From NCBI GenBank assembly GCA_963796055.1, contig CAWCKH010000003.1, positions 576,001-640,000 of the forward strand: a stretch of DNA of 64,000 bases, written 5' to 3'. The notes under the pieces were generated by a model. The model did no database searches, was not told where the DNA came from, and saw only the letters and a program-made list of their open reading frames with translations. The translations under genes and the position numbers were made by a program. The stretch's first letter is position 1. Each line of letters begins with the position of its first letter. This stretch comes from an uncultured delta proteobacterium. GTDB lineage: Bacteria; Myxococcota; Myxococcia; Myxococcales; Myxococcaceae. Positions 1-64,000 of the stretch are shown piece after piece.

Positions 1-386
1 TCCTGGTCCGCGCGGTCACCCAGGACCGGCAGCGCGCCGCGGGGCTGGGCGTGCGGACGCCGCGGGTGGACCTGCTCGCCTTCGCCATCGGCTCGGGCAT
101 CGCCGGGCTGGGCGGGTGCGCCCTCTCGCAGATTGGCAACGTGGGCCCCGAGCTCGGCCAGGGCTTCATCGTCGACTCCTTCATGGTGGTGGTGCTGGGA
201 GGCGTGGGTCAGCTCGCGGGGACCACCATCGCCGCGGGGAGCCTGGGGGTGGTGAACAAGCTGCTCGAGCCCTGGGCCGGAGCGGTGATGGCGAAGATCG
301 TCGTCCTGGTGTTCGTCATCGTTTTCATCCAGCGGCGCCCGCAGGGGCTGTTCGCGCTGCGCGGGCGGGCACTGGAGGAGGGGTGA
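1..386 (+). CDS. urtB: Urea ABC transporter permease UrtB (5' part outside window)
   Basis: FAIGSGIAGLGG...NVGPELGQGFIVDSFMVVVLGGVG...FIQRRPQGLF is the UrtB C-terminal half; followed by urtCDE and urease. Confidence 0.9.
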   Translation, partial: LVRAVTQDRQRAAGLGVRTPRVDLLAFAIGSGIAGLGGCALSQIGNVGPELGQGFIVDSFMVVVLGGVGQLAGTTIAAGSLGVVNKLLEPWAGAVMAKIVVLVFVIVFIQRRPQGLFALRGRALEEG

Positions 387-1513
387 GCACGGCCACCGCA
401 GTCCTCCCCCCGTCGGCGATGATGCGGTCCGACCCCGGCCGCCGGCTCTACCCGCGGAAGGTCTGGGCGGTGATCCTCGCCGTCTACGGTGGGCTGGTGA
501 TCGCGCTGCCGGCGCTCCACCTCCTGGTGCCGGCCAGCTCGCCGCTCCACCTCTCCGACTACACCGTCACCCTGGTCGGGAAGATCCTCTGCTACGCCAC
601 GGTGGCCCTGGCGATGGACCTGGTCTGGGGCTACACCGGCATCCTCTCGCTGGGCCACGGGCTGTTCTTCGCCCTCGGCGGCTATGCGATGGGCATGTAC
701 CTGATGCGGGCCATCGGCCGGGACGGCGTGTACGGCGACCCGGTGTTGCCCGACTTCATGGTGTTCCTCGACTGGAAGCACCTGCCCTGGTACTGGCTCG
801 GCTCCAATCATTTCTTCCAGCAGGCACTCCTGGTGGTGCTGGTGCCGGCGCTCCTGGCCTTCGTCTTCGGCTGGTTCGCCTTCCGCTCCCGCATTCGAGG
901 CGTCTACTTCTCGATCATCACCCAGGCGCTGACCTACGCAGCGATGCTGCTGTTCTTCCGGAACCAGACAGGGTTCGGGGGGAACAACGGCTTCACCGAC
1001 TTCAAGCGCATCCTCGGCTTCCCGCTGGCGAGCCCTCACACCCGGGTGGCCCTGCTGGTGCTCTCGGCCACCCTGCTTCTTTCGGTCCTGGTGCTCTGCC
1101 GGGCCCTGGTGCTGTCCAAGCTGGGTCGGGTACTCACCGCCATCCGCGACGCCGAGGACCGGGTGCGGTTCTGCGGCTACGACCCGGTGCGGTTCAAGCT
1201 CTTCGTCTGGACGCTCTCCGCGGCGATCTGCGGGATCGCCGGCGCGCTCTACGTGCCCCAGGTGGGCATCATCAACCCCAGCGAGATGTCCCCGGCCAAC
1301 TCCGTGGAGATCGCCATCGCCGTCGCGCTCGGCGGCCGGGGAACGCTGCTCGGCCCCATCCTCGGAGCCGCGCTGCTCCACGGCGCCAAGAGCGTGCTCA
1401 CCGTGGCCTTCCCCGAGCTGTGGCTGTTCGTGCTCGGGCTGTCGTTCATCGTGGTGACCCGCTGGTTGCCGCGCGGGGTGCTCGGGCTCTTCTGGAGGGA
1501 GGGCGGGTCGTGA
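383..1513 (+). CDS. urtC: Urea ABC transporter permease UrtC
   Basis: GTG overlapping the urtB stop (GTGA); DLVWGYTGILSLGHGLFFALGGY, LPDFM, FGGNNGFTDFK motifs. Confidence 0.92.
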   Translation: MSTATAVLPPSAMMRSDPGRRLYPRKVWAVILAVYGGLVIALPALHLLVPASSPLHLSDYTVTLVGKILCYATVALAMDLVWGYTGILSLGHGLFFALGGYAMGMYLMRAIGRDGVYGDPVLPDFMVFLDWKHLPWYWLGSNHFFQQALLVVLVPALLAFVFGWFAFRSRIRGVYFSIITQALTYAAMLLFFRNQTGFGGNNGFTDFKRILGFPLASPHTRVALLVLSATLLLSVLVLCRALVLSKLGRVLTAIRDAEDRVRFCGYDPVRFKLFVWTLSAAICGIAGALYVPQVGIINPSEMSPANSVEIAIAVALGGRGTLLGPILGAALLHGAKSVLTVAFPELWLFVLGLSFIVVTRWLPRGVLGLFWREGGS

Positions 1514-2265
1514 ACCTCGACACCCCGGCCGGGCCCATCCTCTACTTGAGCGGGGTCACCGTCAGCTTCGATGGCTTCAAGGCCCTCGACTCGCTCAGCC
1601 TCATGGTGGAGCCGGGCGAGCTCCGCTGCATCATCGGACCGAACGGCGCGGGCAAGACGACGTTGATGGACGTCATCACCGGCCGCACCCGTCCGGACGC
1701 CGGCGACGTTCAGTACGGCGAGGCGCACGACCTCACCCGGATGTCCGAGGCGGAGATCGTCGACGCCGGCATCGGCCGCAAGTTCCAGAAGCCCACCATC
1801 TTCCGCGCCCACACGGTGTTCGAGAACCTCGAGCTATCGCTGAAGATGGACAAGCGGGTCCTCCCCACCCTGCGCGCCCGGCGCACGCCCGAGCAGGACG
1901 CGCGCATCGACGAGGTCCTCGGCCTCATCGGCCTCCGGGCGAAGGCCGGGGTCCGGGCGGATCTCCTCTCTCACGGCGAGAAGCAGTGGCTGGAGATCGG
2001 GATGCTGCTGGTGCTGGAGCCGGGGCTGCTCCTGCTGGACGAGCCGGTCGCCGGGATGAGCGACGAGGAGACCGAGCGGACCGGGGAGCTCCTCCGCTCG
2101 CTGGCGGGGAAACACTCACTGGTGGTGGTGGAGCACGACATGCACTTCGTCGACACCCTCGCCAGCAAGGTGACCGTGCTCCACGAAGGCCGCGTCCTGG
2201 CCCAGGGCTCCATGGACACGGTCCGGAAGGACCCCCGCGTCATCGACGTCTACCTGGGGCGCTGA
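1510..2265 (+). CDS. urtD: Urea ABC transporter ATP-binding protein UrtD
   Basis: Walker A GPNGAGKT, GIGRKFQKP, LSHGEKQWLEIGM; GTGA overlap. Confidence 0.92.
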   Translation: MNLDTPAGPILYLSGVTVSFDGFKALDSLSLMVEPGELRCIIGPNGAGKTTLMDVITGRTRPDAGDVQYGEAHDLTRMSEAEIVDAGIGRKFQKPTIFRAHTVFENLELSLKMDKRVLPTLRARRTPEQDARIDEVLGLIGLRAKAGVRADLLSHGEKQWLEIGMLLVLEPGLLLLDEPVAGMSDEETERTGELLRSLAGKHSLVVVEHDMHFVDTLASKVTVLHEGRVLAQGSMDTVRKDPRVIDVYLGR

Positions 2266-2954
2266 TGCTGAGTGTGCACGGACTCGACCAGTACTACGGA
2301 GGGAGCCACACGCTCCGGGCGATCGACCTGGAGGTGCCGGCGGGGACCTGCACCGCCCTGCTGGGACGCAACGGGGTGGGCAAGACGACGCTCCTCCGCT
2401 GCCTGATGGGCGAGCTCCCGGTGAAGCGGGGCACGGTGCAGCTCGGTGGGGAGGAGGTCACCCGGCTTCCCTCCTACGAGCGGGCCCGTCTGGGCATGGG
2501 CTACGTGCCGCAGGGACGGGAGATCTTCTCCCGGCTGACGGTGGACGAGAACCTCAGCGTGGGCGAGTCGGCCGCCCGTGGCCCTACCATGCCCCGCGCC
2601 GAGCTGGAGGAGCTCTTCCCCATCCTCGGCACCATGCGGACCCGCCGCGGCGGCGACCTCTCGGGCGGTCAGCAGCAGCAGCTGGCCATCGCCCGGGCCC
2701 TCGTTTCGCGGCCGAGGCTCCTGCTGCTCGACGAGCCGACCGAGGGCATCCAGCCGTCCACCATCAAGGAGATCGGCCGTGTGCTCCGGGCGCTGCTGGA
2801 GCGGAACATGACCATCGTCCTGGTGGAGCAGTACCTGGACTTCGCCCTCGAGCTGGCCGAGCACTGCGCGGTCCTCTCCCGGGGGGAGATCGTCCTGCGG
2901 GGCCGCATCTCCGAGCTCGACCCCGCCCAGGTCAGGCGACACCTCTCGGTGTGA
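2265..2954 (+). CDS. urtE: Urea ABC transporter ATP-binding protein UrtE
   Basis: GRNGVGKTT, YVPQGREIF, LSGGQQQQLAI, DEPTEGIQPS; TGATG overlap. Confidence 0.92.
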   Translation: MLSVHGLDQYYGGSHTLRAIDLEVPAGTCTALLGRNGVGKTTLLRCLMGELPVKRGTVQLGGEEVTRLPSYERARLGMGYVPQGREIFSRLTVDENLSVGESAARGPTMPRAELEELFPILGTMRTRRGGDLSGGQQQQLAIARALVSRPRLLLLDEPTEGIQPSTIKEIGRVLRALLERNMTIVLVEQYLDFALELAEHCAVLSRGEIVLRGRISELDPAQVRRHLSV

Positions 2955-3763
2955 TCCGCGCTACAAGGCACTCCATGGCTCGGGGCCACCTTGCCTTCCG
3001 GCAGGCCGGGACGGGAACGGCGGTGGAGACCGCGTACGCCGAGAGCCCGCTCCGGTTCCTCACCCCGCGCAACCACGGCAGCGCGGCCTGGGCCTACACC
3101 AGCACGCTGGGGGGAGGACTGGTCGACGGCGACCGGCTGGCACTGGAGATCTCGGTCGGCCCCATGGCGCGGGCCTTCGTCTCCTCGCAGGGCCCGACAC
3201 GGGTATTCCGCTCGTCCCGGGGTGCCGTCTCGGAGACGCTGGCCCGGGTGGACGAGGGCGGGGCGCTGGTGCTCGTCCCCGACCCGACGGCCTGCTTCGC
3301 CGGCGCCCGGTACACGCAACGCACCGAGGTGACGCTCGCGCCCGGTGCCTCGCTCGTGCTCTGGGAGGTGCTCTCCGCCGGACGAGAGCGCTGGGGCTTC
3401 ACCCGCTGCCAGAGCACGCTGCGCGTCATGCCCTTCCTCGACGAGCGCTGGCTGCTCGACCCGGAGCACGGTCCGCTCGAGGAGCGAATGGGCCGCTTCG
3501 GGGCCATCGGCACCTTGCTCCTGGTGGGGCCGCTGTTCTCCATCATTGCTGAGGCAATTCGCGCGCACGTCGAGGATGGCCCCGCGCGGCCGGGCGCGCC
3601 GCTGGTCGAGTCGGCCAGTCCGCTGCGCGACGGCGCGCTGGTGGTTCGCCTCGCCGCCCCCTCGGTGCAGCAGCTCGTGCAGCGGCTGCGCCACCACCTC
3701 GCCACCCTCCCCTCCCTGCTCGGGGACGACCCCTGGAGGCTCGATGCATCTGTCGCCGCGTGA
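2951..3763 (+). CDS. ureD: Urease accessory protein UreD
   Basis: SPLRFL..., [21 protein letters not shown] motifs; directly upstream of the urease structural genes. Confidence 0.88.
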
Positions 3764-4499
3764 CATCGACAAGCTCATCCTTCACGGCGGGGGGTTCCTC
3801 GCCCAGAAGCGCCTGGCCCGCGGGCTGCGGCTGAACTACCCCGAGGCGGTGGCGCTGATCTCCGCGCAGATCCTCGAGCTGATCCGCGACGGCCGCAGCG
3901 TGGCGGAGCTGATGGATCTCGGCCGCCGGATGCTCGGCCGCGGGCAGGTGCTCCCCGGGGTGCCCGAGCTCATCGCCGAGGTACAGGTGGAGGGGACCTT
4001 TCCCGACGGCACCAAGCTGGTCACCGTCCACCATCCGATCGCGCTGGAGCAGGGAGATCTCGCCCTGGCATTGCAGGGGAGCTTCCTCCCGGTGCCGAAG
4101 TCGTTCCCCCCCGCCGAGGCGGTGCCCACACCCGGCGAGGTGATGGCAGCGGGCGGAGAAATAGAGCTCAACGCCGGCCGGGAGACGGTGAGCCTCGCCG
4201 TCCTCAACCGCGGTGACCGCCCCATCCAGGTGGGCAGCCACTACCCCTTCGCCGAGACCAACCGGGCGCTGGAGTTCGACCGGGGGCGCGCCTACGGCAT
4301 GCGGCTCGACATTCCAGCCGGGACCGCGGTGCGCTTCGAGCCCGGGGAGAGCAAGACGGTGCAGCTGGTCGCCTTCGCCGGCGCGCGGGTGGTGCACGGC
4401 GGAAACGCGCTGGGCGACGGGGAGGTGACCGAGTCCGGCCGGGCGCGGTTCCTGGCCAGGGCCAAGGATCGCGGCTTCCACCACCGGGAGCAGCCGTGA
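3744..4499 (+). CDS. ureAB: Urease fused gamma/beta subunit
   Basis: Gamma domain [11 protein letters not shown]...[11 protein letters not shown]...[14 protein letters not shown] in frame with beta domain [11 protein letters not shown]...[15 protein letters not shown]. Confidence 0.93.
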
Positions 4500-6205
4500 G
4501 CCGCCGCCTGGACCGGCGCCACTACGCCGACCTCTACGGACCCACCACCGGGGACCGGGTCCGGCTGGGCGACACCGCGCTGGTGGCGGAGGTGGAGCGC
4601 GACCTCACGACCTACGGCGAGGAGTGCAAGTTCGGCGGCGGGAAGGTGCTGCGCGACGGGCAGGGCCAGAAGGCAGGCGCCCTGGACCGCGACGCGCTCG
4701 ACGTGGTCCTCACCAACGCGCTGATCGTCGATCACAGCGGCATCTACAAGGCAGACGTGGGGATCAAGGATGGTCGCATCACCGGCATCGGCAAGGCGGG
4801 GAACCCGGACGTCATGGCCGGGGTGACGCCGGGGATGGTGGTGGGGGTGACCACCGAGGCCATCGCCGCGGAGGGCCTCCTCCTGACCGCGGGGGGCATC
4901 GACAGCCACATCCACTTCATCAGTCCGCAGCAGGCCGACGAGGCGCTGGCCAGCGGCATCACCTCGTGGATCGGCGGCGGCACCGGCCCGGCGACGGGGA
5001 CCAACGCCACCACCTGCACGCCCGGAATCTGGAACACGGCGCGGATGCTGGAGGCGGTGGACGACATCCCGCTCAACATCGGCTTCACCGGCAAGGGGAA
5101 CACCTCGCGCCCCGAGGGGCTGCTCGATCAGCTCCGCGCCGGGGCCATCGGCCTCAAGCTGCACGAGGACTGGGGGACCACGCCCGCAACCATCGACACC
5201 TGCCTCACCCTCGCCGAGGCCGAGGACGTGCAGGTCACCATCCACACCGACACCCTGAACGAGTCGGGCTTCGTCGACGATTCCATCGCTGCCTTCGGCG
5301 GCCGGACCATCCACACCTATCACTCGGAGGGTGCCGGCGGCGGGCATGCCCCGGACATCCTCCGGGTCTGCGGCGTGCCGCACGTGCTGCCGTCGTCGAC
5401 CAACCCCACCCGTCCCTTCACGGTGAACACCCTCGACGAGCACCTGGACATGCTCATGGTCTGCCACCACCTGGATCGGGAGATCCCCGAGGACGTGGCG
5501 TTCGCCGAGAGCCGCATCCGGGCCGAGACCATCGCCGCCGAGGACATCCTCCACGACCTGGGGGCGATCAGCATGATGTCCAGCGACAGCCAGGCCATGG
5601 GGCGGGTGGGCGAGGTGATCACCCGGACCTGGCAGACCGCCCACAAGATGCGGGAGCAGCGGGGGCGCCTCCCCGAGGAGCGGGGGGACAACGACAACCT
5701 CCGCATCCGCCGCTACGTCGCGAAGTACACCGTCAACCCGGCCATCGCCCACGGCTTCGCCCACGAGACCGGCTCGGTGGAGGTGGGCAAGCTCGCCGAT
5801 CTCGTCCTGTGGAAACCCGGCTTTTTTGGGATCAAGCCCGAGCTGGTCCTCAAGGGTGGCTTCATCGCCTGGGCGCAGATGGGGGACGCCAACGCCTCCA
5901 TCCCCACGCCCCAGCCGCTGATCATGCGGCCGATGTTCGGCGCCCGGGCGCCGGGGGCGATCAGCCTCGCTCTGGTCTCCGGGCGGGCGCTGGCCGAGGG
6001 AACGGTGGCGAGGCTCGGGCTCGGCAAGCGGCTCAGTGCAGTGCGCGGATGCCGCGGCCTCGGAAAGCGGCACATGAAGCTCAACGACGCCCTGCCCGCG
6101 CTGGAGGTCGACCCCGAGACCTACCAGGTGCGTGCCGACGGCGTGCTGCTCCGCTGCGAGCCGGCGCGGTCGCTGCCCCTCGCCCAGAGGTATTCGCTGT
6201 TCTAG
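4496..6205 (+). CDS. ureC: Urease alpha subunit
   Basis: Ni ligands intact: [38 protein letters not shown] flap, SDSQAMGR. Confidence 0.98.
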
Positions 6206-6210
6206 CGCCC

Positions 6211-6846
6211 ATGAGGACCTGGCGACTTCTCCAGCTGGCCGATACGGCGTTCCCCACCGGCGGCTTCGCCCACTCGGGGGGACTCGAGGCGGCGGCACAG
6301 GCGGGCGAGGTCTCCGATCTGGCGGCGTTCACCCGGGGCACGCTCTGGCAGGCCGGGTTCGGCGCGCTTCCCCTCCTCCGGGACGCCTGGGACGACCCGG
6401 GTGCGCTGGCCCGGCTCGATGCCCGGGCGGACGTCTTCCTCGCCAACCACGTCGCCAACCGGGCGAGCCGGACCCAGGGCGGCGCGTTCTTCTCCACCTG
6501 CGCGCGCGTCTTCCCCGCCGAGGCGCCCCGGCTGCCCGAGGGCCTGGGCATGCACCTCGCGCCGCTCTGGGGCGCGGTGTTCCGCGCGCTGGGGATGTCG
6601 CTCGACGAGGCGCGGTCGCTGTTCCTGTGGAGCGCTGCCCGGGGCGTTCTCTCCGCCGGCGTCCGGCTGGGTTTGGCCGGGACGTACGAGGCGCAGCGGA
6701 TGCTGGTGGATCTCGCCCCCACGCTGGACGCGGTGGCCGCTCGCTGCGGCGCGCTCGGCGCCGAGGACCTGGCCCAGCCAGCGCCGCTGCTGGATCTCCT
6801 GCTCGGCACCCACGATCGTCTCCACTCCCGGCTGTTCCAGTCCTGA
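6211..6846 (+). CDS. ureF: Urease accessory protein UreF
   Basis: LQLADTAFPTGGFAHSGGLE N-terminus and HDRLHSRLFQS C-terminus. Confidence 0.93.
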   Translation: MRTWRLLQLADTAFPTGGFAHSGGLEAAAQAGEVSDLAAFTRGTLWQAGFGALPLLRDAWDDPGALARLDARADVFLANHVANRASRTQGGAFFSTCARVFPAEAPRLPEGLGMHLAPLWGAVFRALGMSLDEARSLFLWSAARGVLSAGVRLGLAGTYEAQRMLVDLAPTLDAVAARCGALGAEDLAQPAPLLDLLLGTHDRLHSRLFQS

Positions 6847-6858
6847 AGGAGTCCCCGG

Positions 6859-7545
6859 ATGGGCCACGAAGGCGACCACACCCACGCCGACCACCCGGGC
6901 CACTACCACCAGCGCGAGCGCCCGATGCGGCGCGACACCCGCGACCGGGCCTTCACCGTCGGCGTCGGCGGCCCGGTGGGGAGCGGAAAGACGGCCCTGG
7001 TGCTCGCCCTGTGCCGGCTGCTCCGGGACCGGCTCAGCCTGGGGGTGGTGACCAACGACATCTTCACCCGGGAGGACGCCGAGTTCCTGGTCCGCAACGA
7101 GGCGCTCCCCACCGAGCGCATCCGGGCGGTGGAGACCGGGGGCTGTCCCCACGCCGCCATCCGCGAGGACATCAGCCACAACCTCCTGTCGCTGGAGCGG
7201 CTGATGAAGGAGGTGCGGCCCGCGCCCGAGCTGCTCTTCGTCGAGAGCGGCGGCGACAACCTGGCGGCGCAGTACAGCCGCGAGCTGGCGGATTTCACCA
7301 TCTACGTCATCGACGTCGCCGGTGGAGACAAGGTGCCGCGCAAGGGCGGCCCGGGCATCACCCAGTCGGATCTCCTGGTGATCAACAAGACCGACCTCGC
7401 GCCGCACGTGGGCGCAGATCTGGAGGTGATGGACCGTGACGCGAGGAGGATGCGCGGCGCCGGCCCCACCGTGTTCGCCCAGGTGACCCACGGGGTGGGC
7501 GTGGAGGAGATCGCCGCCCACGTGCTCCGCGCCTCCGGGCGCTGA
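6859..7545 (+). CDS. ureG: Urease accessory GTPase UreG with His-rich N-terminus
   Basis: [43 protein letters not shown]. Confidence 0.96.
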
Positions 7546-7595
7546 CCAGGGCGGGACACGAGCTGCCGCATGGCTCCGGCCGAGGGGCTTGGCTT

Positions 7596-8378
7596 ACAGT
7601 CCGGCGGGCCTATGCCGAGCTCGCCCGGCTGGGCCTGGTGGTGACCCGCACCCCGGCAGGGACGGAGGTCATCCGCAACGGCTTCCATGAGCGGAAGCCG
7701 TCCGGAGTCGAGGCCCGCCGCCAGTTTGTCGACCGGGTGCTCCAGGAGGCCAGGCTGGAGCACGGCCTGGACGTGGAGGCGCTGATCGGCCTGCTGCGCG
7801 GATCCCGGACACACCGGACGCCGCCCGAGGTCTCGGTGGTGGAGTGCAGCGCGACCCAGAGCACTGATCTCGCCGAACAGCTCTCACGGCGGTGGCGGGT
7901 GAAGGCCCGCGGATGGGTCCTCGACCGGGGGGAGCCGCCCGCCGGCCCGGTCGTCGGGACGTACTTCCACTACAACGACATCCGCCTGCGCTGGCCACAG
8001 AGACTGCCCCAGATCCATTTCCTTCCGATCGTCCCCGAGGCCAGCCTCGCCGGAACGCTGTCCGGTGCGCGGCGGCGCTCCGGGAAGCTGACGGTCCAGC
8101 TCTGTGAGCACGACGCAGCGATGGCCGGGAACATCGCCGCGGACCTGGTGCGAATCCTTTCCCCGGATCGGTTCCGCGTGACCACCCGCGTGGTCCCCCG
8201 GGCCGAGGAGGCGTTGGAGGGTCCCGCCTCCGCCGGCCCGCTCCTGCTCTCGCCCAGGATGTGGGGTGAGCTCCCCACCAGGCTGCGCGAGGACCCCCGG
8301 GTGCATCAGGTCCGCTACATCTTCGATGCCGAGGCGCTCGATGCGCTGGGGCGGGCCCAGCAATGGGAGGCCGCATGA
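7596..8378 (+). pseudogene. GntR-family regulator with 5'-degraded helix-turn-helix
   Basis: In frame and upstream of the 7638 GTG the sequence reads TVRRAYAELARLGLVVTRTPAGTEV (second half of a GntR wHTH); no start codon or first HTH helices after the ureG stop; C-domain has VVECS..Q and GTYFH. Confidence 0.6.
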
Positions 8379-10981
8379 GGCAGATCGCGCGCAAGGGGGG
8401 GTTCCTGCTGGCCGCCGTACTCCTCGCCGGAGCCAGTCGACCGGCCAGCGCCGCCGTGCCGGACCGTGCCTCCGTCGAGCAGCTCCTGGCGAAGATGCAG
8501 TCCGCCATCGTCGCGCGAGACCTCGACGGCTTGCTCGGCGCGTACGACCCGGGGGACCAGGCGCTGGTCGCCCGGGTGCGCGGCGAGGCGCAGGGATGGT
8601 TCGCTCTGGAGGGCGCACGGGTCGCCTACCAGCTGGGTTTGCTCACGCCGGCCCAGGAGAGCCTCGAGGCGGTGGTGCTGCGGGAGATCCGCTGGCGCGA
8701 GCACGGCCGCGACCAGATCGAGGCGAAGTGGGAGACGGTCCAGCTCCGTCAGCTGGCGACCAGATGGAGGATCACCACCGAGGCTGAGCGGACCTTCGCC
8801 CGGGCGACCAGCACCGATCTGCGCGTGGAGCTCCACCCGGAGGACGGAACCATACGGGGCTCCTCGAAGCTCGAGGTGGAGGTGATCGCCCCCGGGGAGG
8901 ATTCCCTGATTCTGGTATTGAACCGTGGCCTGGCGGTGAAGTCGATCCGGGACGGCGGCGGGCGCACGGTCCGCTTCTCGCGCGAGGCGGATGCGATCTC
9001 CGTTCCCCAGCAGCGTTCGCTCCGGTCGGGAGAGCGACGGACCTTCGCCATCGAGTTCGCCGGGACGTTCTTCAACGAGAGCAAGGAGCAGGGCTACTCG
9101 CAGGTGAGCATCGCGCCGGCGGGCTCCTTCGCCAGCTGGGTCACCGAGTGGTACCCGAGGGTGCAGGGCAGCGGATCGAAGTCACCGGGCCGCATCACCT
9201 TCGACGTGCCGGAGGGTGTGACCGTCGCCAGCAGCGGTCGCCTCACCGAGACCCGGAGCGTCGGGGCCCGTTCGCGCCAGGTGTTCTCCGTCGACCGGCC
9301 ACTGGACTTCTCCTTCGCCGTGGCCCGCTACTTTCACCGGGAGAAGACCGTCGGGGGCGTGCGCCTGGGGATCTACCTCCTCCGCGGTGGGGAGCCGAAG
9401 GCCGAGCTCTACCTGCGAGAGGCCACCCGGATCCTGGAGATCGAGCAGTCCCTGTACGGCCCCTACCCCTTCGATGGATACGCGGTCGTGGAGATCCCCT
9501 CGGACGTGACCGGCGGGCTCGGGGGCTCCAGCGAGCAGGGAATGAACCTGTTTCCGGTCGGCGTCCTCCCCGAGACGGGGTTCCCGCTCCTCCTGGTGGC
9601 CCACGAGATGGGGCACAGCTGGTGGGGCAATCTCGTCGGCTCCACCGGCGGACCGATCGTCGACGAGGGCCTGGCGCAGATGTCGGCGGTCCTCTGTCTC
9701 CTGGAGCTCCAGGGCGAGAGGGCGGTGCGGAGCTTTCTGAAGAACGGCGTCCCGGGCTACGCGCAGTCCGCGACGCAGTACTTCCTGCGCTTCGCTGGCC
9801 CTGGCGGGAAGGACTATCCCCTCAGCGCCACGGCCCAGGGCTCGGACGCAGCCGGCGCGATGCACGACATCGCCGACACCAAGGGGATGTTCGTCTACGA
9901 GATGCTGCGCGAGCGGATCGGCCACGCTGCCTTCGTCGGCGGGCTCAGGTCGGTGGTGGAGAGCTTCGCCGGAAAGAACGTCTCGCTCGGCGATCTCCGC
10001 GTGGCCTGGGAGCGCACCAGCGGCCAAGACCTGTCGCAGTTCTGGGGTCAGTGGATGGACCGGACGGGAGCGCCCGACCTCGGGCTGGAGTGGACCGCGA
10101 GGAGTGAAGGCCGGGGCTTCGTGGTCTCCGGAGCCATCTCCCAGCAGGGAACGCCCTACGACGTCACCGCCGAGGTCGCCCTCGCCTACCCGGGCCGCCA
10201 CGACACGAAGACGGTGTCGGTGTCGGGACCCTCCACGGCGTTTTCCTTCACCACCCAGCAGAAGCCGCAGTGGGTGGTGCTCGACTCCGACTACAAGATC
10301 CTCCGCTGGACGCCCGCCTTCCGGAACGCCCGGCTACTCGTCGACGGCATCGGACTGTCGAGCATGGGCCGGAGCCAGGAGGCCATCGCCAAGCTCTCCG
10401 ACTACCTCGGCAAGGTCCCGGAGAGCCTCGAGGGCAGGTACCAGCTCGGAGTCGCTGCCCAGGACGCGGGAAGGGTCGGCGATGCCGAGCGCGCGTTCCG
10501 TGAGGTGCTGGATCGATACGCCAGCCTTGGCGTGTACGAGCCGGCGGTGACCCAGAGCGCGGCCCACCTGGGACAGGTGCTCGACCTGGCGGGTCGCCGA
10601 GACGAGGCGCTCGCCGCCTACCGCCGCGCCCTCGACCTTCCGGCGCAGGGCTCTGCCCACGAAGAGGCCAGAGCGGGGCTGGCAGCACCGTTCAAGCGAA
10701 CGGAGAGGCCGCCCCCCCCCAGCCGGGAGCTCCTGGCCCGCTTCGCCGGAACGTACGACGGAGGGCAAGGGATCGCGTTCCGCGTCGGACTGGACGAGAA
10801 CGGCGTGCTCACCGTCTCGCAGAAGGGGAGGCCCACCGCTCCCCTGCTCTGGGTCGAGGGCAGCAAGTTCCGGGTCCCGGGAGCGACCGCGATCGTGCTC
10901 GAGTTCAAGGGCGGCGCGGAGGTGAGCAGCGTCGACGTGGACGCGGGCGGACTGCAGCTTCATCTGCCGAAGACGAAGTGA
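8375..10981 (+). CDS. Exported M1-family (gluzincin) peptidase-like protein with TPR repeats
   Basis: Signal peptide; AHEMGHSWWGNLV..VDEGL Zn motif; TPR-like helices near the C-terminus; ATGA overlap with upstream ORF. Confidence 0.8.
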   Translation: MRQIARKGGFLLAAVLLAGASRPASAAVPDRASVEQLLAKMQSAIVARDLDGLLGAYDPGDQALVARVRGEAQGWFALEGARVAYQLGLLTPAQESLEAVVLREIRWREHGRDQIEAKWETVQLRQLATRWRITTEAERTFARATSTDLRVELHPEDGTIRGSSKLEVEVIAPGEDSLILVLNRGLAVKSIRDGGGRTVRFSREADAISVPQQRSLRSGERRTFAIEFAGTFFNESKEQGYSQVSIAPAGSFASWVTEWYPRVQGSGSKSPGRITFDVPEGVTVASSGRLTETRSVGARSRQVFSVDRPLDFSFAVARYFHREKTVGGVRLGIYLLRGGEPKAELYLREATRILEIEQSLYGPYPFDGYAVVEIPSDVTGGLGGSSEQGMNLFPVGVLPETGFPLLLVAHEMGHSWWGNLVGSTGGPIVDEGLAQMSAVLCLLELQGERAVRSFLKNGVPGYAQSATQYFLRFAGPGGKDYPLSATAQGSDAAGAMHDIADTKGMFVYEMLRERIGHAAFVGGLRSVVESFAGKNVSLGDLRVAWERTSGQDLSQFWGQWMDRTGAPDLGLEWTARSEGRGFVVSGAISQQGTPYDVTAEVALAYPGRHDTKTVSVSGPSTAFSFTTQQKPQWVVLDSDYKILRWTPAFRNARLLVDGIGLSSMGRSQEAIAKLSDYLGKVPESLEGRYQLGVAAQDAGRVGDAERAFREVLDRYASLGVYEPAVTQSAAHLGQVLDLAGRRDEALAAYRRALDLPAQGSAHEEARAGLAAPFKRTERPPPPSRELLARFAGTYDGGQGIAFRVGLDENGVLTVSQKGRPTAPLLWVEGSKFRVPGATAIVLEFKGGAEVSSVDVDAGGLQLHLPKTK

Positions 10982-11005
10982 GTCGGGACCGGCAACCCCG
11001 GGGGC

Positions 11006-12595
11006 TCAGCGCGTCCCGGTCCGGCGTCGTGCCGGCTTGACCGCCGTGCCGCCACGGAAGCGCGCCACCTCGATCTCGTACTTGCGGACCTTGTAGCCGA
11101 TGATCCGCTCGGTGGTGCCGAGCAGCCGCGCCGCCTTGGCCCGGTTGCCACGGGCGCTCTTCAGCGCGTCGAGGATGAGGTCCTTCTCGTACTGCTCGAT
11201 GGCGTCGGAGAGCGAGGCCTGCACCGCGGTTCCGGACGCCTCCGCGGTCTGGAGCGTGGGCGGCAGGTCGTGCCCGTGGATGACCTGCCCGTCGCAGGTC
11301 AGCACCGCCCGCTCGATGATGTTCTCCAGCTCGCGGACGTTGCCCGGCCAGTGGTAGCTCATCAACATGTCGATGGCCGGGGTGGCGATGCGCTTGATCC
11401 GCTTGTTGTGCCGGCGCGCGTACTTCATGAGGAAGTGATCGGCCAGGAGCATCACGTCCGGCTTCCGGTCGCGCAGCGGCGGGACGAAGATGGAGAAGAC
11501 GTTGAGCCGGTAATAGAGATCCTCGCGGAAGTGCTTCTCCGCCATGGCCGCCTCGAGGTCGCGGTTGGTGGCGGCGACGAGGCGGATGTCGGCCTTGATG
11601 GTCTCGGTCCCGCCCAGCCGCTCGAACTCGCCTTCCTGGAGCACGCGGAGCAGCTTCACCTGCGTGGAGAGGTTGAGCTCGCCCACCTCGTCCAGGAACA
11701 GCGTCCCGCCGTGGGCCAGCTCGAACCGGCCGCGCTTCCGGGCCTGCGCGCCGGTGAACGCCCCCTTCTCGTAGCCGAACAGCTCCGACTCGATCAGCGT
11801 TTCCGGCAGCGCGGCGCAGCTCACCTTCACGAACGGTTTCGAGGCCCGCGGCGAGTTGTAGTGGATGGCGTGGGCGATGAGCTCCTTGCCCGTGCCCGAC
11901 TCGCCGCGGATGAGCACGGTGGTGGTGGTCTGGGCCACCTGGGCGATCTGCTCGTAGACCTGCCGCATCGGTCCGCTGGTGCCGATGATGTTCGACAGGT
12001 CGTACCGCTCCTCCAGCTCGGAGCGAAGGTTCTTGTTCTCCGCCAGCAACCGGCTGCGCTCGTCCTCGATGGCTCGCTGCGCCCGGAGGGCCTGGGCCAT
12101 CATCGCCGCCACCACCCCCAGGAACTGCATCTCGGACTGGAAGTCGCGCCCCGGCTGGAACGGCACGTCCACCACCAGGACCCCCGCCGGCTGCCGGTCG
12201 AAGGCGATGGGGACACAGAGGACGCTCACCTCGGGCGCCCCGGCCCGGCGGCGCTGGAAGGCACGGTTCAGGAGCAGCGGCTCCCGGGCACTCGCCGGCA
12301 CCACCACCGGTCGCCCGGACTGCAGAACGCGGCCGATGATTCCCTCTCCCGGCCGGTAGCGTGCCCCGAGCCCCTCCTCGGAGATGCCCACCGCCGCATC
12401 CACTTGAAGCACGCCCGATTCCTCGTGGAAGAGGAACACCGCGCCCCGGACGATGCCCAGGGCCTCCTCCAGCAGCTCGAGCGCGCGCTCCAGGGCAGGC
12501 CGGATCTCGGCCGCGCGGGCGAGGGCCCGACCGATGTCGGCGAGCACGGCGAGCGCGCGTTGATCCTCCCGTGCAAGATGGGCGCGCCTGGGCAC
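11006..12595 (-). CDS. Sigma54-dependent activator, NifA-like (GAF-AAA+-Fis HTH)
   Basis: GESGTGKE, ELFGYEKGAFTGA, FLDEVGE, WPGNVRELEN, C-terminal HTH; N-terminal GAF. Confidence 0.92.
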   Translation of the reverse strand: MPRRAHLAREDQRALAVLADIGRALARAAEIRPALERALELLEEALGIVRGAVFLFHEESGVLQVDAAVGISEEGLGARYRPGEGIIGRVLQSGRPVVVPASAREPLLLNRAFQRRRAGAPEVSVLCVPIAFDRQPAGVLVVDVPFQPGRDFQSEMQFLGVVAAMMAQALRAQRAIEDERSRLLAENKNLRSELEERYDLSNIIGTSGPMRQVYEQIAQVAQTTTTVLIRGESGTGKELIAHAIHYNSPRASKPFVKVSCAALPETLIESELFGYEKGAFTGAQARKRGRFELAHGGTLFLDEVGELNLSTQVKLLRVLQEGEFERLGGTETIKADIRLVAATNRDLEAAMAEKHFREDLYYRLNVFSIFVPPLRDRKPDVMLLADHFLMKYARRHNKRIKRIATPAIDMLMSYHWPGNVRELENIIERAVLTCDGQVIHGHDLPPTLQTAEASGTAVQASLSDAIEQYEKDLILDALKSARGNRAKAARLLGTTERIIGYKVRKYEIEVARFRGGTAVKPARRRTGTR

Positions 12596-12638
12596 GAAGG
12601 GTCAGCGTGCCAGGTACGGGACGGCGACAGCAACCGCT

Positions 12639-13685
12639 TCAGGTCCAGCGGAAGAGCCGCAAGGCCAGGGCGAAGCTTCCCACCCCCCAGACGAGCAGGA
12701 CCAGGGCCGGGAGGACCAGGGCGGACAGCCCGGCGCCGTCGATGGAGATGGCCCGGAGCCCGTCGATCAGGGCGGTGAGCGGCAGAGCCCCGAGGACGGG
12801 CTGGAGCCATCCCGGGAAGTGGCTGGAGGAGAAGAACACCCCCGAGACCACCGTCATCGGGAGGGTGACCAGGTTCATGAGCCCGCTGGCGGTCTCGGAG
12901 TTCTGTGCCCGGCTCGCCACCAGGGCCGACAGGCCACCGAACGTGAGCGCGCCGAGGAGGCCCCAGACGACGAAGGTCACCGGATTTCCTGCCACCCGGA
13001 CGTCGAAGAGCAGCCGGGCAAATCCCAGGAAGAAGAGCACCTCCAGCACCGCGAGGAGGAGCCGCCCCGCGGTGAAGGCGAGCAGGAAGTCCAGCTTGCG
13101 CATCGGCGTGGCGGCGAGGCGGCGGAGGAGCTTCCCCATCCGCATCTGGACGATGGCCCATCCCAGGCCCCAGATGCTCGAGGACATCAGCCCGAACCCG
13201 AGCAGCCCGGGAACCAGGAAGTCGATGTACCGGGTGCCGGGCACCGTGACCTGCTCCTCGGTGAGGGTCAGCGGGTCGGCCCGCCCTGCGGCGCGCTGGA
13301 GCGCATCCACCGCCAGGAGCCGTGCCGAGCGGGCGTCGGGCTGAGTCGGGTCGAGGAGCAGCCGTGGGCTGGGGCCGGGGACGACCACCAGCGCGACCTT
13401 CCCCCGCCGGAGGGCCTGGCGCGCGTCCTCCAGGGTCATCTCGGTCACGCCGAGCCCCTCGCTCGCCCCGAGCGCGGCGATCACCGCCGCTCGCCCCGGA
13501 CCGTCGGCCACCGCCACCGAGAGCCGTGTCCCGGCCTGGTTCCGGAAGGCGAGCCCGAGCGCCACCGACATGAGCAGCGGGAAGCCGAAGACCCAGAAGG
13601 TCGCCGACGGCTCGCGGGTGAAGCCGCGCAGCCGCATGAGCAGCAGCTGCCAGAAGGGGTTGAGCCAGCCGCCCGCGCCCCTCAT
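12639..13685 (-). CDS. ABC-2 type exporter permease
   Basis: REPSATFWVFGFP, RYIDFLVPGLLG, six TM segments; ATGA overlap with the ATPase stop. Confidence 0.88.
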   Translation of the reverse strand: MRGAGGWLNPFWQLLLMRLRGFTREPSATFWVFGFPLLMSVALGLAFRNQAGTRLSVAVADGPGRAAVIAALGASEGLGVTEMTLEDARQALRRGKVALVVVPGPSPRLLLDPTQPDARSARLLAVDALQRAAGRADPLTLTEEQVTVPGTRYIDFLVPGLLGFGLMSSSIWGLGWAIVQMRMGKLLRRLAATPMRKLDFLLAFTAGRLLLAVLEVLFFLGFARLLFDVRVAGNPVTFVVWGLLGALTFGGLSALVASRAQNSETASGLMNLVTLPMTVVSGVFFSSSHFPGWLQPVLGALPLTALIDGLRAISIDGAGLSALVLPALVLLVWGVGSFALALRLFRWT

Positions 13686-14614
13686 CCCTCCTCCGCCTCG
13701 GCGATGGTGCGCCCGGTGAGCGCGAGGAAGACGTCGTCCAGCGTGGCGGCCCGGGTGGAGAGGCGGACCAGCGCGCTCCGGTGCTCGTCCGCGAGCCGGA
13801 GGAGCCCGGGCACGGCCTCGTGCAGCGCCTGGACGGAGAGCGACACCATCTCCCCCCGCTGCCGGCGGCCGCTGAATCCGGGCACCCGCTCGAGGGCCTG
13901 GGGCGGGATGGGCGGCTCGGCCACGAACTCGACCAGCTGCTCGCCCCCCAGCGAATGCACCAGCGCCTCGGGGCTGCCCCGGGCGACCACCTTCCCGTGG
14001 TCGACGATGACGATGTCGTCGCAGAGGACGGCTGCCTCCTCCATGTAGTGCGTGGTCAGCACCACGGTGCGGCCGCGGCCCTTCAGCCCCTCGATGATGG
14101 TCCACAGGCCCCGGCGGCTCACCGGGTCCAGGCCGGTGGTCGGCTCGTCGAGGAAGAGCAGCTCTGGGTCACCGACCAGCCCCACCGCGAGCGCCAGCCG
14201 CTGCTTCTGCCCCCCGGAGAGGGTCCCCACCCGGGCGCCCCGCTTCTCCTCCAGGTCCACGTGGCCGAGCGCCACCTCCACCGCCGGGCCGCGCGGGTAG
14301 AAGCTCCGGAACAGGGTCAGCGTCTCCTCCACGGTGAGCTTCTCGTGGAAGCGCGTCTCCTGAAGGGTGACCCCGATCCGCGAGCGGATGCCCTCCGGAT
14401 CCTCGGCCCAGGTGCGGCCCAGGACCCGGACCGTGCCCGAGGTGGACGGCTGGAGGCCCTCGAGGATCTCCACGGTGGTGGTCTTCCCCGCCCCGTTCGG
14501 CCCGAGCAGCCCCAGACAGGTCCCTTCGGGGACGGTGAGATCGAGACCGTCCACGGCGACCAGGTCGCCGAAGCGCTTCACCAGCCGCTCCACCTCGATT
14601 GCCAGGGCTGCCAT
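13682..14614 (-). CDS. ABC-2 type exporter ATP-binding protein
   Basis: GPNGAGKTT, LSGGQKQR, FLDEPTTGLD, TTHYMEEA. Confidence 0.93.
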   Translation of the reverse strand: MAALAIEVERLVKRFGDLVAVDGLDLTVPEGTCLGLLGPNGAGKTTTVEILEGLQPSTSGTVRVLGRTWAEDPEGIRSRIGVTLQETRFHEKLTVEETLTLFRSFYPRGPAVEVALGHVDLEEKRGARVGTLSGGQKQRLALAVGLVGDPELLFLDEPTTGLDPVSRRGLWTIIEGLKGRGRTVVLTTHYMEEAAVLCDDIVIVDHGKVVARGSPEALVHSLGGEQLVEFVAEPPIPPQALERVPGFSGRRQRGEMVSLSVQALHEAVPGLLRLADEHRSALVRLSTRAATLDDVFLALTGRTIAEAEEG

Positions 14615-14926
14615 GGAGACGGCGCCTGTTACTCAACGCGGCCCGCAAGGGGCAAGGCCGGGATCGCCGATGGGCGAACGCCACCGGCTGGTCCGGACGC
14701 TCTGCAGCCGCCTCGGGAGTCTCGGCGGAGAACCGGGCGGACGGCTCGCTCGCGTTCTCGGTGCACGCCTCGCACGATCGGCCTGCGCCTGCACCCCGCG
14801 CCCCGAAGGTGCAGAATCTGCGCGCCGGCAGCGGCTCCCGCATCCGGTGCGGGGGCCTGAGCGCCGACCACGATGGCCGCCCTCTCGGTTTGCAAGGGTC
14901 CGGCCATTGCACGCTCGAAGGCCTGC

Positions 14927-15247
14927 ATGGGCGCAGATCTCGGTCGTCTCCTCGATGCGGAGCAGACCTTCGCTGCGCGGGTCGACACCGCGCGGCGTGA
15001 GGCGCGTGCGGTCGTCGAGGCCGCTCGCCGCGACGCCGAGGCGCTGGCCGGCGACTCCACCACGCGGCTCGCGCAGGCCCGCGAGGCGCTCGCCGCGGAC
15101 GAGGAACGCACCCTGGCCGCGGAGCTGGCCAGCCTCGAGGCGGAGACCCGGGCCCGCATCGAGCGGCTCGCGGGCGTCGACCAGGCACGGGTGGCGGAGC
15201 TCGCGGACGCCGTTCTTCGCGCGCTGCTCTCGGGAGGCCTCGGGTGA
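14927..15247 (+). CDS. V/A-type ATPase subunit G (H), peripheral stalk
   Basis: Ala/Arg/Glu-rich coiled coil (ARREARAVVEAARRDAE) as first gene before subunit I. Confidence 0.7.
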   Translation: MGADLGRLLDAEQTFAARVDTARREARAVVEAARRDAEALAGDSTTRLAQAREALAADEERTLAAELASLEAETRARIERLAGVDQARVAELADAVLRALLSGGLG

Positions 15248-17121
15248 TCCGCGCCATGCGCCGTGTCCGGGTCATGGGGCCGCGGCGCGAGCTGGAGGCC
15301 ACCCTGCGTGTCCTCCAGGACCTGGGGTCGATGCACCTCGCCTCTCCTCCCCGGCTGCCGGCGCTCAACCCCTCTCCGACCACGCGACGCGAGCAGCGGC
15401 TGCTGCGCCAGCTGCGGGCGCTGGTGGCAGATGCCGAGACGGCCCGGACGCTCCTCGAGCTCCCGCAGACCCCCGTCACCGCGCCCCCTCCCGACCCGGT
15501 GCCCTGGGCCCGCTGGGCGCGCCAGGCGCGCCATCTCCGCCGCCGGGCGGAGCAGCTGCGGGAACGCCGGCAGCGCTTCGAGGAGGAGCGCGCGCTGCTC
15601 GGCAAGTACCGCGAGATGCTCGACGCCTTCTCCGGCCTCTTCGAGGCGGGCCAGATCCCCGCGGCGGTGCGCGCGTACCACATCATCCTCCGGCCCGGGC
15701 AGGCCTCGGTGGTCGAGCCGCTCCGCCAGGCGCTGGCCGAGGCGCTGGACTCGGCCTTCGAGCTCCGCACCCGGACCCTGTCCGCCGGCGACACCGCGCT
15801 CTTGCTGCTCGTCCCGCTGCCGCGCGCCGCCCGGGTGGAGCGGCTCCTGGGCGAGAGCGGAGTGCAGGAGGTCCCGCTCCCCGCGGGCTACGAGTGCGCC
15901 ACCGCGGCCGAGGCGCTCCCCAGGATGCGGGCCCGGCTCGAAGCCCTCCCCGCGCTGCTGGAGGAGGTCGACGGCGAGCGCAAGATTGAGGCAGCGGTGG
16001 CAGCGGGAGCGCTTCCCCCGATGCTCGCCGCCGCGCAGGACGCCATCACCCGCCTCGAGGCGGTGGGGCACGCGGCCTCCACCCGGACCGCGTTCGTCCT
16101 CGAGGGCTGGGTACCTGCGCCCGACCTCCCGGGACTCGGCGAAGCGCTTCGCCAGCGCATCGGCCCGGAGATCACCGTCGAGGAGCTGCCCGCAGCCCCG
16201 GACGTGGACGCTCCGGTGGTGCTCCAGAACCCACGCCTGTTCCGCCCCTTCCAGCTGCTGGTGGAGATGCTCCCCCTGCCGACCTACGGGAGCATCGACC
16301 CGACGCCGTTCGTGGCGGTGTTCTTCCCGATGTTCTTCGGCCTGATGCTCGGGGACATCGGCTACGGGGTGGTGATGCTCGGGCTGGGCGTGCTCCTCCA
16401 CCGCCGCTCGCGGCCGGGCACCCCGCTCCACGCCGTCGCCCAGATCGCCCTCGTCTGCTCGGTATTCACCATCATCTTCGGCGTGCTCTTCGGGGAGCTG
16501 TTCGGGGACGCGGGCCGCCGCCTGTTCGGGCTCCACCCGCTGGTGCTCGACCGCGAGGAGCCGAAGGACATCGTCTCCTTCCTGATCCTCTGCGTTGGCA
16601 TCGGCGGGGTGCACGTGCTGCTCGGCCTGGTGCTGGGCGTGTTCAACGCGGTGCACGGCCACCACCGGAGGCAGGCCGTCGGCCGCGGCCTCTCGGCGGT
16701 GATGATCCTGCTGGTCGTGGTGGCGCTGCTGGCGGCGGTGAAGCTCCTGCCCGCGCAGCTCCTCACCCCGGCGGTGGTGGTGCTCCTGATCGCCTTCCCC
16801 GTGCTGGTCATCGCCGAGGGCATCGTGGCCCCGGTGGAGCTGCTGGCCACCATGGGCAACATCCTCTCCTACGCCCGTATCATGGCGCTCGGGACGGCGT
16901 CGGTGATGCTCGCCGTGGTCGCCAACCGGCTGGCCGGCGCCATGGGCAGCGTGGTGGTGGGCGCCATCTTCGCCCTGCTCTTCCACCTGGTGAACTTCGC
17001 GCTCGGGCTCTTCAGCCCGACCGTGCACGCGCTCCGGCTCCACTACGTCGAGTTCTTCGGCCGGTTCTACAGCCCGGGCGGCGTGCGCTACCGACCGTTC
17101 ACCCACTGGAGGACGCACTGA
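15244..17121 (+). CDS. V/A-type ATPase subunit I (a)
   Basis: P..YGSIDPTPF..FFPMFFGLMLGDIGYG, SYARIMALG (essential Arg), HALRLHYVEFF. Confidence 0.94.
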   Translation: MIRAMRRVRVMGPRRELEATLRVLQDLGSMHLASPPRLPALNPSPTTRREQRLLRQLRALVADAETARTLLELPQTPVTAPPPDPVPWARWARQARHLRRRAEQLRERRQRFEEERALLGKYREMLDAFSGLFEAGQIPAAVRAYHIILRPGQASVVEPLRQALAEALDSAFELRTRTLSAGDTALLLLVPLPRAARVERLLGESGVQEVPLPAGYECATAAEALPRMRARLEALPALLEEVDGERKIEAAVAAGALPPMLAAAQDAITRLEAVGHAASTRTAFVLEGWVPAPDLPGLGEALRQRIGPEITVEELPAAPDVDAPVVLQNPRLFRPFQLLVEMLPLPTYGSIDPTPFVAVFFPMFFGLMLGDIGYGVVMLGLGVLLHRRSRPGTPLHAVAQIALVCSVFTIIFGVLFGELFGDAGRRLFGLHPLVLDREEPKDIVSFLILCVGIGGVHVLLGLVLGVFNAVHGHHRRQAVGRGLSAVMILLVVVALLAAVKLLPAQLLTPAVVVLLIAFPVLVIAEGIVAPVELLATMGNILSYARIMALGTASVMLAVVANRLAGAMGSVVVGAIFALLFHLVNFALGLFSPTVHALRLHYVEFFGRFYSPGGVRYRPFTHWRTH

Positions 17122-17342
17122 TGCAGCTCTTCTGGATCACCCTCAGTGCCGCGCTGGCCATCTCCATCCCCGCGCTGGCCACGGCCTGGGCGCAGTCGCG
17201 CATCGGCCCGGCGGCCGCGGCGAGCCTCGCCGAGAAGCCCGAGCTGAGCACGACGGTCATCGTGATGCTCGCCATCCCGGAGACGATGTCCATCCTCGGC
17301 TTCGTGGTGGCGATGTTCATCATGCTCCGCGCCGGGGCGTAG
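17121..17342 (+). CDS. V/A-type ATPase proteolipid subunit K (c), single hairpin
   Basis: 73 aa, two TM helices, AQSRIG..AEKP loop, IPETM carboxylate. Confidence 0.93.
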   Translation: MQLFWITLSAALAISIPALATAWAQSRIGPAAAASLAEKPELSTTVIVMLAIPETMSILGFVVAMFIMLRAGA

Positions 17343-17346
17343 TGCC

Positions 17347-17928
17347 GTGCCGCTGCCGGACCTGCTCGAGGCGCTCGGGCGCTCGACCGACGAGGAGGTC
17401 GCCGGTCTTCTCTCGGCCGCCCGGGACGAGGCGGAGGCGATCCGCGCCACCGCCCGTGCCGGGGCCGAGGAGCGGCTGGGGCGCACCCTCGAGGCCGAGC
17501 GGGCGCGGCTCCGCCAAGAGGGGGAGCGGCGGCGGGTGGCGGCGCGCCGCGAGGCCACCGCGCGCCTGCTCCGTGCACGTGCCGCGCTCCTGGACCGGGT
17601 CTTCGAGGCCGCGCGCGCCCGGGCCCCGGCGGTGCTGGTGTGGCCGGAGTACGCCCCAGCGCTCGAGGCCACCGTCCGGAGCGTCCGGGAGCTCCTGGGG
17701 GCCGACCCTGGGACGCTGCGCTGCGCGCCCGGCGACCTCGAGCGGGTGCGCAGCTGGGTGGCGGGCTCGACGCTCTCGGTACTCCCTTCGCCGGAGGTCA
17801 CGGCCGGGCTGCACTGCACGGCGGACGGCGGCCGGCTCACCGTGGACCTCACCCTCCCGGTACGGCTGGAGAGGGAGCGCCCCACGCTGGCCATCGCGGT
17901 CGGGCAGGCGCTGGAGGTGGCGGGATGA
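17347..17928 (+). CDS. V/A-type ATPase subunit E
   Basis: N-terminal coiled coil, AGL...DGGRLTVDLTL..RLE C-terminus; operon position. Confidence 0.8.
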   Translation: MPLPDLLEALGRSTDEEVAGLLSAARDEAEAIRATARAGAEERLGRTLEAERARLRQEGERRRVAARREATARLLRARAALLDRVFEAARARAPAVLVWPEYAPALEATVRSVRELLGADPGTLRCAPGDLERVRSWVAGSTLSVLPSPEVTAGLHCTADGGRLTVDLTLPVRLERERPTLAIAVGQALEVAG

Positions 17929-18929
17929 GCGGGCTGGACGCCGGCATCGCCCGCGCGCGCGGGCTTTCGACGCACCTCCTCGCGCCGGCGGCGCTGGACG
18001 AGCTGCGCACGGCGCAGGATCTGCAAACGGTCGCGGAGCGACTGCGCACCGGGCCCGACCCGGTCGTCCTCACCGGCCCCGGCGTGCCCACACCCGAGGC
18101 GCTGGAGGCCGCCATCCGTCGCCGGGCCGGCGCGCGGCTGGCGGCGCTCGCGCGGTGGTGCGTGGACGTGCCGGACGTGCTCACGGTGCTGCTGGGCGAG
18201 GAGGACCGGCGCGATCTCCGCCTGCTGCTCCACGGCGTGGTCGAGGGCGCCGCGCCGGCCGATCGCCTCCGGGGCACGCTGCCCACGCCCACCCTGCCCA
18301 CGGGGGCGCTGGCCACCCTGGCCGCGCAGACCACCGTGCGCGCCATGGCCGCTCTGCTCGCCGCCTGGCGCCACCCGGACGCTGCCGCGCTCGCCAGCAT
18401 CAAGGCCCCGGGCCCCCCGGATCTCCTCGCCCTGGACGCCGCCCTCACCCGCTCCTGGGCGGCGCGCGCCGCCAGCGCCGCGGCCCGGGTGGACGCCGAG
18501 CTCCGCCGCTACGTCGCAGCCACCATTGATCTGGAAAATGCGCTCACCGCGGTGATGCTGGCCGGGAGCACCGGCGACCGCCCCGAGCTCGAGCCCGTCC
18601 CCGGAGGCGCGCGTTTCCCCGTGCGGGCGTGGAAGGCCATCGCCAGTGCGGGCTCGGTGGCGGCGGCGCTGGTGCTGGCCCGGCAGGGCTTCGCCCGGTC
18701 TCCGTTCGAGCGCGCCTTCTCCGGGGCGGGCGGCGCGGCGCTGGCGAGAGATCGAGCCTGGGCGGCGGCGCTGGACATCGCGCGGGCCCGGGCGCGCACC
18801 GCGCCGCTGAGCTCGGCGCCGCTCATCGCCTACGTGCTCGGGGTGCGCGACGAGGTCCAAGAGCTGCAGCGGCTGGTCTGGGGCGTGGCGCTCGGGGCGC
18901 CGGCGGCGGCGAGGCGAGGGCGCCGATGA
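17925..18929 (+). CDS. V/A-type ATPase subunit C (d)
   Basis: ARARGL..HLL, IDLENA, LIAYVL..RDEVQEL; operon position. Confidence 0.8.
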   Translation: MSGLDAGIARARGLSTHLLAPAALDELRTAQDLQTVAERLRTGPDPVVLTGPGVPTPEALEAAIRRRAGARLAALARWCVDVPDVLTVLLGEEDRRDLRLLLHGVVEGAAPADRLRGTLPTPTLPTGALATLAAQTTVRAMAALLAAWRHPDAAALASIKAPGPPDLLALDAALTRSWAARAASAAARVDAELRRYVAATIDLENALTAVMLAGSTGDRPELEPVPGGARFPVRAWKAIASAGSVAAALVLARQGFARSPFERAFSGAGGAALARDRAWAAALDIARARARTAPLSSAPLIAYVLGVRDEVQELQRLVWGVALGAPAAARRGRR

Positions 18930-19255
18930 GCGACCTCCGCGTGGCCCTCCTCTGCCGGCCGGAGGTGGCGCCTGCGTTCGCCCTGGCCGGGTTCCGGCCG
19001 CTGGTCGTTCCGGACGCCGAGGACGCGGCACGGCGGCTGACCACCCTGCTCTCCGACCCCCGCATCGGCCTGGTGCTCATCGAGGCGCCGCTCCACGACG
19101 GTCTGGACGCCGACCTCCAGCGGCGCCTCTCCGCCCGGCCGGTGCCGCTGGTGGTGCCAGTCCCCGCCCCGAGCTGGGCCGAGCACGCCGCCGCGGACCA
19201 GGTCATCGTCGAGCTGCTCCGGCGGGCCATCGGCTACCAGGTGCGGCTGCGATGA
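18926..19255 (+). CDS. V/A-type ATPase subunit F
   Basis: FALAGF, PLVVPVP, LLRRAIGY. Confidence 0.88.
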   Translation: MSDLRVALLCRPEVAPAFALAGFRPLVVPDAEDAARRLTTLLSDPRIGLVLIEAPLHDGLDADLQRRLSARPVPLVVPVPAPSWAEHAAADQVIVELLRRAIGYQVRLR

Positions 19256-21000
19256 GCCCCATGCGCGTCCAGAGGATCAACGGCTCGCTGGTCGAGGCTG
19301 CGCCGGCCTCAGGGGTCGCGCTGTACGAGCTCGCCCACGTGGGCGAGGCAAAGCTGCTCGCCGAGGTCATCGGCCTGTCGGGCGACGTCGCCATCCTCCA
19401 GGTGTACGAGGACACCAACGGGCTCTCGGTGGGAGAGCCGGTGCAGGCGACCGGAGGGACGCTGCAGGCGGAGCTCGGGCCGGGACTCCTGGGCTCCATC
19501 CTCGACGGCCTCGGACGCCCGCTCGACGTGCTCGCCGCCGAGACCGGGCCCTTCGTGCCGCCCGGCCGGGAGCTGCGGATGCTGGATGCGGCGCGGAGCT
19601 GGCGGTTCGTCCCTTCGCTCGAGGTCGGAGCCCGCGTGGGCGGTGGGGACGTGCTCGGCTCGGTGGAGGAGCGTCCCGGCTTCGCCCACCGCATCCTCGT
19701 GCCACCCGGGGTGGAGGGGACGCTGGCCTCGCTCGCCGGCGGCAACCTCACCGTGGATCAGCCCGTGGGGACGCTGGAGGACGGCACCGCGCTCCGGCTC
19801 TCGCACCGCTGGCCCGTACGTCGCCCTCGGCCAGTGGCCGGGCGGTTGCCACTGGGTCGGCCCTTCCTGACCGGCCAGCGCATCCTGGATTTGCTCTTCC
19901 CCGTGGCCGAGGGCGGGACGGTGGCGGTGCCCGGCGGGTTCGGCACCGGGAAGACGGTCATCGAGCAGTCACTGGCCAAGCACGGCGACGCCGACGTGGT
20001 GGTCTACATCGGCTGCGGCGAGCGGGGGAACGAGATGGCCGAGGTGCTCTCGGAGTTCCCGCGCCTGGCCGACCCGCGTACCGGCCGGTCGATCATGGAC
20101 CGCACGGTGATGGTGGTGAACACCTCGAACATGCCGGTCGCCGCGCGCGAGGCCTCGGTGTACCTGGGCATCACCATCGCCGAGTACTTCCGCGACCTCG
20201 GCCTCCGGGTCGCGCTGATGGCGGACAGCCTCTCGCGCTGGGCCGAGGCGCTGCGGGAGATCGGCGCTCGGCTGCAAGAAATGCCCGGCGAGGAGGGCTA
20301 CCCCACCTACCTCGCCAGCCGCCTGGCCAAGTTCTACGAGCGCGCCGGCCGTGCGAAGGCCGTGGGCCGTCCGGAGCGCGAGGGCGTGCTGACCCTCATC
20401 AGCGCGGTGTCCCCTCCCGGTGGAGACCTCTCCGAGCCAGTGAGCCAGGCCACCCTCCGGGTCGCGGGGACGCTCTGGGCGCTCGACGCCGAGCTGGCAC
20501 ACCAGCGGCAGTTCCCCGCGGTGGACTGGGCCACGAGCTACAGCCTGCACGCGGACCAGACCACGCCCTGGTTCGCCGAGTCGGTGGACGCCCGCTGGTC
20601 GGCGGTGCGCGCCCGCACGCTCGAGCTGCTCCAGCGCGACCGGGAGCTCCGGGAGATCGCCGGGCTCATCGGCCCCGAGGCGCTCCAGGACGCGGACCGC
20701 CTGGTGCTCTCCGTGGCCCAGCTGCTCCGGGAGGTGGTGCTCGGGCAGAGCGCGTACCATCCCCACGACGCGCGCTCCTCGCCGGAGAAGACGTTCCACC
20801 TCGCGTCGCTGGCGTGCGGCGTGGCGGACCGGGTGGCCGCACGGCTGCAGGCCGGCACGGCGCTGTCGGAGCTCGACCTGGGCCCGCTCCGCCGTGCCCT
20901 GGTGGCCTTGCGCGACGGGGCGCCCGACGAGCTGGCGGCCCGGACGGCGGCGGCGACGGCGGAGCTGGATCGGCTCTCGGGAGCGGAGGCGTCGCGATGA
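19252..21000 (+). CDS. V/A-type ATPase catalytic subunit A
   Basis: PGGFGTGKT, GCGERGNEM, NTSNMPVAAREAS, MPGEEGYPTYL. Confidence 0.97.
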   Translation: MSPMRVQRINGSLVEAAPASGVALYELAHVGEAKLLAEVIGLSGDVAILQVYEDTNGLSVGEPVQATGGTLQAELGPGLLGSILDGLGRPLDVLAAETGPFVPPGRELRMLDAARSWRFVPSLEVGARVGGGDVLGSVEERPGFAHRILVPPGVEGTLASLAGGNLTVDQPVGTLEDGTALRLSHRWPVRRPRPVAGRLPLGRPFLTGQRILDLLFPVAEGGTVAVPGGFGTGKTVIEQSLAKHGDADVVVYIGCGERGNEMAEVLSEFPRLADPRTGRSIMDRTVMVVNTSNMPVAAREASVYLGITIAEYFRDLGLRVALMADSLSRWAEALREIGARLQEMPGEEGYPTYLASRLAKFYERAGRAKAVGRPEREGVLTLISAVSPPGGDLSEPVSQATLRVAGTLWALDAELAHQRQFPAVDWATSYSLHADQTTPWFAESVDARWSAVRARTLELLQRDRELREIAGLIGPEALQDADRLVLSVAQLLREVVLGQSAYHPHDARSSPEKTFHLASLACGVADRVAARLQAGTALSELDLGPLRRALVALRDGAPDELAARTAAATAELDRLSGAEASR

Positions 21001-22379
21001 GCGCCCTTCCCCGCAGCGTGGCGGGCGCCACCGGGATCCGCGGACCGCTGGTCTTCGTGGAGCACGTGCGCCGGGTGGCGCTCGGGGAGCAGGTGGAGAT
21101 CTCCCTCGAGGGCCGACGCTGGCAGGCGCAGGTCATCGACGCGGGCGAGCGGCACACGGTGCTCCAGCTGCTCGAGGAGGGGCTGGGGCTGGTGCCCGGG
21201 CGCGTCCGGCTCGCGTTCATGGGCGACGTCGCGAAGGCGGTGGTGGGGCGCGAGCTCCTCGGACGCGTCTTCAGCGGGCTCGGCGCGCCCCTGGACGGAC
21301 TGCCTCCGCCGGTGGGCGAGGCGCTCCGCCCCCTGAACGGCGCTCCGCTCAACCCGGCGGCGCGGCTGCCCCCCAAGGAGCTGATCGAGACCGGCGTCTC
21401 CGCCATCGACGGGATGAACACGCTGGTCCGCGGCCAGAAGCTGCCAATCTTCTCGGGCCCGGGCCTGCCGGCGCTGGAGCTCGCGGCGCGCATCGTGGAA
21501 TGGGCCCGCGCGCCCAAGGGCGAGCCTTTCGCGGTGGTGTTCGTGGGCGTCGGCATCACCGCCCGCGAGGCCGGCGAGTTCCTCGAGCGGTTCGAGACCA
21601 GCGGGGCGCTCGAGCGCAGTGTGGTGTTCCTCAACGAGGCCCGCGACCCGACCATCGAGCGGCTGCTCGCTCCACGGGTGGCGCTGGCCGAGGCCGAGTA
21701 CCTGGCCTACGAGCACGGGCTCCACGTGCTGGTGGTGATGGCCGACGTGACCAGCTACTGCGAGGCGCTGCGCGAGCTGGCCACCGCGCGGCAGGAGATC
21801 CCCGGACGGCGCGGCTACCCCGGCTACATGTACACCGACCTGGCCTCGCTCTTCGAGCGGGCGGGGCTGGTCCGCGGACGGACCGGCTCGGTGACGCAGC
21901 TCCCGGTGCTCACCATGCCCGACGACGACCTGACCCACCCCATCCCCGACCTGACCGGGTACATCACCGAGGGCCAGGTGGTCCTCGGGCGCGATCTGCA
22001 TCGCCGCGGCGTCTTCCCGCCCATCGACGTGCTGCCCTCGCTCTCCCGGCTGATGAACGCCGGGATCGGGGAGGGCCGGAGCGCGCCCGAGCACCGCGAG
22101 TGGGCGGACCAGCTGTACGCGCTGTACGCCCGGGGTACCGAGGCGCGGCTGATGGCCACCATCGTCGGCGAGAGCGGGCTACTCCCCGCGGACCGCCGGG
22201 CGCTGGTCTTCGTCGACCGGTTCGAGCACACGCTGGTGGGACAGGGGCGCGCGCGCCGGACGCTGACCGAGACGCTGGAGGCGGGCTGGTCGCTGATGGA
22301 GGGGTTCCCCCGGGAGGACCTGCTGCGGATCCGCGAGGCGACGTGGGAGCGCCGCTTCGGGAAGGGAGCGGGACGGTGA
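20997..22379 (+). CDS. V/A-type ATPase subunit B
   Basis: GQKLPIFSG, PGRRGYPGYMYTDL, THPIPDLTGYITEGQ, PSLSRLM. Confidence 0.97.
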   Translation: MSALPRSVAGATGIRGPLVFVEHVRRVALGEQVEISLEGRRWQAQVIDAGERHTVLQLLEEGLGLVPGRVRLAFMGDVAKAVVGRELLGRVFSGLGAPLDGLPPPVGEALRPLNGAPLNPAARLPPKELIETGVSAIDGMNTLVRGQKLPIFSGPGLPALELAARIVEWARAPKGEPFAVVFVGVGITAREAGEFLERFETSGALERSVVFLNEARDPTIERLLAPRVALAEAEYLAYEHGLHVLVVMADVTSYCEALRELATARQEIPGRRGYPGYMYTDLASLFERAGLVRGRTGSVTQLPVLTMPDDDLTHPIPDLTGYITEGQVVLGRDLHRRGVFPPIDVLPSLSRLMNAGIGEGRSAPEHREWADQLYALYARGTEARLMATIVGESGLLPADRRALVFVDRFEHTLVGQGRARRTLTETLEAGWSLMEGFPREDLLRIREATWERRFGKGAGR

Positions 22380-23002
22380 GCGAGGCGCGGCTGCCGGCGA
22401 CCCGCCTCGGGCTGCTCCGGGCCCAGCGGCGGCTGGTGCGGCTGGAGCGGGGGACGTCGTTGCTCCGCAGGAAGCGCGAGGCGCTGGTGGCGGAGCTGTT
22501 CTCCCTGGCGCGTTCGGCGCTGGACACCCGCGAGCAGATCGACGCCCAGGCCCGCGCCGCCTGGCCGGTGTACCTGGACGCGCTGGCCGCCGAGGGCGCC
22601 GGGGCGCTGACCGGCCTCGCCTGGCCCTCGCGCGAGCTCGCGGTGCGGGTCACGGCCCGGGTGGTGTGGGGGGTACCGGTGGCGGACCTCGAGGCCGCCG
22701 GGCCCATCGTTCGCACCCTCGCCGCCCGGGGGCTACCTCCGGGGCCCGTCCCGGCAGCGGTGGAGGCGGCGGAGGCCTTCGAGCGCCTGACGGACCTGCT
22801 CGTCCGTGCCGCGCCACGCGAGATGCTCCTCCGTCGCCTCGGCGAGGCGCTCGCCCAGACGACGCGTCAGGTGAACCGGCTGGAGCGCCGGGTGGCCCCG
22901 GGCCTCCGGCGACAGGCGGCCCGCGTCCGCTCGGCGCTGGACGAGCGGGAGCGCGAGGAGCACGTGCGGCTGGGGCTCCTCGCACGCCGCGCGCCTGGCT
23001 GA
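22376..23002 (+). CDS. V/A-type ATPase subunit D
   Basis: ATRLGLL, LLRRKREAL, TTRQVNRLE, LDEREREE. Confidence 0.92.
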   Translation: MSEARLPATRLGLLRAQRRLVRLERGTSLLRRKREALVAELFSLARSALDTREQIDAQARAAWPVYLDALAAEGAGALTGLAWPSRELAVRVTARVVWGVPVADLEAAGPIVRTLAARGLPPGPVPAAVEAAEAFERLTDLLVRAAPREMLLRRLGEALAQTTRQVNRLERRVAPGLRRQAARVRSALDEREREEHVRLGLLARRAPG

Positions 23003-23079
23003 GGCATTGCACCGGGGAGTCGGGGCGAGGTTTGCTCCCCGGCCGTGAGCCCCCGGAATCCCGACGCGGTCTACGCCCG

Positions 23080-24228
<1,149 letters not shown>

Positions 24229-24246
24229 GGCTGCGCCGTGCTGGAC

Positions 24247-24654
24247 TCAGCGGGTCCCGAGCTGCTCCAGCGCACGGCGGAGGCGTACGTCCGCCTCCTC
24301 GGCGATGGGCATGATCTCCTTGCGCTGGATGACGCCGAGCATCGCCTCGGGCTTGACCACCTGGACCACCGCACCCTGGGGGCTCTCCGAGACCACCACG
24401 TTGCACGGCAGGAGCAGGCCCACCCCGGGTTCAATGGAGAGCGCCCGGTGCGCGAGCTGGGGGTTGCACGCTCCGAGGATGATGTAGCGCTGGAAGTCCA
24501 CGCCCAGCTTCTGCTTCAGCGTCTCCTTCACGTCGATGGTGGTGAGCACGCCGAAGCCTTCCTTCTTCAGGGCCTCGGTGACCCGGGCGACCGCCTCCTC
24601 GTACCCGACTCCCGCGAGGGTGCGCGTGTATCCGTAGCTGATCTCGGTTCCCAT
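24247..24654 (-). CDS. DUF302 domain protein
   Basis: EGFGVLTTIDV..TLKQKL, YIILGACNP, GLLLPCNVVV. Confidence 0.9.
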   Translation of the reverse strand: MGTEISYGYTRTLAGVGYEEAVARVTEALKKEGFGVLTTIDVKETLKQKLGVDFQRYIILGACNPQLAHRALSIEPGVGLLLPCNVVVSESPQGAVVQVVKPEAMLGVIQRKEIMPIAEEADVRLRRALEQLGTR

Positions 24655-24664
24655 TCGCTCACTC

Positions 24665-26632
24665 CTAGAGCCCGAAAGGGTACGTCTCGGGAAGGCCCGG
24701 CTCCAGCGGCCCTCCCCCGAGCGGCTGCAGGGCGGACGTCCGGTCGAACCAGATCCACTCGTCGAACTGGCGCGGCAGGCTGGCCCGGAAGTAGTGGCTC
24801 TGCAGCTCGGTCTCCGGGCGGTAGATGACGCCGATGGCCCGCTCCAGCCTGGGGGCGGTCAGCTCGTCGCGCAGCACCTCGCGCCTGGGATGGCGGAGCG
24901 AGAGCAGGAACCCCGGAGTCTGTGTCCGGTGGCAGAGCGCCTCGTAACTCCGGGGGTCCGCCGGACGCACCCGCTTCACCTCGTGGGGTTCACCCCAGTT
25001 GGTCGCGGCCACCACCGTGCCGTGGTCGGTCCCGAAGCCCACCAGCCGGATGTCCGGGCCGAAACGCTCGCGGCACAGCTGCCCGAGCGTGTGCTCGCCC
25101 ATGGCACCCATCTCGGTGGCGGTGGCGTCCCCCACGTGCGAGTTGTGGGCCCAGACCACCACCCGCGCCTCCGGACCGAGAAAGGCGAGGAGCGCGCCGA
25201 GCGTGTCCGCCATGTGCCGGTCGCGCAGGTTCCAGGACGCCACGTTCCCCCGGTACATCGCCCGGTAGTAGGCCTCGGCGTCCGCCACCACCCGCGCGTT
25301 CTCCGAGGCGTCGAAGAAGCGCTCACCGTCGCGCGCCTCGTAGTCGAGGCGCCGGCCCAGCAGATCCACCAGCACCTGCACCACCTCGGCCTCGCAGCTC
25401 TCGAAGCGTCCGCTGACCACTGCCCGTCCGTAGGCGGCGGGGTCCGCCTGCCAGGGGGTGAGCATCCCGTACCGCGCCCGGGCCACCGCCGCGGCCCCGC
25501 GGTCCACCTGCTCCAGGTACTGCAGCACGGCATCGGCCGAGGTGAAGAGACTGTAGAGGTCCAGCCCGTAGAACCCGGCGCGACGCTGGGGCTCCACCCG
25601 GGTGTTGTGCACCCGTAGCCACTCGGCGAAGAGCCTCACCTCCTCGTTGCGCCACATCCAGGTGGGGAAGCGCGAGAACGGCTTCCATGGCGCCGAGGAG
25701 GGCGGGAGATGGCGGACGTAGCGGTCCACCCGGGCGGCGTCGGGCCAGTCGCCCTCGACGGCCACCGCGCGGAATCCGTTCCGCTCGATCAGCGCCCGGC
25801 TGATCCTGGCGCGCATCCGGTAGAACTCATGGGTGCCATGGGTGGCCTCTCCGAGCAGCACCACCCGGGCAGAGCCGATGCGCTCCAGCAGCGCGTCGAG
25901 CTCGGCCGACTCGACGTCCTCCATCGGCTGGGCGCACTCGTGCAGGAGCGCCACCACCGCGGACTCCGAGGCGCGCGGCGTCGGAGCCCAGCCATGCTCC
26001 CCGACGAGCGGAACGAAGCGCACGTCGCCAAGCTCCTCGCGCCTGAGCACGCCGTCGCTCGTCCGCCGGATGCGGACCAGGGTCTGCTCCTCGGCGTGCC
26101 CGATCGGCATCACCAGGGCTCCGCCCGGGGCGAGCTGCTCGACGAGGGCCGGCGGGACGGACGGTCCGCCCGCGGCGACCAGGATGGCATCGTATGGGGC
26201 ATGCTCCGGCCAGCCGCGGGTGCCGTCTGCGTGGAGCACGTGCACGTTGTGGTAGCCGAGCTCCGCAAGCAGCTTCCGGGCGCCCTCGGCCAGCACCCCG
26301 TGACGCTCCACCGAGTACACCTCGGCGGCCACGCGCGAGGCCACCGCGGCCGCATACCCCGAGCCAGTGCCCACCTCGAGCACCCGCTGCCCCGGCTTCA
26401 CTCCGGCGGCCTCCGTCATCCAGGCGACGACGTAGGGCTGGGAGATGGTCTGCCCCTCGGCGATGGGGAGGGGGATGTCCTGGTAGGCGAACTCGGCCAG
26501 CCCCTCGGGGAGGAACCGGTGCCGGGGCACCTCGCCGAAGGCCCGGAGGATGTCCGCATCCGCGATGCCGCGCGCAGCGAGCGTCCGCACCAGGCGCTCG
26601 CGGATGAGATCGAAGCTGCTCACGGCCGTCAC
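24665..26632 (-). CDS. pcm: Protein-L-isoaspartate O-methyltransferase fused to an erythromycin-esterase-like domain
   Basis: GQTISQP, LEVGTGSGY, PYDAILV, VRFVPL followed by LLGEATHGTHEFY, WAHNSH, ERAIGVIY. Confidence 0.9.
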   Translation of the reverse strand: MTAVSSFDLIRERLVRTLAARGIADADILRAFGEVPRHRFLPEGLAEFAYQDIPLPIAEGQTISQPYVVAWMTEAAGVKPGQRVLEVGTGSGYAAAVASRVAAEVYSVERHGVLAEGARKLLAELGYHNVHVLHADGTRGWPEHAPYDAILVAAGGPSVPPALVEQLAPGGALVMPIGHAEEQTLVRIRRTSDGVLRREELGDVRFVPLVGEHGWAPTPRASESAVVALLHECAQPMEDVESAELDALLERIGSARVVLLGEATHGTHEFYRMRARISRALIERNGFRAVAVEGDWPDAARVDRYVRHLPPSSAPWKPFSRFPTWMWRNEEVRLFAEWLRVHNTRVEPQRRAGFYGLDLYSLFTSADAVLQYLEQVDRGAAAVARARYGMLTPWQADPAAYGRAVVSGRFESCEAEVVQVLVDLLGRRLDYEARDGERFFDASENARVVADAEAYYRAMYRGNVASWNLRDRHMADTLGALLAFLGPEARVVVWAHNSHVGDATATEMGAMGEHTLGQLCRERFGPDIRLVGFGTDHGTVVAATNWGEPHEVKRVRPADPRSYEALCHRTQTPGFLLSLRHPRREVLRDELTAPRLERAIGVIYRPETELQSHYFRASLPRQFDEWIWFDRTSALQPLGGGPLEPGLPETYPFGL

Positions 26633-27021
26633 CGGAACAGGCTGCGCAGGCCCCGGAAGATCAGCCAGGCGCCCAGGCCGGCACCGGCGAAGAGGGCGAA
26701 GAGACGCCGCGCGTCCGCCGACGGGTCGGGGATGCTGCGGAACTCGGCCGAGCCGCCGCGAACGCTGATGAATCCCACCGGCTGAACCTGCGCGCCTCCG
26801 CCGCCGCCCTCTCCGCTCTCGACGCCGGGGTCCGGATGGGTGCCACCGCCACCGCCGAAGCCGTAGACCACGCGCGCCACCGGAATGACGGTGACGCCGT
26901 CACGCTCGACCGGTTGCCCGTAGACCGTCTGCGCCTGGACCGAGCTGCCGACGGTTCCGGCCAGTCGCTCCAGCCAGCCAACCGACCCAGTCACCGAGTG
27001 AATCTGCTCGACGGAGCCCAT
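26629..27021 (-). CDS. GerW/YtfJ-family protein
   Basis: TVYGQPVERDGVTVIPVA..YGFGGGGG..GGGGGA.VQPVG; RBS GGAGG; C-terminal TM. Confidence 0.85.
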   Translation of the reverse strand: MGSVEQIHSVTGSVGWLERLAGTVGSSVQAQTVYGQPVERDGVTVIPVARVVYGFGGGGGTHPDPGVESGEGGGGGAQVQPVGFISVRGGSAEFRSIPDPSADARRLFALFAGAGLGAWLIFRGLRSLFR

Positions 27022-27057
27022 GAGGCACCTCCGTGCTCGTGCACCACCCGAGAGGTG

Positions 27058-27073
27058 TGCAAGAGCAGGGCCG
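27058..27073 (-). promoter_or_regulatory. Candidate sigma54 -24/-12 promoter for gerW-pcm-DUF302
   Basis: Minus strand CGGCCCTGCTCTTGCA = GG-N10-GC with TTGCA, about 37 nt before the ATG. Confidence 0.45.
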
Positions 27074-27174
27074 CTGCGGCCCCCAGAGTGCGGGACCCGC
27101 CTCGGGTGCGCACCATCTGCGTGGGCCCGGGGCCGGCCTCGCCGCCACGGCCCGGGAGCGGTACAAGACGCCCC

Positions 27175-28089
27175 ATGAATGCCGACGACGCCACTCGCAT
27201 CACCCAGATCGCGCTCATGGCCGCAATGGCCGACGGGGAGATCTCCCCCGACGAGCAGCGTCAGCTCGCCTCGGTCGCCACCCGTCTCGGGGTCCCCGCC
27301 GCGACCACCGCGCTCGAGCAGCCGCAGGCTGCCCGCCAGGGCATCGGCGTGCTCGCGGCCTCGCTCTCGGACGCCGAGGCCCGACGGACCGCATACGAGG
27401 TCGCCCTCGCCGTCTGCAGCGTGGACGGAGCGCCCAACTCCCCGGAGCAGACCTTCCTCAGCGCGCTGCACGGAGCGCTCGGGCTCGCGCCGGCAGCGAC
27501 CCACGAGTTCGAGGACGAGCTCCGCCGGCTCGCCGCCGCGCCATTGGCCGGGACGCTCCCATCGGTCAGTGCCACCACCGACGCCACGCTGGACGAGCGC
27601 ATCCTCCAGCAGGCGATGCTCACCGGTGCGCTGGAGCTGCTCCCTGACCGTCTGGCAAATCTGGCGATCCTCCCGCTGCAGCTGCGGCTGGTCTACGAGG
27701 TGGGACAGCGCTACGGGCAGCAGCTCGACGCCGACCAGGTGAAGGACCTGGCCGGCACCTTCGGGCTCGGCGCGGCGGCGCAGGTCGTCGAGGGCATCGT
27801 GCGCAAGGTACTGGGCGGCGTCGCCTCGGGCATCCTCGGCGGACTCGTCGGGGGCGCCACCGGGGTGGCAGCCGGCGCGGCGGTCACCTTCGCCGCCACC
27901 TACGCGCTCGGCCACGCGGCAAAGCAGTACTACGCGCAGGGCCGGAAGCTCTCCGCGGACGACCTGCGCGCGCTCTTCACCCGCTTCCAGGGCGAGGCAC
28001 AGGCGCTGCTCCCGCAAGTGCAGGGACAGATCCAGTCGCTGGCAACACAAGTCAGGTTGCCGGACGTGCTCGCGCAGCTCCGCGGCTGA
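27175..28089 (+). CDS. TerB-like domain fused to DUF697/YcjF-like membrane domain
   Basis: AAMADGEISPDE and VCSVDGAPNSPEQTFL (TerB-like); LPLQLRLVYEVG..YG, ATYALG. Confidence 0.72.
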   Translation: MNADDATRITQIALMAAMADGEISPDEQRQLASVATRLGVPAATTALEQPQAARQGIGVLAASLSDAEARRTAYEVALAVCSVDGAPNSPEQTFLSALHGALGLAPAATHEFEDELRRLAAAPLAGTLPSVSATTDATLDERILQQAMLTGALELLPDRLANLAILPLQLRLVYEVGQRYGQQLDADQVKDLAGTFGLGAAAQVVEGIVRKVLGGVASGILGGLVGGATGVAAGAAVTFAATYALGHAAKQYYAQGRKLSADDLRALFTRFQGEAQALLPQVQGQIQSLATQVRLPDVLAQLRG

Positions 28090-28120
28090 GCATGGTCGGT
28101 GCGGGGGCTGAGCATGGTCG
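28084..28120. repeat. 15-bp direct repeat GGCTGAGCATGGTCG (28084-28098, 28106-28120)
   Basis: Two identical copies read directly; the first contains the TerB-like gene stop codon. Confidence 0.85.
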
Positions 28121-28146
28121 CTGGCGCGCTCCTGCGCGCTCGTCTC

Positions 28147-28563
28147 TCAGCGGCCTGCCGGACCGCCGGCCGGAGCGCGCTCGCTCACCGAGGTGAGGAA
28201 CGCCACCAGCGCCCAGCGGTCGTCGGCGCTCAAGACATTGGCCCAGGCCGGCATCGCCGAGCCCGGCACTCCGTTGGTGATGGCCTGAAACGCCCGGGAC
28301 GCGCTCTCGGGCCTGCTCCAGACCGGATCGGTGAAGTTCGCCGGCTTGCGGTCCAGGCCCATGCTCCGTGCGCCGCGCCCATCGGCGTTCTCCCCGTGAC
28401 ACAGGGCACAGTCGTCCCGGTAGAGCTGCTCTCCCCTCGCCCGCACCGCCGCGGAGCGAAGCCGCTCGTACGGGACGCTGGCCGCCTTGTCGTCCTCAGC
28501 GCACCTCGACAGGCATGCCCAGGACGCGGCGCAGGCCATCGTCAGCGCCCACCAGGGTTTCAT
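28147..28563 (-). CDS. Exported monoheme cytochrome c
   Basis: CALCH plus distal Met in GSAMPAW; signal peptide; RBS GAGGA. Confidence 0.9.
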   Translation of the reverse strand: MKPWWALTMACAASWACLSRCAEDDKAASVPYERLRSAAVRARGEQLYRDDCALCHGENADGRGARSMGLDRKPANFTDPVWSRPESASRAFQAITNGVPGSAMPAWANVLSADDRWALVAFLTSVSERAPAGGPAGR

Positions 28564-29050
28564 CGTCGGTCCTCGGTCGGAGCGGATGTCCGAGCTCGGC
28601 GCAGGTCTCGATCACCCGTTCCATCAACGCTGGCACCGCCTGCGCGACCCGTGGGGTCAGCCCCAGCCCGAGCGAGACCGCCTCGGGGACCACCCCGAGC
28701 AAGGTCAGCCTGGGAGGGAGCGTTCCACGAAGCTGCGCGGCGTCCATCAGATCGCCCACACCCACCTGGTGCACACTGAGCCGGTGGGCCGCGGCCCGCG
28801 CCACCTCCTCGCCCTCGATGCGCACCAGCGTGCCCGGCTCGCCGTCGGCCCGGATCGCGTCCACCAGGAGCACGTTCCGGTACGACTCGAGCAGGGGGAG
28901 CAACCAGAGCCCGAGCGTGCCACCCTCCATCATCTTCACGCCGGGCCCCGGGCTCCAATCTTCCAGGAGCCTGGTGACCGCCACCACCCCCACCCCGTCG
29001 TCCTGACAGAGCGGGTTCCCCAGACCCAGCACCAGCAGCGGATCAAGCAC
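28496..29050 (-). CDS. hyaD: Hydrogenase maturation endopeptidase (HyaD/HybD family)
   Basis: LGLGNPLCQDDGVG, EGGTLG, VDAI, SVHQVG. Confidence 0.92.
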   Translation of the reverse strand: MLDPLLVLGLGNPLCQDDGVGVVAVTRLLEDWSPGPGVKMMEGGTLGLWLLPLLESYRNVLLVDAIRADGEPGTLVRIEGEEVARAAAHRLSVHQVGVGDLMDAAQLRGTLPPRLTLLGVVPEAVSLGLGLTPRVAQAVPALMERVIETCAELGHPLRPRTDDETLVGADDGLRRVLGMPVEVR

Positions 29051-29813
29051 GCCGCTTCCCCTGGTGCTCCCCCGCCTCGTCCGCCAGCTCCTTCTCCACG
29101 TCCGCGCGGTGCACGAACTTGTAACCGGAGAAGATCGAGTCCACCTCTCCGTTCTCCTCCAGCGCCGAGGTGAGCGCATTGGCGTAGACGTGCAGGGTGA
29201 CGAAGAGGATCAGCACCCACATCACCAAGTGGTGGATGAACCGTGCCGTCTGGAGGCCTCCGTAGATGGGGATCAGGAACTGGAAGCTCTTCATGTACGC
29301 GCCCGGGAGCGCGCTGCCTGCGTAGAGCGCCAGGCCCGAGGTGATCATCACCAGATACAGCAGGAAGACACCCGCGTAGGAGAGGCCCGCCAGCGGGTTG
29401 TGACCGATGACGTCCGGCGGCCGGGCACGAAAGAAGGAGTAGAACTTGATGGCATTGAGCAGCTCGCGCCGCCGGTGTCGCTGCCAGGGGATGAACTGGG
29501 GCCACCGCGCGTAGCGCACCGGCGAGGCGAAGAACCAGATCAGCCGCACCACCACCGCCAGGGTGAAGAAGATGGCGCTGTAGAAGTGCACCACCCGCAC
29601 CCAGCCCATCAGGAAGTGCGGGCCGGGCGTCGTGCCGGGAAAGCCGAAGGGATGGGCGATGTAGAGGCCGGTGGCGATGAGGATGGCCATCGCCAGCGCG
29701 ATGACCCAGTGCGTGTTCCGCACCACCAGGTCCCAGACGTACACCCGGATACGCGTGCCCTTGACCCCCAGACGCGGGATCTCCTCCGGCGGATGGGCGG
29801 CCATCGCTCTCAT
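29043..29813 (-). CDS. hyaC: [NiFe]-hydrogenase b-type cytochrome subunit
   Basis: YVWDLVVRNTHW, VHF, GHNPLA, IHHL..LHVY, SIFSGYK. Confidence 0.93.
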   Translation of the reverse strand: MRAMAAHPPEEIPRLGVKGTRIRVYVWDLVVRNTHWVIALAMAILIATGLYIAHPFGFPGTTPGPHFLMGWVRVVHFYSAIFFTLAVVVRLIWFFASPVRYARWPQFIPWQRHRRRELLNAIKFYSFFRARPPDVIGHNPLAGLSYAGVFLLYLVMITSGLALYAGSALPGAYMKSFQFLIPIYGGLQTARFIHHLVMWVLILFVTLHVYANALTSALEENGEVDSIFSGYKFVHRADVEKELADEAGEHQGKRRA

Positions 29814-31507
29814 GGGGTCCTCACTCGCGCCAGCTCCCTCCGTTCCACGTCCACCACGTGGACTCCGCAGGCCATGCAGGGGTCGAAGGAGTGGACGGTG
29901 CGGAGGATCTCCAGCGGCTGCTTCGGATCCGCGACCGGCGTCTTCAGCAGCGCGGCCTCGTAAGGCCCGCGCTTCTCCGCCCCGTCGCGCGGTCCGGCGT
30001 TCCAGGTGCTGGGGACGATGCACTGGTAGTTGGCGATGACCCCGTCCTTGATGTGCACCCAGTGGCCGAGCGCGCCGCGGGGCGCCTCGTGGAACCCGGC
30101 GCCGAAGGCCTCCTTCGGCCAGGACGAGGGGTCCCACTTCCCGGTGTCGTGGATCCGGAGGTCACCCTTCTCCATGTTCGCCGCCAGGCCGTCAACCCAG
30201 GTGTCGATCTTCTCGGTCAGGAGCACCGTCTCCACGCAGCGGGCGGCGATGCGCCCCAGCGTCGAGAAGAGGGCCTCCGGGCCGACGCCCAGCGACTTCA
30301 GCACCGTGCCCACCAGCTCCTGGACTCGCTTGTGGCCGGAGCCATAGGCGACCAGCATCCGGGAGAGCGGACCGACCTCCATCGGCTCGCCGCCGTAGCG
30401 GGGCGACTTCAGCCAGCTGTACTTGGCCGCCGTCTCCAGCCGCTCGTACGGAGGCTTGGGCCCGGTGTACTTGGGCCGGGTCTCGCCATCACGGGGATGA
30501 AGCGGCTGCGCGCTGTCCTCGTACCAGCTGTGCTTCACCGACTCGGTGATCTTGCTCGCGTCGAGCGGCTCGACCTTGCCCAGGTTCTTGTTGCGGATGA
30601 TGCCGGAGGGCAGGAAGAGCGTCGGCTTGTCGTCGTCACTCTCCGGGTACTCGCCGTACACCATGTAGTTGCCGACTCCGCCGCCGACCGCCGCCCAGTC
30701 CTTGTAGAAGCTGGCCACCGCGAGCACGTCCGGCAGGTAGACCTTGCTGACGAACTCCTTGGCCCTGGCGGTCAGCTCCTTCATCCGCGCAACCGACCCC
30801 ATGTTGATCGACGCCTGCTTGTCGGGATCCACCGGCGTGGCCATGCCGCCCACCAGGAACGACTGGAGGTGGGGGTTCTTGCCGCCGAGGATGGCGTGCA
30901 TCTTGATGAAGTCTCGCTGCCAGTCGAGCGCCTCGAGGTAGTGGGCCACCGCCATGAGGTTCGCCTCCGGGGGCAGCTTGTACGCGGGGTGTCCCCAGTA
31001 GGCGTTGGCGAAGGGGCCGAGCTGGCCGCGGTCCACGAAGTCCTTGAGCCGGTTCTTGATCCCGGCGAAGTACTTGGTGCTCGACAGCGGCCAGTCGGAG
31101 ATGGACTGGGTCAGTGCCGAGGTCTTCTCCGGATCCGCCTTGAGCGCCGAGACCACGTCCACCCAGTCCAGCGCGTGCAGATGGTAGAAGTGGATGACGT
31201 GGTCCTGGATGCACTGCGAGGCCATGATCAAATTTCGCAGCACCCGTGCATTGGGCGGAGGCTTGGCCCCGATCGCGTTCTCCACCGCTCGGATCGAAGC
31301 GATGGCGTGCACCGTGGTGCACACCCCGCAGATGCGCTGGGTGAACGCCCAGGCGTCGCGTGGGTCACGACCCTTGAGGATGAGCTCGATGCCGCGAAAC
31401 ATCGTGCTCGACGACCAGGCGTCTTGCACCTGGCCGCCATCGACCTCTGCCTCGATCCTGAGATGTCCCTCGATCCGGGTGACCGGATCCACCACCACGT
31501 GACTCAT
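29810..31507 (-). CDS. hyaB: Group 1 [NiFe]-hydrogenase large subunit
   Basis: DPVTRIEGH, L1 FTQRICGVCTTVH, L2 SFDPCMACGVH plus cleavable C-terminal tail. Confidence 0.97.
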   Translation of the reverse strand: MSHVVVDPVTRIEGHLRIEAEVDGGQVQDAWSSSTMFRGIELILKGRDPRDAWAFTQRICGVCTTVHAIASIRAVENAIGAKPPPNARVLRNLIMASQCIQDHVIHFYHLHALDWVDVVSALKADPEKTSALTQSISDWPLSSTKYFAGIKNRLKDFVDRGQLGPFANAYWGHPAYKLPPEANLMAVAHYLEALDWQRDFIKMHAILGGKNPHLQSFLVGGMATPVDPDKQASINMGSVARMKELTARAKEFVSKVYLPDVLAVASFYKDWAAVGGGVGNYMVYGEYPESDDDKPTLFLPSGIIRNKNLGKVEPLDASKITESVKHSWYEDSAQPLHPRDGETRPKYTGPKPPYERLETAAKYSWLKSPRYGGEPMEVGPLSRMLVAYGSGHKRVQELVGTVLKSLGVGPEALFSTLGRIAARCVETVLLTEKIDTWVDGLAANMEKGDLRIHDTGKWDPSSWPKEAFGAGFHEAPRGALGHWVHIKDGVIANYQCIVPSTWNAGPRDGAEKRGPYEAALLKTPVADPKQPLEILRTVHSFDPCMACGVHVVDVERRELARVRTP

Positions 31508-32640
31508 GACGCGCCCCCTGCCTTGCCGGCCGGGGCGTTGTCACCGGGAGGACCGGCACCGTTTTCCTTCTTCTTCCCGGCGTTCTGGATGCCCTTGATC
31601 ACGCCGTGCCCGACGTACGCCGCCGCGGTGCCCACGGTGAGCCAGGCGCCGACCGTGTCCACGCTGGACCCGGCGCCGAATCCGGCCACGGCGGGCAGGT
31701 GCTTGTAGAACGGCGTCATCTTGTCCCAGAAGTCCGGCTCGGCGCAGCCGATGCACGGGTGGCCGCAGCCGATGGGCCAGTTGGTGCCCTCGTTCCAGCG
31801 GACGGTGGGGCAGTTCTGGTAGGTCACCGGCCCCTTGCAGCCCATCTTGTAGAGACAGGCCCCCGAGCGGTGCGCGTCGTCTCCCCAGAGCTCCACGTAC
31901 TGCCCGGCGTCGAAGTGCGCCCGGCGCTCGCAGTTGTCGTGGATGGTCTTGCCGTAGGCGAACAGCGGCCGGCGGAAGCCGTCGAGCGGCGGCCAGCGCT
32001 TGTAGGTCAGGTAGTAGGTGAGGAGCGCCGTCAGGTTCGCGGCGTTCATCGGGCAGGCCGAGAGGTTGATCAGGTTCTTCACCCCGGGGACCGCGTCGGC
32101 GACCCCCAGCGCGCCGGTGGGGTTCGGTGACGCGGCCGGGAGCCCGCCGTAGGTGGCGCAGGTCCCGGCGGCGATGGTGGCCGCCGCCTTGCCGCAGACC
32201 TCCCGGGCGATGTCCAGCGCCGAGCGCCCGCCGATGGTGCAGTACGCGCCGTCCGCGCCGGTGGGGATGCTCCCCTCCACCACCGCGATGAACTGACCGG
32301 CGTTGTCCTTCACCACGCCCTTCAGCGCCTCCTCGGCCTGGAAACCCGCCGCGGCCATGATCGTCTCGTGGTAGTCCACGCTGAGGAGGTCGAGGACGAT
32401 CTCCGCCACCGTCGGCGCGCTCGAGCGCAGGAACGACTCGGTGTTGCCGGCACAATCCTGGAACTCGAGCCACACCAGGATGGGCTTCTTGGCCTTGGTG
32501 AGCGCGTTGGCGATCTGCGTCGCCGCGGAGGCAGGTAGACCGAACGTGCCCGCGACCCCGGCGCAGAACAAGAGCAACTCCCGGCGACTGACTCCGCGGC
32601 GCCGGAGCTCTCGGGCCAGCCAGCCTTCGCGACTCCTCAT
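31504..32640 (-). CDS. hyaA: Group 1 [NiFe]-hydrogenase small subunit (Tat-exported, C-terminal anchor)
   Basis: RBS GGAGG; SRRELL Tat-like signal; QDCAGNTES, GTCATYGG, HDNCERR, CLYKMGCKGP, GHPCIGC. Confidence 0.95.
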   Translation of the reverse strand: MRSREGWLARELRRRGVSRRELLLFCAGVAGTFGLPASAATQIANALTKAKKPILVWLEFQDCAGNTESFLRSSAPTVAEIVLDLLSVDYHETIMAAAGFQAEEALKGVVKDNAGQFIAVVEGSIPTGADGAYCTIGGRSALDIAREVCGKAAATIAAGTCATYGGLPAASPNPTGALGVADAVPGVKNLINLSACPMNAANLTALLTYYLTYKRWPPLDGFRRPLFAYGKTIHDNCERRAHFDAGQYVELWGDDAHRSGACLYKMGCKGPVTYQNCPTVRWNEGTNWPIGCGHPCIGCAEPDFWDKMTPFYKHLPAVAGFGAGSSVDTVGAWLTVGTAAAYVGHGVIKGIQNAGKKKENGAGPPGDNAPAGKAGGAS

Positions 32641-32710
32641 GACAACCTCCGTCTCGGGCGTACGGCCAGCGCTCATCTCGAAGGCTCGACGCCGCGGCGC
32701 CCGGGGGGCG

Positions 32711-32726
32711 TGCAAGAGGCAAGCCT
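32711..32726 (-). promoter_or_regulatory. Candidate sigma54 -24/-12 promoter for hydrogenase structural genes
   Basis: Minus strand AGGCTTGCCTCTTGCA = GG-N10-GC with TTGCA, about 70 nt before the ATG. Confidence 0.5.
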
Positions 32727-33019
32727 CGGCGGCCTCCGAGTACAGACGCCCGGCAGCGGGGCAGGACCTGCGTAGGTCTTCCGGAGTGGACGCAACCCTT
32801 GCGTTCCGAACGATGCGCCCGTGCCGGACCTTCCCATCAGTTCCGATGATGTCGCGCCGCGCCGGTCCCGCGCGCACCGACGGACCGGTCCAGGGACCGC
32901 TTCGGTTGGCGTACGATGCCGCGCTCGTGCGCCGTCCCCGTGACGTGGGTGTCCGCTCGACGCCGAGCAGGAACCTCTCCGGACCGAGACCCGTCGCCGT
33001 TGCCGGGCGGGGCGCGCGG

Positions 33020-33865
33020 TCACTCCGCTCCGGGAAAGCGCGGAGGCCGCCGGGCGAAGAAGGCGTCGATGCCCTCGGTGAACTCCGGCGAGTCCGCGCT
33101 CCGGATGAGCGCCTCCAGCTCCCGGTCGAGGTGCACGTCCAGCCGGTCCACTCCCAGGGCGTCGTTGAACAGCTGCTTGGCGGCGGCGAACGCTCCGGCG
33201 GGACCCGCAGCGACGCGCCGGGCCACGACCTCCACCTCGGTGTCGAACGCCGCGACGGGAAAGACGCCGTTCACCAGCCCCGCGCTCCTGGCCGCTGCCG
33301 CATCGAGCCGCGGGTTCAAGAGCACCATCTCTGCGGCGAAGCGCAGCCCCACCAGCCGGGGGACGAAGAAGGTCGAGCTCTCCGCGCCGCTCAGGCCGGT
33401 CTTGGCGTAGGCCCACTCGAAGGTGGCCCGCTCGGAGGCGAGGACCAGGTCGCAGGACATGGCCAACCCGAGCCCTCCCGCCGCGCAGGCGCCGTCCACC
33501 GCGGCGATGAACGGCTTCGGCGCGCGGCGGATCTCCGAGATGGTGGAGTGGAGGTACTCGAGGATCTGCTTGAAGATCTCCCCCGGGCCGAGCGGGACGG
33601 CCCGCGCGCCAGGCGTCAGGTAGGCCAGCTCGGCCGGGTCGCCGCCGGCGCGGATGTACTTGAGGTCCGCCCCGCTGCAGAAGATGCCGGGCGCCCCGCG
33701 CAGCACCACCACCCGGACCGCGGGGTCCCGCGCCAGCTGGAGGCCGGCCTTCCGGAGGTCACGCGCGGTCGAGACGTCGAGCGAGTTGAAGCGCTGCGGC
33801 CGGTCGATGGTGAGGGTTCCGACGCCACGGTCGACGGCGGTCCGGATGTGAGTCGGCGCGGCCAC
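33020..33865 (-). CDS. Crotonase-fold (enoyl-CoA hydratase/isomerase family) protein, last gene of the hyp operon
   Basis: FCSGADL, PKPFIAAVDGACAAGG, PRLVG, AFFARRPPRF; starts 6 nt after the hypE stop. Confidence 0.9.
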   Translation of the reverse strand: MAAPTHIRTAVDRGVGTLTIDRPQRFNSLDVSTARDLRKAGLQLARDPAVRVVVLRGAPGIFCSGADLKYIRAGGDPAELAYLTPGARAVPLGPGEIFKQILEYLHSTISEIRRAPKPFIAAVDGACAAGGLGLAMSCDLVLASERATFEWAYAKTGLSGAESSTFFVPRLVGLRFAAEMVLLNPRLDAAAARSAGLVNGVFPVAAFDTEVEVVARRVAAGPAGAFAAAKQLFNDALGVDRLDVHLDRELEALIRSADSPEFTEGIDAFFARRPPRFPGAE

Positions 33866-33871
33866 GGGCCC

Positions 33872-34906
33872 TCAGCAGATCCGCGGCATCGGCTCGCCCT
33901 CGGGCTCGGCGAGGAGCCGCCGTCCGAGGCCGGTGTCGAGCACGATGCGCCCCTTCTGCTCGGCGATGCAGGTGCCCACCACCGCGGCGCGCCGGCCCAG
34001 GGGGTGCCGGTCCAGGGCGGCCATCACCCGGTCCAGCGCCTCGGGGCGAACGCCGATCACCGCCTTGCCCTCGTTGGCCACGTGCAGCGGGTCGATGCCG
34101 AGGATCTCCGAGGCGGCGCGCACCTCGTCGGAGAGCGGCACCGCCTGCTCCTCGAGGAGGATGCCCACCCCGCTCTTCTCCGCCATCTCGTGGAGGGCGC
34201 TGGAGAGCCCTCCGCGCGTCGGGTCCTTCATCGCCACCACGCCGTCGCCGGCGGCCCGGAGCACCTCCCGGACCAGCCCGTTGAGCGGGGCGACATCGGA
34301 TTTCAGATTCCCCTGGAGCTCCAGCTTCTGCCGCGCGGCCAGCACCGCGAAGCCATGGTCCCCCATGGTGCCGGTCACCACGATGCGGTCTCCGGGGCGG
34401 AGCCCGTTGTCGCGCACCAGCCGGTCGGTGAGGGCCACGCCGGTGGTGTTGAGGACCAGGCCGTCCAGCTCGCCCCGGCCCATCACCTTGGTGTCGCCGG
34501 TGACGACCGGCGCCCCGGCCTCGCGGGAGGTGTCCCGCATCGAGGCATGGATGCGCTCCAGCTCGGCGATGGGAAAGCCGTCCTCGATCACCACCGCGCA
34601 GGTGAGCCCCAGGACCTCGGTGGCCCCCATCATCGACAGGTCGTTCACCGTTCCAGAGATGGACAGCCGTCCCACGTCCCCGCCGGGGAAGAAGCGCGGG
34701 GCGACGATGTGCGAGTCGGTGGTGAGCACCAGCCAGCCGTCCTTGAGCGGGAAGGCGGCGCCGTCGTCCATCTCCGCCAGGCCCACCGAGCCGGGAGGCT
34801 GCTCGGCCCCCTCGGCGAACAGCTGCTCGATGAGCGCGCGCATCGCCCGGCCGCCGGCGCCGTGCTTGAGGCTCACCGTCGTCCCCAGCGGAAGGGTCGG
34901 TCTCAC
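33872..34906 (-). CDS. hypE: Hydrogenase maturation protein HypE
   Basis: HGAGG, TTDSH, GTVNDL, GDTKV, DPTRGG, ANEGK, C-terminal PRIC. Confidence 0.96.
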   Translation of the reverse strand: MRPTLPLGTTVSLKHGAGGRAMRALIEQLFAEGAEQPPGSVGLAEMDDGAAFPLKDGWLVLTTDSHIVAPRFFPGGDVGRLSISGTVNDLSMMGATEVLGLTCAVVIEDGFPIAELERIHASMRDTSREAGAPVVTGDTKVMGRGELDGLVLNTTGVALTDRLVRDNGLRPGDRIVVTGTMGDHGFAVLAARQKLELQGNLKSDVAPLNGLVREVLRAAGDGVVAMKDPTRGGLSSALHEMAEKSGVGILLEEQAVPLSDEVRAASEILGIDPLHVANEGKAVIGVRPEALDRVMAALDRHPLGRRAAVVGTCIAEQKGRIVLDTGLGRRLLAEPEGEPMPRIC

Positions 34907-36057
34907 GGCGCGCCTCCCACGGCCACCTGGCGGAGCTGCGGATGTCCGCCGTACTGGTGCCAGATGCGGCAGGTGCCCTCGCTGGACACCATGCAGGCGC
35001 CCACCGGCGTCTCCGGCTGGCACTCCTTGCCGAACAGCGGGCAGGCGGTGGGCGACTGCAGGCCGGACATGATCTCGCCGCAGATGCAGCGCTGGACCAG
35101 CGCCGGCGGGGCGAAGTCCCACAGCGCCTTGACGTCGATCTCGAAGCGGCGCCTGGCGTCGAGGTGCGCCCAGGAATCTTGAAGCCGGAGGTTGCCGTTG
35201 GGCACGTGGGCGATGCCCCGCCAGCGCCCGCCCAGGGGACGGAACACCTTCCACAGCTGCTCCTGCGCCGCGACGTTCCCCTCCCGCGTCACGCAGCGGG
35301 GGTAGAGGTTCTCCACCGTCGGGGTGCCGTCGCGGATCAGCTCCACCAGCCGCAGCAGGCCGGCGAGGATGTCCAGCGGCTCGAACCCCGCCACCACCAC
35401 CGGCAGCCGGTGCCGCTCGACGAACGGCTCGAACACCCCGGACCCGGTGATGGTCGCTGCGTGACCCGCGGCGAGGAACCCCTCCACCCGGCTGCCGGGC
35501 ATCTCGGCGACGATCTCCATCACCGGCGGGATGTACTTGTGGGCCGAGAGGACCGAAAAGTTCCTCGGTGGCCCGCGGAGGATCTCCGCCGCGGTGGCCA
35601 CGGCGGTGGTCTCGAACCCGGTGGCGAAGAACACCACCTCCTCCTCGGTCTGCCGGGCGAGCTCCACCGCCTGCGAGACCCCGTAGACGATGTCCACCTT
35701 CGCCCCGGCCGCCCGGGCATCGGCCAGCGAGCCCGCCGAGCCGGGCACCCGGAGCATGTCCCCGTAGGTGGCCACCCGCACGCCCTGGCGCGCCAGGGCC
35801 ACCCCCTCGTCCACCTCGGGCACGTCGGTGATGCACACCGGGCACCCGGGGCCCATGATCACGTCCAGCGCGGGCGGGAACGCCGCGCGCAGACCGAACC
35901 GGGCGATGGCCTGCTCGTGGCTGCCGCACACGTGCATCACCGAGACCGGCTCGCGGCCGATCTCCCGGGTCACCTTCTCGATGGCGGCCCCGAGCGCCCG
36001 GGCGGCCATGGGGTCGCGGAACTTGAGCTGGGCGGCGTCGGCGGCCGGGGTGCTCAC
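34903..36057 (-). CDS. hypD: Hydrogenase maturation protein HypD
   Basis: VCGSHE, GPGCPVC, GFETT, PVGACMVSSEGTC. Confidence 0.96.
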   Translation of the reverse strand: MSTPAADAAQLKFRDPMAARALGAAIEKVTREIGREPVSVMHVCGSHEQAIARFGLRAAFPPALDVIMGPGCPVCITDVPEVDEGVALARQGVRVATYGDMLRVPGSAGSLADARAAGAKVDIVYGVSQAVELARQTEEEVVFFATGFETTAVATAAEILRGPPRNFSVLSAHKYIPPVMEIVAEMPGSRVEGFLAAGHAATITGSGVFEPFVERHRLPVVVAGFEPLDILAGLLRLVELIRDGTPTVENLYPRCVTREGNVAAQEQLWKVFRPLGGRWRGIAHVPNGNLRLQDSWAHLDARRRFEIDVKALWDFAPPALVQRCICGEIMSGLQSPTACPLFGKECQPETPVGACMVSSEGTCRIWHQYGGHPQLRQVAVGGAP

Positions 36058-36341
36058 GGCTTGCTCCGGTGGGCCGCGTCCAGCTCACCCCGGACGTCGG
36101 CGGCCATGAGGTCGCCGGGAGCCTCCTTCGCCAGGAGCTCGGAGTAGAGGGCCAGGGTGTCCTCGGCCTCGCTGGCCGGGATGCGGCGGATGGCGAACCC
36201 CACGTGGTTCAGCACGTAGTCGCCGGGAGCCACTGGCGCGTCCACCACGTCGAGCCGGACCTGCTTCCGCAGGCCCCAGAAGTCCACCGTGGCGACGAGC
36301 CCATCGACCTCCACCACCCGACCTGGCACTCCGAGGCACAT
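36054..36341 (-). CDS. hypC: Hydrogenase chaperone HypC
   Basis: MCLGVP, GDYVLNHVGFAI. Confidence 0.95.
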   Translation of the reverse strand: MCLGVPGRVVEVDGLVATVDFWGLRKQVRLDVVDAPVAPGDYVLNHVGFAIRRIPASEAEDTLALYSELLAKEAPGDLMAADVRGELDAAHRSKP

Positions 36342-36353
36342 TGACGTCTCCTG

Positions 36354-38624
36354 TCATCCGCGGGTGGTCGCGTCGGCCACCATCACCTGGCCCAGCGCGA
36401 TGCCACCGTCTCCCGGCGGGACCTGCCGGTGCAGGTACACCGCGCAGTCCGGGTCCAGCGCTGCCTTCAGGCCCTCCGCGAGCCGGGCGTTCTGGAAGCA
36501 GCCCCCGGTCAGGACGACGGGGAAATCGCCCGCGCGGTCGCGCACCAGCCCGACCAGGGTCGCGGTGGCGTGCACCAGCGTGTCGTGGAACTTCGCCGCC
36601 AGCCGCGCGGCGGGCACGCCCCCCAGGTGCTCCTCGATGAGCGCCCGCACCATCGCCCGGAAATCGAGCTCCAGCACCGACCCGCGGGTGTCGATCCCGA
36701 ACGGGTACCGTCCGTGCCCCCCGGCGTCGGCCGCCAGGTTCCAGGCCAGCGCGACCTCGCCCTCGTAGCGTGCTCTGCCCTTTCCCAGGACCAGCGCTCC
36801 GAGCCCGTCGAACAGCCGTCCCATCCCGTGCGCCTTCGGCGCGTTGATGCCCAGGGTCAGCGCCTGGCGCACCAGCACCACGGCGTCCTCCGGGATGGCG
36901 GGAAAGTTCCACAGGCCGGGTGGGTCGCCGTCGTAGGCGTCGAGCAGGAGCGCCAGCCCGATGCGCCAGGGCTCGTGGATGGCGCGCTCACCGCCGGCCA
37001 GCGCGACCGGGCGCAAGGTCGCGCAGCGCTGGAAGGCGGTCGCCGAGGCGACCAGGATCTCCCCGCCCCAGGCGGTCCCGTCGGTGCCGTAGCCCGTCCC
37101 GTCGAACGCCACCCCGATGACCGGCCCGTCCAGGCGGTGCTCGGCCAGGGCACTGGCCACGTGCGCGTGGTGGTGCTGCACCGCGACCTTCACCGGCTCG
37201 GGCCGGTCCAGCGCGTACCGGGTGGAGGCGTAGTCGGGGTGCAGGTCGTAGGCGATGACCTCCGGCCGGCAGCCGAGGAAGCGCTGCATCCGGTCGATCG
37301 ACTCCTCGTAGGAGCGGTGGACCTCCAGCTGGTCCAGGTCACCCACGTGGGGACCCAGCACCGCCACGTCCCCGGCGGCGAGGCAGAACGTGTTCTTCAG
37401 CTGCGCGCCGCACGCCAGCACCGGCCGGGCCACCGGGCGGGCAAGCGGGATGGGCCGGGGCACGTACCCCCGCGAGCGCCGGAGCAGCACCGGTGCACCC
37501 GCCACCACCCGGGTGACCGAATCGTCGCAGCGGGTGACGATCGGCCGATCGTGGGTGAGGAAGAGGTCGGCGACGTCCCGGAGGCGGTTCAGCGCCTCGG
37601 GCTCCTCGAAGACGATGGGTTCGTCGGAGAGGTTGCCGGAGGTCATCACCAGCGGCCGCTCCACCTCGGCGAGCAGCAGATGGTGCAGCGGCGTGTAGGG
37701 CAGCATCAGGCCGAGGAGCGGGTTGTCGGGCGCGATCTCGGGCGCCACTGGCCGCCCCGAGCTCTTGCGCGCGACGAGCACGATGGGCCGCTCCACCGTC
37801 TCCAGTAACTTCGCCTCGGCCTGGGAGAAGCTGGCCAGCTTCCGGGCCTCGCGGAGGTCGCGCACCATCACCGCGAACGGCTTGGCATCGCGCCGCTTCC
37901 GCTCCCGGAGCAGCTGCACCGCCTCGGACGAGGTGGCGTCCACCGCCAGGTGGTATCCGCCGAGCCCCTTCACCGCGACCACGTTCCCCGCCCGGAGCGC
38001 CGAGGCGACCTCGCGGATCGGATCCGCCGAGGTCAGGTCCCTCCCCCTCGAGTCGAGCAGCCGCAGCCGCGGGCCGCAGCGCGGACAGGCGTTGGGCTGG
38101 GCATGGAACCGCCGGTCCCTGGGATCGTCGTACTCGCGCTGGCAGGCCTCGCACATCACGAAGGCCGCCATCGAGGTGACCCGGCGGTCGTACGGCGCGT
38201 CCCGGGCGATGGTGAAGCGCGGGCCGCAGTCGGTGCAGTTGGTGAACGGGTAGCGGTACCGCCGGTTGGAGGAATCGAAGATCTCCGCCACGCACGCCGG
38301 GCAGGTCGCCAGATCCGCGGGGATCGACACCCGGCGCCCGGTCCCCGGGAGGCTGGGGGCGATGACGAATCCCTCCGTCGGCCGGGGAGGAATCTCCTTC
38401 CACTGGAGCGAGCGGATCTCCGCCGCCGGCGGAGGGTCCGACTGCAGCGCCCGCACTAGGCCGTCGAGTGCCGAGGGCTCGCCGAATGCCTCCACCGTCA
38501 CCCCGCCCACGTCGTTGCGGACCTGCCCGGCGATCCCCAGCTGGGTGGCGATCCGGTACACCCACGGACGGAAGCCCACCCCCTGGACCGTGCCTACCAC
38601 CTCGATGCGTCTGCCCTGCTGCAT
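36354..38624 (-). CDS. hypF: Carbamoyltransferase HypF
   Basis: GTVQGVGFRP, zinc fingers CPAC/CTDC/CEAC/CPRC, QHHHAH, PPGDGGIALGQ; RBS GGAGG. Confidence 0.97.
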   Translation of the reverse strand: MQQGRRIEVVGTVQGVGFRPWVYRIATQLGIAGQVRNDVGGVTVEAFGEPSALDGLVRALQSDPPPAAEIRSLQWKEIPPRPTEGFVIAPSLPGTGRRVSIPADLATCPACVAEIFDSSNRRYRYPFTNCTDCGPRFTIARDAPYDRRVTSMAAFVMCEACQREYDDPRDRRFHAQPNACPRCGPRLRLLDSRGRDLTSADPIREVASALRAGNVVAVKGLGGYHLAVDATSSEAVQLLRERKRRDAKPFAVMVRDLREARKLASFSQAEAKLLETVERPIVLVARKSSGRPVAPEIAPDNPLLGLMLPYTPLHHLLLAEVERPLVMTSGNLSDEPIVFEEPEALNRLRDVADLFLTHDRPIVTRCDDSVTRVVAGAPVLLRRSRGYVPRPIPLARPVARPVLACGAQLKNTFCLAAGDVAVLGPHVGDLDQLEVHRSYEESIDRMQRFLGCRPEVIAYDLHPDYASTRYALDRPEPVKVAVQHHHAHVASALAEHRLDGPVIGVAFDGTGYGTDGTAWGGEILVASATAFQRCATLRPVALAGGERAIHEPWRIGLALLLDAYDGDPPGLWNFPAIPEDAVVLVRQALTLGINAPKAHGMGRLFDGLGALVLGKGRARYEGEVALAWNLAADAGGHGRYPFGIDTRGSVLELDFRAMVRALIEEHLGGVPAARLAAKFHDTLVHATATLVGLVRDRAGDFPVVLTGGCFQNARLAEGLKAALDPDCAVYLHRQVPPGDGGIALGQVMVADATTRG

Positions 38625-38713
38625 GGCGGGCGGACCTCCGACTCCGAGCCGACGGTTCCGCTTCAGCAAGGGTCGAGCCACCGGCCCTCCCCGAGTCGAC
38701 GGCGTCTGGCAGG

Positions 38714-38729
38714 CGCATGCACTGCGCCT
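38714..38729 (-). promoter_or_regulatory. Candidate sigma54-type motif overlapping a 7-5-7 inverted repeat upstream of hypF
   Basis: Minus strand AGGCGCAGTGCATGCG (GG-N10-GC); plus strand AGGCGCA-tgcac-TGCGCCT at 38711-38729. Confidence 0.35.
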
Positions 38730-38856
38730 CGGGCCCGGGGACCACGCAATGACTGCGGAGCGCGACAGCGGGGACCCGTGCGGACGCGGACTTGGCTCGA
38801 AGGGGACACCCGGAGCCGCGAAGGATGCGTTCGCGTCCCCCCAGAGCGAGCCCCGC

Positions 38857-40077
38857 TCACTCGTAACGAAGCGCGTCGATGGGATCGAGCCGGCTCGCCT
38901 TGCGCGCCGGGTACAGCCCGAAGACCACGCCCACCGCGCCGCTGAAGACCACCGCGAGGATCATCACGTCCCAGCGGAAGGCCACCGGCCAGTGGAACGC
39001 GGCGGTCAGCCAGCGCGCGGTCACCACGCCGGCGCTGATGCCCAGCAGGCCGCCCGCCACCGAGAGCACCACCGCCTCGCTGAGGAACTGCCGGAGGATG
39101 TCCCTGCCGCGGGCCCCGACCGCGATGCGGGTGCCGATCTCCCGGGTCCGCTCGGTCACGCTCACCAGCATGATGTTCATGATGCCGATGCCGCCGACCA
39201 GCAGCGACACCGCGGCGACGATGGCCAGGAACAGCGTCACCGTCCGGCTGCTCTCTTCCCGGGCGCTGGCCACCTCCGCGAGGTTGCGGATCTGGAAGTC
39301 GTCCTCGCTCGGGCCGCCGATCCGATGGCGGTCCCGGAGCAGGTCCGCCACCTGCCCCTCGGCCGTGGCGGCATTGGTCGCGCTGATGAAGATGGTGCCC
39401 TGGAGGAACTTGCCCAGCCCGCCCTGGATCTTCGCCTGGAAGGTGCTCCGGGGGATGAAGACCACGTCGTCCGAGTCCTGGCCGGTGGGGGTCTGGCCCT
39501 TGCGCCCTGCCACCGCCACCACCTGGAAGGGGATGTTGCGGATGCGCACCGTCTGGCCGACGGGGTTCGAGTTGGGGCCGAAGAGCTTCTCGGCGACCGT
39601 CGCCCCGAGCACCACCACCTTGGTTCCGATGTCCACGTCGGAGTCGGTGAAGCGGGTGCCGAGGGCCATGGGCCAGCTGCGGATCTCGAAGTAGTCCGGC
39701 TCGGTGCCGGCCACCTGGGTGGTCCAGTTCTGCTCCTCGCTCAGCACCTGCGAGGAGCTGCGGAGGTACGGCACGGCGTAGCGGACGGTGGGCACCTCGG
39801 CGCGGACGGCCCGGAGGTCGTCCCAGGTCAAGGTCGGCTGCGAGCCGAACCCGCCCCGCGCGCCGCCGGTGACCGAGGAGCCCGGGAGCACGACCAGCAG
39901 ATTGGTGCCCATGGAGGCGAAGGCCTCCTCGACCGCCGAGCGCGCGCCCTCCCCGATGGCCACCGTGGCCACCACCGCCCCCACCCCGAAGATCATCCCC
40001 AGGGTGGTGAGGAAGGAGCGGAGCTTGTTCCGGAGCAGCGCCCGGATCGCCACCCGCAGCGTCTCCAGCTCGCTCAT
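38857..40077 (-). CDS. MacB/FtsX-like ABC exporter permease
   Basis: NKLRSFLTTLG, VGGIGIMNIMLVSVTERTREIG, YPARKASRLDPIDALRYE. Confidence 0.93.
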   Translation of the reverse strand: MSELETLRVAIRALLRNKLRSFLTTLGMIFGVGAVVATVAIGEGARSAVEEAFASMGTNLLVVLPGSSVTGGARGGFGSQPTLTWDDLRAVRAEVPTVRYAVPYLRSSSQVLSEEQNWTTQVAGTEPDYFEIRSWPMALGTRFTDSDVDIGTKVVVLGATVAEKLFGPNSNPVGQTVRIRNIPFQVVAVAGRKGQTPTGQDSDDVVFIPRSTFQAKIQGGLGKFLQGTIFISATNAATAEGQVADLLRDRHRIGGPSEDDFQIRNLAEVASAREESSRTVTLFLAIVAAVSLLVGGIGIMNIMLVSVTERTREIGTRIAVGARGRDILRQFLSEAVVLSVAGGLLGISAGVVTARWLTAAFHWPVAFRWDVMILAVVFSGAVGVVFGLYPARKASRLDPIDALRYE

Positions 40078-40808
40078 CCCGCCTCCTCCTCCGGGAGAGC
40101 CGACGGGTCGGCGCGGGCAGGGGCCTGCCGCCGGTCGCTCGCGATGTGCCCGTCGCGAACCACCACCACCCGGCCGACGAAGGTGGCGATGTCCGGCTCG
40201 TGGGTGACCAGGACGATGGTGATGCCGCTGCGCCCCAGCTCCTGGAAGAGCGCCATCACCTCCAGGCTGGTCCGCGAGTCGAGGTTCCCGGTGGGCTCGT
40301 CGGCGAGGATGACCTTCGGCTGGCTGACCAGCGCCCGGGCAATGGCCACCCGCTGCTGCTGCCCGCCCGAGAGGCGGTTCGGAGTGTGGTCCAGCCGATC
40401 GCCCAGCCCCACCCGCTCCAGCGCCTCGGCCGCACGCCGCCGCCGCTCGGCCCGGCCGAGGCCCGCGTACAGGAGCGGCAGCTCGACGTTCTCGATGGCC
40501 GAGGTCCGGTTCAGGAGGTTGAAGCTCTGGAACACGAACCCCAGCATCCGGTTCCGGATCCGGGCCAGGGCGTCCCGGTCGAGCGGGGCCACGTCCCGGC
40601 TGTCGAGCAGGTAGCGCCCGGTGGTGGGCCGGTCGAGGCAGCCGAGGATGTTCATCAGGGTCGACTTTCCGCTGCCGGACGGCCCGCGGATGGCGATGAA
40701 CTCGCCGGTGGCGATCTCCAGGCTCACCCCGCGCAGCGCGCGCACCTCCACGTCCCCCATGCGGAAGACCTTGGTGACGTCCTGGACGGCGATCAGCGGA
40801 CTGGCCAT
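40074..40808 (-). CDS. MacB/LolD-like ABC ATP-binding protein
   Basis: GPSGSGKST, GFVFQSFNL, LSGGQQQRVAIARAL, ADEPTGNLD. Confidence 0.94.
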   Translation of the reverse strand: MASPLIAVQDVTKVFRMGDVEVRALRGVSLEIATGEFIAIRGPSGSGKSTLMNILGCLDRPTTGRYLLDSRDVAPLDRDALARIRNRMLGFVFQSFNLLNRTSAIENVELPLLYAGLGRAERRRRAAEALERVGLGDRLDHTPNRLSGGQQQRVAIARALVSQPKVILADEPTGNLDSRTSLEVMALFQELGRSGITIVLVTHEPDIATFVGRVVVVRDGHIASDRRQAPARADPSALPEEEAG

Positions 40809-42089
40809 CTAGAACGGCCGCCGGACCGGTCCTCCGGGAGGAGCGGCCGGGGTGGGAGCGCGGCCGGTGCTCTCCACGCCGGTCACCACCGCGTCCCCCG
40901 CCTGGAGCGGGCCGGAGACGACCTCGGTGAAGGTCCCGTCCGAAACGCCCACCGTGACCTGCGCCGGGGCGGGTCGGCCGTCGCGCAGGACCCAGAGGCT
41001 GCGTCCGTTTCCTCCGCCGCCGGCCGCCTGGGCGGTGCCTCGGCCTCCGTCGCGTCCCGCCACTCTCTGCGGAGCGCCGCTGGTGCGCCCCAGCGCGGCG
41101 AGCATCTCCGGCGGCGGGCGAAAACGGAGCGCCGCGTTGGGCACCCGCAGCGCGTCCTGTCGATCAGCGTAGATCACCGTCACGTTGGCGGTCATCCCCG
41201 GCCGGAGCTTGAGGTCCGGGTTGTGCACGTCGATCACCGCGTCGTAGGTGACCACGTTCTGCTGCGTCTGCGGTGCGTTGCGGATCTGTCGAATCGTTCC
41301 CTTGAAGCGTTCGTCGGGGAAGGCGTCCACCACGAAGGTGGCGTCCATTCCCGGGGCGAGCTTGCCCACGTCGGCCTCGGCCACCGAGGTGTCCACCTGC
41401 ATCTGCTGGAGGTCGCCGGCCAGGGTGAAGATGGTGGGCGCCTGCAGGGAAGCGGCGACCGTCTGGCCCACGTCCACGCTCCGGGAGATGACCGTCCCGT
41501 CGACCGGGGAGGCAATCTTGGTGTAGGCGAGGTTCACCTCGCTCTGGGTGAGCTGCGCGCGGGCCTGCGCCAGCTGACCGCGCGCCGCGACCACCGACGC
41601 CTCGGCCCCCTGGAGGGTGGTCTCGGCGGTGTCGAGGTCTGCCTGGGCGACGAGGTTGCTGGCCCGCAGCGACTTGTCCCGATCGTAGGTTCGGCGGGCG
41701 GCGAGCACGCTGGCCTGGGCCTGCTTGAGCTGGCCCTCGGCGGCGAGCACGTTGGCCTTCGCCTGCGCGAGGTTGGCCTCGAAGAGTGCGGGGTCGATCT
41801 CGGCGATCAGCTGGCCCTTCTTCACCGTCGAGTTGTAGTCCGCATGCAGCTTGGCGATGCGCCCGCTGACCTGGCTACCGACCTGAACGGTGACCACCGC
41901 GGAGAGGATGCCGGTGGCGGTCACCCGCGCCACCACCGGGCCCTTCACCACCGCCGCGACCTGGTACTGCAGGGGCGAAGGCCGGTGCAGCACCCGCCAG
42001 GTGACGAGGCCAGCGACCACCAGGACGACGAGCGCGGCGACCCAGAGCCAGCGGCGGCGGCCGGGGTGGGACGCGTCGGGTTCGGGCAT
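40809..42089 (-). CDS. MacA-like periplasmic adaptor (membrane fusion protein)
   Basis: N-terminal TM, VQVGSQVSG, coiled-coil hairpin, GQTVAAS, LRPGMTA. Confidence 0.92.
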   Translation of the reverse strand: MPEPDASHPGRRRWLWVAALVVLVVAGLVTWRVLHRPSPLQYQVAAVVKGPVVARVTATGILSAVVTVQVGSQVSGRIAKLHADYNSTVKKGQLIAEIDPALFEANLAQAKANVLAAEGQLKQAQASVLAARRTYDRDKSLRASNLVAQADLDTAETTLQGAEASVVAARGQLAQARAQLTQSEVNLAYTKIASPVDGTVISRSVDVGQTVAASLQAPTIFTLAGDLQQMQVDTSVAEADVGKLAPGMDATFVVDAFPDERFKGTIRQIRNAPQTQQNVVTYDAVIDVHNPDLKLRPGMTANVTVIYADRQDALRVPNAALRFRPPPEMLAALGRTSGAPQRVAGRDGGRGTAQAAGGGGNGRSLWVLRDGRPAPAQVTVGVSDGTFTEVVSGPLQAGDAVVTGVESTGRAPTPAAPPGGPVRRPF

Positions 42090-42161
42090 GAGAAGATGCG
42101 TACACCGGTCCAGGCCCTAGGTTAAGTGGGCAGCGCTCGACCCCCCGCCCCAGGGGACGCC

Positions 42162-42722
42162 TCAGCGCTTCAGCATCGGCCTCCCCTCGTGGGTGACGAG
42201 GAGGTCGTGCATGTCGTTGGCGTGCTCCTCCTCCTGGGCCAGGACGCGCTCCAGGAGATGCCGGGTGGTGGGGTCCTTCTCGCCGAAGTAGCGGACGAGT
42301 TCGCGGTAGTGCTCGATGGCGATCCGCTCGGCCACCAGGTTCTCGCGGATCATGTCCACCAGGTTCTCGCCCTCGGTGTACTGCGATACCGCGCGGGAGG
42401 TGAGCCCCTCGGGGTTGAAGTTCGGCCGGCCGCCAAGCTGGTTGATGCGCTCGGCGATGAGGTCCATGTGCTCCTCCTCCTCGCGGGCGTGCTGGGCGAA
42501 CTCCTCCTTGACCGACTCGCTGGAGATGCCGGTGGCGGAGACGGCGTGCGACTTGTAGCGCAGAACGCAGACGATCTCGGTGGCCAGCGCCTCGTTGAGG
42601 AGGGCGATGGCGGTCTGGACGTCCCCTCCGTAGTTCTCGGTGACCGCCCCCATCTCCAGCTTCTCGCGGGCCCGCTTCCGGATCGCGGCGATGTCGGTGG
42701 CAAAGGTGCTCTTGTTGCCCAT
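42162..42722 (-). CDS. Ferritin-like (bacterioferritin/Dps-related) protein
   Basis: EALATEIVCVLRY, EEEH, ERINQLGG, LVAERIAI, EEEHANDM di-iron carboxylate pattern. Confidence 0.88.
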   Translation of the reverse strand: MGNKSTFATDIAAIRKRAREKLEMGAVTENYGGDVQTAIALLNEALATEIVCVLRYKSHAVSATGISSESVKEEFAQHAREEEEHMDLIAERINQLGGRPNFNPEGLTSRAVSQYTEGENLVDMIRENLVAERIAIEHYRELVRYFGEKDPTTRHLLERVLAQEEEHANDMHDLLVTHEGRPMLKR

Positions 42723-42829
42723 GGTTGCGGACCTCCGAGCCTCGTCGGGTGTGCCGGGAGAATTCCGGCCTCCCGCATCGGGAGCCAAGGGACTTCTGGA
42801 GGATCGGCGTCTAGCGGACAGTCCGGGCG

Positions 42830-43855
42830 TCAGCCGGAGAGGATCCGACCGACGAGCCAGTAGCCGCCGAGCCCGGCGACGGCCACCGAGGCCCAGCGCA
42901 CCCCTGCCGGCCACATGCCGCCGACACCGCGCAGCCATCGCAGGACCGGCCAGGCGAGCGCGACGATGACCAGCTGCCCGATCTCGACCCCGAGGTTGAA
43001 GGTCAGCAGGCTCGGGGCGAGCAGGGAGCGCGGAAGCTCGAGGGCGCGCAGGGCGCCGGCGAATCCGAAGCCGTGCACCAGACCGAACCCGAAGGTGAGT
43101 CGCCACCGGTGAGCGATTGCAGACCTCACCCGCTCGCCCGACAGGGGGGCCCTGAGTGCGAGGAGGTTTTCCACCGCCACCGCGACGATGCTCAGGGCGA
43201 TCAGCGGCTCGACGAGCCGGGGCGGGGGCACGACCCATCCCAGGGTGGCCAGGGCCAGGGTCAGCGAGTGGGCGACGGTGAAGGCAGTGACGATGGCCAG
43301 CAGCTGCCGGAAGGTGCCTCCCAGCAGCAGCACCCCGATCAGGAACGCGATGTGGTCCGCCCCCTGGAAGATGTGCTCGGCACCGAGGCGGAGAAATCTC
43401 GCGGCGCCCGCCCAGGCTCCCGGCTGCGCTTCGACCTCGAGCACCGGCGCGCTCGCCCGCGCGGTCCGTTGCACGGTGCCCCCGGGGAGCCGGAGCAGCG
43501 CGACGTGCAGGTGGCCCTCGGGAAGCCGATCCAGGAACCCGAGCACCATCCGCAGCCGGCCGGGCGCACGGGGACACTCCCAGCGGGCGGTCACCGCCAC
43601 TCCATCGTCCTGGACCGGGGCGGCAGAGGAGGTGGCGAGCGTGCACGCGGCTCCGTCCACCGAGACCTGCACCGTGGCCGCGACGTCCTCGGGCCGGAGC
43701 ACGTCGAGCTCCACCCGGGCGAACTGGAGCGTCGCCTGCACTCGCCTCCCCTCGACCGTGACGTCACCGGTGGACAGGCGCAGCGCGTGGGCCCGGACGG
43801 CTCCGGGGACGAGCGCGCAGAGGGCGAGCAGGGCGAGGAGGCGCGGGCGGGGCAT
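42830..43855 (-). CDS. HupE/UreJ-family membrane protein with periplasmic N-domain
   Basis: Signal peptide ending AH; LGAEHIFQGADHIAF, TAFTVAHSLTL, VEPLIALSI, FGLVHGFGFA, FNLGVEIGQ. Confidence 0.9.
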   Translation of the reverse strand: MPRPRLLALLALCALVPGAVRAHALRLSTGDVTVEGRRVQATLQFARVELDVLRPEDVAATVQVSVDGAACTLATSSAAPVQDDGVAVTARWECPRAPGRLRMVLGFLDRLPEGHLHVALLRLPGGTVQRTARASAPVLEVEAQPGAWAGAARFLRLGAEHIFQGADHIAFLIGVLLLGGTFRQLLAIVTAFTVAHSLTLALATLGWVVPPPRLVEPLIALSIVAVAVENLLALRAPLSGERVRSAIAHRWRLTFGFGLVHGFGFAGALRALELPRSLLAPSLLTFNLGVEIGQLVIVALAWPVLRWLRGVGGMWPAGVRWASVAVAGLGGYWLVGRILSG

Positions 43856-43955
43856 CGGCTGGGCGCCACCCTAACGAGGGCAGACCGGTGCCCGCGCAGC
43901 GAATTTCACTTGAATCCGATTGCCGCCCGCGTCCGTACTTCGTCCGGTCCAGCCC

Positions 43956-44336
43956 ATGCGCCCTGCCCGACGCACCCCGGAGCAGCGAAGGAGCGAAGCC
44001 GCTCCGCTCGCGCTGGTGCTCGCCGGCTGGGCGCTGGCGGTGGCGCCCGTCGCCCACCCGCTGCTCGGGCACGGCACGCCGTTCCTCCATGACTCGGCCG
44101 ACGAGGGGTGGGTCCACCATGGGGACGGTCGCGGCGGTGACGGCGGGCCGGCGGTTCCGGCCGGGCACCACCACGCCCCCGGAGCCCCCGAGCACCTCCA
44201 GCTCCCGCTGCTGGCAGCCGCGCCGCCGCCCGTCTTCCAGACGGTTGTGCTCGCCGTACGGCCGCCGCCGCCGCGCGCGGAGCGCCCTCTCTCCCTCCCC
44301 CGCCGGTGGTCGCAGGAGCAGCCGCAGGCGCCGTGA
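43956..44336 (+). CDS. Small His/Pro-rich membrane-anchored protein upstream of TonB receptor (putative leader)
   Basis: Hydrophobic segment LALVLAGWALAVAPVAH, His clusters (VHHG, GHHHAPGAPEH), Pro-rich tail ending QPQAP; start uncertain. Confidence 0.7.
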   Translation: MRPARRTPEQRRSEAAPLALVLAGWALAVAPVAHPLLGHGTPFLHDSADEGWVHHGDGRGGDGGPAVPAGHHHAPGAPEHLQLPLLAAAPPPVFQTVVLAVRPPPPRAERPLSLPRRWSQEQPQAP

Positions 44337-44339
44337 GCC

Positions 44340-44357
44340 GCACGGGAGCTCCCGTGC
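44340..44357. promoter_or_regulatory. Perfect 18-bp palindrome GCACGGGAGCTCCCGTGC directly after the leader ORF stop
   Basis: Self-complementary; contains CTCCC, complementary to the receptor RBS GGGAG (44395-44399). Confidence 0.6.
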
Positions 44358-44401
44358 CGCCCGTCGTCCGCTGACCGTTCCCGAACCCCCCAGGGGGAGT
44401 G

Positions 44402-46594
44402 ATGCCCCGATCCGTCCGGACGGGCCAGGTGCTCGTCCTGTTGCTCGCGGGTGCGACCGCACGCGCCCAGCCCGCCACCGCTCCGCCGAGCGGGCCGTCG
44501 GAGACCACGGTGGCCCAGCTGACCCCCGATGCTCCCTCGGTGGACGCGAATGGGTCGCCGTACCAGACGACGGTCGAGGCCCGGGCCCCGACCTCCGCGG
44601 CCTCGGCGGAGACCATCCGCGACCGGGACCTCCGGCTTCGACCCTACGCGACCCCGGAGGACATCCTCCGCGTCGTGCCCGGCCTGGTCACCGCCCAGCA
44701 TCAGGGCGGGGGAAAGGCCGACCAGCTGTTCCTCCGCGGATTCGACGCAGACCACGGAACGGACGTCGCCCTCTCCCTCGACGGCATCCCCGTCAACCTT
44801 CCCTCGCACGGCCACGGCCAGGGCTACGCCGACCTGAACTTCCTCATCCCCGAGGTCGTCGACCGCGTGGAGGTGCTCAAGGGTCCCTACTTCGTCGAGT
44901 TCGGCGACTTCGCCACCGCCGGCGCGGTGAACCTCCGCACCCGTCGCAGCTTCGCCGAGAGCTCCGTCCAGGCGTCGTACGGATCGTTCCAGAGCTGGCG
45001 CGTCCTGGGCGTGGGGAGCACCGGGGCCACCGCGAACCCCACCTGGCTCGCCGCGGAGGTGTCGGGCACGCAGGGCCCGTTCCTCGTCGGCGAGGACCTG
45101 CGCCGGTACGCCCTCTTCCTCAAGTCGACCCTGCAGCTCTCGTCGAGCACCACCCTCGGCATCCTCGCCAGCGCGTACGGATCGCAGTGGCGTGCGAGCG
45201 GCCAGATTCCCGAACGGCTGCTGACCGTCTCCCAGTTCAACCCCGTTGCCCTGGACCCCTTCGGCTCGATCGACCCCAGCGAGGGCGGCCAGACCCAGCG
45301 GCAGATGATCGCGCTCACCGTCGAGAGCCACCCGTCGGACCGGAACGAGATCGCCCTCACCGCCTACGCGGTCCGTTACCGGCTCACGCTCTTCAGCGAC
45401 TTCACCTTCCAGCTCCACGACGAAACCAACTTCGACGAGATCGAGCAGACCGACGCGCGCCTCTACACCGGGCTGAACGCGATCTACCGGCGCCGCATCG
45501 AGCTCGGTGACGTCCGGATGGTCACCACGATCGGCGCCCAGGCCCGGCTGGACTCGACGACGGTGGGACTCTGGCACGTGAAGGAACGCGTCCGGCTCCC
45601 GACCTGCGCACCGGTGGTGCCGGGCGCCCCGCTCAATCCCTGTGCGCTCGACGACGTCGTCCAGTCCGACCTCGCCGCCTTCTTCCAGGAGGACGTGCGG
45701 TTCACGCCATGGCTGCGGGTGGTGCTCGGGGTGCGTGGAGACCTGTTCGAATGGAACGTCACCAACAACGGCCCGAACCCGAGCCCCGCCGAGAACCACG
45801 GCACGGGAGTCGTCCAGCGCGGCATCGTCAATCCCAAGCTGCAGACGGTCATCACTCCCCTCACCGGCTGGGACCTGTACCTCGACGCCGGAGGTGGCTT
45901 TCACAGCAACGACGCGCGGGCAGTGGTGGCGCAGAACGGCTCGGGGGCGCTTCCCCGTGCGTGGGGCGGCGAGGTGGGCACCCGCCTGTCGCTTCTCGAC
46001 CGGAGGCTCGACCTCGCCGCAGCGCTCTGGGCCATCCACCTCCAGTCCGAGCTGGTCTTCGTCGCCGACGAGGGGACCACCGAGGCGTCGGACCCCACCG
46101 ACCGCTATGGCCTCGACCTCGAAGCCCGCTTCCGCATCCTCGCCTGGATGTGGGCCGATCTCGACCTCACGCTCGCGCACGCCGCGTACACCCAGGACCA
46201 CGGCAACGCCCGGGCGGTGGCGCTGGCACCGACCTTCACCGCCCAGGCCGGCCTCAGCGTCGTCCACCCCGCGGGCATCCGTGGGCGGCTCGGCGCGCGC
46301 TGGGTCGGGAGCCGCCCGGCCACCGAGGACCCGAATGGCCTGCAGGCGCAAGGGTACTTCATCGTGGACCTCACGCTCGCCTACCGCTGGCGCTTCCTCG
46401 AGGTTGGCCTGGCCATCGAGAACGTGCTGAACACCGCCTGGCGCGAGGCCCAGTTCGCCAACAACTCGTACGTGGCTGGGCGAGACCCGGACCTCCGCGA
46501 TCCGGTCACCGGTGCACGGATCGGCCAGTTCGGCATCCACTTCGCGCCGGGGAACCCGATCAACGTCCGGGGCACGGTCGCGGTCTACTTCTGA
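44402..46594 (+). CDS. TonB-dependent outer-membrane receptor, probably for a metal
   Basis: Plug QHQGGGKADQLFLRGFDADHGTD...HGHGQGYADLN, KGPY, GFHSNDAR, C-terminal Phe (VAVYF). Confidence 0.93.
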   Translation: MPRSVRTGQVLVLLLAGATARAQPATAPPSGPSETTVAQLTPDAPSVDANGSPYQTTVEARAPTSAASAETIRDRDLRLRPYATPEDILRVVPGLVTAQHQGGGKADQLFLRGFDADHGTDVALSLDGIPVNLPSHGHGQGYADLNFLIPEVVDRVEVLKGPYFVEFGDFATAGAVNLRTRRSFAESSVQASYGSFQSWRVLGVGSTGATANPTWLAAEVSGTQGPFLVGEDLRRYALFLKSTLQLSSSTTLGILASAYGSQWRASGQIPERLLTVSQFNPVALDPFGSIDPSEGGQTQRQMIALTVESHPSDRNEIALTAYAVRYRLTLFSDFTFQLHDETNFDEIEQTDARLYTGLNAIYRRRIELGDVRMVTTIGAQARLDSTTVGLWHVKERVRLPTCAPVVPGAPLNPCALDDVVQSDLAAFFQEDVRFTPWLRVVLGVRGDLFEWNVTNNGPNPSPAENHGTGVVQRGIVNPKLQTVITPLTGWDLYLDAGGGFHSNDARAVVAQNGSGALPRAWGGEVGTRLSLLDRRLDLAAALWAIHLQSELVFVADEGTTEASDPTDRYGLDLEARFRILAWMWADLDLTLAHAAYTQDHGNARAVALAPTFTAQAGLSVVHPAGIRGRLGARWVGSRPATEDPNGLQAQGYFIVDLTLAYRWRFLEVGLAIENVLNTAWREAQFANNSYVAGRDPDLRDPVTGARIGQFGIHFAPGNPINVRGTVAVYF

Positions 46595-47016
46595 TCCCCC
46601 GGGGGTTTTCGCTCGCGCAGCCGTCGCTCGCGCGCGGTGACCGCGGCAGCCGTCTCGCTCTGACCCTCGCTCCGGAGCTTCTTGAACTCGTCCTGGAAAT
46701 CCTTCAGCTCGTCCTCCGAGGCGTCCTCGAGCGCGGCGAAGGTGTTCCGCGCCTCGCGGGTGCTGCGGATGAGCTCGTCGAGCTTGAGGTGGAGCGCGGT
46801 GGCGTCGCGGTTCTGGGTGGCCTGGATGAGGAACACCATCAGGAAGGTCACCACCGTCGTCCCGGTGTTGATGACCAGCTGCCACGAGTCGCTGAAGTGG
46901 AACAGCGGGCCGGTCACCGCCCAGGCCACGACCACCAGCAGCGCCAGCGTGAAGGCGAGCGGCGTCCCCATCGCTCGGGACGCGCTGTTGGCGAAACGAC
47001 GGAAACCGTCCTCCAT
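46585..47016 (-). CDS. Low-affinity iron permease (Fet4-like) family protein
   Basis: WAVTGP.F.FSDSWQLVINTGTTVVTFLMVFLIQATQNRD..ALHLKLDELI. Confidence 0.9.
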   Translation of the reverse strand: MEDGFRRFANSASRAMGTPLAFTLALLVVVAWAVTGPLFHFSDSWQLVINTGTTVVTFLMVFLIQATQNRDATALHLKLDELIRSTREARNTFAALEDASEDELKDFQDEFKKLRSEGQSETAAAVTARERRLRERKPPGDQK

Positions 47017-47116
47017 CCACCCAGAAGGTAGGCACCGGTGCCGGCCCGCGGGAGCGCCCTTCCCTTCGGGAATGGGCTTGACCGGGGCGGCCGTGGCGAG
47101 AACGCTCGCGCCGCCC

Positions 47117-48595
47117 GTGAAGTGCCACCCCCTTGCGCCGCTGCTGGTCCTCCTGGTCTCCGCCAGCACCGCCGGCGCCCAGCCCGACGAGCGGCCCGGG
47201 GGTTCCCCGCCGGGGGTGGTCCGCATCCGCGAACGGGGGGTCCTCGAGCTCCGGGTTCCCCTCGCCGGGCGTCCACCCCAGACCCGCGCCCGCGAGGCGA
47301 CCGAAGCCCTGACCCACGTCCTCGAGCAACCCGGGCCAGACGTGGTCCACCTCGAGCCGGCCGAGCAGGGAGTGGCGCTGCGGGTGGGCACGACGCCGAT
47401 TCTCGAGCTGGCCGCGGACGACGCCCGAGAGGGTGGGGCCACCGACCTCACGCTCTACGCCGCCGTGGTGGGGCAGCGCATCGAGGCGGCGCTGAAGGCG
47501 GAGCGGCGACGGCTGGAGATCCAGGACACCGTGTTCTCAGTCTCGCTGGCGGTGTTCATCACCCTGCTCGCCTTCCTGGCGCTGCGGCTGGTCGGGAGGC
47601 TCGCCGCGCAGCTCCGCGCCGCGCTGGTGGCCGACCGCGAGCGGGTCCCGGCGCTCAGGGTGGGCAACGTGGAGGTGGCGAGCCAGCGGGTGGTGCGCGG
47701 GGCGCTGGGGCTCGGTCTGCTGGTCGGCGCCTGGATCGTCCAGATCCTCGTGCTCTACGTCTGGGTGCTCTTCGTCCTTTCGCTGTTCGCCCCCACCCGC
47801 GCGTACGGCGCCCGGCTCACCGGGTCGGTCCTCCGGCCGGCGGCGGCCATCCTCGGCCGGGCAGGTGGCGCGCTCCCGATGCTGGTGGTGGCGGCCCTGC
47901 TGGCGCTGGTGGTGGGGCTGGTGGTTCGCACCCTGCGGCTGTTCTTCGAGAGCATCGCCCGGGGCGAGACGCACGTCCGCTGGATCTCGGCGGATCTGGC
48001 GCGCCCGGTGGGCGTGCTGCTGCGCGGCGCGATCGTCGTGCTGGCGGTGCTGTTCGCCGCCCCGCTCATCACCGGCGGCGACACCGGTGCTCTCTCCCGG
48101 CTGGCGACGGCGGTGCTCCTGGCGCTGGCGCTGGGGGCCGTGCCCCTCCTGGCCTCGGTCGCGGTGGGGCTTCCCACGGTCTTCAGCCGGACGCTTCAGC
48201 CGGGACAGATGGTGGAGCTCGGGGGCCGCCGGGGCCGCGTCCGCGCGGTAACGCTCCTCGAGATTCACCTCGAGGACCCCCAGGGGGCGGAGCTGCACAT
48301 CCCGCATCTGGTGGCATTCCTCCACCCGAGACGCGCGCTGGGAGGAGTCTCGCGCCGGGCGCTCGAGGTGTGGGTGGACAGCGCAGAGGATCAGGCCCGG
48401 GTCGAGTCGGTGCTGCTCGAGGCCGCGGGCTCGCATGCCTCCGGGGCCCGGGCCGAGCTCCTCTCGCTGGACGGACGCGGAGCCCGGTGGCGGGTGTGGG
48501 GCATCCACCCCGACCTGGGCCAGCGGGTGGCCACCGCGCTGCGCGATGCGCGGGTGACGCTTGGGCAACCTGGGCCCGAGGCGCGCCGCCCATGA
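47117..48595 (+). CDS. MscS-family mechanosensitive channel-like protein
   Basis: Signal peptide, periplasmic domain, several TMs, LQPGQMVELGGRRGRV..VTLL...LHIPH beta domain; start uncertain. Confidence 0.72.
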   Translation: MKCHPLAPLLVLLVSASTAGAQPDERPGGSPPGVVRIRERGVLELRVPLAGRPPQTRAREATEALTHVLEQPGPDVVHLEPAEQGVALRVGTTPILELAADDAREGGATDLTLYAAVVGQRIEAALKAERRRLEIQDTVFSVSLAVFITLLAFLALRLVGRLAAQLRAALVADRERVPALRVGNVEVASQRVVRGALGLGLLVGAWIVQILVLYVWVLFVLSLFAPTRAYGARLTGSVLRPAAAILGRAGGALPMLVVAALLALVVGLVVRTLRLFFESIARGETHVRWISADLARPVGVLLRGAIVVLAVLFAAPLITGGDTGALSRLATAVLLALALGAVPLLASVAVGLPTVFSRTLQPGQMVELGGRRGRVRAVTLLEIHLEDPQGAELHIPHLVAFLHPRRALGGVSRRALEVWVDSAEDQARVESVLLEAAGSHASGARAELLSLDGRGARWRVWGIHPDLGQRVATALRDARVTLGQPGPEARRP

Positions 48596-49833
48596 ACACG
48601 CTCTGGGCGCTGATGGGGCTCATCGCCGCCGCCTTCGTCGGCAGCGTCCTGGTGGGGCGCCGCAGGCAGACACGCCACGGGCTGGCCTCGGGGTCGGAGC
48701 CGGTCCTCGCCGGGTTCCTGCTCGGCCCGACGGTGCTTGGCCTCGTCACCCCCGGCCTCCTCGAGGTCTTCACCCCGCTGGCGCAGGTGGGGTTGGGCTG
48801 GCTCGCGCTGATCGTCGGGCTCGACTACGGGTGGGTGGACCGTCGACGGATCCCCATCATCCGGCGCGTCGGAGGGACGCTCGCCGGGCTCTTCACCATG
48901 GCGGCCATCACCGCGGCGACCTTCGCCGTGCTCCGGCGACTGCAGCCCACCGGGCCGTCATGGTGGCAGGACACCGCGAACTGGATTACCGCCGGGGGCA
49001 TCGGGGCGGCCTGCGCCGAGACGACCCGCCACGCGGTGCGCTGGGTGGCCGACCGACTGAAGGCGAGCGGCGAGGTGACCGACGTGCTGCTCGACGTCGC
49101 CGACGCGGACGACTTCGGGCCCCTGCTCGCTTGCGGTGCGCTGTTCACACTGCAGCCGCCAGCCGGGCTCCGATGGGCGGCCCACCCGGGTGTGCTCTGG
49201 GCAGGGCAGATCGGTCTCGGAGTGGCCATCGGCCTCCTCACGGCGCTGCTGGTCTCGCGGGAGTTCCGCTCCCGGTCACTGTGGGGGCTGCTCTTTGGAA
49301 CCTCGATGGTTGCCATCGGACTCGCCGTCCGGGCCGACCTGGCGGTGTTGACGGTGGGGTTCTGCATGGGCCTCGGGCTGAGCGCGGTGTCCCGCCACCG
49401 CCAGGCCATCCGGGCGGTGGTCCTCCCGGTCGAGGGCCCCCTCCGCTTGCCGGCGCTTCTCCTGGCCGGCGCCCACATCGACATCCGCGACGTTCCGCTG
49501 CTGCCATGGGTGGTGCCCACGGCACTGGGCGCGCGTGTCCTGGCCAAGACCCTGGTCGCGGGGATGGCCGCGGTGCTCTGCCCTCCACTTCGACGCGCTG
49601 GACCTCCCCTCGTCCCGGGGCTTCTGGCCTGTGGCCCCACCGCGATGAGCATCGGGCTGGCCTTCGCCCTGCGCTTTCCCGGCCCGGTCGGCGAGACGGT
49701 GCTGGTGTCGGCCGCCGCGGCAACGGTGCTGGGTGAGCTGGTCGCCCCCCTGGGCCTCAGGTCGGCCCTGCGCCGTGCCGGCGAGGCCACGGTCCAGACC
49801 GGCTCGCAGCCTGCACTCGAGGTGCCGGCATGA
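48592..49833 (+). CDS. Cation:proton antiporter-like membrane protein 1
   Basis: About 12 TMs; GFLLGPTVLGLV, ADADD; ATGA overlap. Confidence 0.7.
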   Translation: MNTLWALMGLIAAAFVGSVLVGRRRQTRHGLASGSEPVLAGFLLGPTVLGLVTPGLLEVFTPLAQVGLGWLALIVGLDYGWVDRRRIPIIRRVGGTLAGLFTMAAITAATFAVLRRLQPTGPSWWQDTANWITAGGIGAACAETTRHAVRWVADRLKASGEVTDVLLDVADADDFGPLLACGALFTLQPPAGLRWAAHPGVLWAGQIGLGVAIGLLTALLVSREFRSRSLWGLLFGTSMVAIGLAVRADLAVLTVGFCMGLGLSAVSRHRQAIRAVVLPVEGPLRLPALLLAGAHIDIRDVPLLPWVVPTALGARVLAKTLVAGMAAVLCPPLRRAGPPLVPGLLACGPTAMSIGLAFALRFPGPVGETVLVSAAAATVLGELVAPLGLRSALRRAGEATVQTGSQPALEVPA

Positions 49834-51185
49834 GCACCACCGGCGAGCAACGGCGCACGGCAAATCGCGCGGTGGAGCTCCTCCTGCTCGGGGTGCTGGT
49901 CGGGCTGATGCTCCTCGCCTCGCATGCGACCCCCGAGGGCGGCGGAAGTCGCGCACTGGCCGCGCTGGGGTTCCTCCTGCTCGCCGGGACGGTGGTGGCC
50001 AACGTGCTCGAGCCATTGGGGATCCCGCACCTCACGGCGTATCTGCTCACCGGGATGGTGGCGGGCCCGCATGCTCTCCATCTGGTGGACCACCAGGCGG
50101 TGACGGAGCTGTCGGGGATCAACGCGCTCGCCCTCTCGCTCATCTGTCTCACCGGTGGGGCAGAGCTGCGAGCGAAGCTGCTCCGGGCCAGCGCGCGTTC
50201 GATGGCCTGGGCGCTGCTCTTCCAGGCCGGGTTGGTGGTGGCGGTGACCGGCGGGGTGTTTCTCGCGCTCAAGCCATTGTTTCCCTTCCTCCGCCCCCTG
50301 CCGCTCGGTCCAGCGGTGGGGGTGGCCCTGGTCTGGGGGGTGCTCTCGCTCACCAGGAGCACCGCGGCCACCGTCGGCGTGCTGGCCCAGACGGGCGCCC
50401 GGGGACCGTTCACCAGCTTCAGCCTGGGCCTGGTGGTCAGCTCCGACGTCATGGTGGTGGTACTGCTCGGGGTCGTCCTGACCTTCGCCCGCCCGCTGAT
50501 CGACCCCACCGAGCCCCTCTCGCTGGGTGCGCTTCGCGACGTGGGCAGGGAAGTGCTGAGCAGCGTGGCGGTGGGCTCGACCCTGGGGCTGATCCTCGCC
50601 GCGTATCTCCGCTTCGTGGGCCGGCAGCTGGTCCTGCTCTTCATCGCTCTCGGTCTGGTGATGACGCAGGTTCTCGACTACCTCCGCTTCGACTGGCTGT
50701 TGATCTTCATCACCGCAGGCTTCGTGGTGCAGAACCTCTCCGCGCAGGGCGACCGCTTTCTCCAGGCATTGAAGCGGATGGGAGAGATCGTCTACGTGAT
50801 CTTCTTTGCCATCGCCGGAGCGCACCTCGATCTGCCGCTCCTCGGCCGACTCTGGCCGATGGCCCTGGCGCTGGCGCTCACCCGAGTGGGAGCGATCTGG
50901 GCCGCGTCGCGCATTGCCACCCGGGTGGCCGGGGATCCGCCGCAGTTCCGGCGCTGGTCCTGGTGTCCCCTGGTCTCCCAGGCGGGCCTGGCGCTCGGGC
51001 TGTTCGCGCGGGTCCAGGGCGAGTTCCCGGCCTTCGGCACTGCGTTCGCCGCGATGGGGGTGGCGACGGTGGCGGTGAACGAGATGGTCGGCCCGGTGCT
51101 GTTCAAGACCGCCCTGGACCGGACGGGCGAGACCGCGCGTCAGGCGGAACCGGACGAGCAGACCGAGGCCGCGGCGACGTCCTGA
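49830..51185 (+). CDS. Cation:proton antiporter (CPA) 2
   Basis: PHLTAYLLTGMVAGP, GGAEL, SSDV, FFAIAGAHL, SQAGLALGL, NEMVGP. Confidence 0.8.
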   Translation: MSTTGEQRRTANRAVELLLLGVLVGLMLLASHATPEGGGSRALAALGFLLLAGTVVANVLEPLGIPHLTAYLLTGMVAGPHALHLVDHQAVTELSGINALALSLICLTGGAELRAKLLRASARSMAWALLFQAGLVVAVTGGVFLALKPLFPFLRPLPLGPAVGVALVWGVLSLTRSTAATVGVLAQTGARGPFTSFSLGLVVSSDVMVVVLLGVVLTFARPLIDPTEPLSLGALRDVGREVLSSVAVGSTLGLILAAYLRFVGRQLVLLFIALGLVMTQVLDYLRFDWLLIFITAGFVVQNLSAQGDRFLQALKRMGEIVYVIFFAIAGAHLDLPLLGRLWPMALALALTRVGAIWAASRIATRVAGDPPQFRRWSWCPLVSQAGLALGLFARVQGEFPAFGTAFAAMGVATVAVNEMVGPVLFKTALDRTGETARQAEPDEQTEAAATS

Positions 51186-51798
51186 TCGGCGACGTCCCGG
51201 TGCGGTAGGTCCGACCCTCGCGACCCACTTCGCCCCACGGCAGACGGAGCCCGCGGTCGAGCGCGGCCAGAGTCGGACGGCCCAGGTGAGCGAAGACCAG
51301 GCGGCGCACTCCATGCCGCGCGGCGGAGGCACACACCTCGGCGACCGTCGCGTGCCCGCCCACGCGGCCGGCGAACCAGATGCGCCGGCTCCAGGCCGCA
51401 GCCTCGGCGAACACCAGCGGCGCGCCCCGGGCCCACCGGGGGAAGACGAGGAACTCGGGTGCCCAGACGGCCCGGGCCGCTCCGAGGCGGATGTCGTACC
51501 CGAAGGTTGGGTGCGCGGTGTGCCGCACCGCCCGGGGCTGGATCGAGAGGCCGTCCCGGACGAAGGCACGGACAGCCGGCTCGCATCCCCGCGAGCGCGC
51601 CAGCCGCCGGATGCCGCTCATCAGCTCGCCCCGGGCATCGGTCACCAGCCAGGCGTCGATCCGTCCCGCGGGCTCGGAGCCCGGGCCGCCGTCGATCATC
51701 ACCCGCATCCGCCGGGCGCGGACCAGCACGCCCGCCGGGGCGAAGCGGGGCGAGTTCATCGCCCCCACCCCGAGCAGCGTGCAGCGGAGCGGCGCCAC
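51103..51798 (-). CDS. Metallo-beta-lactamase-fold protein with degenerate metal motif
   Basis: LLGVGA, VMIDGG, DAWLVTD, VRHTAHPTFGY, GGH, FAHLG; start uncertain. Confidence 0.6.
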   Translation of the reverse strand: MAPLRCTLLGVGAMNSPRFAPAGVLVRARRMRVMIDGGPGSEPAGRIDAWLVTDARGELMSGIRRLARSRGCEPAVRAFVRDGLSIQPRAVRHTAHPTFGYDIRLGAARAVWAPEFLVFPRWARGAPLVFAEAAAWSRRIWFAGRVGGHATVAEVCASAARHGVRRLVFAHLGRPTLAALDRGLRLPWGEVGREGRTYRTGTSPIRTSPRPRSARPVPPDARSRPSGPGRS

Positions 51799-51815
51799 TT
51801 CCCGCGAGCCTGGAC

Positions 51816-52211
51816 TCAGCGGGGCGTGAAGAAGTCGCGTGCCGCGGCGAGGAAGTCGGTGTCGGTCACGATGGCCATCAGGTGCCCATCCGTCCCCAGC
51901 ACCGGGAGCGAGCTGAACTGGTGCTCGAGCAGCAGCTCGATGGCTTCGTGGACCGGGGTGTCGGGGGTGACGGTCACCGGATGGCGGCTCATGGTCTCGC
52001 CCACCCGGACCTGCTTCTTTCCCCGCGCCAGCGCCAGGAGCACGTCCCCGGCGGAGAGAATCCCCACCAGGTTCTGCTTCGAGTCCACCACCGGGACATG
52101 CCGGATCGCGCCGAGCTTCATCTGGGCGTCGGCCACCCCGATGGTGTCGCTGTCGTGCACGACGATGAGCGCGGTGGACATGAGGTCTCCGACCTTTGCG
52201 ACGCGGGACAT
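51816..52211 (-). CDS. Tandem CBS-domain protein
   Basis: VGDLMS, IRHVPVVD..LVGILSAGD, LPVL...IVTDTDF; RBS GGAGG. Confidence 0.9.
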   Translation of the reverse strand: MSRVAKVGDLMSTALIVVHDSDTIGVADAQMKLGAIRHVPVVDSKQNLVGILSAGDVLLALARGKKQVRVGETMSRHPVTVTPDTPVHEAIELLLEHQFSSLPVLGTDGHLMAIVTDTDFLAAARDFFTPR

Positions 52212-52342
52212 CGAGCACCTCCGGCTGGGCAGCACTCTACTCCCGCGGGTGAAGAGAGGGACACGGTCGCTCGAGCGACGCCGCAGCCCCCGCTGGCTGC
52301 ACCGCGGACGCCGCAAATCCTGCGCCGCCCTAGCCTGGACCG

Positions 52343-53995
52343 ATGCTCGCTCCGCTCCTGACCGTGTCCGCGCTCACCCTGGCCGCCAGTCCAGACCCGC
52401 TGGCCAGCATCCGCGCCGAGTCCCGGGCCCTGGTGCTCATCCAGCAGACACTCCAGTGGTACACCGCGACCGTCGGCGAGACGAGCATCCAGGCCGAGAC
52501 CTACCTGGGTCACGACCGGCTCTTCTCCAGGGAGTCGATCGCCCGGGTGCGGAAGGCGGCGCAGGCGCCCGGCATCTCCGCCGACGAGCGGCGGGCGCGC
52601 GAGTTCCTCCAGGCCTACCTCGCCGGCGAGTACCTCTCCCAGTCGACCGCCGTCTTCGACGATCGCGCCCAGAACGCCGAGCTCCAAGCCACGGTCCGCC
52701 TCCCCTGGATGAAGGACCCGGTGCCCTACAAGCAGCTGGACCTCCTGATCGCGGACGAGAAGGACGGCGGCCGCCGGGCGGAGATCGACAGGGCACGGGC
52801 CGAGATCTGGAGGACGGTGCTCAACCCCATCCTCGCGGAGAAGGAGGCCACCGCGCAGCGGCTGGCACGAGCGCTCGGCTACCGCTCGTACGTGGAGCTC
52901 TCCGAGGAGGGCCGGAGGGTCCAGCTCCGTCCGTTCATGGTGGAAGGCAAGCGCTTCCTCGACGCCACCGACGGGCTCTTTCGCCAGCTGCTGGAGGAGG
53001 TGACCCCGCGCGAGCTGGGCATCCCCGCCTCGCAGCTTCGACGCAGCGACTTCGGCCGCCTCTTCAAGGGTCCGCGGCTCGAGCGCTTCTTCCCCGCGGA
53101 CATCGCGGTGCCGTCGTTCACCGCCTTCCTCGGTGGGATGGGCCTCGACTTCAAGACCGTGGCCGGCACCGAGGTCCGGGTGGACGACGCGCTTCACCCG
53201 CTCAAGGAGCCGCGCGCCGCCTGCTGGGGCATCCGGGTGCCCGAGGACGTACGGATCAACGTCAAGCCCCTCCCCGGTCTGGACAGCCTGGGAGTCTTCT
53301 TCCACGAGGGCGGCCACGCGGTGATGTTCGCCAACACCACCACCAAGGTCTGGGAGTTCCAGCAGCTCGGGCCCCTGGCCTTCACCGAGGGGCTGGGTGA
53401 GGTCTTCCGGTACTCCTGGGCGGACCCGGTCTGGCTGAAGCGCTACCGCAGCTTCGTGCAGGCCCACAACGCGCAGGCCAACCGGAGCGAGCCGCTGATG
53501 AGCGACCAGGACATCCGCGATCTCGCGCGGCTCCAGCTGCTCTACCAGCTCTACTACCTGCGCCGGTATGCATACGCGAAGCTGGTTTACGAGTCGGTGC
53601 TGCACGGCGGCTCGCCGGCGCTCTGGAAGGGGCTCTACGATCGGCCCACGGGCGACCCGATGGCGGTGTACCGCGACGTCTTCTCCACCGCTTACGCCGT
53701 GCCGCTGGACGAGAACGACGCGCTGCGCTTCCGCACCGACGTCGACGACACCTTCTACTCGGCGGACTACGCCCGGGCGTTCGCGCTCGCCCACCTCATC
53801 CACGAGGGAATGCGGAGCCGGTTCGGAGCGGACTGGTACGGCAATCCGGAGGCCGGGCGCCTCATCCGGACGCTGGTGGCAGAGGGCAACAAGCCGCAAC
53901 CCGAGGAGGTGGCGAAGGTCTTCGGCGTCCCCTTCGACCTCCGGCCCGCAGAGGCCCGGATCCGCCGGCTGGCCGCCGAGACCTCGGCCCACTGA
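52343..53995 (+). CDS. Exported M3/M2-like zinc metallopeptidase
   Basis: Signal peptide; K.PRAAC, FFHEGGHA, downstream TEG, FYSADY. Confidence 0.72.
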   Translation: MLAPLLTVSALTLAASPDPLASIRAESRALVLIQQTLQWYTATVGETSIQAETYLGHDRLFSRESIARVRKAAQAPGISADERRAREFLQAYLAGEYLSQSTAVFDDRAQNAELQATVRLPWMKDPVPYKQLDLLIADEKDGGRRAEIDRARAEIWRTVLNPILAEKEATAQRLARALGYRSYVELSEEGRRVQLRPFMVEGKRFLDATDGLFRQLLEEVTPRELGIPASQLRRSDFGRLFKGPRLERFFPADIAVPSFTAFLGGMGLDFKTVAGTEVRVDDALHPLKEPRAACWGIRVPEDVRINVKPLPGLDSLGVFFHEGGHAVMFANTTTKVWEFQQLGPLAFTEGLGEVFRYSWADPVWLKRYRSFVQAHNAQANRSEPLMSDQDIRDLARLQLLYQLYYLRRYAYAKLVYESVLHGGSPALWKGLYDRPTGDPMAVYRDVFSTAYAVPLDENDALRFRTDVDDTFYSADYARAFALAHLIHEGMRSRFGADWYGNPEAGRLIRTLVAEGNKPQPEEVAKVFGVPFDLRPAEARIRRLAAETSAH

Positions 53996-54036
53996 CGGCG
54001 GCCCCGGCGCAACGCTCTTGCCGGTGCACGGGCGGG

Positions 54037-54054
54037 ATGTCATCGGTTCGTCAC
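54037..54054 (+). promoter_or_regulatory. Candidate Pho box
   Basis: ATGTCAT-cggt-TCGTCAC: two GTCA units 11 bp apart, 55 nt upstream of alkaline phosphatase. Confidence 0.6.
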
Positions 54055-54108
54055 CTGGACGGAGGACACCTGACCCATCTCGCCGTCAGGACCCGGAGCC
54101 TTCCCTGC

Positions 54109-55896
54109 ATGACCCGCCTCGCCGCTGGCCTGCTGTTCCTCCTCTGCCTCACCGGGAGCGCCCGAGCAGGGGCCATCTACCCCATCGATCGGGCGGCCGT
54201 GCTCGCCGGCAGCCGCTTCGATCTCAAGGTCGAGTTCGACCAGGTCGTTCCCGTGGAGAAGATCCAGGTGACGGTGGGCGGCCGCCCCGCCGAGGAGGTC
54301 TTCGGGCGTCCGGGGCTGTGGCTCGAGCGCGAGGACGGCAAGCCGGTCACCTCCTGGGTGCTCCAGGGGGCCTCGCTTCCCAGGGCCGGTCCGGTGGAGG
54401 TGGTGGCCTCGGGCGGCGGACAGACCCTCCGGGTGCGGTGGGAGGTCTACGCGACGGGTCCGCGCAAGGCGAAGAACGTCATCCTCTTCATCGGCGACGG
54501 ACTCTCCCCGGCGCACCGGACCGCGGCGCGGCTCCTCGCCCGAGGGATGAGCCAGGGCAAGTTCAAGGGCGTCCTCTCCTTCGACGAATTCCCGCACACC
54601 GGTCTGGTGGGCACCAGCGGGCTGGACTCGATCATCACCGACTCGGCGAACTCGATGAGCGCCTACACCACCGGGCACAAGAGCGCCCTGAACGCCATGG
54701 GTGTCTACGCCTCGCGGGCGGAGAACGACTTCGAGCACCCCCGGGTGGAGAACCTGGTCGAGCTGGTCAAGCGGCGGACTCGCATGGGCGTGGGGGTGGT
54801 GACCGACGCCGAGGTCGAGGACGCCACGCCGGCGGCGATGGTGGCGCATACCCGGCGCCGTGCACGGAAAGCGGAGATCGCCCCGATGTTCCTCGACGCG
54901 GGGGTGGACGTGCTCCTCGGGGGAGGACGGGCGTACTTCCTCCCCGCGGGGACGCCGGGAAGCAGGCGCCACGACGGGCTGGACCCGCTGGCCCGCCACC
55001 GCGACGCGGGGTACCCGCTGGTCACCACCGCGCGCGAGCTCGGTGCCGCCGCGTCCCGCCCGGACACCCGGAAGCTGCTCGGGCTCTTCCATCCCGAGAA
55101 CATGGACGGGGTGCTGGACCGGAAGTACCTCAAGAAAGGGACCGTTCCGGAGTACCCGGACCAGCCGGACCTGACCGAGATGACGCGGTCGGCGATCGAC
55201 GTGCTCTCGCGCAACCCGGACGGCTTCGTGCTGATGGTGGAGGCGGGGCTGATCGACAAGTACAGCCACAAGCTCGACTGGGAGCGGGCAACGTGGGACA
55301 CGATCATGCTCTCCAACGCGGTGCAGGTGGCCCGCGACTTCGCCGCCCGACGGAACGACACACTGATCCTCGTGACCGCCGACCACACCCATGGGCTGTG
55401 CATCGTGGGATCGGTGGACGATTCGGCCTCCGGGCCTCCCCGGGAGCGCATCCGCACCTACGCCGAGGCGGGTTTCCCGAACTACCCGGCCCCCGACGCC
55501 GATGGCTACCCGCCCCGGCCCGACGTGAGCCGCCGGCTGGCGGTGTTCTTCTCCGACACGCCGGACGTGTACGAGGGCCGCGAGCCCTCCTTGAACGGTC
55601 CTCGCGAGCCGACCGTGCCCGCCCCGGACAAGAAGGGCTTCGTGCCGAACCCTGCGGAGAAGAGCGCGCAGGCACCGCTCGCCGAGGGCAACCTTCCCCG
55701 CACCGCCGAGGGCGGCGTGCACACCATGGACGACGTGGTGATCGACGCGTTCGGGCCGGGCTCGGAGCGGGTGCACGGATTCATGGACAACACCGAGGTC
55801 TTCCGGGTGATGGCCGAGGCGCTGGGGCTCGGCCGTGCTGGCCCGCCGGCGACGGCCCGGGCATCGGCCGGCGCAGCAGCGGGGGCGGCCCACTGA
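54109..55896 (+). CDS. Alkaline phosphatase (PhoA family) with extra N-terminal beta domain
   Basis: NVILFIGDG, ITDSANS (catalytic Ser), DATPA, VEAGLIDKYSH, TADHTH, VHT. Confidence 0.92.
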   Translation: MTRLAAGLLFLLCLTGSARAGAIYPIDRAAVLAGSRFDLKVEFDQVVPVEKIQVTVGGRPAEEVFGRPGLWLEREDGKPVTSWVLQGASLPRAGPVEVVASGGGQTLRVRWEVYATGPRKAKNVILFIGDGLSPAHRTAARLLARGMSQGKFKGVLSFDEFPHTGLVGTSGLDSIITDSANSMSAYTTGHKSALNAMGVYASRAENDFEHPRVENLVELVKRRTRMGVGVVTDAEVEDATPAAMVAHTRRRARKAEIAPMFLDAGVDVLLGGGRAYFLPAGTPGSRRHDGLDPLARHRDAGYPLVTTARELGAAASRPDTRKLLGLFHPENMDGVLDRKYLKKGTVPEYPDQPDLTEMTRSAIDVLSRNPDGFVLMVEAGLIDKYSHKLDWERATWDTIMLSNAVQVARDFAARRNDTLILVTADHTHGLCIVGSVDDSASGPPRERIRTYAEAGFPNYPAPDADGYPPRPDVSRRLAVFFSDTPDVYEGREPSLNGPREPTVPAPDKKGFVPNPAEKSAQAPLAEGNLPRTAEGGVHTMDDVVIDAFGPGSERVHGFMDNTEVFRVMAEALGLGRAGPPATARASAGAAAGAAH

Positions 55897-55955
55897 GGGT
55901 CTTTCCGGTGTGACTTTCGAGCGCCGGGCGCTGGGCTGTCGTATAGCTTCGCGGA

Positions 55956-56582
55956 TTGGGTTCTCACCCGTCGCACGACCACCACCAGCACCTCTCCCAC
56001 GTCCCGGCGTCCCGGGTGGCACTCGCCGCGGGCATCACCGTGCTCGCCGGCGGGGTCGAGCTCCTGTTCTCGAAGACCAGCGGGAGCCTGTTCCTCCTCG
56101 CGGACGCGGTGCACCTGCTCGCCCACCTGGGCATTTTCCTCGTGCTGCTGATTCCTCCCGGCCGGCTGCATGGGGCGAGCGAGGACCTGGGCGCGGTCGT
56201 CGTCCTGGTGATGGTGGTGGCGATCGCCGGCTGGCTGGTGTGGATCAGCGTGAGGCACTTGATCGCTCCGCCGGAAGCGCTGCCGAATCCGGCGGCGATG
56301 CTGGTCTCCGTCCTCGGGCTCGCCGCAAACACCTGCTCGGCGCTGCTCTTCCAGAAGCCGGCGGCCACGCACTTCTCCTTCCGCGCAGCGCTGGCCCACG
56401 AGCTGTCCGACGGCGCGATGACCCTCGCCGGGCTCGTCGGCGCCGGGTGCATCTCGCTGTTCGGCTGGCACTGGGTGGACCCGACGCTCAGCCTGGTCAT
56501 CGGCAGCTGGCTGGGGCTCTGGGCGGCGCGCCTGCTGGTCCGGAGGGCGCTGCGGGGCCCCGAGGTCTTCTTCGACCACTGA
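55956..56582 (+). CDS. Cation diffusion facilitator lacking the cytoplasmic C-terminal domain
   Basis: His-rich N-terminus, SGSLFLLADAVH, GLAAN, AALAHELSD, WVDP; TTG start. Confidence 0.8.
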   Translation: MGSHPSHDHHQHLSHVPASRVALAAGITVLAGGVELLFSKTSGSLFLLADAVHLLAHLGIFLVLLIPPGRLHGASEDLGAVVVLVMVVAIAGWLVWISVRHLIAPPEALPNPAAMLVSVLGLAANTCSALLFQKPAATHFSFRAALAHELSDGAMTLAGLVGAGCISLFGWHWVDPTLSLVIGSWLGLWAARLLVRRALRGPEVFFDH

Positions 56583-56738
56583 ACAGGTGGTGCTTCGGGA
56601 ACCCAACAAAACCAGGTCGTTGTGAGCTCACGCAATGGGGCTGCTTCGAGATTGATTTTGCGAGGCGTTCTCAAGTAAATGGGCAACGAATCCACCCTCC
56701 GGTGTCCTCCCCCTGGACGACCACGGTGGAGGACGAAG

Positions 56739-57233
56739 ATGCAGATTCAAGGCTCACCGCTGTTGCCCGACCTGACCCGGCTGATCACCAAGGCCCGCCG
56801 CACGCTGTACGTCGTCGCCGCGCGGGAGCTGGGAACCCGTGGTGAGGAGATCTCCGCCTGGATCGTCGCCGCCCGCCTGATGGAGCGGCGTGCGGCGAGT
56901 CAGAAGGACCTCGCGGAGATCACCGGTCAGCATCCGGCGGGGATCTCCCGCCTCCTCGACGAGATGGACCGGCGGGGCCTCACCGCCCGCGCGCTCGACC
57001 CGCTCGACCAGCGCCGGCGCCTGGTCACCCTGACCGCCGCCGGGCGCCGCTGGCACCGCAAGCTGGAGCCCCTGGTGCTGCGGGCGAGCGAGAACGTCCT
57101 GGGAATCCTGACCCTCACCGAGCAGCATCAGCTCCGCGGACTGCTGCGCCGGATCGGCGAGCCACAGCTGGTGCAGGGCCCGGGAACCGGTGACTCGGCG
57201 GCGGGCCCGCGGCGTCGCCGCGCTCAACGCTGA
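56739..57233 (+). CDS. MarR-family transcriptional regulator
   Basis: SQKDLAE, ISRLLDEMDRRGL..R..DPLDQRRRLVTLTAAG; RBS GGAGG. Confidence 0.92.
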   Translation: MQIQGSPLLPDLTRLITKARRTLYVVAARELGTRGEEISAWIVAARLMERRAASQKDLAEITGQHPAGISRLLDEMDRRGLTARALDPLDQRRRLVTLTAAGRRWHRKLEPLVLRASENVLGILTLTEQHQLRGLLRRIGEPQLVQGPGTGDSAAGPRRRRAQR

Positions 57234-57439
57234 TCCGGCTTGCCGGGACGGTGGCGGGCAACGAACCACGAGAGGTAGGCCCCGAGCAGCACCGCGACCG
57301 ACAGCCCAGTCACCCCGAGTGCTTGCCAGTCCCCCCGCGCGGGCCCCTCCGGCCGGGACAGCCCGAAGATCGAGACCCCGATGCACACCACCAGCGCGGA
57401 GGTGATGACCACGCGGTGGACGGTGGAGAGCCGGACCAA
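57224..57439 (-). CDS. Small two-TM protein ending the oxidase operon
   Basis: RBS AGGAGAGG then TTG; HRVVITSALVVCIGVSIFG and LGVTGLSVAVLLGAYLSWF. Confidence 0.65.
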   Translation of the reverse strand: MVRLSTVHRVVITSALVVCIGVSIFGLSRPEGPARGDWQALGVTGLSVAVLLGAYLSWFVARHRPGKPDQR

Positions 57440-57453
57440 GCGCCTCTCCTCGC

Positions 57454-58395
57454 CTATTGTGGACCCTTGGGGGGAGGAGCGGAGCTCGCCAGCCGCGCCT
57501 TGAACGCCAGGGCCTGCTCGGTGTCTCGCATCCGGATGAGCGATCGGACGTAGTAGGCGAGAGCCCAGATGTCCCGGCTCTTGTCTGGGAGGACCTGGGG
57601 GTCCCACGCCGGCATCGCCGCGCCGGTCACGCCGGCGACGAGGATCCGGTACAGGTCGTTGAGCTCGGTGCCGGGCTGGATGGAACGGACCGGGTTGAGG
57701 AGGAAGTCCGGGGGGAGCAGCTTGACGGTCTTTCCGTCGGGGGCGGTGTAGTCGCTGTCCTTCAGCTCCGGCAGGTACATGTCGGGGCGGAAGTCGGTGG
57801 TGGGGTGGCCGCTCAGCTGTTGCGAGGCGGCGCTGATCTCCTCCGGCGTGGCGTAGGCGGGGTGGCAATTCAGGCACTGGGTGTAACCGTGGTAGAGGAG
57901 CTTCCCCCGGGCGATCGCCGCGGCCTCGTTGCCTGGCCCCCACGGGTCCGGAGCCGGTACCACCGGCTCCCCCACCGCATCGTCGTCCTTCCAGGCATCG
58001 GACAGCGTCTTGATGTACTGGATGATGGCGTGCAGCTCCCGGTCGGGGACCTCCCATCCCAGCATCGCCGTTCCGTGCAGGTTGCTCCGGACGATGCGGA
58101 CCAGGTCCTCGTCGCGGGGGAGCTTCTGCTCGAGCACGCCGGCGAACTTGAACTCCCCTTGCGTGAAGTTCCGCGGCGGGGGCCGCAGCCCGGGGGCGGA
58201 GGGGCCGTCGCCCTTCCCCTGCTCACCGTGGCAGGCACGGCAGTACTGGAGGTATGCGGTCCGGCCGTCGTTCAAGGTCGAGGCGGGGACCATCTTCCCC
58301 GCCAGCTTCATCGGCGCCTTGAACGGCCGGGTGTTCTCCTTGCTGCTACAGGCGGCGAGCAACAGCGCCAGAGCGCCCGCGGTCAGACCTCGCAT
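57454..58395 (-). CDS. Diheme cytochrome c lipoprotein
   Basis: Lipobox LLLAAC; CRACH and CLNCH; Met ligands in GTAM and GAAMP. Confidence 0.9.
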   Translation of the reverse strand: MRGLTAGALALLLAACSSKENTRPFKAPMKLAGKMVPASTLNDGRTAYLQYCRACHGEQGKGDGPSAPGLRPPPRNFTQGEFKFAGVLEQKLPRDEDLVRIVRSNLHGTAMLGWEVPDRELHAIIQYIKTLSDAWKDDDAVGEPVVPAPDPWGPGNEAAAIARGKLLYHGYTQCLNCHPAYATPEEISAASQQLSGHPTTDFRPDMYLPELKDSDYTAPDGKTVKLLPPDFLLNPVRSIQPGTELNDLYRILVAGVTGAAMPAWDPQVLPDKSRDIWALAYYVRSLIRMRDTEQALAFKARLASSAPPPKGPQ

Positions 58396-58398
58396 CGG

Positions 58399-59001
58399 TC
58401 AGCCTCCGCCCCAGCCGGCGAAGATCGCCGGGAAGAGGATGAGCCACACCCCGCCCACGAAGTGCCAGTACTGGGTCCAGAGGCGGAGCTTCAGATGACG
58501 CCCCGGCTGGATCGCTCCCCTGACCGCGGCCACCAGCACCGCAGCGAGCCCGCCGAGCCCCACCGCCGCGTGCAGCGCGTGGAAGCCGCAGAGCCCGTAG
58601 ACCGCGCCCCCGAACGCTCCGGCGTCCCAGCGTACCCCGGCATCGGCCATCCGGAGGAAGAGCAGCACCTGGCTGACGAGAAAGCCGACCCCGAGGAGCA
58701 GTGCCGCGACCAGCGCCCCGCGCATCGGCCCGAGCCGTCCCCTGCGGACGGCCCGGAGGGCGAGCTCCAGTCCGAGGCTCGCGCCGACGAGCAGGACGGT
58801 GTTCCCCACCGCCCAGCGCACCGGGAGCGGGCCCACCTCCTCGGGTGGCCACATCGGGCTTCGCCAGCGCACCACCCCGAGAGCAAAGAACAACCCGGCG
58901 AACATCATCGCCCAGCTCCCGAGGAAGAGGAGCATTCCCACCCGGGCGGTGGCCTCGTCGCGGGCGTGGGGCGAGCGGTAGGGGAGGACGCCGGAGGTCA
59001 T
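58399..59001 (-). CDS. Heme-copper oxidase subunit III-like protein (copy 2)
   Basis: GMLLFLGSWAMMF, NTVLLVGAS, GFHALH, YWHFV. Confidence 0.88.
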   Translation of the reverse strand: MTSGVLPYRSPHARDEATARVGMLLFLGSWAMMFAGLFFALGVVRWRSPMWPPEEVGPLPVRWAVGNTVLLVGASLGLELALRAVRRGRLGPMRGALVAALLLGVGFLVSQVLLFLRMADAGVRWDAGAFGGAVYGLCGFHALHAAVGLGGLAAVLVAAVRGAIQPGRHLKLRLWTQYWHFVGGVWLILFPAIFAGWGGG

Positions 59002-59008
59002 CGCTGGC

Positions 59009-60805
59009 TCACCCGCGCGCCGGCGACGCCGCAGGAACATCGCGCTCGTCCGGGAGCACCTCCGCCTGGCCGATCCAGTCGCGGCCCAGGCGCTTCCGCA
59101 CCTCGGGGCTGCTGAGCTCGTGTGGTCCGCGGCGGACGATGGGGAGGTGGTCGAAGTTGTGGATCGGCGGCGGCGAGGGGACGGACCACTCGAGCGTCCC
59201 CACCTGCCAGGGGTTGGCCTCGGCCTTCGGACCGCGGAACATCGAGTGGAGGAAGTTCCAGATGAACGCCAGCTGCCCGAAGAAGAGGGCGAACGCGGCG
59301 TAGCTGGTCCAGCGGTTCAGCGCCCGGAGCGGCTGCAGGTACTGGTAGACGAACGGGTCGTAGAGCCGCCGGTGCTGTCCCGAGTAACCGGCGAGGAGCT
59401 GTCCGCCGAACACCAGCGTCAGGCCGACCACGGTGAACCAGAAGTGCACCTTCCCCCAGCGCTCGTTGGTCAAACGCCCGAACATCTTGGGGTACCAGAA
59501 GTAGATGGCCGCGAAGCTGGCCATGACCGAGGCAGCGGCCATGGTGAAGTGGAAGTGGCCGACCACGAACATCGTGTCGTGCAGGTAGAAGTCGGGGGCC
59601 ACCGCCCCCAGATACAGGCCGGTCAGTCCTCCGAAACCGAAGACGAAGACCATCCCCAGGGCGAAGAGCATGGGGGTGGTGAGGCGGATCGAGCCCTTCC
59701 AGATGGTCCGCAGCCAGTTGAGGAACAGCAGCTCTGCCGGGAAGCTGATGATCAGGGTCAGCACCATGAAGGTCTGGCCGAGCAGCGGGTTGAGCCCGGT
59801 CATGAACATGTGATGTCCGTAGACCACCGCGCTGAGCGCGGTGACCGCCACCATCGCCAGGACCGACCCGCGGTACCAGTTCGCGGGCCGGCGGGCGAAG
59901 AACGCGACCAGGTCACCGACCACGCCCCAGGCAGGGAGGATGAGGATGTAGACCTCGGGGTGGCCGAAGATCCAGAACAGATGCTGGAAGAGGATGGGGT
60001 CTCCCCCGCCCTGGGTCGCCGCGCCTGCCAGGTAGAACTGGGTGCCGAGCATCCGGTCCAGCAGGAGCAGGAGCGCCGCCGAGCCCAGCACCGGAACGAA
60101 GAGCACGTTGAGCACCGCGGTCAGGAACAGTCCCCAGACGGTGAGCGGCATCCGGAAGTAGGTCATCCCCGGGGCCCGGAGCCGGATGGTGGTGGTGATG
60201 TAGTTGATGCCTCCCATGATGCTGGAGACGCCGGTGACGAAGATCGCCAGCACCATCAGGGTCTGACCGGAGCCCGGCGTGCCCACGTTGGTGGAGAGTG
60301 GGGCGTACGTCGTCCACCCCGCCCCCGCGGCGCCCAGGTCACCGAAGAACGAGCCCACCACCAGGCACAGCGCGAGGGCGAACACCCAGAAGCTGAGCGC
60401 GTTCAGCCAGGGGAAGGCCATGTCCCGCGCGCCGATCATCAGGGGGATGCAGTAGTTCCCGAACGCGCCGATCAGGATCGGGGTGATGGCGAAGAAGATC
60501 ATGATCAGCCCATGCATGGTGAACACCTGCATGTACTGGCCGGGGCCGATGGCCCCACCGGAGTCGCGGAGGAAGATCTGCCCCAGCACCGGCACCGGCC
60601 GCCCGGGGAAGGCCCACTGCCAGCGGATGAGCATGGCCAGCGTGCCGCCCACCAGGAAGAAGATCAGCCCCGCCCACAGGTACTGCTTGGCGATCACCTT
60701 GTGATCGAGCGACCAGATGTAATTGCGAAAGAAGGTGTTCGGCGGATGGTGAATGGGCTGGAGCGCCTCGGCCAATTCCAGGTTCACCTGCTCCTCGGCG
60801 ATCAT
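59009..60805 (-). CDS. A-family heme-copper oxidase subunit I
   Basis: TMHG, RDMAFP.LN (D-channel), WIFGHPEVY, GHHMF, HDT, GHFHF, RR. Confidence 0.95.
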   Translation of the reverse strand: MIAEEQVNLELAEALQPIHHPPNTFFRNYIWSLDHKVIAKQYLWAGLIFFLVGGTLAMLIRWQWAFPGRPVPVLGQIFLRDSGGAIGPGQYMQVFTMHGLIMIFFAITPILIGAFGNYCIPLMIGARDMAFPWLNALSFWVFALALCLVVGSFFGDLGAAGAGWTTYAPLSTNVGTPGSGQTLMVLAIFVTGVSSIMGGINYITTTIRLRAPGMTYFRMPLTVWGLFLTAVLNVLFVPVLGSAALLLLLDRMLGTQFYLAGAATQGGGDPILFQHLFWIFGHPEVYILILPAWGVVGDLVAFFARRPANWYRGSVLAMVAVTALSAVVYGHHMFMTGLNPLLGQTFMVLTLIISFPAELLFLNWLRTIWKGSIRLTTPMLFALGMVFVFGFGGLTGLYLGAVAPDFYLHDTMFVVGHFHFTMAAASVMASFAAIYFWYPKMFGRLTNERWGKVHFWFTVVGLTLVFGGQLLAGYSGQHRRLYDPFVYQYLQPLRALNRWTSYAAFALFFGQLAFIWNFLHSMFRGPKAEANPWQVGTLEWSVPSPPPIHNFDHLPIVRRGPHELSSPEVRKRLGRDWIGQAEVLPDERDVPAASPARG

Positions 60806-61587
60806 TTCATCCTCGTGTGCTCTGCCCAGTCCCAGCCCCAGTGGGCCTCGGTGTCCTGGGGGTCGTATCCCTGCTGCGAGTTGGCGGAGGCGGCGGCCAG
60901 CCACTGTCGAAAACGAGCGGGCTCGACCACGTGCAGCATGCCCTGCATCTTGTAGTGGTTGGCGCCGCAGTGCTGGGCGCAGCCGATCTCGTAGTTCCCC
61001 AGCACCGCGGGGGTGAACCACATCCGGTTGATGGTCCCGGGCACCGCGTCGACCTTCATCCGCATGTTGGGGATGTTGAAGCTGTGGATCACGTCGATGG
61101 ACGCCACCTGAAACAGGCCCGGGGCGTCCTTCGGGAGGTACACCTCGTTCAGGGTGATGACGTCGTCCGGGGTGTTGAACTTGCCGTCCGGTCCGGCGTA
61201 GCGCACCTGCCAGGCCCACTGGTGGGCGTTGATCTCCACCCGCACCGCATCGTTCTGCTCCTCCGCCCAGTCGAAGTTCCAGTAGACGCGGTTGACCGCG
61301 ATCAGGGTCCGGACCAGGAGATCGCCGTCCACCACCACGAAGATCAGCCCTGCCACCCCCACGGTCCACAACCAGGAGCTCGGGCGCGCCCCGTGGTCGA
61401 ACTTCGCGGCATGGGTGGGGCCATGCTTGAGGATGGCCCAGCCCATCCAGCCGATCATGATCACGAAGATCAACGCCACGAAGAGCGAGGTGACGTTGAT
61501 CATCTCGTCGATCCGCCAGCCCTCCTTCGAGGCATCGAAGGGCAACCCGATCCCCAGCGGGCCGGCGGCGAGCAGGATCCGGCTCAC
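60802..61587 (-). CDS. Heme-copper oxidase subunit II (CuA)
   Basis: Two TMs, HQWAW..RY, DVIHSF, CAQHCGANHYKM. Confidence 0.93.
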   Translation of the reverse strand: MSRILLAAGPLGIGLPFDASKEGWRIDEMINVTSLFVALIFVIMIGWMGWAILKHGPTHAAKFDHGARPSSWLWTVGVAGLIFVVVDGDLLVRTLIAVNRVYWNFDWAEEQNDAVRVEINAHQWAWQVRYAGPDGKFNTPDDVITLNEVYLPKDAPGLFQVASIDVIHSFNIPNMRMKVDAVPGTINRMWFTPAVLGNYEIGCAQHCGANHYKMQGMLHVVEPARFRQWLAAASANSQQGYDPQDTEAHWGWDWAEHTRMK

Positions 61588-61748
61588 GGCTGCCCTCCTC
61601 CGGAGACCCGCCGGATCCCGAGGATGACCGCTCCGGCCACCAGGAACGGCGTGCCCAGCAGCGCGGGAAGGAGCACCAGCACCCCGGGGGAGGCGGAGTT
61701 GGCGGCGCAGGCCGGACAGGCAAGGAGCACCAGGTTCAAGAGGCTCAT
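61584..61748 (-). CDS. 54-aa CxxC membrane mini-protein (not in the ORF track)
   Basis: MSLLNLVLLACPACAANSASPGVLVLLPALLGTPFLVAGAVILGIRRVSGGGQP; ATGA and GTGA overlaps with both neighbours. Confidence 0.8.
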   Translation of the reverse strand: MSLLNLVLLACPACAANSASPGVLVLLPALLGTPFLVAGAVILGIRRVSGGGQP

Positions 61749-62053
61749 CGGAAATGCCTCCAGGCGGCCTCGGCGATCAGCACCAGCCCGTACATCGCGG
61801 CGATGATCCCGGGCGCTGCCGCCATGCGCCGGAGGGCGATCGTCTCCCGGGAGAGGTGCATGGTGTAGAGCGCGAAGTAGACCGCCTGGGCAAGGGCGAG
61901 GAGGAGCAGCAATACCACCGTCCAGCGGGCGTGGCTGGGCACGAGGGCCACCGCCACCTCGAGCACGGTCAGGGCCACCATCACCCCCAGCATCACCAGG
62001 TACTCGCGGGTTCGGTGCTGGCTCGTCGTGGCAGCACCCGCGGTGCTGCTCAT
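61745..62053 (-). CDS. Heme-copper oxidase subunit IV (CtaF/CyoD-like)
   Basis: YLVMLGVMVALTVLEV, MHLSRE; three TMs. Confidence 0.85.
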   Translation of the reverse strand: MSSTAGAATTSQHRTREYLVMLGVMVALTVLEVAVALVPSHARWTVVLLLLLALAQAVYFALYTMHLSRETIALRRMAAAPGIIAAMYGLVLIAEAAWRHFR

Positions 62054-62691
62054 CACGGCACCCCGGTGGGGATGAGGTAGACCAGGACGAAGACCAGGTT
62101 CCAGACCAGGTCCACGAAGTGCCAGAACAGCGCCACCAGCTCGACCTCTCCGGCCCGCGCCACGCCCCGGGCGGTGCGTCCGAGCACCGCCAGAAGGTAG
62201 ATCACCCCGGCGGTGACGTGCAGCCCGTGGAAGCCGGTGATCACGTAGAAGGTGCTGGCGTAGGCCGACCGCCCGAACACCAGGCCCTCCTTCATCAGCC
62301 CGGGATGGAGGATCCCGATCCACTCGGCGTACTGGCCGGTGAGGAAGAGCACGCCGCCCAGCGCGGTGATCCCCAGCCAGAGCACGGCCCGGCGACGATT
62401 CTCCTGCAGGGCTGCGTCGTGGGCGACGATCACGCTGATGCTGGAGGCGATGAGCACCAGGGTCAGCAGCGAGGTGAAGGGGATGTTGAGCCCCGGCTCG
62501 CCGGGGTGCCGCCACACCGCACTTCCTGCCCGGAGGATGCCGTAGGCCAGCAGCAGTCCGAAGAAGGAGAGAAAGTCGGAGAGCAGGAAGACCCACATCG
62601 CCAGCTTGGCCGGGTTGGCCCTGCCGAACTGGGCGTCGGGCGGCCAGCTGGCGGTGATCTGCGGGTGGACGTGGGCGTGGGCGGTGGTCAT
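62053..62691 (-). CDS. Heme-copper oxidase subunit III-like protein (copy 1)
   Basis: KLAMWVFLLSD, LIASS, FYVITGFHGLHV, FWHFVDLVW. Confidence 0.92.
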   Translation of the reverse strand: MTTAHAHVHPQITASWPPDAQFGRANPAKLAMWVFLLSDFLSFFGLLLAYGILRAGSAVWRHPGEPGLNIPFTSLLTLVLIASSISVIVAHDAALQENRRRAVLWLGITALGGVLFLTGQYAEWIGILHPGLMKEGLVFGRSAYASTFYVITGFHGLHVTAGVIYLLAVLGRTARGVARAGEVELVALFWHFVDLVWNLVFVLVYLIPTGVP

Positions 62692-62704
62692 CGACTCCCT
62701 GGGT

Positions 62705-63478
62705 TCAGTCCTTCTGACGGAGCGTGTGGAGGAAATGCACCAGGTCCCAGGCCTCCTGCGGCTTGAGACTGTCGGCGAAGGACGGCATCGGCGTGCCGTT
62801 CACCCCGGTCATGAAGGTCCGGTAGAGGTCGATGTCGGTGTTCCCGCACTTCCGGGCGTCGCTGCTGGTGAAGTCGAACGGGGTGATGTGGTGACCCCAG
62901 TCGTCCATCAGCGTGGGGACCGAGAGACCGTTGCCCTTGCCCTCGGGGCCGTGGCACTTCGCGCACTGCATGTTGGCCCACACCACCGCGCCGCGCTTCC
63001 GGGACTCCTCGCTGTCCGAAGGCTCCGCTGGGATGGTGATGGGCTGTCCCGGCGCCTCTTCCTTCCACTTGGGAGAGAAGGTCTTGATGTACTCGATGAC
63101 CCCGCGGAGGTCGTAGTCGCCGAGCACCTCCCAGGTCGGCATGTACGTGTGGTAGATGCCGACCCGCTCGGTCCGCATCAGGTCCTCGTCGGTGGGCAGC
63201 GTGCCGCTGGGAGTCGAGCGGCACTTGAAGATCCCCGAGGTGAAGTCCCGCGGCATCGGGTCCAGCCACTGCGCAGAGTAGCCCAGGCCGTCGCCCTGGG
63301 CACCGTGGCAGCTGATGCAGAACCGCTCGTAGATCGGCTTGCCGCGGTTGACCAGGCCCTGGTCGATGGGGACCGGCGGTCGGTCGGCCCCGCCGCCCTG
63401 ATCGGCGGCGGGGAGCAGGGTCAGCGCAGCGAGAGAGCCGGTGAAGAGGAGGAGAGATCGGAGCGAGCGCATGGTCAT
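62705..63478 (-). CDS. Periplasmic diheme cytochrome c
   Basis: Signal peptide; CISCH and CAKCH; PRDFT..FKCRST; TYMP and TPMP Met ligands. Confidence 0.92.
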   Translation of the reverse strand: MTMRSLRSLLLFTGSLAALTLLPAADQGGGADRPPVPIDQGLVNRGKPIYERFCISCHGAQGDGLGYSAQWLDPMPRDFTSGIFKCRSTPSGTLPTDEDLMRTERVGIYHTYMPTWEVLGDYDLRGVIEYIKTFSPKWKEEAPGQPITIPAEPSDSEESRKRGAVVWANMQCAKCHGPEGKGNGLSVPTLMDDWGHHITPFDFTSSDARKCGNTDIDLYRTFMTGVNGTPMPSFADSLKPQEAWDLVHFLHTLRQKD

Positions 63479-63489
63479 GTTCCTCCGGC

Positions 63490-64000
63490 TCAGAAGGCGA
63501 AGTCGATCCCGGCGAGCACAGTGGTGCCCTTCGGCTTCCTGCTGTTGGCGGTGTCGTCGTTGACCGTGTTGGTCACCTGGCTTCCTTCCAGCACCAGGGC
63601 GACGTCGGCCCGGTTCCCGAACTCGAGCGTCCAGCGGACTCCGAGGGTCAAGGCGGTCAGGTCACCTTCGCTCTCAGGGATGGTGTCCGTCCCCGCCTGA
63701 GTCGTCGTGATCCGCTCCCAGCGAGCGTAGACGATCCAGTTGAAGTTCGGGACGTAGCTCAGCTCCACGAACCCGCCGATCCACTGGGCGGAACGGACCC
63801 CGTCGGTGATCAGCGCCTGGTCCTCGTTCCCGGCCATGAACACCCCGGTGAGGTCGAGCGGATTGACGTTGCTCAGGAAGAGAAGGTGCAGGTCCGCGCC
63901 GTACTTCTGGTACGGCTGGTTGGAGTACGCGGTCCCGTTCACCGGAACGGCCTCCCCGGTCGCGGGATCGGTCTGGGTCAGCGCCTGCGTCGGATGCCAC
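63490..64000 (-). CDS. Outer-membrane beta-barrel protein, C-terminal part (5' end outside window)
   Basis: Frame open to the window edge; amphipathic strands (GGFVELSY, WIVYARWE, LTLGVRW) and terminal LAGIDFAF. Confidence 0.75.
   Translation of the reverse strand, partial: WHPTQALTQTDPATGEAVPVNGTAYSNQPYQKYGADLHLLFLSNVNPLDLTGVFMAGNEDQALITDGVRSAQWIGGFVELSYVPNFNWIVYARWERITTTQAGTDTIPESEGDLTALTLGVRWTLEFGNRADVALVLEGSQVTNTVNDDTANSRKPKGTTVLAGIDFAF

Follow-up and report, generated by a model that had tools for sequence, protein, structure and literature searches.

The hydrogenase maturation operon of an uncultured member of Myxococcaceae carries, directly behind hypE, the gene of a stand-alone crotonase that is very probably a dedicated maturation factor of [NiFe]-hydrogenase. 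We consider it reasonably probable that this protein is a free-standing analogue, not an orthologue, of the half of HypX that releases CO, and with similar, moderate confidence we propose that it decarbonylates formyl-CoA to CO. The hydrogenase's CO ligand probably comes from this crotonase.

HypX (HoxX) is the N10-formyl-tetrahydrofolate-dependent synthase of the CO ligand. To our knowledge, the origin of this ligand in [NiFe]-hydrogenases is settled solely for the organisms that have HypX. The excerpted passages of a 2025 review name only HypX, treat the CO source and the enzyme of the other organisms as open questions and speculate on free formyl-CoA (PMC12134894). In the openly readable full texts searched, no stand-alone or split HypX-like crotonase was described, and within these full texts the present crotonase family is undescribed.

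Results

Gene order around the crotonase

The window, which means the whole stretch of 64,000 nucleotides analysed here, has a G+C content of 67-75%. On its minus strand the genes run in the order hypF-hypC-hypD-hypE-crotonase-small subunit-large subunit-cytochrome b-maturation protease. hypF (36354..38681) was recognized by its Acylphosphatase, zf-HYPF, Sua5 and HypF_C domains, hypC (36054..36341) by PF01455 (85.8 bits), hypD (34903..36057) by PF01924 (414.9 bits) and hypE (33872..34906) by TIGR02124 (371.8 bits vs a cut-off of 251.6) together with AIRS and AIRS_C domains. The crotonase, our candidate CO-releasing enzyme, is encoded by an open reading frame of 281 amino acids with a GTG start (33020..33865). 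Since the stop codon of hypE is at 33872-33874 and the start codon of the crotonase at 33863-33865, the two genes are separated by 6 nt. Further along the same strand are the small subunit of the [NiFe]-hydrogenase (longest ORF 31504..32877; TIGR00391, 402 bits), the large subunit of the group 1 membrane-bound type (29810..31507; PF00374, 786 bits), whose closest solved chain is 3MYR_B (718 bits), the b-type cytochrome subunit (29043..29798; PF01292, 106.7 bits) and a maturation endopeptidase (longest ORF 28496..29179; PF01750, 88.3 bits). The initial annotation, made from the letters alone, had put the crotonase start 6 nt past hypE and the gene between hypFCDE and the hydrogenase genes, and both statements are borne out, the former by the codon positions and the latter by the profile matches. 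The closest relatives of the crotonase are labelled Myxococcaceae.

The small subunit deserves a comment of its own. About 90 residues of its longest ORF precede a Tat-type motif (RRGVSRRELL), and over the part from residue 91 onwards the protein shares 45% identity with C. necator HoxK. Translation probably starts some 200 nt inside the ORF, close to the Tat motif; a later start would leave an untranslated stretch, a few hundred bases long, 3' of the crotonase (32878-33019 plus the 5' part of the ORF), which may hold a separate promoter for the hydrogenase structural genes. At 32431-32472 (minus strand) the small subunit reads D-C-A-G-N-T-E-S where C. necator HoxK has C-T-C-C, so that Asn replaces the last of these HoxK cysteines and the protein lacks the additional Cys of O2-tolerant enzymes. 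Of the 19 small subunits detected at related loci (L009-L023, L041, L067 and L071), 17 likewise have G-N, often as D-C-C-G-N. We take the cysteines of the HoxK C-T-C-C to be ligands of the proximal Fe-S cluster, and if this is right, the proximal cluster of the window's hydrogenase may be unusual.

Other genes on the minus strand of the window include a 655-aa ORF (24665-26632) that combines a protein-L-isoaspartate O-methyltransferase domain with a domain of the erythromycin-esterase family, and a 1159-aa ORF (43871-47350) that matched no Pfam or NCBIfam model. The latter lies upstream of an ABC/MacB/HlyD efflux set and adjoins a HupE/UreJ-type gene (42830-43855), which, going by the family name, is presumably a putative nickel transporter.

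Domain, fold and active-site residues

The protein belongs to the ECH_1 superfamily (151 bits vs a Pfam cut-off of 27), and the Pfam scan detected crotonase domains only, with no fused N-terminal formyltransferase domain. No NCBIfam model reached its cut-off; the top one was 'oxepin-CoA hydrolase, alternative type' (165 bits vs 300). An AF2 model built from an alignment of 117 rows has a mean pLDDT of 96.2 and replaced an earlier model from a shallow family alignment of 11 rows, in which the pLDDT was 66.8 and fell below 50 in the active-site loop. The model shows the crotonase spiral fold, with 4LK5 as the top solved match (Z 35.5, rmsd 1.5 Å over 246 residues).

The motifs GGLGLAM, WAYAK, GLSGA and AYAKTGLSGAESSTFFVPRLVG are all found in the translation. 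The last of them, the active-site loop, comprises residues 152-173 with Tyr153 and Glu162; it was correctly noticed from the start, at about 33350-33412, and its exact span is 33347-33412 (minus strand). The residues of this catalytic loop, including Tyr153 and Glu162, are invariant in the family alignments, as are the motifs F-C-S-G-A-D and A-A-G-G. The two catalytic glutamates of rat crotonase, Glu144 and Glu164, presumably correspond to Gly133 and Tyr153 of the window protein. On this assumed mapping the protein lacks both hydratase glutamates, as had been claimed, and does not have the two catalytic Glu of a canonical enoyl-CoA hydratase (EC 4.2.1.17).

Residues 82-96 (about 33578-33622, minus strand) form a highly conserved insertion of about 15 residues that is specific for the family in comparison with generic crotonases. 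Its consensus is Y-L-T-P-x-A-R-x-V-P-x-G-x-G-E, followed by an invariant FKQILEY-x-H motif. The confidence of the AF2 model has its minimum here (block mean 71). The insertion might act as a lid or provide a surface for docking.

Probable origin from PaaG-like crotonases

The nearest sequence relatives of the family are PaaG-type and generic crotonases with about 40% identity (hhalign E 4e-83), and the best PDB and NCBIfam sequence matches of the crotonase are generic hydratases and PaaG. It does not pass as PaaG itself, as TIGR02280 gave 143 bits against a cut-off of 345 and Ala161 stands at the Asp of the PaaG motif G-L-x-P-D. We surveyed the active-site positions in the 116 nearest representative crotonases, 10 of which are family members. 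Position 161, just before Glu162, is Asp in 100 of them, in agreement with the initial statement that the PaaG-type Asp is lost in the window protein. The position of Tyr153 is occupied by Tyr in 85 and by Phe in 28, while Glu at position 162 is confined to the 10 family members. Initially, the Tyr had been emphasized along with the Glu as part of a HypX-like motif; the Glu is distinctive indeed, but the Tyr is common among the neighbours, so the likeness of the motif to HypX rests on one distinctive residue, Glu162. The family-specific change is P-D-G to G-A-E, by which the PaaG-type Asp was lost and a Glu was gained at the place of the HypX Glu.

In a tree built with five generic crotonases as the outgroup, the family is one clade, and a long branch with 100% SH-aLRT support separates it from the generic crotonases. 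A search of 1.84 billion cluster representatives gave a few family members and, directly after them, ordinary crotonases of about 40% identity.

Relation to HypX

HoxX of C. necator pHG1 served as the HypX reference. BLASTP aligned the window crotonase to this protein's C-terminal domain at 28% identity over 202 amino acids (E 5e-9). In this alignment and in hhalign, Tyr153 falls on Tyr439 and Glu162 on Glu449 of HypX, and when the family was compared with six HypX sequences by hhalign, the register was the same, at a probability of 98.3%. The Tyr/Glu alignment first proposed by eye therefore holds in both programs. BLASTP left a gap of one residue between the aligned Tyr and Glu, the loop of the window protein being one residue shorter than that of HypX. 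According to the excerpted part of a study of HypX (Muraki 2019; PMC6802093), R. eutropha is HypX-negative when Tyr439 or Glu449 is mutated, and these residues correspond to Tyr416 and Glu426 of Aquifex HypX, which are located next to the CoA thiol.

The superposition of a model on Aquifex HypX, proposed in the initial annotation, succeeds at the level of the fold, with the whole C-domain aligned at Z about 31. The AF2 model matched residues 227-550 of the Aquifex HypX chains with Z 30.5-31.0 and an rmsd of 2.2-3.2 Å over 252-260 residues. These chains rank 12-20 of 1000 in the structure comparison, level with many crotonases, the best of which reached Z 35.5. No HypX chain was among the first 49 rows of a Foldseek search with the crotonase model.

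With regard to the sequence, neither hhalign nor the HypX scores indicated a kinship to the C-domain of HypX beyond that of any crotonase. The hhalign score against HypX was 108.6 for the family and 103.4 for generic crotonases, and in the window genome the bit score of HypX was 22.8 for the crotonase, next to 22.5 and 20.1 for two further ones. The earlier reading of the protein as half of a canonical HypX is thus abandoned, given these scores and the E value of 4e-83 between the family and generic crotonases. As for the other half, the N-domain of HypX has its best matches in the Fmt and ArnA models, whereas the formyltransferase that accompanies some relatives of the crotonase (see below) is PurN/PurU-like. 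The parity of HypX scores together with this type of partner points to an analogue that combines the two folds of HypX but draws on other lineages of them, rather than to a split hypX. On these comparisons we read the family as a crotonase lineage in its own right, descended from PaaG-like enzymes, and not as a fragment of canonical HypX.

A family in hyp operons of several phyla

A scan with one genome per species gave 438 stretches that encode a relative of the family, and the best 80 of them were studied in detail. The phylum and class labels of these 80 loci are Myxococcota, Acidobacteriota, Gemmatimonadota, Rokubacteria/Methylomirabilota, Binatota, Planctomycetota, Betaproteobacteria and others. 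Identity within the family was 69-100% among the 120 relatives listed. By tblastn with the window proteins, 79 of the best 80 loci have hypE as the immediate upstream gene, in the same orientation, and the remaining one starts at a contig end; usually hypF-hypC-hypD precede hypE. It is evident that the crotonase is a regular member of hyp operons and not a chance neighbour, which answers affirmatively the initial question whether its homologues are hyp-linked. The family is almost confined to maturation operons of [NiFe]-hydrogenases.

Where no gene intervenes (57 loci), the median distance from hypE to the crotonase is 26 nt. Downstream sequence of 1300 bp or more was available at 73 loci; hypA follows directly in 48 of these and hypB in 40. 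Within the window's genus, the structural genes of the hydrogenase stand downstream of the crotonase in place of hypA/hypB. Cross-phylum identity in the same loci is 64-71% for the crotonase, comparable to the 62-76% of HypE and the 71-85% of HypD. None of the 80 extracted crotonase ORFs contains a stop codon, and the crotonases of Myxococcaceae are 75-95% identical with short branches in the tree. The source annotations call the relatives '2-(1,2-epoxy-1,2-dihydrophenyl)acetyl-CoA isomerase' (PaaG, JGI) or enoyl-CoA hydratase.

A record labelled as the archaeon Nitrosotalea sp. (L026) contains a bacterial-type hyp and hydrogenase cluster. Its crotonase is near-identical to that of L042, a short contig of a Myxococcaceae MAG from which L015 also derives, and it clusters with Rokubacteria rows. 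L026 and L042 are probably misbinned contigs.

Distribution of full-length HypX

The HypX query from C. necator did not find a full HypX in the window genome, which is 98.5% complete. Neither was full HypX found in 50 other genomes that carry the family, where the best match had 57 bits and all matches were to single domains. The query was sensitive enough, as it recovered full HypX in five of 301 Myxococcota genomes with 587-628 bits. These five genes (L096-L100, in genomes G283, G190, G340, G310 and G272) are 55-57% identical to C. necator HoxX, and each starts right after hypE. They belong to other genera of the window's own family and have hypX in the slot that the crotonase has here. hypX is also directly 3' of hypE on C. 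necator pHG1.

Among 121 Myxococcota genomes with hypE, 19 have the crotonase, five have HypX and none has both. The initial annotation had raised the question of mutual exclusion: no co-occurrence was found, but the sample is too small, as only about 0.8 genomes with both genes are expected by chance and the zero overlap is not statistically meaningful. The distribution is consistent with replacement of one gene by the other.

A partner formyltransferase in some relatives

In 22 of the best 80 loci, a formyltransferase gene of 210-250 amino acids is located between hypE and the crotonase. All seven partner genes scanned matched Formyl_trans_N (52.9-74.1 bits). The nearest NCBIfam models are PurN/PurU, with scores of 63-68 bits where PurN requires 150, and of the partner's residues H123 and D162 are invariant and N121 nearly so. 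At L067 the stop codon of the formyltransferase overlaps the start codon of the crotonase (ATGA). The domain make-up of the formyltransferase-crotonase pair is the same as that of HypX. A complex prediction for the two L067 proteins with two alignments had scores of 0.01 and 0.00, which count neither way on binding.

Of the 50 genomes with the family, 14 gave more than 265 bits with the partner profile, each time at the hyp locus, and the other 36 gave at most 94 bits. This formyltransferase orthologue was thus found solely beside the crotonase in the 50 genomes, which ties the family to formyl chemistry. On the other hand, its presence on the crotonase tree requires at least 11 changes, at least four of which are forced by well-supported branches, and such repeated gain or loss may signify that the crotonase is independent of formyl-tetrahydrofolate chemistry. 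The two earliest-branching Gemmatimonadota rows carry the partner, suggesting an old pair that repeatedly lost its formyltransferase, if the uncertain root is placed correctly. In one Thermoanaerobaculia genome, an IS481-type transposase (rve + HTH; L050:6205-7476) is situated between hypE and the crotonase. This locus has no formyltransferase, while its sister locus L059 retains it.

We also looked at seven longer relatives as possible fusions of formyltransferase and crotonase. Two of them contained both domains, but they were rejected as frameshift or gene-call artefacts because of long out-of-frame stretches, and family representatives of odd length were likewise taken as such artefacts.

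Formyl-CoA supply in the window genome

The Pfam scan agrees with the initial observation that no formyltransferase domain is encoded in the window. The genome has three Formyl_trans_N matches, all on another contig, and the dedicated partner was not found in it, the best profile match being one of these Formyl_trans_N genes with 57 bits. The organism thus has the crotonase without the partner, and its formyl-CoA would have to come from another source. Oxalyl-CoA decarboxylase or a CoA-transferase had been suggested as such a source, a proposal that gained no backing from the genome: it contains no equivalog of frc (266 bits vs a cut-off of 504) or oxc (300 bits vs 739). One ThDP enzyme and two CoA-transferases of family III are present.

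Discussion

From the observed gene order and residue alignment we infer the substrate, the release of CO, its delivery to HypCD and the link to oxygen. In the proposed mechanism, formyl-CoA would be bound with its thioester carbonyl in the oxyanion hole of the crotonase fold. Glu162, aided by Tyr153, would abstract the formyl proton, and CO and CoA would depart. The iron on HypCD would then take up the CO to give Fe(CN)2CO with oxygen present. In relatives with a translationally coupled PurN-like formyltransferase, about one quarter of those sampled, formyl-CoA would be made from N10-formyl-tetrahydrofolate; in the window organism it would come from a source other than a dedicated formyltransferase.

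A bolder version of this proposal, which we put forward tentatively and regard as somewhat doubtful, is that the family represents a second, independently evolved synthase of the CO ligand. The PaaG-like Asp would have given way to a Glu one position along, converging on the active site of HypX, and the product would be a self-sufficient formyl-CoA decarbonylase without dedicated formyltransferase. If true, free formyl-CoA or another small acyl-CoA would, in many soil bacteria, be a physiological precursor of this CO ligand, and the formyltransferase would be an optional booster that was repeatedly lost.

The annotations of the relatives as PaaG isomerase, and generic hydratases and PaaG as the best PDB and NCBIfam sequence matches, might suggest an ordinary metabolic enoyl-CoA hydratase/isomerase that merely adjoins the hyp genes. 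This is very improbable, since such an enzyme would hardly have Ala161 at the PaaG Asp and Gly133 and Tyr153 at the presumed hydratase Glu positions, score 143 bits against the 345 of the PaaG model, adjoin hypE in 79 of the best 80 loci across several phyla and be split from five generic crotonases by a long branch with full SH-aLRT support. A maturation factor with other chemistry is a weightier alternative, though still an unlikely one: the protein may act on another CoA thioester, or be a CoA-binding adaptor or chaperone for HypCD, and its Tyr/Glu likeness to HypX would then be a coincidence. Such a coincidence is easier to accept for a PaaG-derived family (E 4e-83) that is no closer to HypX than PaaG-like crotonases are and that inherited its Tyr153 from that clade; moreover, 58 of the 80 loci and 36 of the 50 genomes have no dedicated formyltransferase, and the window genome is without an evident source of formyl-CoA. 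It is harder to reconcile with a formyltransferase orthologue that occurs solely beside the crotonase (14 of 50 genomes above 265 bits, the rest at 94 or below), with the crotonase occupying the slot of HypX in related genera, and with the exact match of Glu162 to the HypX Glu at which mutants lose function according to the account cited above.

The crotonase may also be a relic in the window organism, functionless after loss of the partner, with CO provided by a HypX-independent route. The partner was indeed not found in the window genome, and L050 with its transposase, next to the partner-bearing sister L059, illustrates a recent loss. We regard a relic as improbable, because the members without formyltransferase are intact and highly conserved (80 of 80 ORFs free of stop codons), the residues of the catalytic loop are all invariant, the members from Myxococcaceae are 75-95% identical on short branches, and the formyltransferase-free members keep the tight spacing to hypE. 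A dedicated crotonase that releases CO from formyl-CoA remains our preferred reading.

The family is present in hyp operons of many uncultured soil lineages and is a candidate, both small and separable, for the step that releases CO. With some relatives having the formyltransferase and others lacking it, nature has set up a test of whether cofactor assembly can draw on free formyl-CoA. Heterologous production of oxygen-tolerant hydrogenases could also benefit from the crotonase family.

Comparison with known systems

HypX/HoxX of C. necator pHG1, R. leguminosarum and Aquifex aeolicus (e.g. 6J0P) is the known system most relevant to our proposal. It shares with the window protein a CoA-binding domain of the crotonase fold, the Tyr/Glu pair in register with Tyr439/Glu449 and the gene position directly 3' of hypE, and in 22 of 80 relatives a separate formyltransferase gene provides the other half. 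On the other hand, the window protein has no fused N-terminal domain and its active-site loop is one residue shorter, and the partner of the relatives is a separate single-domain protein of the PurN/PurU type in contrast to the Fmt/ArnA-like N-domain of HypX. PurN/PurU share Formyl_trans_N and the catalytic N-x-H and Asp residues with the partner gene of the related loci, but the latter scores below the PurN cut-off and is located solely between hypE and the crotonase. Finally, the PaaG-type crotonases (4FZW_C, 3HRX, 6SLA) and an unnamed 'enoyl-CoA hydratase-related' clade have the A-Y motif and the Gly-rich motifs of the oxyanion hole in common with the family, whereas the family differs in the replacement of the Asp of P-D-G (G-A-E), in the extra stretch of about 15 residues at 82-96 and in its context of hyp rather than paa genes.
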